From: a virus | Direction: 5' to 3' (one strand) | IMG/VR virus record: IMGVR_UViG_3300042923_000524 | Span: 1-64,000 of that record | DNA: 64,000 bases | Shown here: piece after piece, positions 1 to 64,000 of the stretch | Layout: the number at the start of each line of letters is the position of its first letter | Numbering within the stretch: position 1 is the stretch's first letter | Position numbers and translations under genes: made by a program | The notes under the pieces: generated by a model | Databases searched by the model: none | The model's input: only the letters and a program-made list of their open reading frames with translations | Told to the model about the DNA's origin: nothing

Positions 1-1
1 T

Positions 2-877
2 GGTAGCCAGTGCTTCTTAACTGTGGGTCTTGAGAAGGATAAGAAAGGAAATATATTTGCTAAGAAATTCTTATCTGCATATGATGCAATTGAATATGTT
101 AAAGAACATCTTGAGAGTGGCACAGTTGTTAATGTAAAGGGTAATCTCAAGTATACAATTTACAATGATGCTGTTCAAGTTAAGAAAGAAATTAAGAGTA
201 TATTTGCTTCTAAGGTTGATGATAGTTCAAAATACAGAGCATCATTTACTCAAACAATGTTACTTGACAAAGATAGTGTTGGTAAACTAGATAGAGAAAA
301 GGCAGTTTATCCTATTACCGCAAGAGTTGTAGATTACACTAAAATGTATAATAACGTAGAAGTTAAACAAAACGTACCTTTTACAAAAGTATTTGAATTA
401 GAAGTTGATAAAGAAAAGCCTGAAAACACTAAGAAGTTTATTGATAAAGTATTAAAAGTAAAAAAGGATATCACTGAGGTAACTATAGAAGGTGATATTA
501 TTGAAAGCCAAACATTAGTAAGCATTACAGAATCAGACATTCCAGACGATATTATGGAATTAATTGAAATTGGTGCATATACAATGGAAGATGCAATCGC
601 TAAATTAGCTGTTGGTGGTAGTAAGGAGAAAAGATTAGTAATTCGTAAACCTTCTATCAAAATGGTTGGAGAAGAAGATAATAAAAAACCTGTAATTCTA
701 AAAACAGAATCAAAGTATAAAGAAGAAGATTTGATATTTGATTTCATGTTTGAGGATAAAGAGGAAGAACCAGTTGAAGATAAAAAATCTGGTAAAAATA
801 CAAAAGTAAAAGACGAAGAAGATTCTTCTAATGATTGGATGAAAGCATTAGATGATGAGGACGATTTGCCGTTCTAA
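2..877 (+). CDS. Single-stranded DNA-binding protein-like (5'-partial, frame open at window edge)
   Basis: Frame is open from position 2. The acidic C-terminal tail ends DDEDDLPF, like the bacterial SSB C-terminus. First gene of the replication cluster. Confidence 0.7.
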   Translation, partial: GSQCFLTVGLEKDKKGNIFAKKFLSAYDAIEYVKEHLESGTVVNVKGNLKYTIYNDAVQVKKEIKSIFASKVDDSSKYRASFTQTMLLDKDSVGKLDREKAVYPITARVVDYTKMYNNVEVKQNVPFTKVFELEVDKEKPENTKKFIDKVLKVKKDITEVTIEGDIIESQTLVSITESDIPDDIMELIEIGAYTMEDAIAKLAVGGSKEKRLVIRKPSIKMVGEEDNKKPVILKTESKYKEEDLIFDFMFEDKEEEPVEDKKSGKNTKVKDEEDSSNDWMKALDDEDDLPF

Positions 878-889
878 AATTAATAATCA

Positions 890-923
890 TACTAAAGGAG
901 AATATAAAAGTTCTCCTTTAGTA
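890..923 (+). terminator. 13-bp stem-loop after SSB (terminator or processing hairpin)
   Basis: TACTAAAGGAGAA-tataaaag-TTCTCCTTTAGTA perfect inverted repeat; no long U tract. Confidence 0.55.
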
Positions 924-965
924 AATGAAATTTAACAAATAAAATATATGGAGGTAAACGAATTA

Positions 966-1916
966 ATGAGTTTATTTAGAAAAGCAGAAGAGACTAAATC
1001 TGGGGTTAAGGTTTTGGCATATGGTGGAACAGGTAGTGGAAAAACAACCTTCGCATTAACATTTCCCAAAATTGTAGCTATAGACTCTGAAGATGGTATG
1101 GCATTTTATAAAAGCAATCCAAATTTGCAATACATATTAAATACAACATCTGCTGATGAGGTTGAAGAAGCCTTAGAAGAAATTGAATCAGATTTAATGG
1201 ATAGTATTAATTCATTTGTACTTGACTCCATGACAAAAGTTTATGATAATATGCAATTGTCTGGATTAAATGTAGCAGAAAAAAGAGCAAGGAAAAAGGG
1301 AGAAAGTGTTGATGATGCTAATATTAGTCAACGTGAATGGGGTAAGATTAAGCTTGTAACTAAGCGTATTCAATCAACACAAATCATGTTAGCCTCAAAG
1401 GGTATTAACGTAGTTACAATTGCTCAACAAAAGGATATAAAAGAGAAGAAGGGTGATAATTGGGTAGTTGTAGGTTATGCACCAGATGTAGCAAAAGGAT
1501 TAGAATTTGATTATGATGTAATTCTAAGATTCTTCACAGAAAAAGAAGGTAAGAATGGTGAAGAAGTGTATAAAGCAGAAGTATTAAAGGATAGAACGCA
1601 GACTTATAAGAAGAATCAAATTATTGAAAACCCATCTTTTGAAAACTGGAAGAGTGTTTATACAAAGTCTTCGACATTAAAAGAAAATGTTATTGATTTC
1701 AAGAAAGATATTCAGAAAGATGAAATAAAAATGACTTCAGAATTGGAAACAATGGAAGGCGTTATAAAAGAATTTAAAACTACAATGAAAGATTTAACTA
1801 AAGAAAACCAAGTGAAAGTAGCAAAACTACTCAAGGAAAAATCAATAGATAATCCTCTAAAAACTGATAACCTTGAAGGTATGTTAGAAGTTATGGATTT
1901 TATTAGAGCATTATAA
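966..1916 (+). CDS. AAA_24/Sak4-like P-loop ATPase (recombination/annealing)
   Basis: Walker A GGTGSGKT and Walker B-like FVLDS. Start moved to ATG 966 because GGAGGT at 950-955 is the RBS. Confidence 0.75.
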   Translation: MSLFRKAEETKSGVKVLAYGGTGSGKTTFALTFPKIVAIDSEDGMAFYKSNPNLQYILNTTSADEVEEALEEIESDLMDSINSFVLDSMTKVYDNMQLSGLNVAEKRARKKGESVDDANISQREWGKIKLVTKRIQSTQIMLASKGINVVTIAQQKDIKEKKGDNWVVVGYAPDVAKGLEFDYDVILRFFTEKEGKNGEEVYKAEVLKDRTQTYKKNQIIENPSFENWKSVYTKSSTLKENVIDFKKDIQKDEIKMTSELETMEGVIKEFKTTMKDLTKENQVKVAKLLKEKSIDNPLKTDNLEGMLEVMDFIRAL

Positions 1917-1928
1917 ACTAATTTAAAA

Positions 1929-1962
1929 GTAAATAGGGGTACTCAAACGGTATCCCTATTTA
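1929..1962 (+). terminator. Stem-loop after AAA ATPase
   Basis: GTAAATAGGGGTAC-tcaaacg-GTATCCCTATTTAC. Confidence 0.55.
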
Positions 1963-1989
1963 CAAATAATCTATTAATTGGAGTGAAAT

Positions 1990-2442
1990 ATGGATAAAAA
2001 ACAAGTCAATAATGAATGGTTGGAACTTTGTAAATATGTTCATGATGAGATTTTACAATATGGTTCTGAATTAAAATTTCCTAAATATTTAGCATTAAGA
2101 CTTAGAGGTTTGGCTGATGGTCAATTTTTAGCCAATAAGAAGCAAAAGCCTATGGGAAATTACTCTTACAATACCATTTTATATACATTTAAAATATGCA
2201 AAGCTAAGATACTTCAATATTTAATAGCCAATCAAACTAAATTTACAGATGAAAAACACAAAATCAATTCAATAATGTTGTTTATAGAAAGTGAAATAAA
2301 TGATGTTACATTAAGATTAAAAAGAGTAGAGCAATCAAATATAAAAGTTGAAAACCTAAAAATGGAAAATCAAACCAATGAAGGTGTTGAGTATAGAAGC
2401 AAAACAACACAAGTTAATAAGGATTTAGATGAATTATGGTAA
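1990..2442 (+). CDS. Conserved replication-cluster hypothetical protein (possible helicase accessory)
   Basis: 150-aa ORF with RBS, between the ATPase and DnaB as in SPbeta-type replisomes. Confidence 0.6.
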   Translation: MDKKQVNNEWLELCKYVHDEILQYGSELKFPKYLALRLRGLADGQFLANKKQKPMGNYSYNTILYTFKICKAKILQYLIANQTKFTDEKHKINSIMLFIESEINDVTLRLKRVEQSNIKVENLKMENQTNEGVEYRSKTTQVNKDLDELW

Positions 2443-2457
2443 TGGGACGGTGATATA

Positions 2458-3975
2458 TTGGCAAAAGCAACAACTACAAAATCATCTACAAAAAAAGAAA
2501 TTACAGCTTTTGAAGAAGAGTTAATAAAAGCTGTAAAAAAGGTAAGAGAATTCAAACTAGCTGCTGAAGCAAATATTGTTTCAATATTTTATTCAAACTT
2601 AGAATTAATATATACATATGATAATTTGAAACTTGAAGATTTCAGTGAAAATGCATGGAAAGTATATTATACAATTGCACACGATATCGTAATTAAAGAG
2701 AATAAAAAATCTTTAGATGATATTACTATAGGATTATATTTAGAAAAACATCTTAAATTACAAGAGAAATATATAAGTTATGGTGGATATGAAACTATTC
2801 TAAAAGCAAAAGAGTACGTAAAAGAAGAAAATATGGATGGTTATATTAGTGAATTAAAGAAGTGGAATATAGTTTTACAATTGTTAAAAATGAAATTTCC
2901 TGTATATGATGAACTAAGCAGATTTGCAGATATGACCGCAGACCAGATTTATGATGAATGGGAAGCGAAAATTAATCATGTGTTTGTAAGTGTAGATGGA
3001 AATGTAAAAAGTTATAACCTTTGTGAAGGATTACATACATTGTTAAACAAATTAAATGAAGGACTTAATGTTGGAATGCCTTTATATAACTCTCCAATAT
3101 TAAATAAAGAAATAGGTGGAAATTTAGAAGGTCATGTAACAATGATGGGTGCATTAAGTGGTATGGGTAAAACTACAACCACTATTGAATGGATACTACC
3201 ACAGATAATAAAATATAATGAAAAATTATGTATTATTATAAACGAAGAAGACAAAGAAAAATGGCAGAAAGAACTGTTGGTGTGGGTTGCTAATAATATT
3301 TTTAATGCCAATATTCAAAAGCATATATTGAGAGATGGTAAATTTTCAGATGAAAACTTTGAATTATTAAAAAAGTGTGCTGATTGGATAGAAGAAAAAA
3401 AAGATGGTAAAATTCTAACAATTATACCACTTCCTAAATATAGAACATCATTAGCTATAAAGATAATTAAAAAATATGCTAGTATGGGTTGTAAAAAATT
3501 CATTTTAGATACATTTAAAGTAAGCACAGATACTCAAACAGAACAAATATGGAGTGAAATGACAAAAGATAGTGTTGAAATATACGATGCTATCAAACCA
3601 ACTGGTAAGAATGTTCATATATGGATTACATATCAACTAGGAAAAGGTAGTACTAAACAAAGATATTATAGTAATGATAATATCGGATTGGCTAAAAATA
3701 TTGTAGACGTAGCATCTACTAATATTATGATTAGAAAACCATTTGATGATGAGTATTTAGGTGGTAAAAATGAACTAAAGTGTTATAGATTAGAGGGTAA
3801 AAGAGGACTTACTAAAATTCCTTTTACACTAGATAGAGATAAACATTATAGCATTATTTTTATAACTAAGAATAGATTTGGTGCTACAAATGAGTTTCAA
3901 ATTATAGCTGAGAATGATTTAAGTAGAAACATATATAAAGAAATAGGAATAACTAATGTTCCTATGGATTGGTAG
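2458..3975 (+). CDS. dnaB: Replicative DnaB-like helicase
   Basis: Walker A GALSGMGKTT, Walker B FILDT, C-terminal IITKNRFG motif; TTG start. Confidence 0.85.
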   Translation: MAKATTTKSSTKKEITAFEEELIKAVKKVREFKLAAEANIVSIFYSNLELIYTYDNLKLEDFSENAWKVYYTIAHDIVIKENKKSLDDITIGLYLEKHLKLQEKYISYGGYETILKAKEYVKEENMDGYISELKKWNIVLQLLKMKFPVYDELSRFADMTADQIYDEWEAKINHVFVSVDGNVKSYNLCEGLHTLLNKLNEGLNVGMPLYNSPILNKEIGGNLEGHVTMMGALSGMGKTTTTIEWILPQIIKYNEKLCIIINEEDKEKWQKELLVWVANNIFNANIQKHILRDGKFSDENFELLKKCADWIEEKKDGKILTIIPLPKYRTSLAIKIIKKYASMGCKKFILDTFKVSTDTQTEQIWSEMTKDSVEIYDAIKPTGKNVHIWITYQLGKGSTKQRYYSNDNIGLAKNIVDVASTNIMIRKPFDDEYLGGKNELKCYRLEGKRGLTKIPFTLDRDKHYSIIFITKNRFGATNEFQIIAENDLSRNIYKEIGITNVPMDW

Positions 3976-3984
3976 GTAGTTGAT

Positions 3985-5064
3985 ATGGATGTTATGGAGT
4001 TAAAACAATACATAATTAATAATGATAAAATTGAATATATCTTAGAAAATTTGGGTTGCCATGACATCAAATCTCATTTAAAAGAGTATAGAGCAGGGTT
4101 GCCCGATAGACAAAACAAAACAGCTATAGCAGTAAAAAAAGAAACTTTAAGTGTTAAGATATTTCAACCAGATGAAAAAATTATAAGGGGAGATATCTTA
4201 ACACTTTGTATGACAATTAAAAATATACCATTTATAAAAGCAAGTAGATATTTACATGAAATATTAGAACTAGAATATAAATATAAATTAAAAAAAGATA
4301 CTAAAGAACAAGAATTAAATGACCCATTACAAATATTTAAGAGAGTAAAGAATAAGAGTAATACAGTTAATGTATATGATATAGATTTAATAGATGAAAA
4401 TGCTTTAAATGATTACATTCCTTATCCACATATTTCATTCATAAGAGATGGAATAATGCCTTGGACTTGCAAGGAATTTAAAATAGGATATAGTGACAAA
4501 CATAAAAGAATAGTTATTCCTCACAGATTGTGGAATGAAAATGAAGATAAGTTTGCAGGAATCTTTGGAAGAACTGTGGTTGAGAACTATGAATTATTTG
4601 ATATACCAAAGTATTATGGAATTAAACCTTATCCAAAGTCAATGAATTTATATGGATTACAAGAAAACTATAAAACTATTCAAGAAAATGGATACGTTGT
4701 TGTATACGAAGCTGAAAAATCAGTTTTAAAAAGACATAGTAGAAAAGATGGAACTGGGGTAGCCGTTGGCTCTCACAGTTTGAGTGATGAACAAATTAAG
4801 ATTTTAATAGGTTTAGATGTAGATATTATAATAGCTTATGATAAAGATATTAAAGAAGAATACATTTGGAGTGAATGTGACCGATTCTACGGTATTAGAA
4901 ATGTTTATTATATTTATGACAAACATGATTTACTAAAAGAAAAAGAATCTCCAGCAGATGCAACTAATAAAATATTTAATTATCTGTTTAAATATAAAAT
5001 AAAATATAGTGAAGTTGAAAGGAAGAGATATATAGAATGGCGAGAAAAACAAGGGAAGAATTAG
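3985..5064 (+). CDS. dnaG: DNA primase (TOPRIM)
   Basis: RIVIP...FGR, TOPRIM VVYEAEKS and IIAYDKD; follows the helicase; N-terminal Zn ligands degenerate. Confidence 0.75.
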   Translation: MDVMELKQYIINNDKIEYILENLGCHDIKSHLKEYRAGLPDRQNKTAIAVKKETLSVKIFQPDEKIIRGDILTLCMTIKNIPFIKASRYLHEILELEYKYKLKKDTKEQELNDPLQIFKRVKNKSNTVNVYDIDLIDENALNDYIPYPHISFIRDGIMPWTCKEFKIGYSDKHKRIVIPHRLWNENEDKFAGIFGRTVVENYELFDIPKYYGIKPYPKSMNLYGLQENYKTIQENGYVVVYEAEKSVLKRHSRKDGTGVAVGSHSLSDEQIKILIGLDVDIIIAYDKDIKEEYIWSECDRFYGIRNVYYIYDKHDLLKEKESPADATNKIFNYLFKYKIKYSEVERKRYIEWREKQGKN

Positions 5065-6170
5065 ACGCGATTAAGAAAGAATATAATGTTAAAGACTTAT
5101 ATTCTTGGTCAAAATATAATACAGCAAAATCAGATTTATATGAGTATTATCTTAAATACATAGCTAAGATACCTGAAGATAGAAAAGATGGTATATATGG
5201 TATATCTGGAGGAGTTGCCCATGATATATTAGAAAGATTTTATTCCAAAGAATTAAAATATAAAGATATGTTAGAAGAATATGAGAATGCCTTATTCAAT
5301 TTTAATATGAGCGAATTAAAATATGATAGATGTGATGAAGAGAAAAATGAAAAAATAGCAAAGAAATATGAATACTGTTTAAGACATTTTTTTCAAAATC
5401 ATATACCTATAAACAAAAAAGTTGATATTGAAAGATTCGTATTGATTAAAATAGGTTGTTTTTTATTTCAGGGATATATTGACTTTTTATTTAAAGATAA
5501 GAAGGATTTTGTAATTACAGATTGGAAAACATCAACTATCTATTCTGGTAAGAAAATTGATAGTGAAAAAGGTCAGTTGGTGTTATATGCTGAAGCATTG
5601 AGACAATTAGGAGTGCCAATAGAGAATATAAAGATAAGATGGTGTTTTTTGAAATACGTTACTGTACAATATCCTCAAGCAAATGAAGAAATTAAGGAAA
5701 GAGATATATTAAGATGTGAAATAGGGGAAAAATTATCAACCAATGTTAAAATGTGGCTAAAAAAAGCTAAGACATATTCAGATGAAGAAATAGACAACTT
5801 TATTGATATGCTTATCACAACCAATAGTTTAGAATGTCTACCCGAAGATATTAAGAACAAATATACTATAAATGATTGTTATGTTGAAATTCCATTTAAT
5901 CAAGAAGAAATTGATTTACTAAAAGAAGATATAAAAATTAAGATTATAGAAATTGCTAAGAAAGAAATGGAATACTTTAAAACAAAAGATGAAAGAGTTT
6001 TTTGGGAAGATATTACCGATGCAAAATCATATTATTTTGCTAATTTAAGTGGTTATTCAGCAAACTTACATAAACCTTACAAAGAGTATTTGGATAATCT
6101 AAATATGTTTAAGAATAAAGATAAAGATGAAATTACAGAAGATGATATGAGTTGGTTGGCAGAGCTATAA
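5037..6170 (+). CDS. PD-(D/E)XK exonuclease (AddB/Cas4-like fold)
   Basis: YSWSKY, HDILE, GYIDF...ITDWKT, QLVLYA motifs. Confidence 0.8.
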   Translation: MARKTREELDAIKKEYNVKDLYSWSKYNTAKSDLYEYYLKYIAKIPEDRKDGIYGISGGVAHDILERFYSKELKYKDMLEEYENALFNFNMSELKYDRCDEEKNEKIAKKYEYCLRHFFQNHIPINKKVDIERFVLIKIGCFLFQGYIDFLFKDKKDFVITDWKTSTIYSGKKIDSEKGQLVLYAEALRQLGVPIENIKIRWCFLKYVTVQYPQANEEIKERDILRCEIGEKLSTNVKMWLKKAKTYSDEEIDNFIDMLITTNSLECLPEDIKNKYTINDCYVEIPFNQEEIDLLKEDIKIKIIEIAKKEMEYFKTKDERVFWEDITDAKSYYFANLSGYSANLHKPYKEYLDNLNMFKNKDKDEITEDDMSWLAEL

Positions 6171-6183
6171 AATAGGAGGTCAT

Positions 6184-9100
6184 ATGGAAGATTATATTAG
6201 ATATCATATACATGATGATACGAGTAACTGTAATGGTTACTCTGACTCATGTACTAGTTATAAAGATTATATAAAATTAGTTAAAAAATCTAAGTCAAAC
6301 GCCATAGCTTTCTCAAATCATGGTGGGATTTATGATTGGGTTAAAAAGAAACAAGAATGCGATAAGGCTAAGATAAAATACATACATGGTGTAGAATTAT
6401 ATATGTGTACAAAACTAGAGAACGATGAAAGAGGATATCATATTGGTTTGTATGCCAAGAACTTTGATGGAGTTAAAGAGTTAAATAGTTTAGTATCACT
6501 TGCTACATCTAAAGGCATAAAGGAAGATAAAACTGATAGACATTTTTACTTTAATCCTAGATTGTCTATAGAAGAAGTTATGAATACAAGTTCTAATATT
6601 ATCATCACAACAGCTTGTTTGGCTTCTATACTATGGGAATGTAAATATACTAAAAAAACTGAAAATTTAACAGAGAAAGAAATTCAAGAACAAAATAATA
6701 ATTGGTTAGTAAACAGAGATATATTTCTAAAATGGCTATCTAAAAACAATGAAAGATGTTTTTTAGAAATTCAATACCACAATAATATTCACCAAATAGA
6801 ATTTAATCAATTACTTTATAAATGGAGTAAGGAATATAATATACCATTAATAGCTGGGACTGACACTCATTCATCAAACGCATATAAGGCTGAATGTAGA
6901 AAAATTCTTCAGAAGTCTAAAGATAGTTATTATGGAGAAGAAGATGAATTTGATTTAACATGGAAAACACTTGATGAGTTAATTCTAGCATTTGAAAATC
7001 AAAATGCACTACCAAAAGAAATATATTTAGAAGCAATTGATAATACTAATAAATTTGCAAATTTAGTAGAAGATTTCAAATTAGATAAGTCATTTAAATA
7101 TCCTAATTTATATGGTGATAAGGTTACTGAATTATTTAGAAATACAATAATAACTAAATACAAAAACAAAGTAAAAAATAAAGTTATTGATGGTAAAAAT
7201 CCTAGATATAAAAATGATATAAAAGAAGAATTTGATACATTTAAAAAACAAGGCATGGAAAGTTTCTTATTATTTATGTCTGAACTAGCTGACTACTGTA
7301 ATGATAATGATATACCATATGGATTCAATAGGGGTTCTGTTGGTGGAAGTACAATTGCATATATACTTGATATTATTGATTTAGACCCTGTGGTATGGAA
7401 TACAGTATTTTCACGTTTTTGTAACGCAGATAGAATAAGTTTGGGTGATATTGATGTAGACTTTGCTCCAAAAGATAGACCTAAAGTATATGAATATATT
7501 ATTAAAAGATTTGGCACTAAAAACACAGCATATATAGCACAGTTCGGAACTTTAAAAGATAGAGGAACAATTGATGTTTTGACAAAAGGTTTGGATTATG
7601 ATGATTTGGATGCGGTTGCTAAAATAAAGGATGAATTTGAAAAGATATTTGCACAATACACTGAAATAATTCAAGCAGAGGTAAACACTGAAGAATTAGA
7701 TTTGGAAAGTTCTACGATAGACTTTGATAACCATAATGTATATGTAAATCAGATTAGAAATCAAAAGGCTACTATTAAAGCAAATAAGTTATATCAAGAA
7801 TTTATTAATTTAAAAGATTTTAATAAAGATTTGTTCTACTATTTTGATGGCATAAAAGGAACAATTATTTCTAAAGGTAATCATCCATCTGGCATAATTG
7901 GTTCTCCTATAACCTTACAAGATAATTTGGGTGTGTTTTATAGAGATGGTGATGAGAATATTCCAATTTCCACTTGTGCAATGAAGGCTGTAGATTCTAT
8001 AAACTTTGTTAAGTTTGATATATTAGGTTTAAAGACTGTAGGAATAATGAAAGACACTTATAAATATATAGGCTCACATTATCTCAAATCTCATGAAATT
8101 GATTGGAATGATAAAAAGGTTTGGGATGATATGATAAAGTCACAAATTGGAGTATTTCAGTTTGAAGGGGATTTTGCATTTGCATTACTAAAAGACTTTA
8201 AACCTCAAAAGATAAATGATATGTCTCTTGTAAATGCTTGTTTAAGACCATCTGGAAAGTCATATAGAGAAAGATTAATTGCAAGAGAGTTTAATAATAA
8301 CCCTTCAAAAGAAATAGATGATTTACTATCAGATAATAATGGATTTTTAGTATATCAAGAAGATACTATTAAGTTCTTAACTGATATTTGTGGTTTTAGT
8401 GGTGCTTTGGCTGACACCACAAGACGTGCAATCGGTAAGAAATTACAAGAAGAATTAAAGCAACAATTACCTCAAATTTTAGATGGATATTGCAATGTTT
8501 CAAAGCAACCTAGAGAAGTTGCGGAAGAAGAAGCTAAAGCCTTCTTACAAATAATAGAAGACTCTTCGGAATATCAATTTGGATATAATCATTCTACAGG
8601 ATATTCAATGAATGGTTATGCATGTGTAAGATTAAGAGCATATCATCCACTAGAGTTTACCACAGCATATTTAAACAATGCTGATAATAAAGAAGATATA
8701 CAAATGGGTACTGAACTAGCAAGAGAAAGAAATATTAAAATTAAACCTATAGAGTTTGGTCAATCAATTGATAAATACACTTTTGATAAAACAACAAACA
8801 CAATATACAAAGGTATTGAAAGTATTAAGTATTGCAACGCTAAGATAGCACACGAACTTTATGAATTGCGAAACAATAAATATATTACATTTGCAGAATT
8901 ATTAAAAGACATAATTGAAAAAACTTCAGTAGATTCAAGACAATTAAAGATTTTAACTGGATTAGGGTTCTTTAGAAAATATGGTAAAAATAAAAAATTA
9001 CTAAATTATGTAGATGTATTTAGTAATTTTAATGGCAGAAAACAAATTAAAAAATCAGAATTAGAAAAACTTGGATTAACTGAAGAATTAATAAAAAGAT

Positions 9101-9525
9101 ATAGCAATAAAGAAACTGAGGCGTTGTATAAAGAAATAGATATAATAGGATTGATTTCTGAGCTAACAGATAATATTGAGGATGCTTCACTATCAGTAAA
9201 AGAACAAGTAAAATTTGAAAAGGATTATTTAGAATATGTAATTTATACAAATCCTAAAGTTAATGAAAAATTCTATATCGTTATCGAATATACAACCTAT
9301 AATGATAAAAGAAAACCTTATGTTACTTTAAAACATATACAAACAGGTGATGAAATTAAGACTAAAATCAAAGACCCTCAAGTATTTGTTGAAAACTCTT
9401 TTAAATTATATGATGTTTTAAAAGTAAATGAGTGGAAACAACAATATAAAACTAAAAATATTGGTGGTAAATGGCAAAAAACAAATGAATTAGAAGACAT
9501 TCTATATTCATATGAAGTATATTAA
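6184..9525 (+). CDS. dnaE: DNA polymerase III alpha subunit (DnaE type)
   Basis: PHP motifs HIH, NHG, GVE, TAC, DTH; RGSVGGS; RISLGDIDVDF; HPSG; KFDILGL; YQFGYNHS. Confidence 0.95.
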   Translation: MEDYIRYHIHDDTSNCNGYSDSCTSYKDYIKLVKKSKSNAIAFSNHGGIYDWVKKKQECDKAKIKYIHGVELYMCTKLENDERGYHIGLYAKNFDGVKELNSLVSLATSKGIKEDKTDRHFYFNPRLSIEEVMNTSSNIIITTACLASILWECKYTKKTENLTEKEIQEQNNNWLVNRDIFLKWLSKNNERCFLEIQYHNNIHQIEFNQLLYKWSKEYNIPLIAGTDTHSSNAYKAECRKILQKSKDSYYGEEDEFDLTWKTLDELILAFENQNALPKEIYLEAIDNTNKFANLVEDFKLDKSFKYPNLYGDKVTELFRNTIITKYKNKVKNKVIDGKNPRYKNDIKEEFDTFKKQGMESFLLFMSELADYCNDNDIPYGFNRGSVGGSTIAYILDIIDLDPVVWNTVFSRFCNADRISLGDIDVDFAPKDRPKVYEYIIKRFGTKNTAYIAQFGTLKDRGTIDVLTKGLDYDDLDAVAKIKDEFEKIFAQYTEIIQAEVNTEELDLESSTIDFDNHNVYVNQIRNQKATIKANKLYQEFINLKDFNKDLFYYFDGIKGTIISKGNHPSGIIGSPITLQDNLGVFYRDGDENIPISTCAMKAVDSINFVKFDILGLKTVGIMKDTYKYIGSHYLKSHEIDWNDKKVWDDMIKSQIGVFQFEGDFAFALLKDFKPQKINDMSLVNACLRPSGKSYRERLIAREFNNNPSKEIDDLLSDNNGFLVYQEDTIKFLTDICGFSGALADTTRRAIGKKLQEELKQQLPQILDGYCNVSKQPREVAEEEAKAFLQIIEDSSEYQFGYNHSTGYSMNGYACVRLRAYHPLEFTTAYLNNADNKEDIQMGTELARERNIKIKPIEFGQSIDKYTFDKTTNTIYKGIESIKYCNAKIAHELYELRNNKYITFAELLKDIIEKTSVDSRQLKILTGLGFFRKYGKNKKLLNYVDVFSNFNGRKQIKKSELEKLGLTEELIKRYSNKETEALYKEIDIIGLISELTDNIEDASLSVKEQVKFEKDYLEYVIYTNPKVNEKFYIVIEYTTYNDKRKPYVTLKHIQTGDEIKTKIKDPQVFVENSFKLYDVLKVNEWKQQYKTKNIGGKWQKTNELEDILYSYEVY

Positions 9526-9545
9526 AAAGAAAAGTAGGTGATGGT

Positions 9546-11792
9546 TTGGGAGAGACAGTTGAATTTAAGGGAACGGTAGTAGCCAATCCCTACAATTCAG
9601 AAGATTATAAAATATATGGTTTATATGTGGATTATAATAAATATCCAAATATAAAAGTTAATAAATATGGTAATGTATCAATTGCAGGAAACATACATAA
9701 CCTTGAAGACGGAGTAGAATATAGCATAAAAGCCACAGAAGAATCAGGTAAGTATGGTATAACTTATAAGATAAACAATATAAAAATGGATAAACCAAAA
9801 AACGAAACATCTGTAAGATTATTTTTATCTCAAATATTAGATAGTCAACAACAAGTAGAAGAAATCATGCGTGAATATCCAGACATAATTGATAGAGTTA
9901 TTAATAATAGGCTGAAAGATGTTAATTTAAAAAAGCTCTATAATATTGGAGAGTTTAGATTTAATGTAATAAAAAGAAGAATTTTTGAGAACTTTGCATT
10001 AGCCGAATTGGTGGATGAGTTTAAAGGCTACATAGAATTTAAAATACTAAAGGTTTTATATGATAAGTATAACTCTATTGAGAGACTTAAAGAAGTGCTA
10101 GTTGACAATCCATATAAATGTCTATGTGGATTGTCACGCATAGCCTTCAAAACAGCAGATAAGATATTATTAGAGTTTAATGATGAATGTAAAAGAATGA
10201 TTGGTTTAGGTGAGAAACCACCTATAGATTTTACTGTTGATTTATTAACTTCACCACAAAGGCAAAAAGCAGCTATAATGTTTCTTTTAGAAGAGAACGA
10301 GAATAATGGCAATACAAGAATAGATATTAAAGAGTTAAGAAAACAATCAGAAACATTAGCTAATAAATGTATAGAACACTTTGTGGATATAATTAAAAAT
10401 GATGAAGATATTTATTTTGATAAAAAGTCTATGACCGTAGCCTTACAAGAAACTTTTGATACTGAGAAATACATAGCAGATAGAATTATAGAAGGCTTAA
10501 AAATAGAAAACAAATGGGAAATAAAAGAAAAAGACTATAGTAGATTAGATGATATAACTCTTACAGACCAACAAATAAAAGTTTTACCAATGGTTTGTAA
10601 TTCAAATATAAGCATTCTTAATGGTTTTGGAGGCTCTGGTAAGACTCAAACTACCAAAGCATTGATAAATATGTTAAAAGAAAATGAAAAATCATTCATA
10701 TTACTATCTCCAACAGGCAGAGCAGCAAAAGTTTTATCAGAATATACCAAAGAACGTGCCTCAACAATACATAGGGGTTTAGCTTATAATCCTTCTATGG
10801 GATGGGGTTATAATGAAGGTTGTCCATTGCCTTATGATATAGTAATAGTAGATGAATGTTCAATGATAGATGTTTTCTTAATGAGAAGATTAATTGAAGC
10901 AATAAATTTTACTAAAACAAAATTAATTATGATAGGAGATTCGGCACAGATACCATCTGTTAGTGCAGGTAATGTTTTCTTTGATTTAATAAACTCAAAA
11001 TTAACACCTATTGTTTCACTTACTCAAATATTTAGATATGGTGAAGGTGGAATATTAACTGTAGCCACTAAAACTAGAAATAGTGAGAAGTTTTTAGAAG
11101 ATTCAAGTCAACCACAATTCTTTGGTACGGATAAGGGATATATGTTTATAGCCACCCCTCAAGAAAAAGTAATAAGTAATGTGGTTGCTTTATATAAAAA
11201 GTTATTAACTAAGTATTCCAAAGAAGATATTTTAATATTATCATCTTATAATATTGGAGAGTATGGTACAGTAAATATCAATAAGTACTTACAACCTATA
11301 TCAAATCCAAATGTGTTAAAAGGTACTTATATTGAGATGGGTGACACTAAATTCTATGAAGATGATATGGTAATACAAACAGTAAATAATTATAAGGCAG
11401 TTAAATATAATTCTGATTTCTGCAATGAAGATGATACTACATTTATACCAAATGGAGAAATAGGTAAGATAATAAAAATTAGTTATAATCAAGTTATTAT
11501 TAAATTTGATGAAGAAGTTGTTTATACTAAAGCAGAATTAACACAAGTAAAATTGGCATATAGTATTAGCACATATAAAGCACAGGGCGGTCAAGCAAAA
11601 GTAGCAATTATTATAACACCAAAAGCTCACACTTTTATGTTAAATAGTAATCTAATATATGTAGCACAAACTAGAGCAAAGGAAAAGGTTTTTCATTTTG
11701 GAGAGGTGGAGACAGTAAACAGAGCTATAAAAAAGAAGGCTGATTTTAATAGAGAAACATATTTACTAGATTTGCTTAAAATAAACCATTAA
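9546..11792 (+). CDS. recD2: RecD2-like SF1B helicase
   Basis: GFGGSGKT, IVDECSM, IGDSAQIPSV, LAYSISTYKAQG, IYVAQTRA; N-terminal OB/HhH region. Confidence 0.9.
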   Translation: MGETVEFKGTVVANPYNSEDYKIYGLYVDYNKYPNIKVNKYGNVSIAGNIHNLEDGVEYSIKATEESGKYGITYKINNIKMDKPKNETSVRLFLSQILDSQQQVEEIMREYPDIIDRVINNRLKDVNLKKLYNIGEFRFNVIKRRIFENFALAELVDEFKGYIEFKILKVLYDKYNSIERLKEVLVDNPYKCLCGLSRIAFKTADKILLEFNDECKRMIGLGEKPPIDFTVDLLTSPQRQKAAIMFLLEENENNGNTRIDIKELRKQSETLANKCIEHFVDIIKNDEDIYFDKKSMTVALQETFDTEKYIADRIIEGLKIENKWEIKEKDYSRLDDITLTDQQIKVLPMVCNSNISILNGFGGSGKTQTTKALINMLKENEKSFILLSPTGRAAKVLSEYTKERASTIHRGLAYNPSMGWGYNEGCPLPYDIVIVDECSMIDVFLMRRLIEAINFTKTKLIMIGDSAQIPSVSAGNVFFDLINSKLTPIVSLTQIFRYGEGGILTVATKTRNSEKFLEDSSQPQFFGTDKGYMFIATPQEKVISNVVALYKKLLTKYSKEDILILSSYNIGEYGTVNINKYLQPISNPNVLKGTYIEMGDTKFYEDDMVIQTVNNYKAVKYNSDFCNEDDTTFIPNGEIGKIIKISYNQVIIKFDEEVVYTKAELTQVKLAYSISTYKAQGGQAKVAIIITPKAHTFMLNSNLIYVAQTRAKEKVFHFGEVETVNRAIKKKADFNRETYLLDLLKINH

Positions 11793-11820
11793 CAAATATA
11801 AAACTAAATAAAAATATCAC

Positions 11821-11848
11821 TTGACAAATGATTCCAAGGTGCTATAAT
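11821..11848 (+). promoter_or_regulatory. Strong sigma-A promoter heading the accessory array
   Basis: TTGACA-16bp-TATAAT with extended TGn -10. Confidence 0.85.
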
Positions 11849-11852
11849 TAAA

Positions 11853-11887
11853 GGGAGTAGAGATATAAAATCTTTATTCCCTATTTT
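11853..11887 (+). terminator. Leader hairpin / possible attenuator directly after the promoter
   Basis: GGGAGTAGAGAT-ataaa-ATCTTTATTCCC (G-U pairs) followed by TATTTT. Confidence 0.45.
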
Positions 11888-11966
11888 AATCTAAATGAAA
11901 ATAGTATTTTGAGGACATTTATAAAAAGTTATTAATAATAAATATAAAATTAAAGGAGGTAAAATA

Positions 11967-12149
11967 TTGAGTAATATTATTACTAGAAGTTATTCTGGAG
12001 CAAGAGACTTATATAATGGAATACCAAATTTAAAAAATTCAACTGTAGTTGATGTAATTTATGAAAAAGACTCGGAAGATTATAAAACAATTTTAATATT
12101 TAAAGATGTAAAAGGAAACGAACATTCAATTATTATTAAGCAAGCATAG
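11967..12149 (+). CDS. Hypothetical protein (60 aa)
   Basis: AAGGAGGT RBS, TTG start. Confidence 0.65.
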   Translation: MSNIITRSYSGARDLYNGIPNLKNSTVVDVIYEKDSEDYKTILIFKDVKGNEHSIIIKQA

Positions 12150-12169
12150 TAAAAAGGAGAAATTAAACA

Positions 12170-12331
12170 ATGAATAATAATAATAAACTCACAAACGCAG
12201 GGGATTATTTCACAGACTACGAAAAATCATTAAAAGGATTTAAACTATTTAAATGGAGAGTTTGGTGCTTCTTTGATGATATTCATGTTTGGATAGTTTG
12301 TAAGTGGTATAAGATTAGAGGTGAAAAGTAA
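12170..12331 (+). CDS. Hypothetical protein (53 aa, not in ORF track)
   Basis: AAGGAG RBS; MNNNNKLTNAGDYFTDYEKS...KIRGEK. Confidence 0.6.
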   Translation: MNNNNKLTNAGDYFTDYEKSLKGFKLFKWRVWCFFDDIHVWIVCKWYKIRGEK

Positions 12332-12332
12332 A

Positions 12333-12497
12333 TTGGCAAAAGGATATATCTGCGAAGATTGTAAAGAAGAATATTATTATGAAGATGAAATGACATTCTT
12401 AGATTGTGACGATAGTGAAATAATTATGAGTGAAGATAATTGGATTATACCAAGTAAGATAGTGTGTAATATTTGTTACAATGAAGAATCACAATAG
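12333..12497 (+). CDS. Small CxxC/CxxC zinc-binding protein (54 aa, not in ORF track)
   Basis: GAGGTG RBS, TTG start; CEDC...CNIC. Confidence 0.65.
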   Translation: MAKGYICEDCKEEYYYEDEMTFLDCDDSEIIMSEDNWIIPSKIVCNICYNEESQ

Positions 12498-12539
12498 TAT
12501 TTACATTCTATCTAAAGTTAAAGAAAGGAGGATATAAAT

Positions 12540-12761
12540 ATGGAAGTTTTAAAATCAATCGGAGAAGTATTGTGGAAACATTTTAAAATTGCAATAGAAG
12601 GTTTAATATTTATTATACTAGCTGTATTAATATTATTTTTACCAATATTTATATTGTGTAGTTTTATGACTAATCCAGTATTGATACTAATAATAGGAAT
12701 TTCAATAGGTTTAATATTAATGATAATGTTTGTTAATATTGTAGTAGAATATAGAAATTAA
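12540..12761 (+). CDS. Small membrane protein (2 TM)
   Basis: AAGGAGG RBS; two long hydrophobic stretches. Confidence 0.65.
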   Translation: MEVLKSIGEVLWKHFKIAIEGLIFIILAVLILFLPIFILCSFMTNPVLILIIGISIGLILMIMFVNIVVEYRN

Positions 12762-12783
12762 TAAGAAAGGAGGAAAAGCAACA

Positions 12784-12957
12784 ATGTTAAAAATAGAACA
12801 GTTAAATAAAATCAATACATATTTATGTTATTTAGCACATGGTTTAGATGACAATAAGCTTACTAAAGAAGCCAATAAAGAAATTATGGATTTAGGATGT
12901 AAATGCTTAGATATGATAGATGAACTTAACAAAATTAAAGAATTTACTGAGAGGTAG
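12784..12957 (+). CDS. Hypothetical protein (57 aa, not in ORF track)
   Basis: AAAGGAGG RBS; MLKIEQLNKINTYLCY... Confidence 0.6.
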   Translation: MLKIEQLNKINTYLCYLAHGLDDNKLTKEANKEIMDLGCKCLDMIDELNKIKEFTER

Positions 12958-12969
12958 AAAGGAGTAAAA

Positions 12970-13227
12970 ATGGATATTAAAAAGTATGGTAAAGAAGTTA
13001 TTGAATATATAAAAAGTTTATCGGATGAAGAATTTAGTCAATTATTAATAGAAGCAGGAATAGAGAAATGTCCTTATGAAAAAACCGACACGAAAGAATA
13101 TGACAAAGTTATGGAAAGACTTTACAACCAAGAAATAGTTGATATAGACAATGCTATAAACACATTAAAAAGAACAGTAAATAAGGAAGAATTAGAAGAA
13201 AAGTATAGTAAATTTATATCAAAATAA
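12970..13227 (+). CDS. Hypothetical protein (85 aa)
   Basis: AAGGAG RBS; stop codon lies in the 13225 site. Confidence 0.65.
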   Translation: MDIKKYGKEVIEYIKSLSDEEFSQLLIEAGIEKCPYEKTDTKEYDKVMERLYNQEIVDIDNAINTLKRTVNKEELEEKYSKFISK

Positions 13228-13258
13228 CCATGAAATAAATCTTTGGAGGAAATTAAAA

Positions 13259-13420
13259 ATGTTTAAAACTTTATTTTGTAAACATAGGTGGTTAGCAGAC
13301 GAAGCTAATCCATACAGTGATAAAAAATATTCTTGTCAATGCTCAAAATGTCTAAAATTAAAATTTATAAAGGGTAAGAAGATACCTAAAGAAAATATAC
13401 TCGATATAACATTTCTTTAA
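13259..13420 (+). CDS. Small CxH...CxxC protein (53 aa, DUF1660-like, not in ORF track)
   Basis: GGAGG RBS; MFKTLFCKHRW...CQCSKC; bounded by sites 13225 and 13412. Confidence 0.65.
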   Translation: MFKTLFCKHRWLADEANPYSDKKYSCQCSKCLKLKFIKGKKIPKENILDITFL

Positions 13421-13464
13421 AACCTTTGTTTCAAAGACAAATATAAAATAATAGGAGGAATTGA

Positions 13465-14124
13465 ATGATATATTTAATTAGTGATATACATGGAGAATAT
13501 GATTTATTTATAAAATTATTAGAACAAATCAATTTCAACACAAAAGAAGATAAGTTATATATTATAGGAGATGTGGTTGATAGAGGAAAAGATTCAATTA
13601 AAGCACTACAATATATTTATGGAAATCAAGATAGTATGATATTACTAAAAGGCAATCATGAAGATATGATGATAAATGCTTTTAAGTATTACGACAATTA
13701 TCATTGGTTTAGCAATGGAGGAAAAGTAACTTTTGATGAGTATATGAATTTATCTAAAACAGAACAAAATAAGATTTTAAAATACATAAATGAATTACCA
13801 TGTTTATTACAGATTCAAGTTGATAATAAAAAATACATATTATCTCATGCAGGAATTCAAACAGACCATAATGGTAATATAATAGAAACACAAGACCAAG
13901 ATTTTATGTTGTGGTCAAGAGAAGAATTTCTCAACGATACAGAAATTTCAAATGATGTTATGGTAGTAGTGGGTCATACCCCTACAGTATATTTACATAA
14001 AAGTGCTTTGATATGGCATAGTGAATGTGGTAAGAAAATTTGTATAGACTGTGGAGCAGTATTTGGTTATAAACTAGCGTGTTTAAGGCTTGATGATATG
14101 AAAGAATTTTATGTATCTAAATGA
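13465..14124 (+). CDS. Metallophosphoesterase (PphA/NinI-like Ser/Thr phosphatase family)
   Basis: SDIHG, IGDVVDRG, LKGNHE, HAG, GHTPT, IDCG. Confidence 0.9.
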   Translation: MIYLISDIHGEYDLFIKLLEQINFNTKEDKLYIIGDVVDRGKDSIKALQYIYGNQDSMILLKGNHEDMMINAFKYYDNYHWFSNGGKVTFDEYMNLSKTEQNKILKYINELPCLLQIQVDNKKYILSHAGIQTDHNGNIIETQDQDFMLWSREEFLNDTEISNDVMVVVGHTPTVYLHKSALIWHSECGKKICIDCGAVFGYKLACLRLDDMKEFYVSK

Positions 14125-14232
14125 CATAAAAAACACCTAATACTAACAGTCTACCCACTATAAAATAATGGCTTAAAACAGCTTTAAATCACATGTAATA
14201 ATAGGTAAAAATAAATGATAAGGAGAAATGAA

Positions 14233-14607
14233 ATGGTTAAATTATGGTTTCAACATGAAATACCAAAAGGTTATCAAGAGACTCTAAAAATGAACAATAT
14301 AGATATAAATGATGTTAAATACATAGTAGAAGCAGATAGTGGTGCTGGTGAAATAGCAAAGCAACTAGGAAGTGTAAAAGCAATATCAACTATAACTGAA
14401 CATTGGTTACATGTTGTATATGAAAAACAAAATGATATTACTATTGAAGAATTAGACTTTTCAGTAATGGTTTATAATTCTTTGAAGAGAAATGGAATTA
14501 ATTATAAATCAGAAATAGAACAAATGACAGAAAAAGATATACTTAAAATAAGGAATATGGATACAAGAAGATTATTAGAAATTAAAGAAAAAGTAAACAT
14601 TCAATAA
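14233..14607 (+). CDS. Protein with C-terminal RNA polymerase alpha-CTD-like domain
   Basis: IEELDFSVMVYNSLKRNGINYKSEIEQMTEKDILKIRNM aligns by eye with alpha-CTD IEELxLSVRSYNCLKRAGI...LLKVRNLG; RBS AAGGAG at 14220. Confidence 0.7.
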   Translation: MVKLWFQHEIPKGYQETLKMNNIDINDVKYIVEADSGAGEIAKQLGSVKAISTITEHWLHVVYEKQNDITIEELDFSVMVYNSLKRNGINYKSEIEQMTEKDILKIRNMDTRRLLEIKEKVNIQ

Positions 14608-14642
14608 AAGCATTATTTGCTTGAAACAGAAAGGAGAATTTA

Positions 14643-14954
14643 ATGAAAGAGATTTTATGTTATCAGTGTGAAATATGTGGTGAAGTACATACCAATAAAA
14701 ATGAAGCATTAAAATGTGAGGGAATTGGTAAACAAGAACCACTTGCTAAAGTAGGAGACTTAATAAACTATAATTACAATGTTAGTGGATTTGAATGTGT
14801 TGGTACTATCAAAGTTAGTAAAATAATACAAGAAGGACATTTTATTAAATATAAAATCAAATCCCAAGATTACGAAGGTAGATGGATTAATGGGTTTTAT
14901 GGAACTGAGTATATTTGGGGTAATAATGAATTTATAAGAAGAACAACTCAATGA
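14643..14954 (+). CDS. Hypothetical protein with CxxC (103 aa)
   Basis: AAAGGAG RBS; YQCEICG...ALKCE. Confidence 0.65.
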   Translation: MKEILCYQCEICGEVHTNKNEALKCEGIGKQEPLAKVGDLINYNYNVSGFECVGTIKVSKIIQEGHFIKYKIKSQDYEGRWINGFYGTEYIWGNNEFIRRTTQ

Positions 14955-14999
14955 CCTCAAAATGGAAATTCTAACGAAATGAAAGGAGAAAAGTAATAT

Positions 15000-15188
15000 A
15001 TGAAAATTATAAGAAATCAATTTGGAATTGCTAAATTTAAAGTTGAAAATGAAGAGGAACGTAATATAGTTAATAGTTATTTAAAATTGTTAGAAACGGC
15101 ACTAAATGATAATGATGGGGATATTGATTATTATATGTGTTGGGATAGTATTCAAAATGATATATTTTATCATTCAAGTTCTGAATAA
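15000..15188 (+). CDS. Hypothetical protein (62 aa)
   Basis: AAAGGAG RBS; single ORF between two sites. Confidence 0.65.
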   Translation: MKIIRNQFGIAKFKVENEEERNIVNSYLKLLETALNDNDGDIDYYMCWDSIQNDIFYHSSSE

Positions 15189-15241
15189 ATCTCAACTGAA
15201 TCAATGTTTCATTTAGATATTAATTAAGAAAGGATGATAAA

Positions 15242-15466
15242 ATGAAAAAACACAACATACAACTAGGTTACAAAGATTTACTTGCGATTAAACATAGCCT
15301 TAAAAGAACAATCAAAGCAAAGAATTTTACACTATTAAACTATAATGAATCTGGTCTACATATTAAAGAAATAGAACAATATAAAGCAGACATAGAGCAT
15401 GAAACTAAACTACTAGAAAGAATTACAGAAAAAATTAATTATATTAAAGACTTATATAAAATTTAG
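15242..15466 (+). CDS. Hypothetical protein (74 aa)
   Basis: AAAGGA RBS. Confidence 0.6.
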   Translation: MKKHNIQLGYKDLLAIKHSLKRTIKAKNFTLLNYNESGLHIKEIEQYKADIEHETKLLERITEKINYIKDLYKI

Positions 15467-15494
15467 TGCATATAATGTAAAAGGAGGAATGGAA

Positions 15495-15638
15495 TTGTTA
15501 GAATGTACATATTGTAAAACGCAACTTCTATATCAATATAAATTATCTAAAACAGAAGAATTGTATCAATGTCCAGAATGTAAGAGAGAGTTCATGTATG
15601 ATGCTGAAGATAATTATTTTAGTGAGTTGGAAGATTAA
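15495..15638 (+). CDS. Zinc-ribbon miniprotein (47 aa, not in ORF track)
   Basis: AAGGAGG RBS; (M)LECTYCK...YQCPECKREF. Confidence 0.65.
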   Translation: MLECTYCKTQLLYQYKLSKTEELYQCPECKREFMYDAEDNYFSELED

Positions 15639-15676
15639 ATAACCATAAAAACAATATTTGGTCGAAAGGAGAAGTT

Positions 15677-15949
15677 ATGTTTAGATTAGAAGAAGGTAGA
15701 GAAAAGAAAGGTGGAGTAAACCCACCACCTACAACACCCAAACCAAACTTTCATCCACCTGCTCAAAAGTCTAATAATTATTTTAAATTGTCAGATATTG
15801 AAAGTTGTGCAATGTCAAAAGAAGAAATGTGGAAAACATTAAATGGTAAAACAGTAAAGTGTATACATACTCAAGATGGTGATTTTCATATGTTTGCAGT
15901 GCAAGATTTAGAGTCTAAAAAAGTATATATGCTTGATAATTCAAGATAA
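15677..15949 (+). CDS. Hypothetical protein with Pro-rich N-terminus (90 aa)
   Basis: AAAGGAG RBS; KKGGVNPPPTTPKP. Confidence 0.65.
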   Translation: MFRLEEGREKKGGVNPPPTTPKPNFHPPAQKSNNYFKLSDIESCAMSKEEMWKTLNGKTVKCIHTQDGDFHMFAVQDLESKKVYMLDNSR

Positions 15950-15977
15950 AATTGTTGTTTGGATGAAAGGAGAAACA

Positions 15978-16136
15978 ATGGAAGGATGTAAGGGATATTC
16001 ATATTGGACTGATAATGGAACGGAATATGATTGTGAATATGAGTTTGCAGGAGATATAGATTGTGGAGATTGTATCTTTAACGTTTATGGAGGTACACAA
16101 GACCCTAGAATAAATAACTATGAAAATGAAGAATAG
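15978..16136 (+). CDS. Cys-containing miniprotein (52 aa)
   Basis: Start moved to ATG 15978 after the AAAGGAG that follows site 15941; CKG...YDCEY...CGDC. Confidence 0.6.
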   Translation: MEGCKGYSYWTDNGTEYDCEYEFAGDIDCGDCIFNVYGGTQDPRINNYENEE

Positions 16137-16228
16137 TTCAAGTGCTACAACCATTGTAATTGCTTGATTGTAGAAATGAAATATTTTGATGAAATGAGAC
16201 CTTTATCTAGATATGAAAGGAGATTATT

Positions 16229-16411
16229 ATGTTAAAAATCGAATGTAATTGTGGTCAAAAGGGTTACTTAGAATATATGTATGATGAAAATGATATGATT
16301 ACTTTATCATTAGACATTGACACTATGAACGTTAATTATAGTGAATATTCTGGATTGCAGTTTAAGTGTCCTAAATGTAAAAAAACTTATGATATTATAA
16401 GAGTTCAATAA
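16229..16411 (+). CDS. Zinc-ribbon miniprotein (60 aa)
   Basis: CNCG...CPKC; AAAGGAG RBS. Confidence 0.65.
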   Translation: MLKIECNCGQKGYLEYMYDENDMITLSLDIDTMNVNYSEYSGLQFKCPKCKKTYDIIRVQ

Positions 16412-16450
16412 GTTTCATCAGAAACTAGATTTTATTGAAAGGAGAGAAAC

Positions 16451-16603
16451 ATGTTAAAAATATTAATACTTAATAATCAAAAGGAAGATGGAAGATTTGT
16501 AATATTAGGTTTTGAAATATTTGGTTGGGGATTCGGATTAGGTGCATCCACAGGAAAATATTTAGATACTTTTGCAATAGGTATTGTGACTTATATATTA
16601 TAA
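16451..16603 (+). CDS. Hydrophobic miniprotein (50 aa, not in ORF track)
   Basis: AAAGGAG RBS directly after site 16413; MLKILILNNQKEDGRFVILGFEIFGWGFGLG. Confidence 0.55.
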   Translation: MLKILILNNQKEDGRFVILGFEIFGWGFGLGASTGKYLDTFAIGIVTYIL

Positions 16604-16640
16604 ACAATATAAAATTAATAAATAGGAAGTGATGTTTAAA

Positions 16641-17021
16641 ATGACGGAATGGAGAAAATTGACATCACGAATGACTAAGTGGGAAGTAAAATACCTACAG
16701 GAATTAATAAATAATAACAAGTTTGATTATACTTATTACTCATACATAAGGTTGAATGAACGTGAAATACCAGAAACATCAGTTGAAAAGACAATTAAAT
16801 ATGGAAACATAATAGAGTTCCATTACAAAGATGGGGATGCTAGAGTGTTATTGAGGGGTAGGTCAAATGTAGATGGATATTCTATCTGTGTTGTTTTGAG
16901 CCTAAGTAAGAAACAAATTATTACAATCTACAAGAATGAGTTTATGGATAACCACGATACATTACACAATGAGATTTATAATAATAAAATAGATATAATG
17001 AAATATATAAAAGTAAGTTAA
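16641..17021 (+). CDS. DUF4258-like (BrnT/RelE-fold) protein
   Basis: YSYIRLNEREI...IKYGNIIE...RVLLR...ICVV...IITIYKN pattern. Confidence 0.55.
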   Translation: MTEWRKLTSRMTKWEVKYLQELINNNKFDYTYYSYIRLNEREIPETSVEKTIKYGNIIEFHYKDGDARVLLRGRSNVDGYSICVVLSLSKKQIITIYKNEFMDNHDTLHNEIYNNKIDIMKYIKVS

Positions 17022-17032
17022 GGAGGAAGGAA

Positions 17033-17392
17033 ATGAATAATAGAAAACAAAAAGTATTTAGTATGTTAGATTCACTTACTAAAAAGGAAATCTATGATTA
17101 CATAAAGGAACGAAATATAATAGCAAAAGGCATGAAAGAAGATTTAAGTAGGATTGCTAAAACAAAACAACCATCTCATTTTGAAACTTTATCAAATAAT
17201 ATTACTGGTAATCTAAATGAGATTCTGAGTAATCATTATAGATTAGGCGAAGCTTACATAGTCGCTTTTGTACTAGAGTGTTTTTATGACAATAAATATA
17301 AAATAAAAGATTTACAATGGTACTTAAAAGAAATGATAAAAGCAGATGAAACATTAAAAGAATATGTTTATGAAATAATGAAAGATTTTTAA
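17033..17392 (+). CDS. Hypothetical protein (119 aa)
   Basis: AAGGAGG RBS. Confidence 0.6.
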   Translation: MNNRKQKVFSMLDSLTKKEIYDYIKERNIIAKGMKEDLSRIAKTKQPSHFETLSNNITGNLNEILSNHYRLGEAYIVAFVLECFYDNKYKIKDLQWYLKEMIKADETLKEYVYEIMKDF

Positions 17393-17438
17393 GTTTTAAT
17401 AGAATTAGATTTCTATTGAGATATTGAAAGGAGAAAGT

Positions 17439-17663
17439 ATGTTTGAAAAGAATCCTAAATATACAATGAAAAATTTTCATCAATTAGTTAATCAAGAAAT
17501 CATTACAGTTGAATTAACAAAAGATGAATTACATTGTTTACAAAACTTTCTAGATGAATATGTAAGTATGTTTAAAAGACCCTCCTTGCAACTAGGAACA
17601 CACAAAGATGTTATAAATGCGTTATATAAGCTAGGTATGGTTAATGTAAAAGATATTGTTTAA
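17439..17663 (+). CDS. Hypothetical protein (74 aa)
   Basis: AAAGGAG RBS; start moved to ATG 17439. Confidence 0.6.
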   Translation: MFEKNPKYTMKNFHQLVNQEIITVELTKDELHCLQNFLDEYVSMFKRPSLQLGTHKDVINALYKLGMVNVKDIV

Positions 17664-17711
17664 TATGTAAATAAAATATAACTTTGATTGAATTATTAGA
17701 AAGGAGGATTT

Positions 17712-17942
17712 ATGGATAAATTACAGCAGGTAGAAAATGAATTAATCATATTACAAAGCGAAATTAAAAAATTAAAAAGTAAAGAAGATATCTTGCTAAA
17801 AGAAAGAAGAACAATTATTCAATCTAATTGTAAACATGAATTTGAATGGACTGGTTATTGTGAGGATGATTTAGAAAATAATATTATAGAATATCAAATG
17901 GAGTGTAAAAAATGTTATTTAATTGAATGGGATAAAGTTTAA
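17712..17942 (+). CDS. Coiled-coil plus CxH/CxxC protein (76 aa)
   Basis: CKHEFE...ECKKC; AAAGGAGG RBS. Confidence 0.65.
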   Translation: MDKLQQVENELIILQSEIKKLKSKEDILLKERRTIIQSNCKHEFEWTGYCEDDLENNIIEYQMECKKCYLIEWDKV

Positions 17943-17996
17943 ACCGAATTTAGCTTTGATTAAAATACATTTAATAAAGAAAGGTAGGAACTATAT

Positions 17997-18212
17997 TTGT
18001 TTTATGTAATAAGTAAGAATCCAGAATCAATATTTGAAGAAGAAGGTAAAATTAGAACTGCTAAAAAAGTATATTCAATACAATATAAACATGGTTATCC
18101 ATTTTTCACTTTTTATGAAAAAGGTCAATGGATAATTAGAAGTGCTAAACATTATATACCTATAGATGAAAATAGAATTAGATGTGGGCATGTATATTTA
18201 GATAAAATGTAG
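17997..18212 (+). CDS. Hypothetical protein (71 aa)
   Basis: AAAGGTAGG RBS, TTG start; stop codon lies in site 18197. Confidence 0.6.
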   Translation: MFYVISKNPESIFEEEGKIRTAKKVYSIQYKHGYPFFTFYEKGQWIIRSAKHYIPIDENRIRCGHVYLDKM

Positions 18213-18234
18213 TTTCTATTGAAAGGAGATTTTT

Positions 18235-18483
18235 ATGAAAATAAAAACTAAATCAGGTAAAGTTTATGAGCTTACAGACATAAGAGAAAAGACATCAAAA
18301 GAATTTTACGCTTATTGGAATGATTATTATATAGGGATAACTAAAGAAAAACCTATAAATAAAGGTGATAAAAGATGGTATATTCAATGTACTCACCCAG
18401 ACGGATGTTATATCTATGATGGTTATTTTTATGGAACATTTACCGAAGCACTAAAAGATGTATTTTGGAACATTGAACTTTAA
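18235..18483 (+). CDS. Hypothetical protein (82 aa)
   Basis: AAAGGAG RBS. Confidence 0.65.
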   Translation: MKIKTKSGKVYELTDIREKTSKEFYAYWNDYYIGITKEKPINKGDKRWYIQCTHPDGCYIYDGYFYGTFTEALKDVFWNIEL

Positions 18484-18517
18484 ATTGAATTAAGATTTCA
18501 AAGAAAGGAGAATTATA

Positions 18518-18808
18518 TTGAGAGAATTAAGAGATGGTGAACCATGTAGTCATAAGGGATGTTTGCATCATATTTCTCATCCATGTGAAGGCTGTGGTAG
18601 AATTGCAGGAAAATATACTTTAGAATCAGCTATAGAATCATATAAGTTTGGATTTGCAGTTACATATGATGGAGATAACCATGAAATAAAATATGGCACA
18701 AAATGTAATCATTGTGGTAAATATTTTGAATCTTATAGTTTAGATATATATTGTTTAGATTGCTGTATTCAATATATAGCTAATTTAAAATCAGTAACAA
18801 GACTATAA
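18518..18808 (+). CDS. Cys/His-rich protein (96 aa)
   Basis: GEPCSHKGCLHHISHPCEGCG...CNHC...CLDC. Confidence 0.65.
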   Translation: MRELRDGEPCSHKGCLHHISHPCEGCGRIAGKYTLESAIESYKFGFAVTYDGDNHEIKYGTKCNHCGKYFESYSLDIYCLDCCIQYIANLKSVTRL

Positions 18809-18841
18809 AAGAATCATTTGCTTGAAAGTTAAGGAGGATTT

Positions 18842-19093
18842 ATGGAAGTTAAAAGACCTACTTATGATAGACCAGAAGAAAATTTAAAACCAACAAAAGT
18901 TGAATTTTGGACTTATGGTTGTCAAAATGGTACAATTCAAATTTGGTTTGATAAAGGCACTAGATATATAGAAATTGGTGATAAAGATTTTGAATGTATG
19001 AGAAGTTGGGTTGATATGGATAAAAAGATGAAAATATACGAAGAAATTCAAAAATCCAAAACGCTACAACCATTGGAAACACTAGGTTCTTAA
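18842..19093 (+). CDS. Hypothetical protein (83 aa)
   Basis: AAGGAGG RBS. Confidence 0.65.
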   Translation: MEVKRPTYDRPEENLKPTKVEFWTYGCQNGTIQIWFDKGTRYIEIGDKDFECMRSWVDMDKKMKIYEEIQKSKTLQPLETLGS

Positions 19094-19134
19094 AATCAAA
19101 TATTTCGATAAAAGAGGAATTTGGAGGACAATTA

Positions 19135-19524
19135 ATGTGGAAAAAGAAAATTAGAATCACACTAAATCAAGAAGATATTATTCCTTCAGCTAATGAATTA
19201 TTTAATATACATAATTATATAGTTTTAAACAAAGCACAAAAATTAGCTGAAAAATACATAAGGCTTATATCTAATAGAGTTAAATATAGAAGTGAACATG
19301 GAGTTTTGTGGGAGTCTTTCTCAAGACACAGTGAAAAAGAAGGAGAAGAAATTTTTAGATTCTTTTCGTTTTGTGATTCTGGCTATACAAGTGAAATAAT
19401 TAAATTATGTGAGCAATTTGTATTTGCTTACTTTAAGGAATTAGGATATTTAATAGAGTGGAGAGATAGTAGTGTATGTAGGAACGAAAAAGTAATTTAT
19501 ATATCTTGGGATAAATCACAATAA
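19135..19524 (+). CDS. Hypothetical protein (129 aa)
   Basis: GGAGG RBS. Confidence 0.65.
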   Translation: MWKKKIRITLNQEDIIPSANELFNIHNYIVLNKAQKLAEKYIRLISNRVKYRSEHGVLWESFSRHSEKEGEEIFRFFSFCDSGYTSEIIKLCEQFVFAYFKELGYLIEWRDSSVCRNEKVIYISWDKSQ

Positions 19525-19590
19525 AAAAGTTATTTCATAGAAACTTGATACAATTGGCACTTTTCTTAAATAGTGCAGGAGGTGATACAA

Positions 19591-20178
19591 ATATATAAAC
19601 GACCACAAAATGAAACAGAAACGCATTTTCTACTAAAAGAAATATCTAAATATATATTATTTGGATGGGGATATAATAGAATAGGGACTGAAGTCAATGG
19701 AATGTATTCTTATGACATTAAAGAGAATGGTAAAGACTTTAAGAGTATTATTGATGCGGTTGGTGTAAAAAGATGTAGACAGAAGAAGTTAAAAGATGGT
19801 CAATCGCTATACTATTATGATGTAAAAGGAATAGAAGCCAAAGCAACATTAGCAGACTTTAAAAATGGTTTCTGTGCAGCACCTATGTACACATATATTA
19901 TTGCTCCTATTAATACTATACCAATAGAATTAATCCCTGATAAGATAGGATTTATAGAAGTGGATTTAGATAACTTTAAACTACCGAAGAAATCGCAGAT
20001 GATATCAGATATGAAAGGTGTTAAATTAGTCAAGAGAGCCTACAAAAGACTGGATAGAAGATTTAAAACAGAAGAGGATTATAGAGAATGGTGTTCTGAA
20101 GTCTTAGATGATGTTGCATATAGAAGTACATCTGAGTTATTATTCTGGAGAAACTATATTGAGTTTAGTAAAAAGTAA
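19591..20178 (+). CDS. MmcB-like PD-(D/E)XK nuclease-fold protein (probable ATA start)
   Basis: IIDAVG...GIEAKATLADF...YIIAP; AGGAGGTG lies 6 nt before in-frame ATA 19591. Confidence 0.55.
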   Translation: MYKRPQNETETHFLLKEISKYILFGWGYNRIGTEVNGMYSYDIKENGKDFKSIIDAVGVKRCRQKKLKDGQSLYYYDVKGIEAKATLADFKNGFCAAPMYTYIIAPINTIPIELIPDKIGFIEVDLDNFKLPKKSQMISDMKGVKLVKRAYKRLDRRFKTEEDYREWCSEVLDDVAYRSTSELLFWRNYIEFSKK

Positions 20179-20207
20179 ATTTATAATAACAAATATAAAA
20201 TTATTAG

Positions 20208-20235
20208 TTGACAACTGAAAAATGCATGGTAAAAT
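20208..20235 (+). promoter_or_regulatory. Sigma-A promoter
   Basis: TTGACA-16bp-TAAAAT with extended TGn; same geometry as 11821. Confidence 0.75.
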
Positions 20236-20279
20236 GAATATAAGAGGTTAAGTTAAAGATTGAAGGAAGGAGGAAATAT

Positions 20280-20558
20280 ATGGTTAGGATAATAGAAACG
20301 AATTTATCCATAGATAATTTAGGAGCAATCCAAGACCATCAATCAAGAGTAATAGAAACGGAAAGTTGGATGTTATATGTTGATGAATTTATACATGGTA
20401 AAACAATTATCAGAAACTCATGTATAGGTAGCCTACATGGTGCTACTATTCCTAGAGAAGCAAAGATTGAGAATCTTACATATGATGAAAAGCATTTAAT
20501 GTGTGATATTACTAATTGGAAAAGTATAAAGAGTAAAAAGTTTGCTTATTTAGTTTAA
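20280..20558 (+). CDS. Hypothetical protein (92 aa)
   Basis: AAGGAGG RBS. Confidence 0.65.
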   Translation: MVRIIETNLSIDNLGAIQDHQSRVIETESWMLYVDEFIHGKTIIRNSCIGSLHGATIPREAKIENLTYDEKHLMCDITNWKSIKSKKFAYLV

Positions 20559-20699
20559 ACACTTTTTGTAACACATTTGTAACATGAGAATCAAAGCAAA
20601 CGAGAGCATAAACGAGAAAACGAGAGATACAAAAGCCAAAAATGACCATAAAATGTCTCTTTCATCTAAACTTCAAAATCTAGGAAAGGAGTAATTAAT

Positions 20700-20840
20700 A
20701 TGAAGGGAATAGAAATTAAAGTCGTTGACAATAGGAAAGATAGTTTTAAGATTTACTATATCAAACCTACTGAAGACGAATACAAAGCAATTTCAAAGAT
20801 ACTTGATATTAAAGAAATAGAGCCAGATTGGGAAGATTAG
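20700..20840 (+). CDS. Hypothetical miniprotein (46 aa, not in ORF track)
   Basis: AAAGGAG RBS; MKGIEIKVVDNRKDS...EPDWED. Confidence 0.55.
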   Translation: MKGIEIKVVDNRKDSFKIYYIKPTEDEYKAISKILDIKEIEPDWED

Positions 20841-20925
20841 AATAAGAGATAAAGGGTAGAGAGATTTTAATTAAGGTTAAGGGTTGTATATGATTAATAT
20901 AAAAATAATATTTAGGAGGTTAAAA

Positions 20926-21162
20926 ATGAAAGATTTTTTTAAAAAGTTTGGATACATATTTAATTTAGCTTTAGATGGTTGGTTGATAGGTTTATGGGTA
21001 GGACATTTTATACAGCTTTGTAGAGGTATTGAATTAGACAAAGTTACTATAGGAGTTTCTTTGATAATTACTATCGGATTTTTAATCAAGATGCTCATAA
21101 AAGATTTAACAAAGTCAAATATAGTTGATATAAAAATAAATATTAAAGGAGAAATAGAATAA
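20926..21162 (+). CDS. Small 2-TM membrane protein
   Basis: AGGAGGT RBS before ATG 20926; two hydrophobic helices. Confidence 0.6.
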   Translation: MKDFFKKFGYIFNLALDGWLIGLWVGHFIQLCRGIELDKVTIGVSLIITIGFLIKMLIKDLTKSNIVDIKINIKGEIE

Positions 21163-21566
21163 TGAGTTTATTAATGATGGTTTTAGTTATTGGTTTTATA
21201 ATAGGGATTGCATTATTTGTAACTGGATTAATATGTTGGATTGATTGGTCTCTGATATTAATAGGAATTATAATCATGTTGGTTTGTGGGTTTGGAGCAA
21301 GTGAAATTGTAGAAAATGCTCCTTATAGAGATATAAATAGTAATAATATAGTAGTTGAATATGCAAGGGTTAATGAAGTTACTGACAAAACAATTGTTCT
21401 AGATAATACTAAATATGTAACTGAAAATAATAAAGCCTTTAATGAAACTTTTAATTTGAAATATCCAATAAGATTAAGTGATTTTAGTATAGGAGACATT
21501 GTAAAATATCAACTTATATCTACAGACTTTGATGACTACTTAATTAGAATTGAAAAGGTTCAATAA
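21162..21566 (+). CDS. Membrane-anchored protein (2 N-terminal TM)
   Basis: Hydrophobic N-terminus; AAGGAG RBS. Confidence 0.6.
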   Translation: MSLLMMVLVIGFIIGIALFVTGLICWIDWSLILIGIIIMLVCGFGASEIVENAPYRDINSNNIVVEYARVNEVTDKTIVLDNTKYVTENNKAFNETFNLKYPIRLSDFSIGDIVKYQLISTDFDDYLIRIEKVQ

Positions 21567-21602
21567 AAGACAAATTTGATGGAAATATTAAGGAGTATAA
21601 TA

Positions 21603-21809
21603 ATGAAAAAAAGTAAGCCACTTTACGGAATACGTGATAGTGAAGATTTTATGGGTTTAGTATGGGAGACTGAATTAGGAATGGTTGTTACATGTGAAGG
21701 AAAATGGAATATACAAAATAACCTACAAATTATCAGTGTAGAAACAGGTGAAGATGTAGGAAATATTGATTTAAGAAACGTATTAATGTCACTACTACCA
21801 TCTAAATAA
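21603..21809 (+). CDS. Hypothetical protein (68 aa)
   Basis: AAGGAG RBS before ATG 21603. Confidence 0.55.
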   Translation: MKKSKPLYGIRDSEDFMGLVWETELGMVVTCEGKWNIQNNLQIISVETGEDVGNIDLRNVLMSLLPSK

Positions 21810-21824
21810 GAAAAGAGCAAAACA

Positions 21825-22031
21825 ATGCCAACAGAATTTGATTTTGAAGTATCTGACAGATTAAAAAAACAATTTCCAGAACTATGTCATAAGTATCACG
21901 CTGAAGAAATTGATAAAGATACATATAAAATTACATGGATAGATGCAGAAGACCCTCAACCTTTTGCATATTACGACAAAGATGATATAGAGTGGAAAAT
22001 AAATAATAACCATTGGATAATTTTAAATTAA
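21825..22031 (+). CDS. Hypothetical protein (68 aa)
   Basis: ORF in operon context, weak RBS. Confidence 0.55.
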   Translation: MPTEFDFEVSDRLKKQFPELCHKYHAEEIDKDTYKITWIDAEDPQPFAYYDKDDIEWKINNNHWIILN

Positions 22032-22043
22032 GAAGGAGCAATA

Positions 22044-22238
22044 ATGGGCAATAAAGTATTTCAACTAGCAGAAAAGATTAAACAAGATATGAACGATTTA
22101 ATACTAGATTGTATTAATCAACAAAACACAAGAGAATATGTTCAGAATTGTATTATCAACTCTAATACCATATTAGACGATATGCAAAAACTTTGGGATG
22201 TCAACCTTGAAATTTATTATACAGACCTAAATTTCTAA
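22044..22238 (+). CDS. Hypothetical protein (64 aa)
   Basis: AAGGAG RBS. Confidence 0.6.
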   Translation: MGNKVFQLAEKIKQDMNDLILDCINQQNTREYVQNCIINSNTILDDMQKLWDVNLEIYYTDLNF

Positions 22239-22255
22239 GAAAGGAGGATATTATA

Positions 22256-22501
22256 ATGACAACGAATAGAAGGGGGAATGACAATTGTACACTTGACAAA
22301 ATAGAAGATATGGAGAATCTAAAAGAAGATTGTGAAAAGGCTAATAAGGTAAATAAGCATATGCAATACATAAAGGCTGATGCTGTGAAAAGATATAATG
22401 AATTAGAGATGGATTTTTTGGTTGATGTAGAGAAGGATTTGACTGAAGACGAAATTCATCTAGTGAATAGGGTATTTAGGTATTTGAGAAGTAAATGTTA
22501 G
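22256..22501 (+). CDS. Hypothetical protein (81 aa)
   Basis: AAAGGAGG RBS. Confidence 0.6.
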   Translation: MTTNRRGNDNCTLDKIEDMENLKEDCEKANKVNKHMQYIKADAVKRYNELEMDFLVDVEKDLTEDEIHLVNRVFRYLRSKC

Positions 22502-22546
22502 ATATTAGATATTAATAAAAACAATAGATGTTACAGGAGGAAATTA

Positions 22547-24631
22547 ATGCAGGTAATTAAGAGAACAAACGAACCAGTAGATTTTAGTAAAGATAAGATT
22601 ATAAATGCTATAACCAGAGCTATGGATGAAACAGAATTAGGTGTTAATATTGAATTAGCAGTAGAAATTGCCGATAATATAGAAGATGATATTAATGATT
22701 TAGATATAATGCCTACAGTTGAAACTATTCAGAATATGGTTGAAGAGTATTTAATGGATAGCAGGAAGGATGTAGCCAAACAATATATTCTATACAGAGA
22801 AGAAAGAAATAGATTAAGAAATAATCCACAATGGGAAATGACAGAATTACAAAAAGCAATATGGGAAAATAAATATAGATATAAAAATGAATCTTTTGAT
22901 GGATTTTTAAATAGAGTTAGTAATGGAAATGAGCATATCAAAAAGCTTATGATACATAAAAAATTATTACCTGCTGGACGAATATTAGCAGGTAGGGGTA
23001 CGCATAAAGATGGTAAAAAAATAACTTTATCGAATTGCTTTGTATTACCATCACCAGAAGATAATATTGAATCAATATTTGATACTGCAAAATATATGGC
23101 TAGAACATACTCATATGGTGGCGGTGTAGGAATTGACATCAGTAAATTAAGACCTAAGAAATCAAAAGTAAATAATGCAGCCAAAACTACTTCTGGTGCA
23201 ATCAGCTTTATGGATTTATATTCACTTACTACAGAGTTAATTGGACAGAGTGGACGTAGAGGGGCATTAATGATTACACTAGATTGTTCACATCCTGATT
23301 TGTTAGATTTTATTAATTGTAAAACTGATTTAAACAAAGTTACTAGAGCTAATATATCTATTAAGGTTTCAGATGATTTTATGAATGCTGTTTTAGATAA
23401 TGCAGATTGGAAACTTCATTTTACAATAGAAGAAACAGGCGAAGTAATAGAAAAGATTGTAAAAGCACAAGAGATATATCATATATTCTGTAAGATGGAT
23501 TGGAATTATGCAGAACCCTCTTTAGTTTATTGGAGTAGAATAAACAATTGGAATCTGTTAAGTGAAGATGATGAATTTGAATATGTTGGACTTAATCCCT
23601 GTGCTGAAGAACCACTCCCAGAATTCGGAAGTTGTAATTTAATATCATTAAACCTTGCCGAATTTATTATTAATCCATTTACAGATAATGCACGTTTTGA
23701 TTATGATAGATTTAACGAAGCAGTTAAACACACAGTTGTATATATGAATGATTTACTTGATGAAGCTATAGAAAATAATCTATATCCTTTAGAAAAACAA
23801 AAGCAATCAGTAATTGATTGGAGACAAATAGGAATCGGAATTATGGGCATCGCTGATATGCTTATAAAGATGAATATAAAATATGGAAATAAAGAATCAT
23901 TAGAATTATGTGATAAGATTGGTTTTGAAATGATTAATTCAGCTTTACAACAATCAGCACTATTATCAAAAGAAATAGGTACTTACGAAAAATATAAAGA
24001 AGATGCAGTATTAAAAAGTGAATTCTTAAAGTACAATGCGTATCCAGAAACAATACAAATGATTAAAGAATATGGATTAAGAAATTCTCAAGTTCTTACT
24101 ATTGCACCAACAGGCTCACTATCCACAATGTTAGGTATATCTGGTGGAATAGAACCGATTTATCAAATATCATATACTAGAAAAACAGAATCATTACATG
24201 ACGAAGATACATATTACAAAGTGTTTACCCCTATAGCAAAAGAGTATATGGATAAATTTGATATTAAAACAGAAGAAGAATTACCTGATATATTTATTAC
24301 TGCAAATGACTTAAATTATTATGATAGAGTTGATATGCAATCTGTTTGGCAAAATCATATAGACGCTTCAATATCCTCTACAGTTAATTTACCATTTGCA
24401 ACTTCTGTAAAACAAGTTGAAGATTTATACATATATGCTTGGGAAAAAGGTTTAAAAGGCATTACAATATTCAGAGATGGTTGTAAAAGAAGTGGAGTTT
24501 TAACGACCGACAAAACAGAAGAACATGAGAAAATTGAAGGTGCTAAATGCCTTGAGTGTGGCTCACAATCATTGATTAGAACAAATTCTTGTGTATTATG
24601 TTTAGAATGTGGGCATTCACCATGCAGTTAG
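22547..24631 (+). CDS. nrdJ: Class II (B12-dependent) ribonucleotide reductase with N-terminal ATP cone
   Basis: ATP cone VIKR...F..DKI; LSNCF, GGGVG, RRGA, NPCAE...CNL, TIAPTG; C-terminal Zn-ribbon Cys; no beta subunit nearby. Confidence 0.85.
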   Translation: MQVIKRTNEPVDFSKDKIINAITRAMDETELGVNIELAVEIADNIEDDINDLDIMPTVETIQNMVEEYLMDSRKDVAKQYILYREERNRLRNNPQWEMTELQKAIWENKYRYKNESFDGFLNRVSNGNEHIKKLMIHKKLLPAGRILAGRGTHKDGKKITLSNCFVLPSPEDNIESIFDTAKYMARTYSYGGGVGIDISKLRPKKSKVNNAAKTTSGAISFMDLYSLTTELIGQSGRRGALMITLDCSHPDLLDFINCKTDLNKVTRANISIKVSDDFMNAVLDNADWKLHFTIEETGEVIEKIVKAQEIYHIFCKMDWNYAEPSLVYWSRINNWNLLSEDDEFEYVGLNPCAEEPLPEFGSCNLISLNLAEFIINPFTDNARFDYDRFNEAVKHTVVYMNDLLDEAIENNLYPLEKQKQSVIDWRQIGIGIMGIADMLIKMNIKYGNKESLELCDKIGFEMINSALQQSALLSKEIGTYEKYKEDAVLKSEFLKYNAYPETIQMIKEYGLRNSQVLTIAPTGSLSTMLGISGGIEPIYQISYTRKTESLHDEDTYYKVFTPIAKEYMDKFDIKTEEELPDIFITANDLNYYDRVDMQSVWQNHIDASISSTVNLPFATSVKQVEDLYIYAWEKGLKGITIFRDGCKRSGVLTTDKTEEHEKIEGAKCLECGSQSLIRTNSCVLCLECGHSPCS

Positions 24632-25308
24632 AACAAAATGAATTGCTAAATGTAAAAATAAATAAACTAACTTGTTTAAGCAAAATAATAAAAAATGGGA
24701 GATTGTATTACTTGTGTGCGTGTGATTGTGGAAATGAGAAAGTTATTAGAGCAGACTGTTTATTAAACAATCACACTACTTCATGTGGCAATTGCCCTAA
24801 CTTATACGATTTAACAAATGAGTATGGTATAGGATATACATCAAAGAATGAACCATTTTATTTTGATTTAGAAGATTATGATAAGATTAAAGACTTTAAA
24901 TGGCATATTAGTAAAGAAGGTTATGTCAGAACACAAGTTAATCATGAAAGAATATATTTACATAGGTTAGTTATGGATGCTAAAAAAGATGATTATATTG
25001 ACCATATTAATCATAATACTGTAAATAATATTAAATCCAATTTAAGAAAATGTACACAACAAGAAAATATGAGAAATAGAAATGTTTCCAAAAGTAGTAA
25101 ATCCAATGTGTTAGGTGTATATTGGGCAGAAGAAAGACAAAAGTGGTTAGTTCAAATACAATTAAGTGAAAATAAAAAAATCAGTTTAGGAAGATATAAA
25201 AATTTCGATGAAGCTGTAAAAGTACGTAAAGAAGCAGAGATTAAATATTTTGGTGAATTTGCACCAATAACTAATATAAAATCGGAGGAACAAACACTTG
25301 CAAATTAA
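24622..25308 (+). CDS. HNH-AP2 free-standing homing endonuclease
   Basis: CACDCG, HRLVM...IDHINHN..NN..SNLR, AP2-like KWLVQI...LGRY..FDEAV..R. Confidence 0.85.
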
Positions 25309-25729
25309 AATAAAATACTTTGATACTATGATGCCGAAGATTCAAAACATTGAACAAAAATCAGATTGGTATGACTTGCGTTCAGCTATAGATATTGAAC
25401 TTAAAAAAGGCGAATTTAAACTTATACCTTTAGGAGTAGCAATGGAATTGCCAGAAGGGTATGAAGCTTATGTAGTACCTAGGAGCAGTACATATAAAAA
25501 CTTCAAAATCATTCAAGCAAATCACCATGCGGTAATTGATGAATCTTATAAAGGTGATAATGACCAATGGTATTATCCTGTTATAGCTATGGAAGATACT
25601 AAGATAAACAAATACGATAGAATATGCCAATTCAGAATACAAAAGAAAATGCCTATAGTTATTTTTGATGAAGTTGAGATATTAGGTAATCAAGATAGAA
25701 ATGGCATAGGCTCTACAGGAGTTAAATAA
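25298..25729 (+). CDS. dut: Trimeric dUTPase
   Basis: [28 protein letters not shown]. Confidence 0.92.
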
Positions 25730-25765
25730 AAAAGTAAATAATAACTAATATAAAACTGAAAAACA

Positions 25766-25794
25766 TAGGGTAGTGGAAATTAATCCCTACCCTA
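25766..25794 (+). terminator. Stem-loop after dUTPase
   Basis: TAGGGTAG(t)GGA-aattaa-TCC-CTACCCTA. Confidence 0.5.
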
Positions 25795-25840
25795 ACCTTT
25801 CCCCAACTAAAAAATAAATAAAGGAGTTAAATACATATAA

Positions 25841-26584
25841 ATGAAAAGAAAAACCTCAATAATATTTATCCTATTTCTTATAGCGATAATCATATTCCTA
25901 TTACAATTTAATGTTACACCAAAGAAAATAGATTCTCCATATACTGCCGATAATTCAACTCAAAATCAAACAGAAAATACAAAAGAGAAACAACAAAATA
26001 TATTAGATATACAAAAGCAAATTGAAGAACAAATGAGAAAAGAACAAGCGATTAAGGCTGAAGAAGAGAGGTTACTAAGGCTACAGGATGTAAATTTAGT
26101 TTTATCCAATCTTGATAAAGTTACAGGTTTAAAAATTGATGTGTGCGAAGGCATAGAAACATATCATAATGTAATTAATCAAAATGGTACTATTTATAAA
26201 AAAGGATTAGAAGCATATCTTGTTTATCGTTTTATAATAGGAGTAGATTTAAAACTTAATGAATGGCAAGTAGATACTATTGAAGGAGATGTAATAACTC
26301 TAAAAATACCAGAGATAAAACCTTATTTAAAAAGTTTAGAAGAAAAAGAAGATGTATCATACATAAAAGACTTATATGCAGATAAAAAATGGTTTGTTAA
26401 AAGATATAAACCATCTGAAACTGAATTTATAAGAGACTATGCAATTAAATATATTAAAGTGAAAATAAATGATTCTCCAGAAATATGGGAAAAGGCTCAA
26501 GAAGGGATAGATGATAATATAGAAACTATAAGACAATTTATATTAGGGTTAGGATATAGTGAAGTTTATTTTAATTTAGAATAG
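25841..26584 (+). CDS. Membrane-anchored DUF4230-like protein
   Basis: N-terminal TM, coiled coil, then GVDL...ITLKIP...AQE...I..FI..LGY pattern. Confidence 0.5.
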   Translation: MKRKTSIIFILFLIAIIIFLLQFNVTPKKIDSPYTADNSTQNQTENTKEKQQNILDIQKQIEEQMRKEQAIKAEEERLLRLQDVNLVLSNLDKVTGLKIDVCEGIETYHNVINQNGTIYKKGLEAYLVYRFIIGVDLKLNEWQVDTIEGDVITLKIPEIKPYLKSLEEKEDVSYIKDLYADKKWFVKRYKPSETEFIRDYAIKYIKVKINDSPEIWEKAQEGIDDNIETIRQFILGLGYSEVYFNLE

Positions 26585-26595
26585 GAGGAATGTAG

Positions 26596-27153
26596 TTGAG
26601 AGTTAAACTAATAGAAACATTTAATAATTGGGGTCAAGTCAAAAATACAACTATGACAACTATACATAAAGAAAAAGGTACGTATCCATCTACAGAATGG
26701 AAGAAGCAAATCCTACTGTCAGAACACTCACCAATTAGAAAATTAAGGTTTAGTTTTAAATGGTATGATTTACTATCATGGTGCAGTGTTCACTTTTGCA
26801 GACATAAGATTGGAATAGAGCATTTTGTGAGAACACAAAGAACTGATAGAACTGGAACAGATAGAAATGAATTACCTCAAGGTAGTTTTGTTGAACATGA
26901 ATGTGAAGCAAATGCACAAGCAATTATCAATATAAGTAGAAAAAGATTGTGTAATTGTGCAAGTAAAGAAACTAGAGAAGCATGGAAAGCATTTTTAGAA
27001 ACTATTAAAGATATCGAACCTGAATTGTATGGTGCTTGTAAAAAAGAATGTGTGTATAGGGGTTGGTGCTTCGAGTTTTCAAGTTGTAACTATCACAAAA
27101 CAGAACAATTTAGAAAAGAGTTGGAAGAATACAGAGGTGGTATAAATGTCTAA
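26596..27153 (+). CDS. thyX: FAD-dependent thymidylate synthase (ThyX/Thy1, short phage variant)
   Basis: EHSP, VHFCRH...TQRTDR, NAQAIINISRKRLC..AS.ETR, CVYRGWC.E. Confidence 0.75.
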   Translation: MRVKLIETFNNWGQVKNTTMTTIHKEKGTYPSTEWKKQILLSEHSPIRKLRFSFKWYDLLSWCSVHFCRHKIGIEHFVRTQRTDRTGTDRNELPQGSFVEHECEANAQAIINISRKRLCNCASKETREAWKAFLETIKDIEPELYGACKKECVYRGWCFEFSSCNYHKTEQFRKELEEYRGGINV

Positions 27154-27703
27154 AACTAAACTATTTATAGATATGGATGGAGTTACATTAGACTCTATTC
27201 CTGCAATATGCAAATCCTATAATACGTTATATCAACATCATCCAGACTTTAAACCTGCTAATCCAAATGAAGTAAAAACATGGTCTATGAAAGAAGTTAT
27301 ACCTTTATGTAATAGTGTAGAAGAATTATTTGATTCTTATTTATTCTTTAGATATGTAGAATTTATGCCTTATGCAAAAGAAGCATTATTAGAGCTAAAT
27401 GAAAAATATGATATATATCTACTTACAATTGGAACTTTATTAAATATATCACAAAAGGCTATATGGATAAAAGATAATCTACCTTTTATTAAAAACACTA
27501 TTTTAATATCTAAAGAAGGCGGTAAGATTGGAAAAGACAATATAAATATGGACAATGGAATAGTTTTAGATGACCATCAAGATAATCTTATGAATCCTAC
27601 ATGTAGTTTAGCTATAGCTTTTGGAAAGAAGTATGTTTGGAATGAAGAATTTAAAGGTGATAGATGTGAGAGTTGGGAAGAAGTTAGAGAGATGTTGTTA
27701 TAA
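27146..27703 (+). CDS. 5'(3')-deoxyribonucleotidase (HAD/NT5C family)
   Basis: FIDMDGV motif I, C-terminal VLDD..N. Confidence 0.8.
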   Translation: MSKTKLFIDMDGVTLDSIPAICKSYNTLYQHHPDFKPANPNEVKTWSMKEVIPLCNSVEELFDSYLFFRYVEFMPYAKEALLELNEKYDIYLLTIGTLLNISQKAIWIKDNLPFIKNTILISKEGGKIGKDNINMDNGIVLDDHQDNLMNPTCSLAIAFGKKYVWNEEFKGDRCESWEEVREMLL

Positions 27704-27746
27704 AAGTGTAATAAAGACTAATATAAAATTGTAGTTAAAGTGAGGT

Positions 27747-28265
27747 ATGTTATTGAAGAATTCTGGCAAAATTTTCGAGGACTCTTTCAGAGACAGCATA
27801 GACCAAGAAAAGATATATTATTACAGACTTCGTGACCCTGCAAGTTCATTTGGAGGCAAACAAGAAGGTTTAAGATTTTCTATTACTAACGATTATGATT
27901 GTTTTTTTTATATATATCCGAATTTTTTTCCCTTTGAATTGAAATCTACCAAAGGAACATCATTCAGTATTCAAAAAGAAAAAACAGATAAAGCAAAGAT
28001 GATAAAACTTCATCAAATAGAAGGACTTACAAAAGCAAGTAAACATGAAGGTGTATATGCTGGATTGGTTTTAAACTTTAGAGATACAGAACATACATAT
28101 TGGTTAAACATCAAAGATTTTAATATATTTAATGAACAGACAGAAAAGAAGTCAATCAATGAAGATGATGTAGTAAAACATAATGGGATAATAGTTCCTC
28201 AGAGATTAAAAAAAGTTAAGTACACTTATGACATTGGTAAGATGATAAGTTTTATCAAAGATTAG
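27747..28265 (+). CDS. recU: RecU-like Holliday junction resolvase
   Basis: NSGKIFE, DC, FELKSTKG, HQIEGL. Confidence 0.75.
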   Translation: MLLKNSGKIFEDSFRDSIDQEKIYYYRLRDPASSFGGKQEGLRFSITNDYDCFFYIYPNFFPFELKSTKGTSFSIQKEKTDKAKMIKLHQIEGLTKASKHEGVYAGLVLNFRDTEHTYWLNIKDFNIFNEQTEKKSINEDDVVKHNGIIVPQRLKKVKYTYDIGKMISFIKD

Positions 28266-28303
28266 TTTAATCACTTGCAGGTGGTACTAAGGAGGGAAAA
28301 TAT

Positions 28304-28756
28304 GTGAATATAGAGCAAAAATATCAAGAATACATAAAAAATGTAGATTTAAATAATTTGAATTTTATCACGGCAGAAGAATATCAGAAACTACATCATG
28401 ATGAACAATTCTATTTAACTATGAAATGGGCGGTAGAAGAAGAGGATATTAAAAGACAATTAGTTACCAATGGTAAATCAAGAAATGATATTGATAATAA
28501 AGACACATCATTATTTAAATTAATAATTGTTAATAGACCTTTATATAAAGATTCTATATTACTTACATATCCAGATAATATAAAAGAGATATATGATGAT
28601 GCAAAAGAAATATCAGAAAAATTGAATATTACATTTCAAAAAGTAAATAATTATGCTTTTTACAAAAGACAATTAAATGGTATTAAATTTGAAAAGGTAC
28701 GACAAAAATTATTTGGCAATGAATACAAGATAATTAGTCATAATGATAAAAATTAA
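28304..28756 (+). CDS. Hypothetical protein (150 aa)
   Basis: GGAGG RBS, GTG start. Confidence 0.6.
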   Translation: MNIEQKYQEYIKNVDLNNLNFITAEEYQKLHHDEQFYLTMKWAVEEEDIKRQLVTNGKSRNDIDNKDTSLFKLIIVNRPLYKDSILLTYPDNIKEIYDDAKEISEKLNITFQKVNNYAFYKRQLNGIKFEKVRQKLFGNEYKIISHNDKN

Positions 28757-28789
28757 AGAATATAGATTGTACATAGGGAGGTAGATAAT

Positions 28790-28981
28790 ATTAAAGTTAT
28801 CAACGAAGAACAATTTAAGATTAATAACAATGATTTTAAAAAAATTACATATGATACAGGACAACAGATATACAAAGGATTAGATAAAGAATTTAATGCT
28901 TGGATAACTCTAAAATTTAAATCTACAGATGATAATGAAATAGTAAATGAAATTAGAAATATGGCACAATTACTAATGTGA
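28790..28981 (+). CDS. 63-aa ORF with ATT start upstream of the serine recombinase (RDF candidate)
   Basis: GGGAGGT at 28776-82, then ATT AAA GTT...; no ATG/GTG/TTG in frame after the upstream stop until near the end. Confidence 0.5.
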   Translation: MKVINEEQFKINNNDFKKITYDTGQQIYKGLDKEFNAWITLKFKSTDDNEIVNEIRNMAQLLM

Positions 28982-28987
28982 TATTAG

Positions 28988-29022
28988 AACACTATCGTAT
29001 TTATTATGATAGTGTTTACTTT
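28988..29022 (+). terminator. Stem-loop upstream of the serine recombinase
   Basis: AACACTATCGTA-tttat-TATGATAGTGTT then TACTTTT. Confidence 0.55.
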
Positions 29023-29099
29023 TATAAAGAGAAATAATATAATGTAGACATACAGGTAATGAAAGTAACTGCATATACATCCCAAAGGAGGAAATACTA

Positions 29100-30860
29100 A
29101 TGAATAAACTTATTACACAAGATAGTAATATAGAACCCTTACCCCTACGTGCTATTGCTTTATACAGAGTTTCCACTAAATCTCAGGTTGGTGAAGACAA
29201 TGATTTACCAACCCAGAAGAAATTAGTTCAAGACTATATATGGAACAATAAACTCAAACTCATCCAAGAGTTCACTGAAGGTGGTATAAGTGGATTTAAG
29301 AATCTTGCCGAAGATAGAGATGCGATAATATCAATTTTAGCTATGGCAAAAAGAAAAGAGTTTGATGTTCTTTGTATATATCACTCAAACAGACTTGGAA
29401 GATTGGCAGATAATACACCTGCTCTCATAAAACAATTGAGTCAATATAAGGTTAAAGTAATCAGTGTGGTAGAAGGAGAATTAAAAGCAGACACACCGAT
29501 AAATCGATTAATGAATAATATCAGATATTTTGGTAATGAACAAGAGAGTGTTTATAAATCTGAAACAATATCAGATTATCATTTAGCTATGGTTGAAGAA
29601 GGTAGATTTAGAGGTGGCAATATGATTCCATTAGGATATAAGTTAGAAGACAATAATAGTAAAAATTTTAAAGGTAAACATATATTAGATTTTGTAATTA
29701 ATGAAGAATATGTTGAATTAATTAAATTAATATATAATCTTTCTATTAATATGAATTATGGTCAATCAAGAATAGCTAAGTATTTAAATGAAAATGGATA
29801 CAAGACTAAGAATGGAAAAGGTTGGCACTCAACTTCGATAGGTGCAATATTAAATAATCCTATATATAAAGGTCAATTTAAAATGACGAGTAAAGTAAGA
29901 GAAAAAACCGTGTTGTCACCTATAAGAGAAGATTTAATTATTATACCTCCTGAATTATGGGATAGAAACCAAGAAATAATTCAATCAAGAAGATATGTTA
30001 AAGTTATAGATGATGTCAGAGATAGAAGAGAAACTAAAAATATCTATGGTAAAATGCTATTAAATGGTATGGCATATTGTGGTAATTGTGGTATGGCTCT
30101 AACAACTCAAACTGCTTATAAAAATTGGACTACAGCAGATGGAGTTAAACATAAGAGTTCTTATTATAAATATAGATGTAGCTCATTTTATAAAAAAGGC
30201 TCTGTTAAATGTGATGGTCAAAGCACATATGGCATGACGGTAATAGAACCTGTGGCTATTAAATACGCAAAAACAATTATTAAAAAACTTCAACAAAAGG
30301 AATTAAAAGATTCATTTTTTATGCAGTTTGATAAAAATATTGAAGGATATATAAAGCAAAAACAATCACTTAGACAAGAGATAGAAAAACATTATGAGGA
30401 ATTAAAAACCTTAAAACAAGAAGTGGTTAAAGTATTAATGGGTCAAAGTGAATTCGATAAAGTTTTATTAAATGAATTAATTCAACAAAAACAAGATGAA
30501 ATAAGCAGTAAAACTATTTTACTAGATGGTATTGATTTTAAAATAAGCAAAGAAAAAGATGCTAAAAGTAAATATAATGCACTTAACAATGAATTTGTTG
30601 ATTGGGAAGAAAGATTTGATAATGCTCCATTTGAAGTTAAAAGATTAATGCTGTCTAAGGTTATTAAAAGATTTATAGTATATAATAGAAAAGAATTTGA
30701 GATAGAGTACGATATAACCATTGATACTTTTAATGAAAATGCTGAAGTAAAGAGTGTACATGTGGGTAGTAAAGATACAGATGGCGTTAGAACCAATAAT
30801 GTATATCTACAACCCATAAGTATATACAAGGAAACTATTAAAGTTAAACTTGCAAGTTAA
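29100..30860 (+). CDS. Large serine recombinase (phage integrase type)
   Basis: YRVSTKSQ (catalytic Ser), EGGISG, NRLGR, PLGY, Zn ribbon LLNGMAYCGNCG...YRC...C, C-terminal coiled coil. Confidence 0.92.
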   Translation: MNKLITQDSNIEPLPLRAIALYRVSTKSQVGEDNDLPTQKKLVQDYIWNNKLKLIQEFTEGGISGFKNLAEDRDAIISILAMAKRKEFDVLCIYHSNRLGRLADNTPALIKQLSQYKVKVISVVEGELKADTPINRLMNNIRYFGNEQESVYKSETISDYHLAMVEEGRFRGGNMIPLGYKLEDNNSKNFKGKHILDFVINEEYVELIKLIYNLSINMNYGQSRIAKYLNENGYKTKNGKGWHSTSIGAILNNPIYKGQFKMTSKVREKTVLSPIREDLIIIPPELWDRNQEIIQSRRYVKVIDDVRDRRETKNIYGKMLLNGMAYCGNCGMALTTQTAYKNWTTADGVKHKSSYYKYRCSSFYKKGSVKCDGQSTYGMTVIEPVAIKYAKTIIKKLQQKELKDSFFMQFDKNIEGYIKQKQSLRQEIEKHYEELKTLKQEVVKVLMGQSEFDKVLLNELIQQKQDEISSKTILLDGIDFKISKEKDAKSKYNALNNEFVDWEERFDNAPFEVKRLMLSKVIKRFIVYNRKEFEIEYDITIDTFNENAEVKSVHVGSKDTDGVRTNNVYLQPISIYKETIKVKLAS

Positions 30861-30878
30861 TGTAGTTTTTAATATAAT
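30850..30878 (+). promoter_or_regulatory. Sigma-A promoter for the tRNA
   Basis: TTGCAA-17bp-TATAAT ending 9 nt before the tRNA. Confidence 0.75.
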
Positions 30879-30887
30879 AAAATATAA

Positions 30888-30964
30888 GGTCGCATAGCTC
30901 AGTCGGTTAGAGTACTTGCTTGACATGCAAGGGGTCATGCGTTCAAATCGCATTGTGACCACCA
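30888..30964 (+). tRNA. trnV: tRNA-Val (anticodon GAC), CCA encoded
   Basis: Acceptor GGTCGCA/TGTGACC, D arm GCTC/GAGT, anticodon arm CTTGC-TTGACAT-GCAAG, T arm ATGCG-TTCAAAT-CGCAT, 3' ACCA. Confidence 0.95.
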
Positions 30965-30976
30965 AAAAGAAAAATT

Positions 30977-31004
30977 AAGATAGATGTAATAATCTATCTT
31001 TTTT
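30977..31004 (+). terminator. Intrinsic terminator after the tRNA
   Basis: AAGATAGAT-gtaata-ATCTATCTT-TTTT. Confidence 0.75.
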
Positions 31005-31020
31005 ATTAGGAGTGGTAATA

Positions 31021-31323
31021 ATGCAACAAAGACAAAAATCATTATTCTATAAAAAGATTCAATGTCACTGTGGACAATTTTATAAATCTATCAGAGAGAA
31101 ATCTAAAATACGTTATGTGTGTTCGGGGTATGCAAACTATAGAATGTGCGTAAGACAGGTAATAGAGGAAAGTCTATTGCTAGAAATGATGCAAAAGAGA
31201 AATAAAACAATTTCTGAAGTTACAAAAATATTAGTTGACGAGAATGGTAATATAGAAATTTTTTACAATGAGATTGAAAATAAAAATAGCCAAATCATAT
31301 CTGATAAGTTAATTAGATTCTAG
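31021..31323 (+). CDS. Stand-alone recombinase-type zinc-ribbon protein
   Basis: KKIQCHCGQ...RYVCSGY...C...I.E resembles the Zn-ribbon domain of large serine recombinases; AGGAG RBS. Confidence 0.6.
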   Translation: MQQRQKSLFYKKIQCHCGQFYKSIREKSKIRYVCSGYANYRMCVRQVIEESLLLEMMQKRNKTISEVTKILVDENGNIEIFYNEIENKNSQIISDKLIRF

Positions 31324-31416
31324 TATGATTTAGTATGACCTTATGTGATAGAATATCTTAAAATTATGGGATTTAGTATGACTTAAATGAGTAACTTTTT
31401 ATTGTTTTAGTATGAC
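31319..31416. repeat. Four direct TAGTATGA repeats (three as TTTAGTATGAC)
   Basis: Copies at 31321, 31331, 31374, 31408. Confidence 0.8.
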
Positions 31417-31425
31417 AAAAAGAAA

Positions 31426-31473
31426 AAATAAGGATAGTAAAATGCATAATTAAATGCACCACTATCCTTATTT
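31426..31473. terminator. Bidirectional terminator at the convergence of the two transcription arms
   Basis: AAATAAGGATAGT/ACTATCCTTATTT 13-bp stem with inner TGCAT/ATGCA. Confidence 0.7.
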
Positions 31474-31484
31474 ATATTAATTAT

Positions 31485-31874
31485 TTACTCGTTTATAACC
31501 TTAATTTCTAAACCAATTCTAATCAATTGCTGTATAATATCTCGTCTATTATCTGTTAATTCAATATCAGCCTGTTCACACAATTTAAATGCATAATTAC
31601 AAGCTTGAATATAAATATTATGTGTATCATCAAACATACCTACAGCAAAGTTTAAAGAGTCTTGAACAATACTTGAAATCTTCAGTAATTCCTTTTCTTT
31701 AGAAAGATTCATTTCATCAAGAATTTCAATACCTATACCCAAAACAGTACTTACAAATTGCAAATCCTCTTTTGACACATATTTATTCTTACGCAAATAC
31801 GCAATCCCGAACACCATACCTAAAACGGCAACTATTATACCTATGGTATATACTATATTCATATCTATACTCAT
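31485..31874 (-). CDS. Holin-like membrane protein
   Basis: Single N-terminal TM; directly downstream of the endolysin. Confidence 0.5.
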   Translation of the reverse strand: MSIDMNIVYTIGIIVAVLGMVFGIAYLRKNKYVSKEDLQFVSTVLGIGIEILDEMNLSKEKELLKISSIVQDSLNFAVGMFDDTHNIYIQACNYAFKLCEQADIELTDNRRDIIQQLIRIGLEIKVINE

Positions 31875-31922
31875 TTACATTTCCTCCTAATAATTTTATA
31901 TTATTTGTTATTATTATTTTAA

Positions 31923-33464
31923 CTAAACCTGATAAACTAACATAGTACTTCCAATCGGTCTAATTGTTGAACTAGTTGGATTATTCACTAACTTATCGTT
32001 TACAACCATTTGTGAACTATATCCCCCATCATCATTACAACTATTCCAACAATCTAACTCTTTCATTATCTCAGCAGATTGTTTTGCAGTTACACCCTTA
32101 GATGTTCCACTTCTTCCATCCACAACAACTAAAACAAAACTTCCATCTTTCTTTTGTCCAAATAATGTTCTAGGATGCCTTTCAGTTGAGTGACTAAACT
32201 TTTCGCTATTCTCTAAATTAATAACTCCATTCTGAATCAAACTCCATGATGTTCCAATTGCCCAATATGCTTTAGCTTGTAAATTTGATAATAAAACTTT
32301 ATCATATCCGTTTAAATTCTTAATCTCCGTGTGTCCGTCTTTATAATAAATAAAGTCTATAAATGAACTTGAAGGTGGAGAGTAATATAATCCATCATCA
32401 ATAAGCATGCCTAGATGTTCTGGTATTGCCGAAAAATTGAAGAATCCACAATTTATACCTGCAACAACTTTCTTACCTTCCTTTTTCTTATTGTTTATTA
32501 TAGTTTGAACTGTTTCTAATTTACCTCTAACTCCTAAGTCAACATCTACAAATTCATTTTTAGAAGTTGTGTACATATAAACATCTGAATCAAATCTACG
32601 AATCTTTTGATAGCCTTTTATTTCAGTTATAGCAGGTTTTATTGGTTCAGTTGGTTTAATAATAGGTTTTGCTACTTTTAAAGCATTCCAAGTATTTTTA
32701 CCAACAATACCATCTGAGGTAAGTTTATTATCTGTTTGGAATTGCCTTACAATTTTATCAGTACCTACTCCAAAATCTCCATCAACAATAATTGTATATC
32801 CTAAGTCTTTAAGCTTTTGTTGTAATGTCTTTACATCATTGCCTTTAGAACCTTTTTTCAAAGTTGGTAATATCACTTTAGTTTCCTCTTTCTTCTCTTC
32901 GATTGGTTTTACAGTTGCATTTTTTACATAGATATTTATATCTTCAACAAATTTATTCCAACCATTTTTAGCAAGTATCACACGAGGGCAATATTTCCCA
33001 GACCAATCCTGATGCTTGAATATTTTTAAAGTGGGATAAGTTAAAATAAGTGATGCATTTAATTTTTTCGCATTTTCTTCAGCTTTGTCAACATTGGCAT
33101 TTTCACATATCTCTATTGAAATAGTTTTATAATTACCATCACCTTTACCATCACCTGCATTAAAAGTTACTTCATCTAATGGAATAGTTTGGGTTATAGA
33201 GTCTTGGTCTACAAATAAATGAACTGAAACATATTGTTTATCGTCATTTTCTACGTTTTGTATCCACTTAGCATGAACCTCATCCCCTGCCGATGGTGTA
33301 GAATTTCCTGTATTATGATTAGTAATACCAATACATTCTTTCATTTTAATAAGTGTTCTTACATTTGTTTTGCCTTTAGGTTCAACTATTTGAATTTTAA
33401 CTGGAATATCATCAATGAATTTATCTTGAATTATTCCATTTATAATAGTTAGTTTTTTTAACAT
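31923..33464 (-). CDS. Modular endolysin: Amidase_2 + peptidoglycan-binding domain + phosphodiester glycosidase (NAGPA/DUF2233)
   Basis: HNTG..H..VD..IEICE..H..W.GK.CP; LKKGSKGNDV..LQ..DGDFG..T..FQ...DGIVG; GINCGFF, HPRT..G, VVVDGR, DGG.SS. Confidence 0.85.
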   Translation of the reverse strand: MLKKLTIINGIIQDKFIDDIPVKIQIVEPKGKTNVRTLIKMKECIGITNHNTGNSTPSAGDEVHAKWIQNVENDDKQYVSVHLFVDQDSITQTIPLDEVTFNAGDGKGDGNYKTISIEICENANVDKAEENAKKLNASLILTYPTLKIFKHQDWSGKYCPRVILAKNGWNKFVEDINIYVKNATVKPIEEKKEETKVILPTLKKGSKGNDVKTLQQKLKDLGYTIIVDGDFGVGTDKIVRQFQTDNKLTSDGIVGKNTWNALKVAKPIIKPTEPIKPAITEIKGYQKIRRFDSDVYMYTTSKNEFVDVDLGVRGKLETVQTIINNKKKEGKKVVAGINCGFFNFSAIPEHLGMLIDDGLYYSPPSSSFIDFIYYKDGHTEIKNLNGYDKVLLSNLQAKAYWAIGTSWSLIQNGVINLENSEKFSHSTERHPRTLFGQKKDGSFVLVVVDGRSGTSKGVTAKQSAEIMKELDCWNSCNDDGGYSSQMVVNDKLVNNPTSSTIRPIGSTMLVYQV

Positions 33465-33567
33465 AATATAACCTCCTTTACTTTTATTTAAATTAATGCT
33501 ACACTAAATAAAAGCAAGGGATTACTGTAGAGATACGTCCACCATAACTTTTTCTACACCCTTGTTT

Positions 33568-34095
33568 TTATATTTCTTCCTCATTCTTTGTTACCATATT
33601 TTCATTAAACATTTCATCTTTTTTTCTTTCTAACATATTTAATATAGGTCTAACTTTTGTAAATCCTGCTTGTATCATATTTTCAAATACTGAAATCATG
33701 TCAAGTATAATTATCACACTGTATATAAAATTTGAAATTATTACTCCAAATCCTAACTCTGGAATTACAGATGTTTGATGTGCAAAATATAATAATATTG
33801 CATAGAAAAATATCTTCGTAAATAAACCCTGTTTCAACTTCTTACTAGATAAAATACCATCTTTCCATGCTACATAAAAAGTTTTTAATGTAAACTCCTT
33901 ATAATGTTTATGTACTTCGCTATACCAACGAGTTAATATATCTACTATTACCAAAGCAATAATAAAAGTGATAACCCCTTTTGGATATCCTATAGCTGTT
34001 AAGAAAACCGTAAGTACAAAACTAAATATTATTCCACCCTTTTCAAATAAATAATTCCATACTGTTAAAAATTTACTCATAATAATGTCACTCAT
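33568..34095 (-). CDS. Holin (toxin-secretion/phage lysis family)
   Basis: Three TM segments, D..T and SVFEN-type motifs; upstream of the endolysin. Confidence 0.7.
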   Translation of the reverse strand: MSDIIMSKFLTVWNYLFEKGGIIFSFVLTVFLTAIGYPKGVITFIIALVIVDILTRWYSEVHKHYKEFTLKTFYVAWKDGILSSKKLKQGLFTKIFFYAILLYFAHQTSVIPELGFGVIISNFIYSVIIILDMISVFENMIQAGFTKVRPILNMLERKKDEMFNENMVTKNEEEI

Positions 34096-34165
34096 AAAAT
34101 CAACCTACCTTTTTCTGTATATTTATCTATAATTAATACATTTCTGTACACCTTCCTTAAATTCC

Positions 34166-35164
34166 TTATGACACTCGTTTTATAATTTCTTCTATTTTAT
34201 CAGAATCCCAATATGGTATTTCTAATAATTTTATATTATTTGTTTTACAATAATTATATTTAATTTCATCACGCATTTTTGTACCCTCAAATGCCTTTAT
34301 TGCTTCTTCCTCAGAAACACCACGAAAAGTTCGAGGCTTATAATGTTGTTCTCCCTGATATTCAATTAGATACTTTAATTTAGTTTTCTCTTTATCTTCA
34401 AAGATTGCAAAATCAAATCTTAAAGGATAAATATTTCTACAATCACTAAACATATACTGTCTAGTATGTGAAATATCATTATTTATTAAAATTTCTTCGA
34501 TTTTACTTTCTCCTCTTGAAGCAGGAGTACAACTTGGGCATCTGCTACCAGAATTTAAGAAGTTACTTGCTTTCATAGGAAATTGACAATGACAATCTTC
34601 TACATTGTGTTCTAATATCACGGGAATATTGCACATTATATATTCACTTATTAATATATACTCATCTCCTACAGCTTTTTTAAGCTTTCTTTTAAACTCA
34701 TCTTCCCCTCTAGCTTTGCCTTCGCATTTTGGGCAAGTTCCTTTTGATTTAAATATATGAGACGGACTAACTTTCCATTGATAATAATCTCCATCTGGAC
34801 ATTTGTGTTCAATTAAAATTTTTTCATCGGTATTAGTAAAACATTCTAATACATTATAAACATCACCAAACTTTTCATTTAACTTTTTCAAAAACTTTTC
34901 GTGTTTTACTAAATTAATCTTTTTAATCTTTTTGGGTAGTTTTTCATAAACTGTTCTACGCTTATACATAAATTCATTAGCATAACAAATTGGACATCTA
35001 TATCCATCCACAAATAATTCAGGGGTTATATAAAACTCATGATGTTTACAATTATCGTGTTCGTGTCTAAACAATATCTCTTCAGAATATCCATTATATT
35101 TCCAAAATATATACTTATCTTCTTTGATTTCTTTTATAAAATTAGTAAATTCTTTATTATCCAC
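34166..35164 (-). CDS. Zn-ribbon repeat + Vsr/DUF2726-like endonuclease (free-standing HEG)
   Basis: Repeated H..C.H...P..F..G.RCP.C units; SRGE..I, LRFDFAI, LIEYQGEQH, K..YC..NNI.L..IPYW. Confidence 0.75.
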   Translation of the reverse strand: MDNKEFTNFIKEIKEDKYIFWKYNGYSEEILFRHEHDNCKHHEFYITPELFVDGYRCPICYANEFMYKRRTVYEKLPKKIKKINLVKHEKFLKKLNEKFGDVYNVLECFTNTDEKILIEHKCPDGDYYQWKVSPSHIFKSKGTCPKCEGKARGEDEFKRKLKKAVGDEYILISEYIMCNIPVILEHNVEDCHCQFPMKASNFLNSGSRCPSCTPASRGESKIEEILINNDISHTRQYMFSDCRNIYPLRFDFAIFEDKEKTKLKYLIEYQGEQHYKPRTFRGVSEEEAIKAFEGTKMRDEIKYNYCKTNNIKLLEIPYWDSDKIEEIIKRVS

Positions 35165-35208
35165 AATATTACTTCCTTTCACTTTAAAACTTTTTACTAT
35201 AAATAATA

Positions 35209-35239
35209 AAAGAGACTAGGCACTAGGCTTAGTCTCTTT
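35209..35239. terminator. Stem-loop terminator
   Basis: AAAGAGACTAGG-cactagg-CTTAGTCTCTTT. Confidence 0.6.
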
Positions 35240-35395
35240 CCATTCAATTATTGCTTTTTTAAAATCTTCATCCTCTATAAATATATAGAATTGCATTTTT
35301 GTTTGAGGATGAAGTCCTATAATTTTATATCTTATTCCTTTGATATTTACTAACCAATTCATAAGATTTTTACTATAGCATGGGAATAATTCCAT
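35216..35395 (-). CDS. 59-aa DUF5659-like protein (not in ORF track)
   Basis: MELFPCYSKNLMNWL..KGIRY...HPQT.MQFYIF...W; AAAGG RBS. Confidence 0.6.
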   Translation of the reverse strand: MELFPCYSKNLMNWLVNIKGIRYKIIGLHPQTKMQFYIFIEDEDFKKAIIEWKETKPSA

Positions 35396-35410
35396 ATATT
35401 TTCACTAACC

Positions 35411-35438
35411 TTTCGTTCAATTTATGATTTTGTTGAAA
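35411..35438 (-). repeat. Outlying copy of the 11-6-11 site
   Basis: Minus strand TTTCAACAAAA-TCATAA-ATTGAACGAAA, then RBS; 5 nt after the tail-spike stop codon. Confidence 0.6.
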
Positions 35439-35443
35439 TACAA

Positions 35444-37996
35444 TTATGCTTTAATTACTTTAACTTTCCATGTTCCACTTGCTAAGTCAATAACTCCACC
35501 TGTCTCATTCTGAATCCTTATCTTTATAGTATCTGTTCCTGATACATATCCATTACAAGTGATACCTTGTAAATCGTATGGCGCAGATACCAAAACAAAA
35601 TCGCCAAGGGATGCACCAGTTACAGTTATTGCAGATGATGTTTCACCCACTCCATCAGCTAATGAAGCAGGATTCCAAGTTATAGAACCTTGCAAGTCTA
35701 TTTGTCCGTATCCCTTCCATGTTCCACCAGACGCACCCGATGTAATACACTCATAACCTGTATAACCACCTGCAACTGGATTTGTTTCGTATACAAATTG
35801 TCTTTTCCTTCTATAACCTGTAGTTGGTACTCCTGTTGATATTCCACCATAATCAACTATGCGAGTTCCATCGGTTTGGATTATTTGATTATGGAACTGA
35901 GTGATTAAATCTCCCTCAATTACAATTGGCTCACTATCAGGAGTAGGTGTTATTAAATACATTTCATTATTCTTTGCATTTCCAATTGTCATATTTCTAA
36001 TTAAACCATATCCACTAGAACTACCTCTTCTAGTAATCTTATTATCTATCAATCTATAGGTTGTAAGTGCATTACCCGTAATATAAGTAGTAACATCTAT
36101 ATCATTATCTTTTAAGATGATTTGACTTTCTGCTACTGAAAAACTCATTGTTAAATTTCCAGTATGTTTTATTTTGCACTTTTCTATTACTGCCTTGCAT
36201 GGGTAACTTGTAGCATCCATTGACAACTGAATATTACCTTCATCAACCCCAAATAAATACAAGTTTTTTGGAGACCTTGCAGCAAAAGCAAATTTTGAAG
36301 TATCAGCACCATTAGGATGTTTTAATCCTTTTACAACTACGTTACCTCCTGTATTAAAGAAGTATACAGAATAATCAATGGCTGAAACTGTTACATTGCC
36401 TGTGGTTTCCAAGTCTTCATTATAGTCTGCTTTGTAATCGGTATCGGCAGCAGCCGAAGAAGTTTTGCGATAATACCATTTACACTTCAAGTTAGTGTTT
36501 TTTACAACACCACCACAATTAGGATGAAATACTCCTGCTTCAAAATTACAGTTTTCAGTTACAATATTAAATCTATCGCCGATACCAGAACCACGCAAGT
36601 ATAAGTCAACCACGTAATCTAATAATTCAGCAAATGCAGATTGATTTACTCCTGTAGTTCCCTTTGCGGTGCAATTTATAAACTTAGCTGTTAGTCTTGT
36701 ATTAGCGTCAACTGTAGAGGTAATGGCTCTGAACGCATGACCCCTAGCACCAATACTATGGCAATTTCTTAATTCAACTTCTATTTCTTCTGAACCTGTA
36801 GCAACTATAGCATATGATGTTTGTGGTACATTATTAATATAACAATCATTAATTGTTACCTTCTCACAGTTTCCTACGGCAAGTCCGTTCATGGCTGTAC
36901 CATCTAAAGATGCATCAAATGTTACATCTTCAAAACCAAAAACATGAACATTTACACTCTTTGCTGGTGTTCCTGCATAGGCAACCCTTGTTGTATAATT
37001 ATTGCCATTTAAGTAACCATAGTATTCAATTCCAACAACTTTACCTATTACCAATATACAACCACCATAATTACCTGGTGTACCTGTGTAATTAAATTTT
37101 GCACCATAGGCTATTATCGTAACATTGCTACCCCATACTACAAGAGTGTTGCTGTTTATTGTATAAGTAACACCTGCTCTAAATATAACAACTCCACCAT
37201 CTACACAAGCTGCATCAACAGCTTTTTGACAATGTATCCAGTCAGTACCACCATACATTTCAGGAGTGTAATATTTCGCAGTTTCAGCCAAATGCGACGT
37301 AACTTCATTTTTAACTTCACTTACAGCACCTACTAAATTACTCTTTTCAGTAGTAGTAAGATTAGATAAAATTCCGATTTCATTGTCAAAATATTGATAT
37401 TCAGTGTCTAGTCTATCTTTTAAATTATCATAAACAACAGGTAATGCAGGAATATCATTAGTTCTAGCATTATATGTTTCACCATATTCTGCATTTAATC
37501 TCTGTCCTAATATCTCATATTCAGTACCAGTATTAGCATCTACTCTTGCATCAACAACTTCTGATGCTTGTTGTGTATTAGCTAGAAGAAAATTCAATCT
37601 TTGAACAAGTTCTTTCATTCCACCCTCAACATGAATAGAGGTGAATAGATTATCTAAATCTTCAAGTTTGACGCGTTGGGCATAGAGATATTTTATTCCA
37701 CGACCTGCGTAGACTGATATATTTACACTAGTACCTTCGAGGTCTGGGTGAAAATACACAATTGAGCTTCCATAGTCCACCTTAAATTCAGTAGCGTTTC
37801 CTAATTCTGTATTTATTTTTTGTTCATACATTCCAGTTATAACTACTTTTGCTGATTCAGAAGGCAATTGTGCTAGTAATACTTGACTATCATATACTAC
37901 ATGTGGTTCATTATAAATTAAAACAGTAATGGGATTTCCATTGCTGTCACGGTTGAGTTCAAGTTCAAAAGGAGCTTGAAACGATTGTATACTCAT
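35444..37996 (-). CDS. Receptor-binding tail fibre/spike with beta-helix (depolymerase-like) domain
   Basis: EVVDAR...RL repeats, IG.LSNLTT.EKSNLVGAVSE hinge, QKAVDAA start of beta-helix, G/N/T-rich repeats. Confidence 0.75.
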   Translation of the reverse strand: MSIQSFQAPFELELNRDSNGNPITVLIYNEPHVVYDSQVLLAQLPSESAKVVITGMYEQKINTELGNATEFKVDYGSSIVYFHPDLEGTSVNISVYAGRGIKYLYAQRVKLEDLDNLFTSIHVEGGMKELVQRLNFLLANTQQASEVVDARVDANTGTEYEILGQRLNAEYGETYNARTNDIPALPVVYDNLKDRLDTEYQYFDNEIGILSNLTTTEKSNLVGAVSEVKNEVTSHLAETAKYYTPEMYGGTDWIHCQKAVDAACVDGGVVIFRAGVTYTINSNTLVVWGSNVTIIAYGAKFNYTGTPGNYGGCILVIGKVVGIEYYGYLNGNNYTTRVAYAGTPAKSVNVHVFGFEDVTFDASLDGTAMNGLAVGNCEKVTINDCYINNVPQTSYAIVATGSEEIEVELRNCHSIGARGHAFRAITSTVDANTRLTAKFINCTAKGTTGVNQSAFAELLDYVVDLYLRGSGIGDRFNIVTENCNFEAGVFHPNCGGVVKNTNLKCKWYYRKTSSAAADTDYKADYNEDLETTGNVTVSAIDYSVYFFNTGGNVVVKGLKHPNGADTSKFAFAARSPKNLYLFGVDEGNIQLSMDATSYPCKAVIEKCKIKHTGNLTMSFSVAESQIILKDNDIDVTTYITGNALTTYRLIDNKITRRGSSSGYGLIRNMTIGNAKNNEMYLITPTPDSEPIVIEGDLITQFHNQIIQTDGTRIVDYGGISTGVPTTGYRRKRQFVYETNPVAGGYTGYECITSGASGGTWKGYGQIDLQGSITWNPASLADGVGETSSAITVTGASLGDFVLVSAPYDLQGITCNGYVSGTDTIKIRIQNETGGVIDLASGTWKVKVIKA

Positions 37997-38016
37997 TGTT
38001 ATACCTCCTCATAATT

Positions 38017-39036
38017 TTATATTATTTTTCGTAATTTTCCATATTTTTCATCATTCAAACTTAAGCCAATATTTAAAATATAATGACAATGCCCCTTTTT
38101 ATCTAATTTAAACCATTCTAGTGCTTTATTAAATTCTTCTTTTAATATTTCATCAGTAGGTAAATAATTTCTTATAGACACAATTTTAAATAATTTCCAA
38201 CCATCATATTTTAAAGTCTGATATCTTTTAATTTCTCTTTTATCAAATTCTTCTTGTGTAAAATTTCCATGCCTAACGGATAAATCATGCCCACTTCCAT
38301 CAAATTCTATATAAATTTTTTCATCGGGAAACGCTATATCTAATACATACTTATTATCATAATTTAATTCCCCACCAAATAATTCATGTAAATATTTTTG
38401 AGGTGCAGAACATGGTATTAATCCCAATTTTATAATGTTCACCCTTCTTTTTTCTTTTCTACAAAATCTACACCTTTGTCCTCTTTGAAAATGTACTAAA
38501 TCAATTTCATCCTCATTACCACAATTGCACTTATATCTTAATTTAGTTTTTTGATTTTTATATTCTGTTGATAATAATTCACAACCCTCTTTAGTGAATA
38601 TTTTTTTAACTTCTTCTAATGTAAATCTTAAAGCGTTACCAACCTTTACTCTTGCACATTCTCGACACCTGTTGCCATTTTTAAATGAGTTATAAGTAAT
38701 TTTACCAATATTACCACATGAGCATTTATAATCTAAAAGAGTTTGTGCATTTATATATTCTTTAGATATAAGTTCACAATCATTTTTTTTAAAATAATTA
38801 TAAACATCTTCATACTTTAGCCTTTGATTATCAATTACTATTTTATTTTTACATTTCATACAGCCTCTACCACACAATAAATTATTAATAGAAACCCTAC
38901 TTTTATGTCCACAGATTATACACTCATAATTAATAGCTGTTGTAGAATTTTTAAATTCACTTTCTAATATTAATGGTTTAAGATTTCTTTCTATAAATAA
39001 ATTTACCATGCCTTTATATGTATGTCTTTTACCAAT
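38017..39036 (-). CDS. Zn-ribbon repeat + Vsr/EDxHD-like endonuclease (probable ATT start)
   Basis: Repeated YE.V...F...C.L.S.EY.N..T.L.Y.C.CG; LDIAF...IEFDGSGH; AAGGAAG RBS precedes ATT GGT AAA AGA. Confidence 0.7.
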   Translation of the reverse strand: MGKRHTYKGMVNLFIERNLKPLILESEFKNSTTAINYECIICGHKSRVSINNLLCGRGCMKCKNKIVIDNQRLKYEDVYNYFKKNDCELISKEYINAQTLLDYKCSCGNIGKITYNSFKNGNRCRECARVKVGNALRFTLEEVKKIFTKEGCELLSTEYKNQKTKLRYKCNCGNEDEIDLVHFQRGQRCRFCRKEKRRVNIIKLGLIPCSAPQKYLHELFGGELNYDNKYVLDIAFPDEKIYIEFDGSGHDLSVRHGNFTQEEFDKREIKRYQTLKYDGWKLFKIVSIRNYLPTDEILKEEFNKALEWFKLDKKGHCHYILNIGLSLNDEKYGKLRKII

Positions 39037-39084
39037 AATTAACCACTTCCTTTGAATATATTTAATAAATTTTTATATTAATTA

Positions 39085-39303
39085 TTATTTACTTTCTTCT
39101 TTCACTACCTTCACTGCATTTTCAATCTTTTCAGTTCTTATAGGTTTAACTCTAAAAGGCTCTTGTAATATTTCATATACTTTCATAAGCTTTGTAGCCT
39201 CTGCAAAACCTACAAAATGAAATGTATTAACTATATTCAATAATTCTTCTATTTTATCTTTTGAATATGAGACTTGTTGTGAGTTGTTAGGGTTATTTAT
39301 CAT
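39085..39303 (-). CDS. Small tail-associated hypothetical protein (72 aa)
   Basis: AAAGGAAG RBS; located in the tail operon. Confidence 0.55.
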   Translation of the reverse strand: MINNPNNSQQVSYSKDKIEELLNIVNTFHFVGFAEATKLMKVYEILQEPFRVKPIRTEKIENAVKVVKEESK

Positions 39304-39383
39304 AGAAACTTCCTTTCTTTTTCTTTTTATTATTTTTGATATAATATATTTTAAATAATTTTATATTTATTATTAAAAAACTA

Positions 39384-39411
39384 TTGCAATTTTTGGAAAT
39401 AGTAGTATAAT
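39384..39411 (+). promoter_or_regulatory. Sigma-A promoter of the antisense moron
   Basis: TTGCAA-16bp-TATAAT. Confidence 0.65.
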
Positions 39412-39472
39412 TGAATTAAGAAGTGAAAATAATAATAAATATAAAAATATATTATTTAAGGAGATGTTATTT

Positions 39473-40153
39473 ATGTTTAAGAAAATGTTTAATAAGCAAA
39501 CTTTAATAGCTTTTGTATTAGGAGGATTGATGTTCTCATCCATTCCTGTTTTTGCTGAAACTATTCAATATGTTTTTACACAAAGCAATTGCAAGTTAAT
39601 TATTGATGGCAAAGAATACAGTAATCCTGATATTCCTGTTACTTTGTATTTAAAAGACCAAAGTAACTATGCTCCTTTGGCTGTTATCAGAGATATATGT
39701 TTAAAACTTAATATTCCATTTGAGTATGATAATACAACAAAGGAAATTAATATTACTACTACAAGAAAGGAGGAAATTGTATTGAGTGAAACTGTTACAT
39801 CGATTGAAACAACAACAACAACTGAAACAATTACCACTGAACCAACAAATAATCTTATTACTTATGAAGAAGACGGATTGACAATTGTTGAGTTGGATAA
39901 TGTAAAATATATTAGATTAAATAGCTTAGATGAAAAACTTAGGAGTATAAACTATAAAATTTGGAACAAAACAATTACAACAACTTATTTACGTTATGGC
40001 AATGATGATGAAAATTTATCTGAACCAATTAATTTATATGGAAGAGGACTTGTTGGATTAACAGGATATAAAAAATTTAATGATAGTTTTGTCTATATGA
40101 AATATAATGATTACTTGAATAAAATAAAACCACTTATAAAAACAGGAGAATAA
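39473..40153 (+). CDS. Moron: secreted protein with Cu-amine-oxidase-N/stalk-like domain and Thr-rich linker
   Basis: Signal peptide ...IPVFA/ET; L.IDGKEY...YAPL..IR.I...L...FEYD..TK.I.IT; own promoter and terminator; opposite strand to the tail operon. Confidence 0.7.
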   Translation: MFKKMFNKQTLIAFVLGGLMFSSIPVFAETIQYVFTQSNCKLIIDGKEYSNPDIPVTLYLKDQSNYAPLAVIRDICLKLNIPFEYDNTTKEINITTTRKEEIVLSETVTSIETTTTTETITTEPTNNLITYEEDGLTIVELDNVKYIRLNSLDEKLRSINYKIWNKTITTTYLRYGNDDENLSEPINLYGRGLVGLTGYKKFNDSFVYMKYNDYLNKIKPLIKTGE

Positions 40154-40168
40154 AATCTCCTGTTTTTT
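40139..40168. terminator. Bidirectional terminator
   Basis: AAAACAGGAGA-ataaaa-TCTCCTGTTTT-TT. Confidence 0.75.
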
Positions 40169-40169
40169 A

Positions 40170-42710
40170 TTATGGTATCAATACATCTGTTATTAATCCA
40201 TTGCTAACAGTAATTATAGTTCCAGTAGTAATTTCATATATTCCATCAGCAGTATCTTTAATAGTTGCTCCACTAAAATCAACTAAACCATCAAAAAGTA
40301 CAGCACCATTCGTATACCCATATTCACCACTGTTTACAAGATGAATGGCATTAGTTGAACCATTGCTTGCGAAGTGTACAAAAGAAAAAGATACTCCAGA
40401 TTTATATATTGCCCCTACATTCATTGCGCTCCCATCTCCAGCACCAAAGATACAATAAGGCACTGTAAACCCACCCAATTCTTCAAATCCAAAACTCATC
40501 TTTTCAAGTCCATCATTCCAAAATTTTATATTTTGTTCTTCTAGTACTATATAGTCATTTACAATTGAACTGGTTCTAAGTTTCTTGGCAATAAGGTTTC
40601 CACCACTATCCAGAACTATCCTATCCTCCCAGACCTGTGCTTCTTGAGTTCCAGTATTAGCTCTAATATAGAAACCTAACTCTGGTGACATATCTATTTT
40701 GTATCTTTCAACAGCATCTATTATAGTAGTCATTTTTATAAATCCATTATCAATGTAGAGACAAGGTTTATTTAAACTGTCCAATCCGAGATATATTGCA
40801 TTTCTAAAATTATTTAATTCTTCATTAAAAATATCAATTTGAATACCATTTCCTCTTGTAATTGCTACACGACTTGTTTTGTCAGAGGTTTCCATATAAA
40901 GACCATTAGCCGAAAGCAAAGTATAATATGTCTCCCAACTGTCTTCACTAAAAATAATTTTGTCATTTTTTAGTTGAATTGAACCAGTTCCACTGATATC
41001 CGAACCAATAAAACCACGTTGAGAAATGTAGTTACTTCCTGCTTTTATGGTATTTTCAATAATTGAATCAGTATAAACAACTCTATCTCTATCATCAACA
41101 TATTTACTATAATCATATTTTTTAACTTCAATTTGATTAGCTACATCAGTAGTTAATTTAAAGATATTCTTGCCTAATAATGCCAAATCATTTTCTAATT
41201 TATCAGTGTTGCTAAAACTCATACTTAAACTATTACTTATAGGGTTATGTGAATAAGCAACTAATCTAATAGGATAATAATTAAAACCTAATTCAGGACT
41301 ATCAATACTTATAAAACTTCCTATATTGATATTTGCCCTATTTACTTCGCCTTCTTTGCAACTAAAAATATCTATACTATCTAAATCGAATGTTATAGGA
41401 GTTTGAGAAACTTTTATAATATATTGTTTGGCATATTCATATAACTGTTTTGCATCACTAACTTGGTCAAAAGAAATACTTTGCTCCTTAACAAAATCTA
41501 TCAACTCTTCAAGCTGAGCCTGAGTAAAGTTATTTTCATAACTTAAAGTATTTCTTAGAATCAATATATTAGCATTTACAGTATTTATGTTTGCTTGAAT
41601 TGCACTTATCTCATCTTCTTTGTTTTCTATTTCAATCTCTTTATCCTGCAAATCATCAAATATTGAATCGTATGCGGAAGTGTTTGAGGAATATGTATTC
41701 TTCTCTAAATCGAGTGCATCTTCAATTTGTGCTTTTTCACTATTCAACGCCACTAATTCATTTTGTTTTAATAGTTTATTTGTTTCATAACTATCAAGTT
41801 GATTTATATATGATGTAAAATCTCCATCTTTTGTTGCTAATAGTGTTTTATAATTATTCCATGCACTTTTTAAACTGCCTGAGAAATAGTCATTATCAAT
41901 AAACCAATCAAAATTTTCTACATAATCTCTACCAGTAATATTGTATTTATATATACCAACATTATCTTTACCTGTGATAGTAAGTCTAGTTATCAATTGG
42001 TCAAATTTATTTTCATTAGAAATTGATTTTATAAAATTTGTATCTGAAAGAACTAAATTGGTTTGTTCCCCTAATTCAGATTTTTCATATATATTAATTT
42101 CTTTGTTAATGCTATCGAAAACTATGAAGCAATTATATTCTTTCTCTAATGATTTAAACACGTCAGTATATGAGGAATCTGAAAAATCAAAACTGTGATA
42201 GATGTTTAGATTAGGATTGATATATCCTATACTCCAAGAATCATATAAGTAATTAGTTAAGAGTAAATTTAAAATTCCACCCTTTGTATTATCATTGAAA
42301 TCATATGGGTTTACAAAATCATATAATTTTCTAGTGTCTTTATATCCTCTTAATCTCTTGTTGTTGAATATATATTCTGCATAAGCAATACAATCAATAG
42401 ACTTTTTAATTGTATTATTACTACTTTTGGTAGGTTGATTAATTACAAAGTATTCGCTATATATTATTGTGTCATCTTCTTTTATATTCATCAATACAAG
42501 AAGCAATCCTTTTGTTAAATCAAAGTTTTCATCTTTGATTCTAGTCCAACCATTCTGATAATATGATAATTCAAAATTTAATTCGTTAAAACTATCAAAT
42601 CTAGGACTGAATGTTAAATCTGTGTATTCTAATGTACCTATTTCATTTCTGAGTGAACCGCATAATATAAGTTCATAAAAATATTTTTTATTTAATAGCT
42701 GACCTATCAA
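40170..42710 (-). CDS. Tail-associated (Tal/baseplate hub, prophage tail endopeptidase-like) protein
   Basis: Follows Dit; ITRL.ITGKD motif, coiled-coil middle. Confidence 0.7.
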   Translation of the reverse strand: MIGQLLNKKYFYELILCGSLRNEIGTLEYTDLTFSPRFDSFNELNFELSYYQNGWTRIKDENFDLTKGLLLVLMNIKEDDTIIYSEYFVINQPTKSSNNTIKKSIDCIAYAEYIFNNKRLRGYKDTRKLYDFVNPYDFNDNTKGGILNLLLTNYLYDSWSIGYINPNLNIYHSFDFSDSSYTDVFKSLEKEYNCFIVFDSINKEINIYEKSELGEQTNLVLSDTNFIKSISNENKFDQLITRLTITGKDNVGIYKYNITGRDYVENFDWFIDNDYFSGSLKSAWNNYKTLLATKDGDFTSYINQLDSYETNKLLKQNELVALNSEKAQIEDALDLEKNTYSSNTSAYDSIFDDLQDKEIEIENKEDEISAIQANINTVNANILILRNTLSYENNFTQAQLEELIDFVKEQSISFDQVSDAKQLYEYAKQYIIKVSQTPITFDLDSIDIFSCKEGEVNRANINIGSFISIDSPELGFNYYPIRLVAYSHNPISNSLSMSFSNTDKLENDLALLGKNIFKLTTDVANQIEVKKYDYSKYVDDRDRVVYTDSIIENTIKAGSNYISQRGFIGSDISGTGSIQLKNDKIIFSEDSWETYYTLLSANGLYMETSDKTSRVAITRGNGIQIDIFNEELNNFRNAIYLGLDSLNKPCLYIDNGFIKMTTIIDAVERYKIDMSPELGFYIRANTGTQEAQVWEDRIVLDSGGNLIAKKLRTSSIVNDYIVLEEQNIKFWNDGLEKMSFGFEELGGFTVPYCIFGAGDGSAMNVGAIYKSGVSFSFVHFASNGSTNAIHLVNSGEYGYTNGAVLFDGLVDFSGATIKDTADGIYEITTGTIITVSNGLITDVLIP

Positions 42711-42723
42711 TAGATATCACCTC

Positions 42724-43518
42724 CTAGATATATAGTGGGAATTCTGATTTTATTTGTATGACACAAGGGTTATCTACTGTAATTAAATTTTGACCATATG
42801 TTAGTCTAAGCCAATTTTTATTAAAGTTTCCTAATCTATTCAAACCAGAACTTGAAACTATTTGTTTTAATTGATTATTAAAATAGAACTCTTCTAATGT
42901 GTTTTCTACTTGAATTTGAAATACTCTATTAGCATCAGAAGTATTCGTTAATGTTACCCCTGTACTATCACCTTTTAAGTCAATCCAAAGTTCTGGTTCA
43001 TAATAATAATCTTGATATTTTGGATGCATTACATTTGATTTATTTACAAGCATTATTGTAGTTGGTTCAGTTATATCCGATAGGTCGAAAGTAGATATTT
43101 CTGGAATACTAAAACTATAAGGTGCTGATGTTCTAAGTTGTAATTCAAAATATCCACGATTTCCAGTTAAATATAAATCTGATTGATTAGTACAAATAAC
43201 ATAAAAAATACGTCCTAAAAAATCTGTGCTTTGGAAACTTTTATAAGTATCTCCTCCAAATAATTTAGCAATTTGAAATCTATATTCCTCTGTAAATTCA
43301 TCATCAAGCAAACTAAATTTTAATGTAAATTCAATAGGCTTTTTTATTGTTTTATAAAAAGTTGGTATGTCTCTGTATGGCACTTGTTCTTCTACAATAT
43401 CTCTCGCACCTATAAAGGGAGTATTTACAAGTCCACTATCTGTACGAATTATCGAAATACCATTAACGCCTATATCTGAACTATTTACTCCATCTATAAT
43501 AAAAGTTGTATCTTGCAT
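42724..43518 (-). CDS. Distal tail protein (Dit)
   Basis: Directly after the TMP; F.IDG.NS...G, PYSFS, WLRL.YG.N.I. Confidence 0.75.
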   Translation of the reverse strand: MQDTTFIIDGVNSSDIGVNGISIIRTDSGLVNTPFIGARDIVEEQVPYRDIPTFYKTIKKPIEFTLKFSLLDDEFTEEYRFQIAKLFGGDTYKSFQSTDFLGRIFYVICTNQSDLYLTGNRGYFELQLRTSAPYSFSIPEISTFDLSDITEPTTIMLVNKSNVMHPKYQDYYYEPELWIDLKGDSTGVTLTNTSDANRVFQIQVENTLEEFYFNNQLKQIVSSSGLNRLGNFNKNWLRLTYGQNLITVDNPCVIQIKSEFPLYI

Positions 43519-43571
43519 TTTTTCACCGCCTTAAATATTAATATTTATAAAAATTTAATTATTTTCAAAAT

Positions 43572-43598
43572 AAAAAGAAGCCTTATTTCTAAGGCTTC
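43572..43598 (-). terminator. Intrinsic terminator after the TMP
   Basis: Minus strand GAAGCCTTA-GAAA-TAAGGCTTC-TTTTT. Confidence 0.75.
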
Positions 43599-46500
43599 CA
43601 ACCACCACCAAGTTTTGAATATTCTCTTTTTATGTTGTGCATTATTTTATTTGTAATATCACCTATAGAATCATTATCAACATTTTGAGCGTATATATTT
43701 ATATTGCCAAAATTCAAATTACCACTTCCACCAACCCCTGCCATAGAAGGAATCTTAGGCATACTTAAATTAGGCATAAAATTATTAAACCCACTTAATA
43801 TTTTTTGAGTTATATCAGCAGGGAATACTTGAGAATGTTTAGGTAGGTTAATTAACTCTGCACCATTTTCACCTACAATACTCATTCCGCCTATTGCATC
43901 TTTAGTACCATTTGCATATTGGGGAAAAGAACCTGTAGTGTTAATATTGATACTGCCCATAGAATCCAACAACGCTTTAGCTTTCTCTAACTTACCAACA
44001 AACTCACTCTGCAAATTACCACCCAACACACCTAAAGTCTCTCCAAACGTATTTGAGAAGGTTACAAAGGCTTCTTGAACTGTTACTAACTTACCATTGA
44101 TATCTGTAACCATACCAGTTGTTAAGGTTTTATTAGCTTCAGTATAAAGATTACCCTCTTGTAATAATTTTTCATAATTAGTTTTAATAATCTCAAATCG
44201 CTTTTCTTCTGCTTCTTTGGCATTTTTAATTTTCTGTTCCTTTTCATCCAAACTATTTTGAAGTGCTTGTTTGCGTAATTCATCTTCTCTATCTTGTTGT
44301 AAGTCTAATAAATTTTCACGATTTTCGGATAATTCTTTATCTATTTCTTTTATACGATTAATGGCAACTAAATCACCTGATGAAGCTGCCATTGCTAATG
44401 TGTTACGTTCATTTGTAAGTGTTGAAATATTGCCTGTGATTTTATTTTGATTTTTAGAGAAGTCTTCAGCATCACGAAGTTTATCAATTGCATCAATTTG
44501 TTCTTGAATATTACTTTTATATTTATCAAGTTCTTTATCAAGTTTGTCTAATTTCTTTTTGTGTGCTTTATCGGCTTCATCTAGTTCTAATTCGTAACGC
44601 TTTTTGATTATTTCAACTATTTGTTTTTGAACATCTTCTAGGTTTTTGGTTTGTTCTTCAAGAGTTTTAGTTTCGAGTTCTTCAGCCTTTTTAGCGAAAT
44701 CATCCATAACGTTCAGATTTGCATCGATAGCACTCTCAAGTTTCCACCATTCCAAAGAAGTTGATTGTATCATATCGGTCAACTCTTGATGTCTGTCAGA
44801 ACCAACTTTTAATGTTGCTAACTCTTTGTTTCTAGCAACATTAAGTTTATGTAAATTATCTTGTTGTTGCTCCAACATTTCATTACGTTTCTTTAGAATT
44901 GGAATTTGGTCGGAATCTTCTGTTTGGGAGAGGATTTCTTGTTGTTTTGAGAGTTCAAAATTTAGGTCACGAATGGTATTGTATAGGGATTGATAAGGTT
45001 TTTCTGAGTCTGCTTTATCACCACCACCCCTAACACCAGAAGCATTAGGAGTTTTAGTTGTGGTAGAACCATATTTTAATCTATTGCTTTCTATATCACC
45101 ACTAGAACTTCCACCCAACATTACTTCAGCAGACATAGCATTTAATTCTGATAGTTTTTGTTTTAAACCATTAATTCTATCTATTGTTGCTTTTTCTTTG
45201 GCTGGTGTAATAACTCCTGCAAAACCACTGCTAAAAGTTTCTCGTTCTACATTATTTATTTGTGCTTTTAGTTTTGTTTTTTCGTTTTCAATATCTTGTA
45301 ACGCTTCTCTACGTTTTTCATCCGTTGCTAATTTAACCGCACTTGCGAGGTCTTCATATTTGATTTTTTCCATATCCAAATTAGCAAAGACACTTGGGTA
45401 CATCTTTTGTAATTCTGCTGTTACTCTACCCATGCGTGTTTTCTCATCTACAGATAATGATTCTTTATTAGCAAGGTCGGAGATACTTTTCATTAATTTA
45501 TCTGCTTCAGTAGATTCATCAGAAAAAGCTTTTGCATTTTTTATAGCATTGTCATACATTTTCTGTTGATGTTTTTTGTATAAGTTGAAAGCAATAATTA
45601 ATCCACCTATAGCTAAAGCCAACCCTGAAACAACTGGATTGATGGCAGCTAAAGTCCAATTCATTGTTGCAATACCTTTAATAAAATTTTGAACTGCTAC
45701 TAAAGATTTAACTATATTATTTGAAAAGATTATTATAGTTGCTGATAAAGCTATTATTGCAATATTAACCAAACCTACACCGTCTGAGAATTGAACAAGA
45801 CCTATACCCATTTCTATAAATTTACCAATTTGTTCAGAATTAAAAGTATTCAAAAATAATTCTTCCCATGTTGCTTTTAGTTTATTTGCCTTTGACTCGT
45901 TCGATTCAAGATAGATACCAAACTTCTCGTTTGTTGTTCCAGTAGCTTGTAAGGCTTTATTATATAAAGTTGTTGCTTCTGTTAAACCATCCATTAGATT
46001 GTAGAATCTTGATTGTTGTCTTGCCCCCGCAAGTGTGGTGGCGAGGTAAGCCTTTGTATTAGTATCCAAACCATCCCATTTAGTACCAAGTTGCTCAACG
46101 ACTAAATCAAATCTTCTTATTTGACCTTCACCATCAGTTAAACTAATGTTTACAGCTTTTAAGGCTTTTGCCACGTCATTAATACGTGTCTCATCTTCTT
46201 CATTCCATCCAGTCTCCGTTAAGTTTTGGAATCTTGCCAACAAAGCCTTCATGCTTGTTCCAATAGATTCGGCTGACTCTCTTGTTTTACTGGAAATTAC
46301 TGCAATATAGCTGGTGATTTTTTCAAATGGTATATTCAATGCACCTGCCGAACCTGCTACTTTTTGCATAGCTCTACCAATTTCTGCACCACTCGTTGCC
46401 GTTGCATCTCCGAGGAATGTCATTACGTCTGAAGCACGTTCAATATCTACACCCATAGAGTTAACTACAGCAGTAAGAATTTCTGCTGATTGCGTAAAAT

Positions 46501-47269
46501 CTTCATTGGTTATTTTTGCATATTTAGTAGCAGTTTCAGTTCTATTCATAACCTCTTCTTGAGTTAGACCTTGTCTGTAAAACTCAACTGATGCCTTGGT
46601 TATATCTTGTGTTCCAACACCCATGATTTTAGCTAATTGATTATATTCTCTACCAAGCCTTTCTACTGAATCGGCAGTTTTGCCAGTAACTATACGAATT
46701 TCATTAAGGCTATTAGATAATTCATAAACAAACTTAACGCCTTCTCTAAATTTCTTTATACTTCCGTAAATTACTTGAGTCGCAATTGCCCACTCTGCAA
46801 TCCTCTTTAAAGCGATTCCAACGTCTTTAGAAAATGTATTATTTTCTCTATTTGTTTGCCTTATTTGTCTACCAGTCAATTCCATGTTTCCATTTAATTT
46901 ATTAATAGTACCAGAATATGTAACTATCTGATTTTGTCCATTATTTAAAGACTGAGTAAAATTTTCAAAATTTTTACCAACTTCTTTGGTTGAATATCCA
47001 ATTATCTTCATACCTTTATCAATAGGTGTTTTAGACAAATCAAATTTGCCTAATGCATTTAAATTATCTTGAACCTTTAACAATTCATTAGAAATTTCTT
47101 TAACCTGTGTTTTACCACTAGACAAACCAGAGTTTGAACCAGAACCACTTCCACCCATATTAAGTGGAATATTTACTTTAGTTTTATTTAATTTATTTAT
47201 TATTCCATCAAGTTCTTTATATGACTGTTTATAATCAAATAAGACTTTTATTCCTAATTTATCTGCCAA
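43589..47269 (-). CDS. Tape measure protein (TP901-core type)
   Basis: 1226 aa, helical; EIRIVTG...AK.MG..T.DI..A..F.RQG...A..ESIG..MK...RF core, central TM-like segment. Confidence 0.9.
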   Translation of the reverse strand: MADKLGIKVLFDYKQSYKELDGIINKLNKTKVNIPLNMGGSGSGSNSGLSSGKTQVKEISNELLKVQDNLNALGKFDLSKTPIDKGMKIIGYSTKEVGKNFENFTQSLNNGQNQIVTYSGTINKLNGNMELTGRQIRQTNRENNTFSKDVGIALKRIAEWAIATQVIYGSIKKFREGVKFVYELSNSLNEIRIVTGKTADSVERLGREYNQLAKIMGVGTQDITKASVEFYRQGLTQEEVMNRTETATKYAKITNEDFTQSAEILTAVVNSMGVDIERASDVMTFLGDATATSGAEIGRAMQKVAGSAGALNIPFEKITSYIAVISSKTRESAESIGTSMKALLARFQNLTETGWNEEDETRINDVAKALKAVNISLTDGEGQIRRFDLVVEQLGTKWDGLDTNTKAYLATTLAGARQQSRFYNLMDGLTEATTLYNKALQATGTTNEKFGIYLESNESKANKLKATWEELFLNTFNSEQIGKFIEMGIGLVQFSDGVGLVNIAIIALSATIIIFSNNIVKSLVAVQNFIKGIATMNWTLAAINPVVSGLALAIGGLIIAFNLYKKHQQKMYDNAIKNAKAFSDESTEADKLMKSISDLANKESLSVDEKTRMGRVTAELQKMYPSVFANLDMEKIKYEDLASAVKLATDEKRREALQDIENEKTKLKAQINNVERETFSSGFAGVITPAKEKATIDRINGLKQKLSELNAMSAEVMLGGSSSGDIESNRLKYGSTTTKTPNASGVRGGGDKADSEKPYQSLYNTIRDLNFELSKQQEILSQTEDSDQIPILKKRNEMLEQQQDNLHKLNVARNKELATLKVGSDRHQELTDMIQSTSLEWWKLESAIDANLNVMDDFAKKAEELETKTLEEQTKNLEDVQKQIVEIIKKRYELELDEADKAHKKKLDKLDKELDKYKSNIQEQIDAIDKLRDAEDFSKNQNKITGNISTLTNERNTLAMAASSGDLVAINRIKEIDKELSENRENLLDLQQDREDELRKQALQNSLDEKEQKIKNAKEAEEKRFEIIKTNYEKLLQEGNLYTEANKTLTTGMVTDINGKLVTVQEAFVTFSNTFGETLGVLGGNLQSEFVGKLEKAKALLDSMGSININTTGSFPQYANGTKDAIGGMSIVGENGAELINLPKHSQVFPADITQKILSGFNNFMPNLSMPKIPSMAGVGGSGNLNFGNINIYAQNVDNDSIGDITNKIMHNIKREYSKLGGGWKP

Positions 47270-47316
47270 AATATCACTCCTTTCAAAAGAGTATAGGACA
47301 ATATTAATTCCTTAAA

Positions 47317-47790
47317 TTACAATACTGTACTATCTATGCCTAATTTTTTTAAATGTTTTTTCATTACGTGTGGAATTACGTTTTCTTGAATTAATTCTTC
47401 TTTAGAATTACTCATATATGGTCTTTCATCTAAATAAGCATAGTCATCACCCCATAATGGATGTATTTGACCATGCTCAATCCAACTAGCAACTGCATTT
47501 CCACTCACTTTGTCTCCACTAACAACGCTATAATAATTCATTTTAGACTCATCATGTTCAACTATTAATCCAACGCCATTTGACGTTTCAAATGTTTTAC
47601 CAACCAAACTATTTTCTAAATAATGTTTTCTTTCATATTCTTCAGGATTAGGATAAACATCATAAACATCTGAATCTATATGTTCTTTTATAGTTGTTAT
47701 TATTTCATTTTTTACATTTTCTTTAACAACTGATTTTAAAGACTCGTCTATATATTTTTTTAAACCTTTTAAATTATCAAAGGTTGGCAT
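47317..47790 (-). CDS. Pre-TMP conserved virion/tail assembly protein
   Basis: Position upstream of the TMP; DVY..Y..P..Y.R motif. Confidence 0.5.
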   Translation of the reverse strand: MPTFDNLKGLKKYIDESLKSVVKENVKNEIITTIKEHIDSDVYDVYPNPEEYERKHYLENSLVGKTFETSNGVGLIVEHDESKMNYYSVVSGDKVSGNAVASWIEHGQIHPLWGDDYAYLDERPYMSNSKEELIQENVIPHVMKKHLKKLGIDSTVL

Positions 47791-47803
47791 AATACCACCT
47801 TCC

Positions 47804-48313
47804 TTATTGCAAATTATTTAGTTTTATTTGTGCTTCATCAATTTGTCTTTGACATTCATTTTTTATTTGTTCTTTCTCTTTTTCTATATTAATTTGTTCT
47901 AATTCTATTTCATTATTTTTATATATTTCACTTGATTTATCTATTAAATCATTTAGAATATTAACTTTTTCTTCGGGAATATTTGTTATTTTATTTATTT
48001 CCATTGCATAATCAGTAGCAATTTCAAATATTATTGATTCAATTTCAGACATTACATTTTGAAACATTGAATTATAATACTTATAAAAAGTATCATCCAT
48101 TTCACAATCTATATTTATATTAGTTAATTCACCTAATAATCTTAACATTAATCCATCATTAACTTGATTCTCTTGAATACATACTTTTATCTCAAAAGCC
48201 TGTTCTTTTGTTGGATTATAAACTTCTATATTATCTATAAATTCATCAGCTAAATACAAAGGTATAGTAACCCTTATTTTATCTGCTTTTAATTGACTTA
48301 GATTTATACCCAT
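47804..48313 (-). CDS. Probable tail assembly chaperone
   Basis: Acidic helical 169-aa protein two genes upstream of the TMP. Confidence 0.4.
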   Translation of the reverse strand: MGINLSQLKADKIRVTIPLYLADEFIDNIEVYNPTKEQAFEIKVCIQENQVNDGLMLRLLGELTNINIDCEMDDTFYKYYNSMFQNVMSEIESIIFEIATDYAMEINKITNIPEEKVNILNDLIDKSSEIYKNNEIELEQINIEKEKEQIKNECQRQIDEAQIKLNNLQ

Positions 48314-48343
48314 TAATTAATTTCCTCCTTTAATTCTTTGCAA

Positions 48344-48377
48344 TAAAAAAAGAAACAAGATTTAACTTGCTTCTTTT
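48344..48377. terminator. Bidirectional terminator after the lipoprotein moron
   Basis: AAAGAAACAAG-atttaa-CTTGCTTCTTT with A/T tracts on both sides. Confidence 0.65.
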
Positions 48378-48390
48378 GATTAATTGTATT

Positions 48391-48897
48391 TTATTTTGTA
48401 CTCACTTTACTTACAAATATATTTGCCCTATGATAGTCTTTGCTATCTTTATGCATTATTTCAAATTCTTTTTGATTTCCAACTTTGAGTAACTCTCCAG
48501 AATTGGTGTAATCAGAATCAATAACGTTTCCTGCTTTATCAGAGTATTCTACAGTAATTTCAAAATAATCCATATCTTTATCACTCATATTTTTAACTCT
48601 ACCCCTTATATATGAATAATTTCCTTCAACCGTCCAAGTCCAGTTGTCTAGTATTTTAAGTTGATATTTATACATTTCATCTTGTTCTTCTTTAAAAGCC
48701 ATCAACCAACTACTTGCTTTTAAGGTATCATCTTTGTATAATTCTACAACCTTTTGTTTCGTTGCTTCCATATCACCTTTTTTATAAGTGTCTAATATAA
48801 TTTTATCTTTTTGTTCTACTGATAATTCATAGGAACACGCAACAAATGATAGCATTAATACCATTATTAAAATTAAGAGAAATGTGACTTTTTTCAT
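48391..48897 (-). CDS. Moron: FxLYD-like domain lipoprotein
   Basis: Signal peptide with lipobox-like FVAC; I.GRVKN.SDK..Y..I...Y.DK.GNVID...L..G...FEI. Confidence 0.7.
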   Translation of the reverse strand: MKKVTFLLILIMVLMLSFVACSYELSVEQKDKIILDTYKKGDMEATKQKVVELYKDDTLKASSWLMAFKEEQDEMYKYQLKILDNWTWTVEGNYSYIRGRVKNMSDKDMDYFEITVEYSDKAGNVIDSDYTNSGELLKVGNQKEFEIMHKDSKDYHRANIFVSKVSTK

Positions 48898-48939
48898 AAA
48901 TACCCTCCTTCATTTTAAACAAATACCACAATTATATAA

Positions 48940-48968
48940 ATTATAATATATAATGGAAAAATTTTCAA
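48940..48968 (-). promoter_or_regulatory. Sigma-A promoter of the lipoprotein moron
   Basis: Minus strand TTGAAA-17bp-TATAAT. Confidence 0.65.
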
Positions 48969-49010
48969 TTGTGATAGTTGTTATGTATAGGGAGGGTATA
49001 GATTAGTTAT

Positions 49011-50333
49011 TTATATATTTAATTCTTTTTGTAGTATAGTTTCAATATTATCAAAATTCCAATATGGTATTCTAATTAGTTTTATATTATTATTTTCACA
49101 ATATTCATTTTTTATTTTGTCATGTATTTGTACTATTTCAGAACCGTCATTTGGGTATAATTTTTCATAATGAAATATTCCATCAAATTCAATCAATTTT
49201 ATCAAATCATTTCTTTCTAAGTCTTTAAATATCGCAAAATCATATCTTAATAAACCACCACCAATACCATTTAAATCTTTAAAAGTATATTCTGATTTAA
49301 ATGGAATATTGAATTTCGATAGAACTTCTGAAATCTTTTTTTCTCCTTGAGACTTATTGCATTCTGGACATCTTATTCCACGTTTAAAGTTACTAAATCT
49401 CATTTCAAAGATATGACCATCAGGACACTTTAATTTTAATTTAGTTGCGGAATTTTTATATTTATTAGATATTAAAAAGTAATTAAATGATTCAATATAT
49501 TCCTTTACTTCAATATACGAAAATGCCTTTAATGCACGAATTTTTTCGCCTTTGCATTTTGGACATCTTTGCCCATTTAAAAATGAAGATGGACTCATTT
49601 TAAAAACACACCCACATTTTAAATGTTTAATTTTAACTTTTTCAACTGCTTTGATATATTCACTTAGTAATTCATATTCACCATTCGTCAAATTTTTAAC
49701 TTCATCATTAAACTGTTTCGTGTCTCTATTATGCCCTGAACAAAAACTACATCTACAACCTCTTTTAAATGCTACAAATGTTGTTTCAAAAATATGCTCT
49801 TTAGGACATTGTAATTTTAAAAGTTGATTACAATTATTAAACTCATTTGTAATTAATTTATAACCTATATTTTTCTCTATAAAATCTTTTACATAATTGT
49901 AATCTAATTTCAACTTCTCCCCTGTGTTTTTGCGACCACATATATTACATTGTCGTTTATTGTTATATTTAAAATCTGCAAATCTTGTTTTAAATATATT
50001 TCCACATTGACATTGAATTTCTATATAATTGTAAATACCTTCATATGTTCTTGATAATAATTCACACCCACAGTTAGATTCTATTTCTATAAATCTTTTA
50101 ACAATATCAATATTATATTCTGAAATACCTGAACATTTATTACATTGCTTTTTATTTCTATTTTTAAATTTTTCATATGGTACATTAAAAAATTCGCCAC
50201 ATGCACATTGAACAACTAGTTTTGTAGTGTTGTTTTTATATTCTTCGCTAATTAATTTACAACCATTGCCTTCGTCGCCTTCTATAAAATTTTTAACTTT
50301 TTCATATGTAAGTTTATCTCGCTTAACCGCCAT
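49011..50333 (-). CDS. Zn-ribbon repeat + Vsr/DUF2726-like endonuclease (free-standing HEG)
   Basis: About five C..GH.F...F..G.RC..C repeats; SQGE..I, LRYDFAI, LIEFDGIFH, IPYW. Confidence 0.75.
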   Translation of the reverse strand: MAVKRDKLTYEKVKNFIEGDEGNGCKLISEEYKNNTTKLVVQCACGEFFNVPYEKFKNRNKKQCNKCSGISEYNIDIVKRFIEIESNCGCELLSRTYEGIYNYIEIQCQCGNIFKTRFADFKYNNKRQCNICGRKNTGEKLKLDYNYVKDFIEKNIGYKLITNEFNNCNQLLKLQCPKEHIFETTFVAFKRGCRCSFCSGHNRDTKQFNDEVKNLTNGEYELLSEYIKAVEKVKIKHLKCGCVFKMSPSSFLNGQRCPKCKGEKIRALKAFSYIEVKEYIESFNYFLISNKYKNSATKLKLKCPDGHIFEMRFSNFKRGIRCPECNKSQGEKKISEVLSKFNIPFKSEYTFKDLNGIGGGLLRYDFAIFKDLERNDLIKLIEFDGIFHYEKLYPNDGSEIVQIHDKIKNEYCENNNIKLIRIPYWNFDNIETILQKELNI

Positions 50334-50390
50334 TTTAAACACTCCTTGTTTTAAATAATTTTATATATTTTATACTCCTTATAATTACAC

Positions 50391-50460
50391 CATAGGGAAG
50401 GCAAGGAGACACCTTATCAATTAATATAAGTTTCGAACCCTATATTAATCTATCCCTATG
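50391..50460 (-). ncRNA. Putative structured cis-regulatory leader RNA
   Basis: Outer stem CATAGGGA/TCCCTATG enclosing two hairpins; second loop TCTCCTT is complementary to the downstream AAGGAG RBS. Confidence 0.45.
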
Positions 50461-50539
50461 AAAATTTAATATCTATTTATTGATTTTATTTACTGTTAAG
50501 TATATAATCTAATTAACCGAACATATTTTCTATTTTATT

Positions 50540-50568
50540 AAGTATCTGAAAAGATACTTTTTCTTTTT
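50540..50568 (+). terminator. Plus-strand intrinsic terminator
   Basis: AAGTATCT-GAAA-AGATACTT-TTTCTTTTT. Confidence 0.6.
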
Positions 50569-50857
50569 AATAATTATATTTCTCCAGTTCGTCATTTATA
50601 AAAGTATCTATATCCATCTTATTAGCTTTTAATTCTAATTCTCCAATCTTTCTATCCACAACATCACTTAAAAACATTTCCTTTGTTCTGCTCAACGCTC
50701 CACCTTCTCGTCCCTTAGTCCATCCATATGTTAAAATTTCATCGAAGGTAAGATTTAGTTTATCTCTCCAATAGTAATCTGCATATTGTAGGCTTTGGTC
50801 AATCTCAAGGTTTCTCTCATTAATTCTTTCTAATCTTTGTCTTGTCATTTCATCCAT
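50567..50857 (-). CDS. Hypothetical protein with its own promoter
   Basis: AAGGGAG RBS before ATG 50857. Confidence 0.6.
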   Translation of the reverse strand: MDEMTRQRLERINERNLEIDQSLQYADYYWRDKLNLTFDEILTYGWTKGREGGALSRTKEMFLSDVVDRKIGELELKANKMDIDTFINDELEKYNY

Positions 50858-50924
50858 TTTCAAAACTCCCTTTCATATTTACTTATTTTAGCTATTTGGA
50901 ATTTATTTCCCTTTTCCTAATATA

Positions 50925-50953
50925 AGTATATGCTAGGTTGCGGAAAATGTCAA
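50925..50953 (-). promoter_or_regulatory. Sigma-A promoter
   Basis: Minus strand TTGACA-17bp-TATACT. Confidence 0.75.
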
Positions 50954-50989
50954 CAATATTATTGAAATAAAATGTAAATATTTTTATTG

Positions 50990-51301
50990 TCATTTTACCT
51001 TATAATCAAACAAATCATCAAACTGACAGCCTAGTAATATTATTAATTTAATTAAGATTTCCAAAGTAATATTATTAGCTCTACAAATAGCATCAAGTCT
51101 CTGTCTGCTTACCCCTAACTTTTTAGCTATAAGTCCTTTAGATACACCTGTGCGTTTTTTATAATCATCTAGTTGAAGTCCTATATTGTTTGTTATCTCT
51201 ATTTCAATAGGCTGTTCATAGTTAACTTTAGTTTCTTGAATAAAGTCATTTACTATTTTAGCTAAACCTTGTTCGTAATCTTTTATATCTTTATCTCCCA
51301 T
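50990..51301 (-). CDS. XRE/Cro-type HTH regulator
   Basis: L..YKKRTGVSKGLIAKKLGVSRQRLDAI...ITLE.LIKL..LLGCQFDDLF. Confidence 0.85.
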   Translation of the reverse strand: MGDKDIKDYEQGLAKIVNDFIQETKVNYEQPIEIEITNNIGLQLDDYKKRTGVSKGLIAKKLGVSRQRLDAICRANNITLEILIKLIILLGCQFDDLFDYKVK

Positions 51302-51487
51302 ATCACACAATCCTCTCAATCATCTTCTTATCATATTCATATTATATCATTATTAATATGTATTTGTTAACATGAGAGATTGTTATTTATTAGGATTATT
51401 TACGTTGTTTATAAGTATATTACAAATGTGCATGACTTATTCATATTATTTTATAAATTTTATATTTATTTTTAAATCATTAATATG

Positions 51488-51515
51488 ATTATAATACATT
51501 AGAAAATATTGTCAA
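51488..51515 (-). promoter_or_regulatory. Sigma-A promoter of the HTH gene
   Basis: Minus strand TTGACA-16bp-TATAAT. Confidence 0.75.
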
Positions 51516-51543
51516 GCATTATTTTTAGATTTTATATTAGTTA

Positions 51544-52572
51544 TTATAAGTCACTCAATCCTTTTTTCTCTACTTCCTTCATGCCATTTTCATCAAAGTA
51601 TTTGCCCAGTTCTTCATCAACTTCAGTATCATTATAAATTGACACCATATCTGTTGACTCCCAACCTACTATACTTTTTATAACTTCCGCAGGAATATTA
51701 TTTTTACACATCTCAGTAGTATAGAAATGTCTTAAACTATGCCAGTAAAAATCAACACCTAATATTTGTGAGAACGTCATTGCATAACTATCTAATAAAG
51801 TTGTGTCTGCTGGCTTATTTGATTTACCATATGAACTCCAAAACAACTCTTCACCTATAATTCCTAATTCTTCTCTTTGTTTCATCCACAAATCAAAATA
51901 GGGTTTAAATTTACCAACTATAATATATTTAAAAATTAACTTACCCTTAGAACTTCTGCCTTTAGTTTTTATCTTTTCTGGTGTTTTATATAAAGAACCA
52001 TACATAATATTTTCATCTTTAAAATAACTTACTTTAAATCTAAGCAATTCTGATTTTCTAGCTCCACTTGCGACCCCTAAAGCAAAAGCACAAGCTTGTT
52101 GATATTTCTTATTTTCCATAAGATAATCTAATAAAAATTGCACTTGCTCATCTGTTAAAACAGTCTTTTCTCTTACTGCTTGTTTAACTGGTGCTGGGAC
52201 TTTATTGATTATATTTCTGAAAGCAGGATATAAATCATCCATCATTGACTCTATAAAATTTGACATACTGCTTATAGAAGACTTTAATCTTCTTATTCTA
52301 CTAGAACTATGTTTCAACTCATTTAATAAATAATTTTGGTATTTCATTATATCTCTTTTATTTACCTCATAAAATATCTTATTATTATTCTTTTGTAGAT
52401 TCCAGACATAAAAAATCCTAATATCATCGTGATATGATTCAATTGTTCTAGGACTCTTATCAACCGATTGAAGATACTCTATAAAATCGTTAAGTAAATC
52501 TTTATTCTCTTGACAAACTTTACTATATAATTCCTCGGTTACTATATTATTATATATTGATGCTCTTGCCAT
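51544..52572 (-). CDS. Xer/Cre-like tyrosine recombinase (core-binding + catalytic domains, no arm-binding domain)
   Basis: KSPRTIESY..DI..F core-binding domain; catalytic set intact: GARKSEL, KTKG, HSLRH, VGW, SIYN. Confidence 0.9.
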   Translation of the reverse strand: MARASIYNNIVTEELYSKVCQENKDLLNDFIEYLQSVDKSPRTIESYHDDIRIFYVWNLQKNNNKIFYEVNKRDIMKYQNYLLNELKHSSSRIRRLKSSISSMSNFIESMMDDLYPAFRNIINKVPAPVKQAVREKTVLTDEQVQFLLDYLMENKKYQQACAFALGVASGARKSELLRFKVSYFKDENIMYGSLYKTPEKIKTKGRSSKGKLIFKYIIVGKFKPYFDLWMKQREELGIIGEELFWSSYGKSNKPADTTLLDSYAMTFSQILGVDFYWHSLRHFYTTEMCKNNIPAEVIKSIVGWESTDMVSIYNDTEVDEELGKYFDENGMKEVEKKGLSDL

Positions 52573-52642
52573 TTAATTTCACTCCTTATGTATTTTTATA
52601 TTATTTATTTATATATCAAACATTTCTGTTTATTTCCAAACT

Positions 52643-52668
52643 AAAAGAGAGTATCTTACAACTCCCTT
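52643..52668 (-). terminator. Terminator upstream of the recombinase gene
   Basis: Minus strand AAGGGAGT-tgtaagat-ACTCTCTT-TT. Confidence 0.5.
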
Positions 52669-52852
52669 ATTTTCCACGTTTACAAACGCATCCCAAGCCT
52701 TTTCCTTTTGCCAACTTAATTTTGTAATTAGCAAATTCCTTGCAATCATCTTTGTCTTTACATTTCTCACAATGTGAACTATCGTAAATTTTATACTCTT
52801 TACGCTTTTCTCTGGTATCTGGATTATTCTTACTTGATTTCTTAGTTGCCAT
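52667..52852 (-). CDS. Basic Cys-rich miniprotein (61 aa)
   Basis: HCEKCKDKDDC...GCVC; AGGAAG RBS. Confidence 0.6.
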   Translation of the reverse strand: MATKKSSKNNPDTREKRKEYKIYDSSHCEKCKDKDDCKEFANYKIKLAKGKGLGCVCKRGK

Positions 52853-53008
52853 AACTTTCACTTCCTAAATTTATTGCTTATATTTAACACTCAAATGCTT
52901 CTGTGAGTGATTATATTAAAGTTTGGTAAATGTTTATGTGTTTTAGGTATAAACTATTACTAACCTTAAAACTTAAATTAAACGCACGTTATTTGTGTTT
53001 GGACTAAC

Positions 53009-53036
53009 TTTAAACCAAACCAAAATTTGGTTGAAA
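53009..53036. repeat. Most symmetric copy of the 11-6-11 site
   Basis: TTTAAACCAAA-CCAAAA-TTTGGTTGAAA; arms 10/11 self-complementary. Confidence 0.75.
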
Positions 53037-53057
53037 CAATATTAAAAAATAGTAAAA

Positions 53058-53107
53058 AATAAGAGAAAGGCACGAGCCTTTTGAGCATCAGCAACCTTTC
53101 TCTTATT
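53058..53107 (-). terminator. Large-loop hairpin/terminator closing the major-tail operon
   Basis: 13-bp perfect stem AATAAGAGAAAGG/CCTTTCTCTTATT around 24 nt; T tract follows on the minus strand. Confidence 0.6.
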
Positions 53108-53117
53108 GTTGTTTTAT

Positions 53118-53312
53118 TTAGTTTTCGTCTTGTATAACTTCAGCCTTTTTATTATGTTTTTTAGGTTCTAAATCAGTCCATTCAAAGTCAATGGGTTCAA
53201 ACAAAACCTTTATCTTATCTAAACTTAATTCTTTCTTCAGTTCTTCTAAATTATAAGTTTGACTAATACTATACTTCATTGCAGATGGATGATTATATTT
53301 TAAATATTTCAC
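53118..53312 (-). CDS. Hypothetical tail-region protein (64 aa)
   Basis: Directly after the major tail gene. Confidence 0.55.
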   Translation of the reverse strand: MKYLKYNHPSAMKYSISQTYNLEELKKELSLDKIKVLFEPIDFEWTDLEPKKHNKKAEVIQDEN

Positions 53313-53329
53313 TCAATTCACGTCCAATC

Positions 53330-54127
53330 TTAAACAGCCTCATCATTTAATTTGACGATATCTACAAATTCTCTTTCTACACTTGCGTTAAGAATTGTAT
53401 AGCAATCACAATCAAACGCCAGCTCTGTTGCTGAATCTGAAGCCATTGTTAATTCAAATTCTGGCTTTACTTTAGCTTTGTGAACTTTAAATGTTACAGG
53501 TACTTTTAAACCAGTTACATCATCATCAACTAAACCCCTACCAGTAATTGTAATAAATGAAGGGAAGTCTGCTGCTGTTATTTTTATATTCTCTGCTGCT
53601 GTACCTGAAGTATAATCATAAAATGCTATAAATTTAGTATTCTCTGGGGCAGTTGTTGCATTTAGAGTAACTTCTGCACCAGTTATACTATATTCATTTA
53701 CTGTTGTTGCAGGAGTTCCAACTGTTTGTTCTATACCTAAATCTCTCTCACCACTAAGTTTATAAATCTTTAAAGTACCTGCTAATGGTGTTTTAGAAAG
53801 AGTTATTGTGTTTGTTGCACTTGCTGATAAAATATCTTTCTTTGGGGTAGAAACCGCACCAGTTGTCACATCTCTTCCGAGTTTTACAGCCAATGCTTTA
53901 ATGTCAACAAGTGGTAAAACTGAATTGAACATACAATCCTTAGTGTGGTCGAGGTCTAGTAGCTTGTAATTCCCCTGTCCCCCTCGAATTGGAAGTCTTT
54001 CAGCAGTTGTTTGTACTGTGGAACTTTTGGCATAGTCTACAGAAAATAAAAAATCACCATATCCAGAAGCTGCATATTCCGATACATTATAATCTAAAAC
54101 TTCTTTTATTACGAAAGTATTGCTCAT
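53330..54127 (-). CDS. Major tail (tube) protein
   Basis: Strong RBS; beta-rich; FTVKEV-like start, G/T/A-rich, F.L.M......L.FDCD end; follows the head-tail genes. Confidence 0.75.
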   Translation of the reverse strand: MSNTFVIKEVLDYNVSEYAASGYGDFLFSVDYAKSSTVQTTAERLPIRGGQGNYKLLDLDHTKDCMFNSVLPLVDIKALAVKLGRDVTTGAVSTPKKDILSASATNTITLSKTPLAGTLKIYKLSGERDLGIEQTVGTPATTVNEYSITGAEVTLNATTAPENTKFIAFYDYTSGTAAENIKITAADFPSFITITGRGLVDDDVTGLKVPVTFKVHKAKVKPEFELTMASDSATELAFDCDCYTILNASVEREFVDIVKLNDEAV

Positions 54128-54157
54128 GTAATATTCCTCCTTAAAATTTTATATTGG

Positions 54158-54847
54158 TTATTCATTTATAATTTTTAAGCTATAATGCTTAATATTATTT
54201 TTTTTAATATATTCTTCGGTTGCATTACCATAAAGGCAGGGTGTCCAAGAATCAATCATCATTAATCTTTTATATTGGTCTATTATTTGATAATAACTTA
54301 ATTGACCTATATTTGTAGGATTTATAGAAGCATGTCTAGCACTAACCGTAGACATAATTTCAAGAAAACCTACTCCGTCTTTTTGTTTAATTTTTGATTC
54401 CATTTCTTTTTTTAATTTTCTTGCTCTTGCCATCATTTCAGCAGCAATTTTATTTGCTGGTTTATAATCATCATCTTTTTTATCAAAGTGATGTAAAACA
54501 CGCAATGACTCCATAAATAAAGAAATATTATTTTCATCAATAAAATTGTTCTCATTCAAATATAATTTTTCTTCTTTAAGTTTAATTTGTTCTGTTTCAA
54601 AAAAGTAATAAAGCATGGAAGCAAATTCTTGAAGATAGTCCTTATTTGAAAGTAATACATAGTAAAAACTTGATTTATTATCTTCATATATATCAATATA
54701 TTTATTAAAAAAATAAATATAAGTCATTAGATTTTCTTTTAAATTATTAATTTTAGGACACTTAAAAAATCCCATATTTTCATCAATGATTATGTTATAA
54801 CCTAAAAAAGCATTTGTTTTAATGTAAGTTTTAAGATTATCATCCAT
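54158..54847 (-). CDS. Head-tail/tail assembly protein
   Basis: Operon position. Confidence 0.45.
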   Translation of the reverse strand: MDDNLKTYIKTNAFLGYNIIIDENMGFFKCPKINNLKENLMTYIYFFNKYIDIYEDNKSSFYYVLLSNKDYLQEFASMLYYFFETEQIKLKEEKLYLNENNFIDENNISLFMESLRVLHHFDKKDDDYKPANKIAAEMMARARKLKKEMESKIKQKDGVGFLEIMSTVSARHASINPTNIGQLSYYQIIDQYKRLMMIDSWTPCLYGNATEEYIKKNNIKHYSLKIINE

Positions 54848-55325
54848 TTGAACTCACCTTTATAAAGTCAGAAACATGAAATACACAATAACTTCCCATG
54901 TAATTCTCATTAATTTCTAAATCACTTACAAGTTTTAACTTTGCTCTTCCTATTCCTAATTCTCTACTTTTATAAAACATAGTTTTTAACTGTTCATATA
55001 TATAATCATAACGATTTCCATAGTCAGTTCTAACTAAGGTATTACTACAAACTATATAAAAGTAAATATCTCCTTCAATATAAGTTTCGTCTTTAGGTTC
55101 AAATCCTTTAAACTGCATAGTCAATATACATTTCTCACCAGTTGCAATTTCTTTCTGACCTTTATATGGAAATATATAATTATAAACAGCATCGGTGGGG
55201 TCAATGGTTAGAGGAGGATTTAAAAAATCTGGTTGATTGATAGTTAATGCTTTTAAAAGATTTGTGTTCTCAATAAGTTTACTAATTATTATTCCTTTGT
55301 AATCTGTGAAAGTATTATTTGCCAT
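54840..55325 (-). CDS. Tail terminator/completion-like protein
   Basis: IFPY, F.I...N.L..T.YG.R.D.I..L. Confidence 0.5.
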   Translation of the reverse strand: MANNTFTDYKGIIISKLIENTNLLKALTINQPDFLNPPLTIDPTDAVYNYIFPYKGQKEIATGEKCILTMQFKGFEPKDETYIEGDIYFYIVCSNTLVRTDYGNRYDYIYEQLKTMFYKSRELGIGRAKLKLVSDLEINENYMGSYCVFHVSDFIKVSSNG

Positions 55326-55337
55326 TTACCCACCTCC

Positions 55338-56537
55338 TTAAAATACATTCTTTAATGTAATTAATTTCTCAACAACCTTACTAATATCACTATTGTCAGT
55401 AGCTTTTAAAGTAATTGTTCCACTACTCTTTAATGCTTTAACCGTACAGGAATTTCCATCAATCACAACTAACTGATAACTTGTTGTATCTCCAGCAACA
55501 CTAAAAGTAAATGATTGTGCAATAGCCACACCATTATTATATTTTTGTGCAATATAAGTCTTAGTCTGATTAATTTTTATTTCGCTGTCAGGCAAACTTA
55601 CAGATGAAAGTGAATATGAATAATTAGTTTGTGGAAGTGCTGTTACATTTACAGTTATTGTATCAAAAATAGTGTTGTCACTTGCCAACTTCACAGTAAT
55701 TACACAATCATCAATTATATCTAAGGCTGTTACTAAGCCACTAGAATCAACCGTACAAACCAAAGGATTGCTACTTGTATAAGTTAAATCAGGAGTTGGT
55801 GAGATTGGTGTTCCATTATCATCTACTTGTACATTAAGTTGAAGTGTAGAACCTTCTTGAATATCTACAGTTTCACCATTTGTTATAGTTAGTGTAAATA
55901 TATGTGCTTCTTGTTGTTCAGCACACCATTTCAATTTAATAATCAACAACCCAACTTCTTTAACCCTATCAATGTCAATAACTTCATAATTATCAAATTC
56001 AGAAAGTTTATATATATCATTTCTTTCTATGTATTTTGTTATATCATTATTGGAAACTTTTATAGTTATTTCACCACTTGGTTGAATAATGTATTTGTTT
56101 TCATCAATCCCCAAATCACTAGACCTTGCACCACTTTCAACAATGTATGGTATTTGTATAGGTGTTGGGGAGATTGTTGGTTTATAGAAGGATAATACAC
56201 TTGTACATTGAGTTATCTTAAATGTTTTATGAGTAGGTATAACATTTTTTTCAATACTTGTTATTAACCATTTTTCAATACCCCATTCAAAAACAATTCC
56301 TATATTAAAAGGGGTTTCTAAAGTGACTTGTAGTATTTTATTATCTTTATTACTATCATTAAAAGCCACGTCTTGAATTACACAATCATAATCAATATTA
56401 CCAACTTTTATAACTTCTTTATTTGGTGCGTATTTTAGAAATTCTGCAAAATTATCAATACCATCATTAATAAGTCTCTCTTTATCAGTAGAGCCATTAT
56501 ATGAAATTCTAGCATTATAAATATCTATATAAGACAT
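55338..56537 (-). CDS. Head-closure-like protein with Ig-like (Big_2) domain
   Basis: TLQL.V.V......LTYTSSNP.V.TVDSSGLVTA Ig-like motif. Confidence 0.65.
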   Translation of the reverse strand: MSYIDIYNARISYNGSTDKERLINDGIDNFAEFLKYAPNKEVIKVGNIDYDCVIQDVAFNDSNKDNKILQVTLETPFNIGIVFEWGIEKWLITSIEKNVIPTHKTFKITQCTSVLSFYKPTISPTPIQIPYIVESGARSSDLGIDENKYIIQPSGEITIKVSNNDITKYIERNDIYKLSEFDNYEVIDIDRVKEVGLLIIKLKWCAEQQEAHIFTLTITNGETVDIQEGSTLQLNVQVDDNGTPISPTPDLTYTSSNPLVCTVDSSGLVTALDIIDDCVITVKLASDNTIFDTITVNVTALPQTNYSYSLSSVSLPDSEIKINQTKTYIAQKYNNGVAIAQSFTFSVAGDTTSYQLVVIDGNSCTVKALKSSGTITLKATDNSDISKVVEKLITLKNVF

Positions 56538-56539
56538 AC

Positions 56540-56857
56540 TTATTCACCTACTTGTCTTGGAGGATACAATGCCTTTGTTAAGGTAATAGAATCAAATACA
56601 ACTTTTCTATATAATTGTCTATCATTCTCTAATTGATTTAATCCTTCTAATTTAGAAATTAATCTTATAAAAGTTGGACTCTCAAGAAAAATTTCATTTG
56701 CACCAACAAGTTCTTCAATAAAAGATTGCAAATATTTCTGCCACTCTTTATTTTCCTCATATAAAGGTAATAGTTTAAATATATTACGGATTGTCTGGTC
56801 TAAAAATTCATCCATTGTTGTTTCTTTTATTTCATTATTGTATTTTATTTTTATCAT
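56540..56857 (-). CDS. Conserved head-tail region protein
   Basis: IFKLLPL.EE...W; operon position. Confidence 0.5.
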   Translation of the reverse strand: MIKIKYNNEIKETTMDEFLDQTIRNIFKLLPLYEENKEWQKYLQSFIEELVGANEIFLESPTFIRLISKLEGLNQLENDRQLYRKVVFDSITLTKALYPPRQVGE

Positions 56858-57303
56858 TATTTGTCACCAGCCAATCCACTAAAGTTTGATTTTCTATTTT
56901 TTACAAAAGAGTATTTAGATTTTAATCTTTCACATTCATCTAAAGTATCTTGTTTTAATTTTAATAATTGATTTAAATGTTCTGCCTGAGAAGTCATTTT
57001 AAAATCTCTATCTGTAAACTTTTGTTTTATTACATTTTTGTTATTTACCTGTCTATCAATCCATTTTAATTTCATTAGATTTGCAAATATCTCAATTGTA
57101 TCCAAACTTAAATCTTGATTAAAAACTTTTGCTTCGTCATCAAAATCTCTAATATCCTCTCTTGGATATTCAAATTCAATAATTGCAGAATTTTTTAAAA
57201 CAATCATATCTGCTTCTGCATCCATAATTGTAGCTTCAGAATAAAATGGGTCTGTAATTTTACCTAAAAAACTTAAAAATAAATTATTATATGGGGTTGA
57301 CAT
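56857..57303 (-). CDS. Head-tail adaptor-like protein
   Basis: TPY..F..F..KITD...F..DL....I.I.A..M...W. Confidence 0.55.
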   Translation of the reverse strand: MSTPYNNLFLSFLGKITDPFYSEATIMDAEADMIVLKNSAIIEFEYPREDIRDFDDEAKVFNQDLSLDTIEIFANLMKLKWIDRQVNNKNVIKQKFTDRDFKMTSQAEHLNQLLKLKQDTLDECERLKSKYSFVKNRKSNFSGLAGDK

Positions 57304-57317
57304 TAATTATAACCCCC

Positions 57318-57803
57318 TTACTTCTTTTTACTTTGTTTTTCTTCTTTTTTCTCTTTAATAGCAGAATAAACATCAACACCTGTTATATCTTTAACCACTT
57401 CAATTTTATCCATGTCTTTAATTTCTTGTTCAATTGCTATAGAAGCCACCTTCTCTTTTATGGTGTCTGGAGCATTTTCAAGAGTAGATTTTATTTCTTC
57501 CACTTCTTTTTTTAACAATTCACCCACACCTACATTATCTATCAAAAATTCAGGCAAGTTTGACAAACCTAATTCTTCTCTAATAGCATTATCTTTTATT
57601 AAAAGGATACTTTCTTGAAATAAAACAGCTCCACCTCTAGTATTCATTTGGTCTTTTATTTCCTCTAATTCAATCTTTTTAACTGAATCTGGTTTATCCC
57701 ATAGTCTTTTTATACGATTATACTCTGAATAATAAGATACACTACCTGTATCATTATTAAAAACCTCTACCATTATATCTTTTTCTGTTGCTTTTTTAGC
57801 CAT
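57318..57803 (-). CDS. Capsid-adjacent conserved protein
   Basis: Directly downstream of the major capsid gene. Confidence 0.5.
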   Translation of the reverse strand: MAKKATEKDIMVEVFNNDTGSVSYYSEYNRIKRLWDKPDSVKKIELEEIKDQMNTRGGAVLFQESILLIKDNAIREELGLSNLPEFLIDNVGVGELLKKEVEEIKSTLENAPDTIKEKVASIAIEQEIKDMDKIEVVKDITGVDVYSAIKEKKEEKQSKKK

Positions 57804-57854
57804 ATTTATTACTCTCCTTTTATGCCTTTAATTTTTAATTTTAAGTTAAATTAT

Positions 57855-57895
57855 AAAGAAGAATGGCAGGAGATTACCCTGCCATTTCCTTCTTT
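57855..57895 (-). terminator. Terminator after the major capsid gene
   Basis: AATGGCAGG/CCTGCCATT stem with outer AAAGAAG/CTTCTTT. Confidence 0.65.
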
Positions 57896-57920
57896 TCATA
57901 TGTTTATAATTTTATATTGA

Positions 57921-58907
57921 TTATACTAAAGCAGTATTTCTATACACTGAGTAGTAGTTCGTATTCAATACAGTGGTACCAATCTTTTTGTATGGTTGGA
58001 AGTCAAGTGAAGCATCTGCGTTCTTTCTTTCTTCAAGAATAGTTTGACCTTCCAAAAGAACCTTAACTATTTTTTCATCAGCAGTTCCACCAGTAGGAAT
58101 TATGAAAGCATATTGTGGGTTAAATATCTTAACCGCATTAGATTCATCTTCAAATGATTGAGGAAGCACTATTACGTTTGCACCTTCAAATCTACCAATA
58201 TAACCTTGATTTCTCATATCAGCCTTATCAGCATCACCTATAAAGTTTGCAGAAGGTGTTATTGTTCCAGCGAATTCTGGAGTGCAGATAATATTAGCAT
58301 TTCCACCATAAGCCTTAACAGTTGTGATTAATCTTCTCATTTCAGCAGCGTCAAAAGCAGCAGCAGAGTGTTTGTTAGCAGCAAGCAAATTAGCAAAAGT
58401 GCCTATTAAAGCAGTTTGTACGTCTTTGTAAATTGCCATTTCTATGCCGTCAATAATTAAATCTGTAAGCTCTGCAAAGTCCATATTGCCGTCTAAGAAT
58501 TGTTCAAATTCTATATAAACCGCACCGCCATAAGCGTAAGTAGTTACGTCAATTTCTTCTTTGTCAAGTCTTACTCTTTCATAAACTCCACCAAGACCAA
58601 CCTTAGTTATAAATCTCTTTACATTGTTTCTACCCAATTTCTTCTTAAACTTTGGTTTGTTACCTTGTGTGTATGATTTAACTTCTGCAAACATACCAAT
58701 AGCATCTTGAATTTTCTTAGGCATTACTTCATCTACAACTTCACCAATTATTTCAAATATAGTAAGTTTGTTTCTTCTATATGTATTATAATCTGGTGCA
58801 AGTTCTCTAAATTTATCTCTTAAAGCACCTTCCATATCTGTTTGTGAATAATCTGTAGGCACTTCTTTTTTATATACGGCAAGAGCCAATTGTTTCAATT
58901 CATTCAT
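57921..58907 (-). CDS. Major capsid protein
   Basis: 328 aa; strong RBS; high-expression codon use; F.IIGEVVDEV.P, FAEVK, G.FEG.NV..LP; follows scaffold and decoration genes. Confidence 0.85.
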   Translation of the reverse strand: MNELKQLALAVYKKEVPTDYSQTDMEGALRDKFRELAPDYNTYRRNKLTIFEIIGEVVDEVMPKKIQDAIGMFAEVKSYTQGNKPKFKKKLGRNNVKRFITKVGLGGVYERVRLDKEEIDVTTYAYGGAVYIEFEQFLDGNMDFAELTDLIIDGIEMAIYKDVQTALIGTFANLLAANKHSAAAFDAAEMRRLITTVKAYGGNANIICTPEFAGTITPSANFIGDADKADMRNQGYIGRFEGANVIVLPQSFEDESNAVKIFNPQYAFIIPTGGTADEKIVKVLLEGQTILEERKNADASLDFQPYKKIGTTVLNTNYYSVYRNTALV

Positions 58908-58940
58908 GTTTCTATTTCCTCCTTATTTTTATATTTGTTA

Positions 58941-59483
58941 TTATCCTCTTAAACAAGCTAATTTAAGTCCGTCTCTACCATTTGGCAATTTAACTGCTTC
59001 TACAACTTTAAATTCAACTACAGCAGTTGCAGTTGTAGCAGCTTTTAATTCAATATAACCAGAAGTTGATGGTATTGCGAATACGGTTGTTGCATCTATA
59101 GCAGCCTTTACAGCAGCGAAATCAGCATAAGTAACATCATCCCAAACTATTGCATTGGTTTCTATGATGTCATTTGCATCTAAAGCACCAAGTCTAGGTA
59201 AGAATGTTCCTGTTTTTACAGCAAATTTATTTCTACCTTCACCATCATATAATTTTTCTACACTATAATGTAAAAATACCTTGTCTGTAACTGCATCTGG
59301 AAGTAATACCTTTTTACCTACATGGTCTACTCTTAAAAGCATACCATTTTCTGCTGGAATAGTTGCGAAATCTGTTCCATCTAAAGGATACTGTGTTACC
59401 AAATTACCTGTTCTTGACGCTGCAAGTCTATTGACTTCTACTACTGAATATTCACCTGCTGGTGTTAATTTAACTTGACCCAT
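58941..59483 (-). CDS. Head decoration/minor capsid protein
   Basis: Between scaffold and MCP; VVE.NR.A...G, ENGM. Confidence 0.6.
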   Translation of the reverse strand: MGQVKLTPAGEYSVVEVNRLAASRTGNLVTQYPLDGTDFATIPAENGMLLRVDHVGKKVLLPDAVTDKVFLHYSVEKLYDGEGRNKFAVKTGTFLPRLGALDANDIIETNAIVWDDVTYADFAAVKAAIDATTVFAIPSTSGYIELKAATTATAVVEFKVVEAVKLPNGRDGLKLACLRG

Positions 59484-59503
59484 TCTATATTCCTCCTAAT
59501 TTC

Positions 59504-60994
59504 TTATTTATTTTTATTTTTGTATTTATCTACTAACTCCAAATAATTTGGAGCATTAGAATCTTTTACTATACCAAAATTACTTAAAGCTAGTTTTGGT
59601 TTACCTGATTTTTCTTCTTTTTGTTCAAAAGAAAACTCAGCCTTTTTCTTGCCTAGTAAAGCAAATAGGTTGAGTTCTAATTCTTGATAATTATACTTAT
59701 CAATATTTTCTACAAATGTTTTGACTTCTTCTTCTGTGAGTTCACTGAATTTTGATAACAAAGTCATTTTATCTTCTTTTTCTCTAGTGTTTTTGAATTC
59801 TTTTAGTTGAGTATTTTCAACTCTTAATTGCTCAATTTCATCATTACTAAATACTGTTTCGGAAGAAGGTTCAGCACCTTTTACTAACCATTTCATTTCA
59901 ACTTCTACTTTTTCACCAACTAGAGAAACATTATCTCCGTCTATGGTGTAATCAAACTTGTAGAATGAACTATCTTCCCAATTTTCTGCTATGAAATATG
60001 TCTGAAACACTTCTGCAATCCAATAATTCCAATCTCTATACCCCTCCTCATTCAAAGGATTAATCAACTCATAAAGTTTACTTCTTATATCATCATGAGA
60101 TAGTTCAAACATTACTTGGAATTTAGGAATTACTTCTTCTTTTTCTTCTTTTTCAAACTCTGTAGTTGTTTCTTCAACTTCTGTTACGACTTCTTCTGAT
60201 TCAACAACCTCTTCAACCTTTTCAGTTTCAGTCACTTCAGTTATAACTTCTTCAACTACTGTATCTTTATTAATAACTTCCACTACACAATTACCTCCTT
60301 CACTGGAAAATTCTATATTCTCAACTTCTTTTTCAGAAGGTTGATTCATTGAATAATATTTATTAAATTCATCTAGGATATCTTTTAACTCATCTTTTAA
60401 TGTAGAAAAACTAAACTTTTCTATTGTACTACCCACCATTGCTGGGGTTATACCATCTCCAAGTATACAAGCACCTTCCCACATAAATTGAGTGAATTTA
60501 TAGTATCCATTTTTACTCCATTCACCTTTTATAGAAGGTGGATAAAGTTCCATAGATTGACCTTTTGTATTATCCCTATCAAAAATCTTTACTGCATTTG
60601 CAAATTTATTAAATATCAATCCTTCACAAACTAAATATTCTCTTTCTATTCCATCTACTGTTTTTAATTCAAATTTTGCATTATTGGTTTCAGGTATTAT
60701 TCCATATGCCCTACCTACATAAACAATATCTACTCCATTATCATCAATAACTAGTTTTGTTTCATGTCCTGCAAAATCTTCTTTGTTTTTATCATCAACT
60801 TGTATATATCCTACAATTGGTATGTTAGATAAACTAGGCAATGCATTTTCTACAATAGATTTCTCAAAAAATGAGTTATTAAGATTCAAACCTGTATGAA
60901 GTAAATATATTTTTACTCTAGTAAATCTTAAATCTGCAATATCATCCATTTTTTCAAAATGAATTGGCAAACTGGTATTTATTTTTATTTCCAC
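59504..60994 (-). CDS. Prohead protease/scaffold fusion
   Basis: N-terminal protease-like region (HTG.N.N.S, IPIVG, QSME, F.G.CILG...P.M), acidic low-complexity linker, C-terminal scaffold; GTG start after AGGAGGTG. Confidence 0.75.
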   Translation of the reverse strand: MEIKINTSLPIHFEKMDDIADLRFTRVKIYLLHTGLNLNNSFFEKSIVENALPSLSNIPIVGYIQVDDKNKEDFAGHETKLVIDDNGVDIVYVGRAYGIIPETNNAKFELKTVDGIEREYLVCEGLIFNKFANAVKIFDRDNTKGQSMELYPPSIKGEWSKNGYYKFTQFMWEGACILGDGITPAMVGSTIEKFSFSTLKDELKDILDEFNKYYSMNQPSEKEVENIEFSSEGGNCVVEVINKDTVVEEVITEVTETEKVEEVVESEEVVTEVEETTTEFEKEEKEEVIPKFQVMFELSHDDIRSKLYELINPLNEEGYRDWNYWIAEVFQTYFIAENWEDSSFYKFDYTIDGDNVSLVGEKVEVEMKWLVKGAEPSSETVFSNDEIEQLRVENTQLKEFKNTREKEDKMTLLSKFSELTEEEVKTFVENIDKYNYQELELNLFALLGKKKAEFSFEQKEEKSGKPKLALSNFGIVKDSNAPNYLELVDKYKNKNK

Positions 60995-61012
60995 CTGTCT
61001 CACCTCCTAAAG

Positions 61013-62497
61013 TTATTTCTTTGCCCTTGTTTTATTAGTTTGCTTATCCTTGGTTTTTTCTCCCGAAGGTGTTAAAGTACCATCACTTTCTGGTCTACCA
61101 CCATCTCCACTTTGTACGAATGAAGTTTGTAATGGAATCATTTTATCTTGCAATCCATATATGTTTTGTTCTACATTTAGTAAATTCATAAAAGTAGTTT
61201 GTTTAATTCCCATTGCACATAAAGGTAATAATTTTGAATACCCCAAAGTTGCACCAGTTTTATATATTTCAAACATTTCTTTACGATTAAAAATTGTTAT
61301 TTCTGGAAATAAGACTTCAAAATTATAATTCCTACTTGATATTAAGTAAACATTTAATTTAACTTCATACCATGTTTTAAACTGGTCAAGCAAAGTAAAC
61401 ATCATACTTTCATCAACTTTTATAGATTTATCAAGACCAATACTTCCACCCTTTGTACCACTGTCAAATAAAATACTTGAAGTACCTGTTGTTCTGTGTA
61501 CATTATTTGATGCTCTCTCAATATTATCTCTAATTGTCTGACCTTTTTCTTGAAGATTAATAGCCTCAACATCTAGTAAGGTAGTTAATACATCTACTCC
61601 TTCTTGGGTTATCATTTTCTTAGCATTGCCGTGTAATTCTTGTAATTCTTCAAGTTTAAATATAGGCATATTAGTCTTACTATCTATAGGAGCTTTTTGT
61701 ACAATAAGCTTGTATAAATCCATTTCAGATTGTGCTTTATCTAAAACCTTATATTCACTAAGAGTTACTAACTCTGTAAATACAGGGGATAGTAATGGCG
61801 TACCATTGTCAAACATCTTATGACATCTGGCAAATTCAGGATTTAATAATTGCCACTCTGGATTTTTAATGTTTTGTGAATTTTCTCTGTAAATGTTATA
61901 TAGTTGTAAAAATTCATTTGGAAACATTTCAAAAGCTTCAATTTTATCTTCTGTATTTCTAAAAGTATCAAAATATTTAAAATTGAATTCAACAGCATAA
62001 TTACCATTTAACTTATATCTTGACCTGCAAAATTCAGGTGGTAGTTGTTGTATTGCTATAACTCCCTCTAAATCTCTTTCATAACCATAAAAAACACCAT
62101 CTTTAACGGTAATAAATGATACAAATCTATTAGTTTGTTTTGAATTAGAATCATCCATATAATTTACTGCTTTTTGAAATCCTGATTCAAAATTCTTTTG
62201 GTCTAATTGTTCTTGATTTTTTATAATCGGTATTACTAAATTATCAAATGTTAAAATTGAAGAGTAATAGAAAACCAAACGTCTATATTCACCAGACACA
62301 GCAAAGAAATAATTAGATACTTCACGAAGTTTTATATCATCATTATTATCAAGAAAAGTTTGTATTTGGTCTTTTGTATATTTGTATTGTGTTTTATCAA
62401 CTTTATAGTTAATAGAATAAACACTTTCTGAAAGTTTTCTAAACTCTATATTATCTCTATCTTTAGGTTTGTTTGTAGTTCCTTTTGGTCTACCTAT
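61013..62497 (-). CDS. Portal protein (probable ATA start)
   Basis: Follows TerL; ~494 aa; C-terminal QTS..QSG..GRP; RBS AAGGAGGTG lies 6 nt before ATA GGT AGA CCA. Confidence 0.8.
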   Translation of the reverse strand: MGRPKGTTNKPKDRDNIEFRKLSESVYSINYKVDKTQYKYTKDQIQTFLDNNDDIKLREVSNYFFAVSGEYRRLVFYYSSILTFDNLVIPIIKNQEQLDQKNFESGFQKAVNYMDDSNSKQTNRFVSFITVKDGVFYGYERDLEGVIAIQQLPPEFCRSRYKLNGNYAVEFNFKYFDTFRNTEDKIEAFEMFPNEFLQLYNIYRENSQNIKNPEWQLLNPEFARCHKMFDNGTPLLSPVFTELVTLSEYKVLDKAQSEMDLYKLIVQKAPIDSKTNMPIFKLEELQELHGNAKKMITQEGVDVLTTLLDVEAINLQEKGQTIRDNIERASNNVHRTTGTSSILFDSGTKGGSIGLDKSIKVDESMMFTLLDQFKTWYEVKLNVYLISSRNYNFEVLFPEITIFNRKEMFEIYKTGATLGYSKLLPLCAMGIKQTTFMNLLNVEQNIYGLQDKMIPLQTSFVQSGDGGRPESDGTLTPSGEKTKDKQTNKTRAKK

Positions 62498-62562
62498 AGC
62501 AAACACCTCCTTTGATTTATTTGGTGTATTGGGGGTGGGTCATTGAATTTTATATTGATTAT

Positions 62563-63999
62563 TTAATTAAAGAACATATATTTTGATAGGTCAACCGACT
62601 GCTTTTTGTTAATTATATTTTGTCTTCTGAGTTGTTGTAGATACCAACCAAGCATAGCCAAACAATATGCTCTATCATCATTCATTTTATTTTCTTTATC
62701 AGGTGATAAATCATATCTATAATTACCATTAGTACCATCAAATCTATAAATATTAACCAATTCTTCTTTTGCTAAATCAATATTTTTTAAAGCTAATTCT
62801 TGGTCAAAATCTAATTTATGTTGTTCATATTTAATTTCTTTATCTTTAACTAATTCACCATCATCGTTTTCAATTTCAATTTCTTTACCAGTTTCTTTTG
62901 GTAACATTAAATAGCCTTTAACATCATATTCTGAAGTGAAAGAAATTAAATCTAAATTTATCATTTCAAGTAAAGCATCAAACATTTCTTTTTTATATTT
63001 TTGTGGTGACATAAGTTTTATTTTATCTACTGCATTTGGAAATTTATTAACATAATCAACAGATTCTATTTTGTCAATTAAACCTTTATGTTTAACTCCA
63101 TCTTTATCTTCCCATTCTTCCATAAAATAGTCTGCTATATTTACACCACCACCACCAGCACCCGCATCTATAAGTAAAGATTCTATATTTTCATAATCCG
63201 CAACTTGTTTTCCGTTATATCCAAGTAGAATCTGTTTTACCATTTCTACCTGTTCTGGTGTACGCATTGGTGTCTTTTTTTTCTTTCCTATGTCTACGAA
63301 ACTAATACCATTACATATTTCCATTTTAAAACCCACATTATCATCAAAAATAATTTCTCCAGCCATACATATTGAATTATCATAAGAACGTGCGGGGTCA
63401 TAAGCTAAAACAAACTTTTGTTTATTTGTATTATTATGTAACACAGGTAATCTCGTTGTAGAATTTTTAATTACAGTTGCTCTTTTAAAAACTTGTTTAT
63501 CTCCACCATCAATAGAAAACTTGTTATAAAATTCTCTCATAGCTTTTTCTTTATTTTTTCTCATTTCTGCATCAATTTCATCTTTATTTATAAGAGCTGA
63601 TGGATATAATTTGCCATTAAAAGTTGGATTAAGCATAATTTCACAATTTAAATCACAAACAAAATAATTTTTATCACCTAAAAACATTCTCTTTGCATAA
63701 TCTTTATATAGTGTGTAAAAATAACTATCTGTGCTAGAAGCAGAAGAAATGAATAATCTCTGATTTGGTATTTGTTGAGGAAAAGTTGATACATCAAAAT
63801 TTCCACCTAGTCTAAAAGTTGAGTTTTGTAATAAGAAAGGAATGGTTGCAACCACATAATCTTCTTCAGTCCAACCACTTTCATCATAAACATTCAGATT
63901 TGAACGTTTACCTCTATTATTGTTAATATCTCCACTCAAACTAGTTACTGCACTACCATTATATAATTTATAATTGAATCCAGATTGTGAATGTGTAAA
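62563..63999 (-). CDS. terL: Terminase large subunit (5'-partial)
   Basis: Open to the window edge; NGS...RGKR...VYDE Walker B, ISSAS, nuclease YDPAR..D, DAGAGGG, DDRAY. Confidence 0.9.
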   Translation of the reverse strand, partial: FTHSQSGFNYKLYNGSAVTSLSGDINNNRGKRSNLNVYDESGWTEEDYVVATIPFLLQNSTFRLGGNFDVSTFPQQIPNQRLFISSASSTDSYFYTLYKDYAKRMFLGDKNYFVCDLNCEIMLNPTFNGKLYPSALINKDEIDAEMRKNKEKAMREFYNKFSIDGGDKQVFKRATVIKNSTTRLPVLHNNTNKQKFVLAYDPARSYDNSICMAGEIIFDDNVGFKMEICNGISFVDIGKKKKTPMRTPEQVEMVKQILLGYNGKQVADYENIESLLIDAGAGGGGVNIADYFMEEWEDKDGVKHKGLIDKIESVDYVNKFPNAVDKIKLMSPQKYKKEMFDALLEMINLDLISFTSEYDVKGYLMLPKETGKEIEIENDDGELVKDKEIKYEQHKLDFDQELALKNIDLAKEELVNIYRFDGTNGNYRYDLSPDKENKMNDDRAYCLAMLGWYLQQLRRQNIINKKQSVDLSKYMFFN

Positions 64000-64000
64000 A

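Follow-up and report, generated by a model that had tools for sequence, protein, structure and literature searches.

Symmetric 28-bp boxes at gene junctions of an SPbeta-like phage: a possible, so far undescribed gene-exchange joint

The region between positions 11,890 and 21,585 of the DNA analyzed here, a window of 64,000 nucleotides from a 138-kb phage genome of metagenomic origin, raises the question of what a degenerate inverted repeat does at the junctions between small genes. The phage is SPbeta-like, as indicated by homologues of the YonO RNA polymerase, MrpR and YomM and by matching synteny. The original prediction had counted about 21 repeats of 28 bp in this region and proposed that they fence off genes of a cassette array, or else form operators of an MrpR/YopR-type repressor. 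The six 28-mers that it quoted were all found where it had placed them, and the number of sites proved smaller, with 17 at a threshold of at least 14 bits (symmetric/refined matrix) and 19 at 11 bits.

The junction boxes share the consensus TTTCAATAAAA-N6-TTTTATTGAAA, a dyad-symmetric sequence of 28 bp in which two 11-bp arms enclose a 6-bp centre, the geometry of Xer/dif sites. Sixteen of the 34 junctions at 11.9-21.6 kb carry a box, and the whole genome contains 64, the centres of which are mutually different. Scanning of the arm matrices at different spacings gave 64 matches at 6 bp and 0-4 at each of 2-5 and 7-12 bp, and the column frequencies are symmetric across the box, with no orientation bias. 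The predicted 11-6-11 inverted repeat was thus upheld in its strict spacing and symmetric consensus, but not in its single copies, where only 4-9 of 11 positions are paired. Since single sites are weak palindromes, and generic 11-N-11 inverted repeats occur at similar frequency at each spacing from 0 to 14, the case depends on the common sequence and not on palindromy.

A matrix built from the six quoted sites also recognized 6-7 of the 26 junctions on which it had not been trained, compared with 0.1-0.25 sites in shuffles that preserved stop codons and the SD; none of 500 shuffles matched the observed number. Palindromic EM, run de novo from random seeds, recovered TTTCnATAAAA-N6-TTTTATnGAAA in about half of 120 junctions (log-likelihood 363), whereas the same procedure reached 68-78 on the relatives G001 and LIBA6276. 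In addition, related genomes of equal composition and gene style contain 6 to 20 times fewer box matches. These analyses confirmed that the junction box is a genuine, non-random element.

The first box is located in the 5' leader (11890..11917, TCTAAATGAAA-atagta-TTTTGAGGACA, 18.4 bits) and the last, one of the quoted six, at 21558..21585, where the matrix match verified the predicted position. The stop codon occupies positions 1-3 of the box at 13225..13252 (18.4 bits), while the quoted box at 13412..13439 is directly followed on its 3' side by AATATAAAAT, a sequence found 41 times in the genome, and positions 7-9 of the quoted box at 14599..14626 are the stop TAA. The array continues with boxes at 14952..14979 (20.1 bits), 15640..15667 (20.6 bits; SD continuous with the right arm), 15941..15968 (18.1 bits), 16413..16440 (quoted; 21.1 bits), 17394..17421 (quoted), 17666..17693 (17.1 bits), 17938..17965 (16.4 bits), 18197..18224 (quoted; stop TAG in the centre), 18800..18827 (14.8 bits; direct-repeat family D1/D3), 19103..19130 (24.3 bits; SD inside the right arm), 19516..19543 (18.4 bits) and 20643..20670 (18.7 bits), this last in a 141-nt gap 3' of the second promoter. 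Two weak candidates were found at 15190..15217, which has 12 bits with the first matrix and passes only the 11-bit threshold, and at 18479..18506, with 14.5-15.3 bits in the first matrix and less than 14 in the refined one.

The placement of the boxes follows the genes closely. In about 40 of 48 cases the stop codon falls between box positions -4 and +7, and the right-arm GAAA frequently extends the SD on its 5' side (GAAAGGAG), both of which the original prediction had described. As it had also stated, the replisome block at 1-11.8 kb holds zero boxes in the matrix scan; structural genes have few in the genome-wide scan, and boxes bracket accessory genes only, within two long early operons. 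The first operon has a sigma-A-type promoter at 11821..11848 (plus strand), the one already predicted, with a perfect TTGACA-16-TATAAT and TG (12/12), and the second has one at 20208..20235 (plus strand; 11/12 plus TG). No other strong promoters were found in the 11 kb of the array region and no terminators were seen at the boxes, the operons being devoid of internal promoters and terminators. Genes lying between boxes lack promoters of their own and all point the same way, and a single gene is present in 8 of 16 intervals (9 of 18 at the 11-bit threshold), fewer than the 13 of 20 claimed before. A different element, of the ACAAATATAAAATTA type, is a 27-nt repeat (family D19) present at 11926..11952 and 20177..20203 (both plus strand), the second copy directly 5' of the -35 element; both are probable operators of an MrpR-like repressor, a reading that also draws on the 41 copies of AATATAAAAT. 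The element is separate from the junction boxes and, by comparison, probably this phage's counterpart of SPBRE, the repressor operator of SPbeta.

Comparison with SPbeta revealed that the box has relatives. De novo search of SPbeta yielded TCTnnATAAAA-N6-TTTTATnnAGA at about 35 sites, distinct from SPBRE, so that the de novo consensuses of both phages have the inner ATAAAA-N6-TTTTAT in common and differ in the outer arms (TCT..AGA in SPbeta, TTTC..GAAA here). The spacing is equally strict, as SPbeta has 34 copies of TAAAA-N(d)-TTTTA at d=6 and between 0 and 3 at any other spacing, and LIBA6276 has 19 sites at d=6, of which 18 lie at junctions. Judged from the inner arms, the strict 6-bp spacing, the location after stop codons, the small accessory genes and the SPbeta-like genome, the present boxes are this phage's version of a family of A4-N6-T4 junction boxes, which appears undescribed, no description having been found in the literature searched.

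The relation of the boxes to gene replacement was investigated mainly in six SPbeta relatives, which provide the strong breakpoint evidence, the present genome having one distant relative. Among the six phages, homology breaks at 38 of 41 box-bearing junctions compared with 25 of 72 box-less ones, although the phages are akin and the Fisher test therefore overstates independence. The expectation that breakpoints would map to the sites was borne out in that 33 of 148 breakpoints fall inside a box against 3.6 expected. The left edges of homology blocks lie at box positions -1 to 1 or 5-8 and the right edges at 22-24 or 28-31, positions 9-21 carrying none. About half of the breakpoints are away from boxes. 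Identical boxes, centre included, have different neighbours on the left or on the right from one phage to another, and one single-gene module common to phi3T and SPR has both of its boundaries exactly at boxes. Colinearity holds for all 78 homology blocks, gene order always being kept. In the present genome, 3 of 15 block ends against the sole distant relative lie in a box or at most 5 nt from one, and a fourth stops 11 nt short; homology with G001 ends at position 18 of the box at 11890, a block at 16202-16445 stops 5 nt beyond the box at 16413, and another begins at position 27 of the box at 19516. Read from these alignments, the box marks where SPbeta relatives swapped neighbouring genes. 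Given that breakpoints concentrate at boxes, that gene order is preserved and that centres differ from box to box, the idea that boxes fence accessory genes is supported, with replacements in the SPbeta relatives beginning and ending at boxes. Short-homology recombination in the central 17 bp common to both partners would produce this breakpoint pattern just as well.

No folding signal was found in 16 boxes (mean z-score -0.31), and no covariation was detected between the arms even with G-U pairs allowed (6.34 complementary pairs compared with 6.49 in permuted arms), so that the box is best read as double-stranded DNA to be recognized by a symmetric protein. We infer that a protein may bind the boxes, that this protein may be a recombinase and that exchange may be the function for which boxes are selected. 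Our leading reading, held tentatively and at somewhat less than an even chance, is that a two-fold symmetric phage protein binds the box, which would serve as a position-addressed joint for module exchange catalyzed by a tyrosine recombinase. Two related genomes would be co-resident in one cell, one recombinase monomer would occupy each 11-bp arm, and crossing-over inside a box of matching address, requiring identical 6-bp centres, would swap the module on one side with gene order kept. The catalyst would most likely be an orphan tyrosine recombinase of the phage. Foremost among the candidates is the intact Cre/Xer-type protein encoded at 51544..52572 on the minus strand (Pfam Phage_integrase plus a SAM-like domain), which is 30% identical to SPbeta YomM (E 2e-30) with visible R, HxxRH and Y motifs; the second is an Xer-like protein of 291 amino acids (101360-102235 of the genome). 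The phage recombinases score far below the cut-offs of the XerC/D/S models. No assigned role for the 51544-52572 protein was found in the literature searched.

The distribution of this recombinase gives a mixed picture. The best palindrome of the genome (53009..53036; 10/11 positions, 22.3 bits) lies 440 bp upstream of its gene, which favours the exchange model. Against the model, MT835481, which encodes the closest homologue (45% identity), has no matrix matches and 4 exact A4-N6-T4 sites, and G001 has 6-10 boxes without a YomM-like gene. SEP9, with a 30%-identical homologue, has 10 A4-N6-T4 sites, half of them inside genes.

A serious possibility, though on the less probable side, is that the box is a regulatory or architectural site of a dimeric DNA-binding protein that is not a recombinase, for instance a roadblock or insulator in long early operons, similar to a stoperator. 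Swaps would then end at boxes only because nothing else is conserved between the variable genes, short-homology recombination (Sak4-like 948-1916, RecU-like 27747-28265) using them by accident, and the breakpoint positions fit such homology-driven crossing-over equally well. The packing of boxes between stop and SD in operons without internal signals agrees with this reading, as do the uneven co-occurrence of recombinase and boxes and the different outer arms in SPbeta and the present phage, which resemble co-evolving protein-site pairs. Dispersed phage-specific operators are also known, with 20-30 stoperators per Cluster A mycobacteriophage genome (PMC6550527) and SPBRE in SPbeta (PMC10516654). 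Like the boxes, stoperators are found by the tens in short intergenic spaces throughout operons, with a consensus that varies between related phages, but they are asymmetric 13-bp sites that follow the direction of transcription and bind a monomeric repressor (PMC6550527, PMC9283540), whereas the boxes are symmetric 28-bp sequences without orientation bias. Against the regulatory reading, boxes avoid core gene blocks, being absent from replisome genes and nearly so from structural ones, though silencing would be needed there too; sites of helix-turn-helix dimers do not usually span 28 bp with a free centre, and no candidate regulator was identified. By analogy with SPbeta, where MrpR targets carry a motif other than the box (PMC10516654), an operator array for MrpR/YopR as first predicted is unlikely; the SPBRE motif derived in this analysis, CAAATACAAATAATATGTAT, is asymmetric. 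SPBRE and Phi3TRE, the MrpR/SroF operators of SPbeta and phi3T, are likewise repeated AT-rich elements of this phage family and are bound by a recombinase-fold protein (PMC10516654; bioRxiv 10.1101/2025.11.27.690993), but SPBRE is monomer-bound at about 10 promoters, and the junction boxes are separate and more numerous. A dimeric regulator other than MrpR/YopR could still act on the boxes.

Very improbable, in turn, is the integron- or pdif-like platform of the original prediction, in which boxes would be the sites where circular cassettes of one gene each leave and enter the array, with transcription from the 11821 promoter. The promoterless, co-oriented genes, the single gene in half of the intervals and the exact box-gene-box unit of phi3T and SPR speak for it, and integron arrays likewise carry behind each gene an imperfect palindrome beginning at its stop codon. 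An attC site recombines as a folded single strand, and its structure is conserved while its sequence is not. The boxes are the reverse, conserved in sequence and not in pairing, without attC-like covariation or folding signal. The array has no IntI, attI or cassette mobility, and no IntI next to attI and Pc; the candidate recombinase scores 19.7 bits against an integron-integrase cut-off of 265, and its gene is 30 kb away in the tail module. No two boxes have a common centre, as would be expected of a pair flanking an inserted circle, and no module occupies another position in any relative; capture and shuffling in this style are not supported. Acinetobacter pdif modules (PMC6449649) and Xer core sites resemble the boxes in their 11-6-11 geometry and in the many sites in accessory regions, adaptive genes lying between two pdif sites. 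Since pdif sites resemble host dif, host XerC/XerD are presumed to act there (PMC6449649), whereas the box arms match no known dif site and any box enzyme would be phage-encoded. The boxes are also far more closely spaced, one occurring every one to three genes, and the box-flanked modules keep their position, whereas a pdif-type system would be expected to place the same module in different replicons or positions. The PeSL cassettes of T4-type phages (PMC2839356, PMC4122927) similarly have repeated short motifs flanking small non-essential genes in variable regions, but PeSL consists of a strong promoter and a terminator stem-loop and recombines by ordinary homologous recombination between copies, with mini-circles possible (PMC2839356, PMC4122927). 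The boxes are not promoters, terminators or hairpins, only two strong promoters being present in 11 kb, and because no centre is repeated, one copy cannot stand in for another in the same genome.

No more credible is an element acting as RNA, either an intercistronic hairpin that covers part of the SD until a terminating ribosome opens it, as in translational coupling, or a signal for processing or termination. The stop codon in or adjoining the left arm and the right-arm GAAA within the SD suit it, and the box at 17394 alone folds as a stable hairpin (-10.6 kcal/mol, z -3.4), but the mean folding score and the arms without covariation argue against it, as do the symmetry independent of transcription direction and the absence of Rfam matches. 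That there is no element at all, AT-rich junctions simply combining a TAA stop, an A-run, a T-run and an extended SD, was refuted by the shuffles, the control genomes and the spacing scan, although inverted repeats in general are not in excess at spacing 6 and junction k-mer enrichment is mostly GAAAGGAG.

The box looks like a gene-exchange joint of a sort so far undescribed. By extension, though this is rather doubtful, SPbeta-like phages, SPbeta included, may have a built-in recombinase-driven cassette exchange, a natural analogue of heterospecific lox/FRT sites. If so, the 6-bp addresses, different in each of dozens of boxes, would allow co-resident relatives to swap accessory slots with gene order undisturbed.

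The whole viral record is 137,947 bp long, with direct terminal repeats and a G+C content of 28%. An array of junction boxes (28-bp dyad-symmetric elements of two 11-bp arms and a 6-bp centre) covers about 35 small genes, each encoded on the + strand, and is flanked by genes for a RecD-like helicase (9546-11792) and for ribonucleotide reductase (RNR; 22547-24631). Strong promoters of sigma-A type numbered just two in this region, a perfect match at 11821-11848 and a second at 20208-20235, and intergenic terminators were absent between the helicase and RNR genes, thus indicating that the array genes form two long operons. Directly 3' of the first promoter, and conserved in the comparison genome G001, is a hairpin of 13 pairs with a T-run after it (11852-11882, +), which may act as a leader terminator or attenuator at the start of the 27-gene operon. 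Three direct AACGAGAG-like repeats (20590-20630) lie inside a 141-nt gene-free gap 3' of the second promoter. The accessory genes fenced by boxes include a NinI-like serine/threonine phosphatase (13465-14124, +) and a DUF4258 protein (16632-17021, +). A 124-aa protein (14233-14607, +) has as its C-terminal half the C-terminal domain of the RNA polymerase alpha subunit (PF03118, E 3e-16); a free alpha-CTD-like protein of this kind in a phage could be a competitor for UP elements or activators. A 201-aa ORF (19573-20178, +), with 74% identity in G001, has no canonical pair of start codon and Shine-Dalgarno (SD) sequence; its sole in-frame GTG sits within the SD-like GCAGGAGGTG, and its start codon may be unusual.

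The six 28-mers quoted in the original prediction were exact in sequence. They are weak palindromes (8-9 of 11 complementary positions), and other family members have as few as 4 of 11. Inverted repeats of the generic 11-N-11 kind, when required to match at 8 or more of 11 positions, had a flat frequency across spacings 0-14, and thus palindromy alone is no proof and the shared sequence carries the case. A chance origin, first suggested by this flat profile, was superseded by sequence-specific tests. Junctions were among the top 19 matches of a matrix made from the six quoted sites. The comparison with shuffled DNA that had been proposed gave 6-7 further sites in 26 untrained junctions against 0.1-0.25 in shuffled sequence, and none of 500 shuffles in which stop codon and ribosome-binding site were left in place attained the observed number of sites. 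Palindrome-constrained EM from random seeds recovered de novo the motif TTTCnATAAAA-N6-TTTTATnGAAA at about half of the 120 junctions of the genome, with a log-likelihood of 363 compared to 68-78 in G001 and in phage LIBA6276, controls with matching composition and gene style; control genomes of this kind also had 6 to 20 times fewer matrix matches. Non-palindromic EM on junctions returned mostly low-complexity AT motifs. Counts of exact gapped palindromes carried no information in this genome, given the degenerate arms. A spacing scan with two arm matrices gave 64 matches at a spacing of 6 and 0-4 at each other spacing from 2 to 12.

At a threshold of at least 14 bits, 17 boxes were found in 11.9-21.6 kb, at 16 of 34 junctions, which is fewer than the approximately 21 sites first counted. 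Single-gene intervals, originally put at 13 of 20, numbered eight, the others holding two genes (four intervals), three genes (three) or six genes (one). Boxes begin only a few bases from the upstream stop codon. Its position, described as in or near the left arm, was borne out: it lay between box positions -4 and +7 (numbered from the box start) for roughly 40 of 48 cases, and in nine cases the TAA at positions 7-9 itself served as the stop codon. The right-arm GAAA, described as running into the next ribosome-binding site, indeed often also serves as the 5' extension of the SD sequence GAAAGGAG. The replisome block, reported as free of full sites, contained zero boxes, and the structural genes contained few.

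Several proteins and the gene order linked this genome to phage SPbeta. The YonO-type single-subunit RNA polymerase (genome 70957-73548, -, outside the window) has 51% identity to SPbeta YonO (843 residues) and is, apart from dUTPase (68%), the protein best conserved between the two phages. A homologue of the repressor MrpR/YopR is encoded (PDB 8a0a, E 2e-22), the YomM-like Cre/Xer-type tyrosine recombinase (51544-52572, -) is 30% identical to SPbeta YomM (E 2e-30), and a Sak4-like protein, helicase, DnaE, small genes and RNR occur in the same order in both phages. The same EM revealed TCTnnATAAAA-N6-TTTTATnnAGA at 33-36 junction sites of SPbeta, where TAAAA-N(d)-TTTTA had 34 exact occurrences at d=6 against 0-3 at each other spacing. 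In the Clostridioides phage LIBA6276, 18 of the 19 exact sites at d=6 lie at junctions beside a ribosome-binding site; the junction EM passed over these boxes, which the exact-pattern count revealed. G001 has 6-10 boxes. Searches of viral, metagenome and genome collections with the helicase as query yielded G001 as the only usable relative (~80% nucleotide identity), and megablast against the phage collection gave zero matches.

G001 shares 6-8 of the approximately 35 small genes, and among its 15 homology-block ends one was inside a box, one started at a right edge, one stopped 5 nt past a box and a further one lay 11 nt short of a box, a proximity that is suggestive only. Since this genome had one usable relative, the breakpoint comparison originally proposed was run in the yorM-nrdI arrays of SPbeta, phi3T, SPR, Goe11, Goe12 and Goe13. 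The results showed that 33 of 148 homology breakpoints lay inside boxes, as compared to 3.6 for random placement (maximum 11 in 1000 trials). Breakpoints were present at 38 of 41 junctions with a box and at 25 of 72 without one (odds ratio 24, P 7e-10; because the phages are related, these figures overstate independence). Homology blocks began at box positions -1 to 1 (30 cases) or 5-8 (14) and terminated at positions 22-24 (22 cases) or 28-31 (14), with no block end at positions 9-21 in these arrays. Direct alignments revealed identical boxes with identical centres joined to differing left or right neighbours across the family, and one 326-bp single-gene unit delimited exactly by two boxes. 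All 78 homology blocks were colinear, indicating that modules were replaced in place and never moved. The 64 box centres of the present genome were all different, where rough arithmetic predicts about 2 coincidences by chance, and this is only a hint that shared centres are avoided.

The genome encodes three genes of tyrosine-recombinase fold (Xer-like, YomM-like and MrpR-like). The Xer-like protein (genome 101360-102235, +, outside the window) is compact, with 291 aa and R, HxxRH and Y motifs; it has 53% identity in G001 and also matches a LIBA6276 protein. At the breakpoints, the central 17 bp (inner arms and centre) were always common to both partners, while the outer arms followed their own flanks. 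This pattern is expected from Cre/Xer-type strand exchange at the centre, and equally from short-homology recombination over the identical 17-28 bp. Recombinase-driven, addressed exchange at the boxes is plausible, if somewhat short of an even chance. It is favored by the 11-6-11 design, by the confinement of boxes to accessory arrays, by intact tyrosine recombinases for which no assigned role was found in the literature examined (SPbeta YomM and, here, the YomM-like and Xer-like proteins), and by the genome's best palindrome, which is located 440 bp from the YomM-like gene. Counting against it, MT835481, which encodes the closest homologue of the YomM-like protein of this phage (45% identity), gave zero matrix matches and contains four exact sites; of the ten exact sites in SEP9, half are within genes; and G001 has some boxes yet no YomM-like gene. 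A predicted binding protein other than a recombinase, with exchange as a by-product, is only slightly less likely than recombinase-driven exchange. The integron-like cassette capture of the original prediction is poorly supported, as there were no shared centres, no module relocation, no attC-type structure and no IntI.

Two other proteins were set aside as users of the boxes. The MrpR-like repressor was set aside because a different motif is common to the SPbeta MrpR targets: the MrpR operator SPBRE, derived here from the ten target genes identified by ChAP-seq (PMC10516654), is CAAATACAAATAATATGTAT and asymmetric, and the phi3T operator is likewise asymmetric and monomer-bound (bioRxiv 10.1101/2025.11.27.690993). 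Judged by motif, the junction box is distinct from the MrpR operator. The SPBRE analogue of the present phage, and candidate operator of its MrpR-like repressor (genome 110366-111331), is probably ACAAATATAAAATTA. This element adjoins both strong promoters (11926-11952 and 20177-20203), and in the form AATATAAAAT it has 41 copies genome-wide. Copies of ACAAATATAAAATTA lie beside promoters or just 5' of ribosome-binding sites and resemble the start of SPbeta SPBRE. Upstream of aimR in SPbeta (NC_001884, 76165-76215), a junction box is followed by 3 nt and then SPBRE, and several other SPBRE copies are preceded by TAGA, which corresponds to a box's outer right arm; box and SPBRE may form composite units. 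The YonO RNA polymerase was set aside because it initiates from one promoter (PMC5467207).

The column frequencies of the box are mirror-symmetric, and orientation preference was absent among untrained sites. Positions 12 and 17 are biased to T and A, and thus the truly free centre is 4-6 bp. The box bears the signature of a double-stranded site for a predicted two-fold symmetric protein. An RNA hairpin or translational coupling was ruled out: no folding signal was detected over 16 boxes (mean z-score -0.31), with a predicted hairpin only in the box at 17394, and arm complementarity was 6.34 pairs within sites compared to 6.49 with right arms taken from other sites, indicating that the box is not a folded single strand. 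An Rfam search of the boxes gave zero known RNA families. A sigma-A promoter or terminator at the boxes was ruled out by sequence reading and a promoter/terminator scan.

Among published concepts, the PeSL of T4-type phages (PMC2839356) comes nearest, although PeSLs are promoter-terminator units interchangeable within one genome. The pdif modules (PMC6449649) have a geometry in common with the boxes, but pdif resemble the host dif site and move. Stoperators (PMC6550527) are, like the boxes, dispersed and phage-specific, but are asymmetric and oriented. No description of junction boxes was found in the SPbeta literature searched.

Phage genomes are mosaics, and the cause of their sharp module boundaries has long been debated, with two proposals: conserved linker sequences, or illegitimate joining at random with selection acting afterwards. 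In the present case, accessory-module boundaries coincide with a defined, countable box of recombinase-like geometry and position-specific centre, and its presence in the genetically tractable SPbeta opens the boundary question to direct bench experiments. Should a recombinase act at the boxes, they would constitute a naturally occurring system of addressed cassette exchange, which might also serve as a tool in phage engineering; otherwise, they would represent a new, abundant class of putative protein-binding site in a model phage family.

Follow-up and report, generated by a model that had tools for sequence, protein, structure and literature searches.

A conserved YomM/gp50-type tyrosine recombinase and a genome-wide family of quasi-palindromic junction sites in an SPbeta-like phage

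Upstream of a tyrosine recombinase gene in the late region of an IMG/VR virus record lies a palindrome that resembles sites repeated in an array among the early genes, and the question raised by this locus is which protein binds these sites and whether the recombinase is that protein. The original prediction named the recombinase as the cognate binder of the motif and the palindrome as its possible primary site (attI-like or for dimer resolution), a reading that is currently the less likely one. The window, i.e. the whole stretch of 64,000 nucleotides under analysis, comprises bases 1-64000 of the 137,947-bp record, whose termini share a 127-bp overlap and which was thus assembled as a circle. 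With its G+C content of 28% and a size of ~138 kb, the phage is SPbeta-like by layout: the + strand genes, which begin at ~77 kb and continue across the origin up to 31.3 kb, are early, DNA-metabolism and lysogeny genes, and the - strand genes from 31.5 to 76.7 kb are structural. A DNA polymerase and a helicase are encoded by the phage itself. Since a large serine recombinase is present, the YomM-type tyrosine enzyme is not regarded as the integrase and would not be needed for integration. The genome also holds a second, canonical tyrosine recombinase and a homolog of the repressor MrpR (Table 1).

Table 1. Features of the window and of the remaining genome that are referred to in the text
Feature	Position	Strand	Basis and remarks
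Early small-gene region with 17 family sites > 15 bits	11889..21586	+	Repeat families; matrix matches
Large serine recombinase, likely integrase (SprA analogue)	29100..30860	+	PF00239 E = 2e-19; PHROG integrase E = 2e-72
Tape measure gene	43589..47269	-	PHROG tape-measure families; synteny
109-aa HTH_3 protein downstream of recombinase	50990..51319	-	Pfam; tblastn
Intergenic region 3' of recombinase	51320..51543	-	Promoter scan; 3'-flank comparison
YomM/gp50-type tyrosine recombinase, 342 aa, core-binding and catalytic domains	51544..52572	-	Open ORF; Pfam; residues; fold; tblastn to SPbeta yomM
61-aa Lys/Cys-rich ORF with ribosome-binding site, between palindrome and recombinase	52667..52852	-	ORF list
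11-6-11 palindrome TTTAAACCAAA-CCAAAA-TTTGGTTGAAA	53009..53036	.	Arms 10/11 complementary
Intrinsic terminator of the upstream tail operon	53052..53107	-	14-bp G+C-containing stem, then U run
64-aa ORF closing the tail operon	53118..53312	-	tblastn 44% in relative L037, 42% in relative G001; synteny
622-aa protein, terminase by position only	62563-64431		61% identical to its counterpart in G001
Second tyrosine recombinase, canonical XerD-like	101360-102235 of genome		
MrpR/YopR/SroF homolog	110366-111331 of genome		E = 2.1e-22 to PDB 8A0A (MrpR), 3.6e-23 to 9RD5

An intact Xer/Cre-type recombinase in the tail module

The protein matches Phage_int_SAM_4 (residues 26-102) and Phage_integrase (residues 138-316) in Pfam. 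Seven residues, R172, E175, K204, H278, R281, W304 and Y313, are invariant across 25 relatives with 47-79% identity and align with the XerA motifs; R-E-K-H-R-W-Y is the Cre set as listed in PMC10516654, and four of the seven residues are lost in the repressor MrpR (PMC10516654). An AF2 model (pLDDT 84) matched XerA, IntI, Cre, XerH, Tn1549 Int and the core of lambda Int over the full length, with 305-345 aligned columns to Cre, IntI and XerH and with IntI among the best fold matches. Searching the PDB with a profile of the recombinase returned XerA, an archaeal XerC-like protein and XerH, whereas phmmer with the single protein gave no match. Neither Pfam nor the AF2 model alignments revealed an additional N-terminal, arm-binding domain. 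The enzyme had been described from the DNA letters as intact, arm-less and of the Xer/Cre type with Trp at the His/Trp position, and this description holds. As judged from residues and modeled fold, the recombinase is an intact, arm-less, simple Xer/Cre-type enzyme that is predicted to be catalytically competent, and the class assignment is firm. By inference from Cre, XerH and XerA, two monomers would occupy inverted ~11-bp arms with a 6-8-bp overlap between them, two such sites would synapse, and Tyr313 would cut and rejoin the strands via a Holliday intermediate. Candidate tasks are multimer resolution, cyclisation and module exchange beside its own gene.

Sequence comparison identifies the recombinase as an ortholog of SPbeta YomM (tblastn match to yomM: 27.5% identity, E = 2e-15) and tyrovirus gp50. 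Matches in phage records comprised yomM of SPBc2, phi3T, Staphylococcus 6ec/SEP9, Geobacillus E3 and the Tsamsa/PBC2 group as well as Enterococcus and Lactobacillus siphoviruses of 80-90 kb; the alignments to the recombinases of SPBc2 (yomM), Tsamsa, PBC2, 6ec and SEP9 cover 77-93% of the query. In the protein collection 2809 homologs were found at E <= 1e-5, and among the 120 matches listed identity was 58-100% and length mostly 340-345 aa. IMG/VR contains 424 recombinase loci. The late-module position on the same strand, between tail/neck genes and the tape measure gene, is also found in SPbeta, PBC2 and relatives, and the homologous two-domain enzymes YomM/gp50 and those of 6ec/SEP9 (lytic Staphylococcus cluster D) occupy the same place. 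Phages with a member of the YomM/gp50 family either rely on a different enzyme for integration or lack integration altogether. In contrast to YomM, gp50 and the 6ec/SEP9 enzymes, six ORFs separate the recombinase from the tape measure gene in this phage, namely an HTH gene, a 98-aa ORF, an HNH endonuclease gene and three ORFs of ~160-170 aa. Both flanks of the recombinase gene are variable, and nuclease genes accumulate there.

Among the encoded proteins, the recombinase ranks first in conservation between this phage and its relative G001 (70%), followed by the 622-aa protein with 61%, and compared with a second relative (G002) it ranks second with 66%. DNA alignment with two large, very divergent relatives retained almost nothing but the recombinase gene and the gene at 62.6-65 kb. 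The recombinase is a core gene of the long-tailed siphoviruses of Firmicutes and would be transcribed together with the late tail genes; its conservation above the next-ranked 622-aa protein points to an important function during lytic growth. The role of YomM/gp50-type recombinases was called unclear in the literature (PMC6507118, PMC9703825), and a literature search for yomM returned no mention.

The palindrome upstream of the recombinase gene and the junction-site family

Read along the - strand, a tail structural gene is succeeded by the 64-aa ORF, a strong intrinsic terminator, the palindrome, ~150 nt, the 61-aa ORF and finally the recombinase gene. The palindrome lies 437-464 nt upstream of the recombinase ATG, and its sequence, its arm complementarity and its distance of ~440 bp from the gene were confirmed as originally given. 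It had been placed in a long gap upstream of the recombinase; the site is indeed located there, but the gap is not empty, as it holds the terminator (RNA fold z = -3.5 for this region in terminator scan and RNA fold) and the 61-aa ORF. The latter gave no match in Pfam or PHROG and has one homolog, 42% identical, which lies upstream of the recombinase in the relative locus L044. The 64-aa ORF on the other side of the terminator is kept in the closest relative and in G001. An RNA hairpin or terminator at the palindrome itself was also considered and rejected because of the weak stem and the absence of a U run behind it. Downstream of the recombinase, an 11-6-11 repeat directly after the stop codon is absent from the window; the 3' intergenic region contains the element found in relatives only as a degenerate left half (TATAAAATC), followed by a TTGACA-16-TATAAT promoter (12/12 consensus match in the promoter scan) ahead of the HTH_3 gene. 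One relative contig (loci L008/L051/L082) likewise encodes a homolog of the HTH_3 protein downstream of its recombinase gene. A search near the gene for long-range inverted repeats marking an invertible segment yielded just A/T-rich low-complexity pairs.

The palindrome has the 11-6-11 geometry of a core site, as predicted. To weigh this geometry, palindromes whose 11-nt arms carry no more than one mismatch and flank a 6-nt spacer were counted in the window and in Markov simulations. Six were present compared with 2.85 +/- 1.85 simulated, and 94% of the simulations contained at least one; therefore the 11-6-11 geometry alone is not beyond chance and carries no weight. Matches to the half-site with at most one mismatch were likewise at or near chance.

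The full sequence of the site carries more information. It is the sole 0-mismatch occurrence of AACCAAA-N6-TTTGGTT in the genome, with both inner 7-nt arms perfect. A weight matrix of 30 columns was iterated from eight strict-consensus sites, leaving out the site at 53008, and gave 53008-53037 a score of 23.7 bits on each strand. The same matrix found 51 sites above 18 bits in the genome vs 0.2 expected, nearly all of them intergenic. For the strict form A[ACT]AAAA-N5-ATTTG[AG]T, 10 occurrences were counted vs 1.0 expected, 8 of them between genes. Membership of the palindrome in the array family, and its rank as the most perfect copy of the array site, are thereby borne out. Its left arm differs by one base from the site at 17938, as had been noted; the proposed closeness of its right arm to array sites also stands, with a difference of one base (14616, 18817) and not two. 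The palindrome at 53009 is a true, strong and the most symmetric member of the family.

The family comprises ~50-70 quasi-palindromes of the 11-6-11 type, and almost every one of them is located at a gene junction in the early regions. The array extends over 11.9-21.6 kb and beyond 89 kb, compared with 51.5 kb for the recombinase gene, and sites such as those at 13224, 14598, 15639, 19102 and 21557 each lie behind a stop codon and ahead of the ribosome-binding site that comes next. Complementarity of the 12 mirrored arm pairs in 67 sites equaled the shuffled expectation (z -2.3 to +1.3). The absence of covariation disfavors RNA hairpins as well as folded attC-like sites and favors a double-stranded motif composed of two independent half-sites. 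Unbiased testing of 6-mer palindromes for enrichment in this genome yielded no significant result, the family being too degenerate for this approach.

Arrays of the same kind were observed in relatives. G001 contains 40 matrix matches above 12 bits vs 2.9 expected; ACCAAA-N6-TTTGGT was not found there, and its ATAAAA-N6-TTTTAT sites belong to the same family. In a further relative (G006) ATAAAA-N6-TTTTAT occurs 27 times vs 1.4 expected, and a promoter-like palindrome containing TTGAAA follows the motif at a fixed distance. The 53009 site itself is not shared: at the equivalent position it is absent in ~100 relatives including the closest one (79% identity), which has four other ORFs at this place. 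An nhmmer profile of the relatives' 3' element did not match 53009 (E > 50) and gave only borderline matches elsewhere, a search for shared 11-mers found no conserved site in the flanks of relatives, and no inverted repeats common to three genomes were found.

Candidate binders of the junction sites

Binding of the family by the YomM-type recombinase, with 53009 as its primary lox/dif/attI-like site and the junction sites with their differing centres as secondary sites for cassette swap, cassette excision or recombination of co-infecting genomes, is unlikely in our estimate. The 11-6-11 geometry with two independent half-sites would suit a recombinase dimer, and both motif and recombinase are kept between this genome and G001. 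Further points in favor come from the borders of the recombinase gene. In the 55 nt around the recombinase stop, the matrix of this genome scored above 12 bits in 4 of 102 non-redundant loci vs 0.16 expected, the expectation being derived from the rest of the same 102 loci. At a cut-off of 11 bits, five of the 102 loci had a match at +1 to +44 after the stop, all of them above 12 bits, and four had a match located 84-283 nt ahead of the start codon, with a score above 12 bits in three cases. Altogether, a family-type site at either border was found in 9 of 102 relatives, and in locus L013 one site lies on each side of the recombinase gene. The exact half-sites AACCAAA or TTTGGTT occur at most 35 nt from the recombinase stop in 4 of 36 close relatives (0.39 expected) and after 1 of 151 other genes.

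Contigs with diverged coding DNA still share a conserved block right behind the stop codon, for example ATAACCAAA-TCCTCA-TTTTGTTAT in locus L077 and GATAAATCCCACATTTTGTC in L045. For tyroviruses, a putative site was described right after the gp50 stop, in which 6 bp are flanked by two inverted repeats of 11 bp (PMC9703825). In a gut clade (53% identity) a different 3' block, GATGAAGCTTTCGTCTAA, with one unit sometimes doubled, leads into at least four unrelated downstream modules that are joined at one base; judged by sequence, this looks like a recombination junction.

Other findings speak against the recombinase as binder. With an intergenic-only background the border enrichment is modest (p ~0.04-0.1, an estimate), the 53009 site is present at that place in no relative, and the 3' flank of the window holds just a degenerate half-element. 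The recombinase also occurs without an array. G009, a complete genome of 192 kb with a recombinase 53% identical to the present one, contains no array of any palindrome, and the 11-6-11 site after the recombinase stop codon of the tyrovirus PBC2 is single-copy. In addition, 50-70 live recombination sites per genome would be hazardous, and attC-like pairing is absent. The suggested integron-like link between an attI-like site and the array failed on two counts, arm covariation across the 67 sites and adjacency. A more elaborate version, in which the live recombinase uses the junction sites, each site's own 6-bp centre limits recombination to matching junctions, modules are swapped between co-infecting or resident relatives, multimers are resolved, and the copy beside the recombinase gene (53009 here, post-stop in relatives) serves as primary site, is very unlikely.

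Alternatively, the family might not be a protein operator and might instead represent transcription or translation signals at junctions, such as stop-codon context plus A/T-rich spacer plus extended ribosome-binding region, UP-like elements or weak attenuators, with 53009 as a stray or chance member that has no role for the recombinase. We consider this somewhat unlikely. The sites lie 0-25 nt after stop codons and their right arm often enters GAAAGGAG or is itself GGAGG, which fits such signals, as does the promoter-like arrangement of motif and TTGAAA palindrome in G006. Moreover, ~3 bare palindromes of the quality of 53009 are expected per window, and the site adjoins a terminator with no + strand gene after it. 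On the other hand, the arms mirror each other over ~11 nt including positions far from ribosome-binding sites, the family is present on both strands and also in a few late-region gaps, the missing covariation contradicts an RNA hairpin, and the conserved AAA-N-TTT core with its fixed 6-nt spacing is typical of dimer binding.

The repressor of the MrpR/SroF type appears to be the most likely binder of the family, a tentative preference that puts it ahead of the recombinase and is drawn by analogy to SPbeta and phi3T. In these phages the repressor MrpR/SroF, a dead recombinase, binds a long box that is repeated across the genome (PMC10516654; bioRxiv 10.1101/2025.11.27.690993). The repressor of the present phage likewise has a recombinase fold and is dead, and a yopQ-like gene directly precedes its gene. 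All three genomes with arrays (this genome, G001 and G006) encode an MrpR homolog, and the complete G009 genome, without an array, gave no MrpR match; this co-occurrence is based on five genomes, which are too few. Bound at 53009, just past the terminator of the tail operon, the repressor would precede the transcription unit of the recombinase and contribute to keeping this unit silent in the lysogen.

The comparison with G001 is less favorable to the repressor: the MrpR homologs of this genome and G001 are 35% identical and the recombinases 70%, while the motif is common to both, a pattern that suits the recombinase better than the repressor. SroF reportedly acts as a monomer on an asymmetric box of 24-26 bp, and the SPbeta sites lie in promoters. 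The SPbeta box derived here (~CAAATACAAAWAATATGTATA) is unlike the junction motif. Observations that do not fit the repressor are the quasi-palindromic form of the sites and their position between stop codons and ribosome-binding sites. The clustering of family-type sites at the recombinase borders in some relatives is another such observation.

Comparison with known systems and implications

The recombinase shares its fold, the catalytic heptad with Trp as in Cre, and the lack of an arm-binding domain with the systems Cre/loxP, XerH/difH and XerA/dif, and its candidate site is dif-like in having two inverted 11-bp arms and a 6-bp centre. In contrast to the Cre/Xer sites, this candidate site is not unique and belongs to a family of ~50 copies. 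Compared with gp50, the post-stop 11-6-11 repeat is missing and a family-type palindrome lies 437 nt upstream instead. The 53009 sequence is unrelated to the PBC2 site, the sole other site compared.

MrpR/SroF with its SPBRE box in SPbeta and phi3T resembles the present system in a clear homolog, a yopQ-like neighbor and a box scattered over the genome, and the recombinase fold of the repressor would explain the core-site-like geometry. The sites of this phage differ from SPBRE in number (~50-70 vs ~10), position (intercistronic vs promoters), form (quasi-palindromic vs asymmetric) and sequence.

Integrons likewise combine a tyrosine recombinase with co-oriented small genes that are separated by imperfect inverted repeats. 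Unlike in integrons, the arms show no covariation and no folded attC-like structure, the array is at least 30 kb away from the recombinase gene with no adjacent attI/Pc arrangement, and relatives possess the enzyme without the array.

The stoperators of mycobacteriophage L5 offer another likeness, as many copies of a repressor site lie in short intergenic gaps along operons. They differ in being asymmetric 13-mers that are bound by an HTH repressor and oriented with transcription.

Tyrosine recombinases in the tail module have been noticed repeatedly in SPbeta-like, Tsamsa-like and Staphylococcus 6ec-like phages and in many gut phages, and a role was not assigned. The window offers concrete candidate sites for such a recombinase as well as a large, well-defined junction-site family. 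With the recombinase as binder of the family, phages would have a new means of shuffling modules; should the module-swap reading be true, it would represent a phage-borne analogue of the integron with double-strand sites and would account for the recombinase being the best-conserved gene of these phages. With the repressor as binder, as tentatively preferred here, the MrpR/SroF system would extend from ~ten promoter boxes to genome-wide junction operators. The most interesting leads are the extreme conservation of the recombinase and the junction signature beside its gene.

Conservation of the recombinase and its 3' boundary

When the window phage was compared with the whole records of two otherwise very divergent relatives (G001 and G002), the YomM/gp50-type tyrosine recombinase (51544-52572) was the most conserved protein against G001 (70% identity) and the second most conserved against G002 (66%). 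The next-best shared protein (622 aa, 62563-64431) reached 61% identity, and the capsid and tail proteins only 25-45%. Alignment at the DNA level survived in just 3-5 stretches, among them the recombinase gene.

In the gut-phage clade (loci L115-L154 and L178), GATGAAGCTTTCGTCTAA is conserved after the recombinase stop codon, within the first 30 nt, and at least four unrelated downstream modules attach at the identical base behind it. The unit ACTTCGTCTAA was found once in some of these genomes and twice in others. The 3' boundary of the gene in this clade looks like a site-specific junction. In other relatives, a hairpin-like element of ~20 nt, AATCCC-AATATWWC-GGGATT, was detected, the loop sequence of which is kept across different phages. 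It is adjoined by ACCAAA-N6-TTTGGT sites, and its orientation is reversed in locus L006.

Genes and elements around the recombinase and in the late block

In the window, the gene for an HNH/homing-endonuclease-like protein forms an insertion between the recombinase and tape measure genes. Nuclease genes flank the recombinase in relatives too, namely a GIY-YIG-like gene in locus L009 and a 328-aa gene in locus L037. Just upstream of the lone 229-aa gene lies a 28-nt A/T-rich inverted repeat (39063-39090 and 39427-39454, 93% complementary). A second consensus-like promoter (TTAACA-18-TATAAT with TG) is located just upstream of an HTH gene (50990-51319) and is overlapped by A/T-rich palindromes (51332-51363), which may be an operator for the HTH protein itself.

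Features in the window, the whole phage genome and related phages
Feature	Location	Strand
HNH/homing-endonuclease-like protein, 443 aa, several repeated zinc-ribbon modules	window 49011-50342	-
Lone 229-aa gene within the - strand late block	window 39464-40153	+
Canonical XerD-like tyrosine recombinase, 291 aa, second in the genome	genome 101360-102235 (L002:1495-2370)	
yopQ-like gene, ahead of the following homolog	genome 109026-110336	
Clear MrpR/YopR/SroF homolog, dead recombinase fold	genome 110366-111331 (L189:3867-4832)	
AATCCC-AATATWWC-GGGATT	G002 51259, 53844, 78573, 90484	
AATCCC-AATATWWC-GGGATT	L006, L045, L047, L052, ~45-70 nt past the recombinase stop codon	

The MrpR homolog, the second recombinase and palindromes in G006

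At 111527, 200 nt past the MrpR/YopR/SroF homolog, the junction family has a strong member (23 bits). The XerD-like recombinase has R, HxxR, H and Y all in place and may correspond to YopP or serve as a multimer resolvase.

In the whole record of the related phage G006, the palindrome ATAAAA-N6-TTTTAT occurs 27 times versus 1.4 expected (e.g. at 74151, 79273, 82634 and 84877). Often ~25 nt beyond it, a second palindrome is found around CGTTGAAATTTCAACG, with TTGAAA-N0-TTTCAA occurring 9 times versus 0.18 expected. Together, the two palindromes resemble an early promoter or operator of composite structure.
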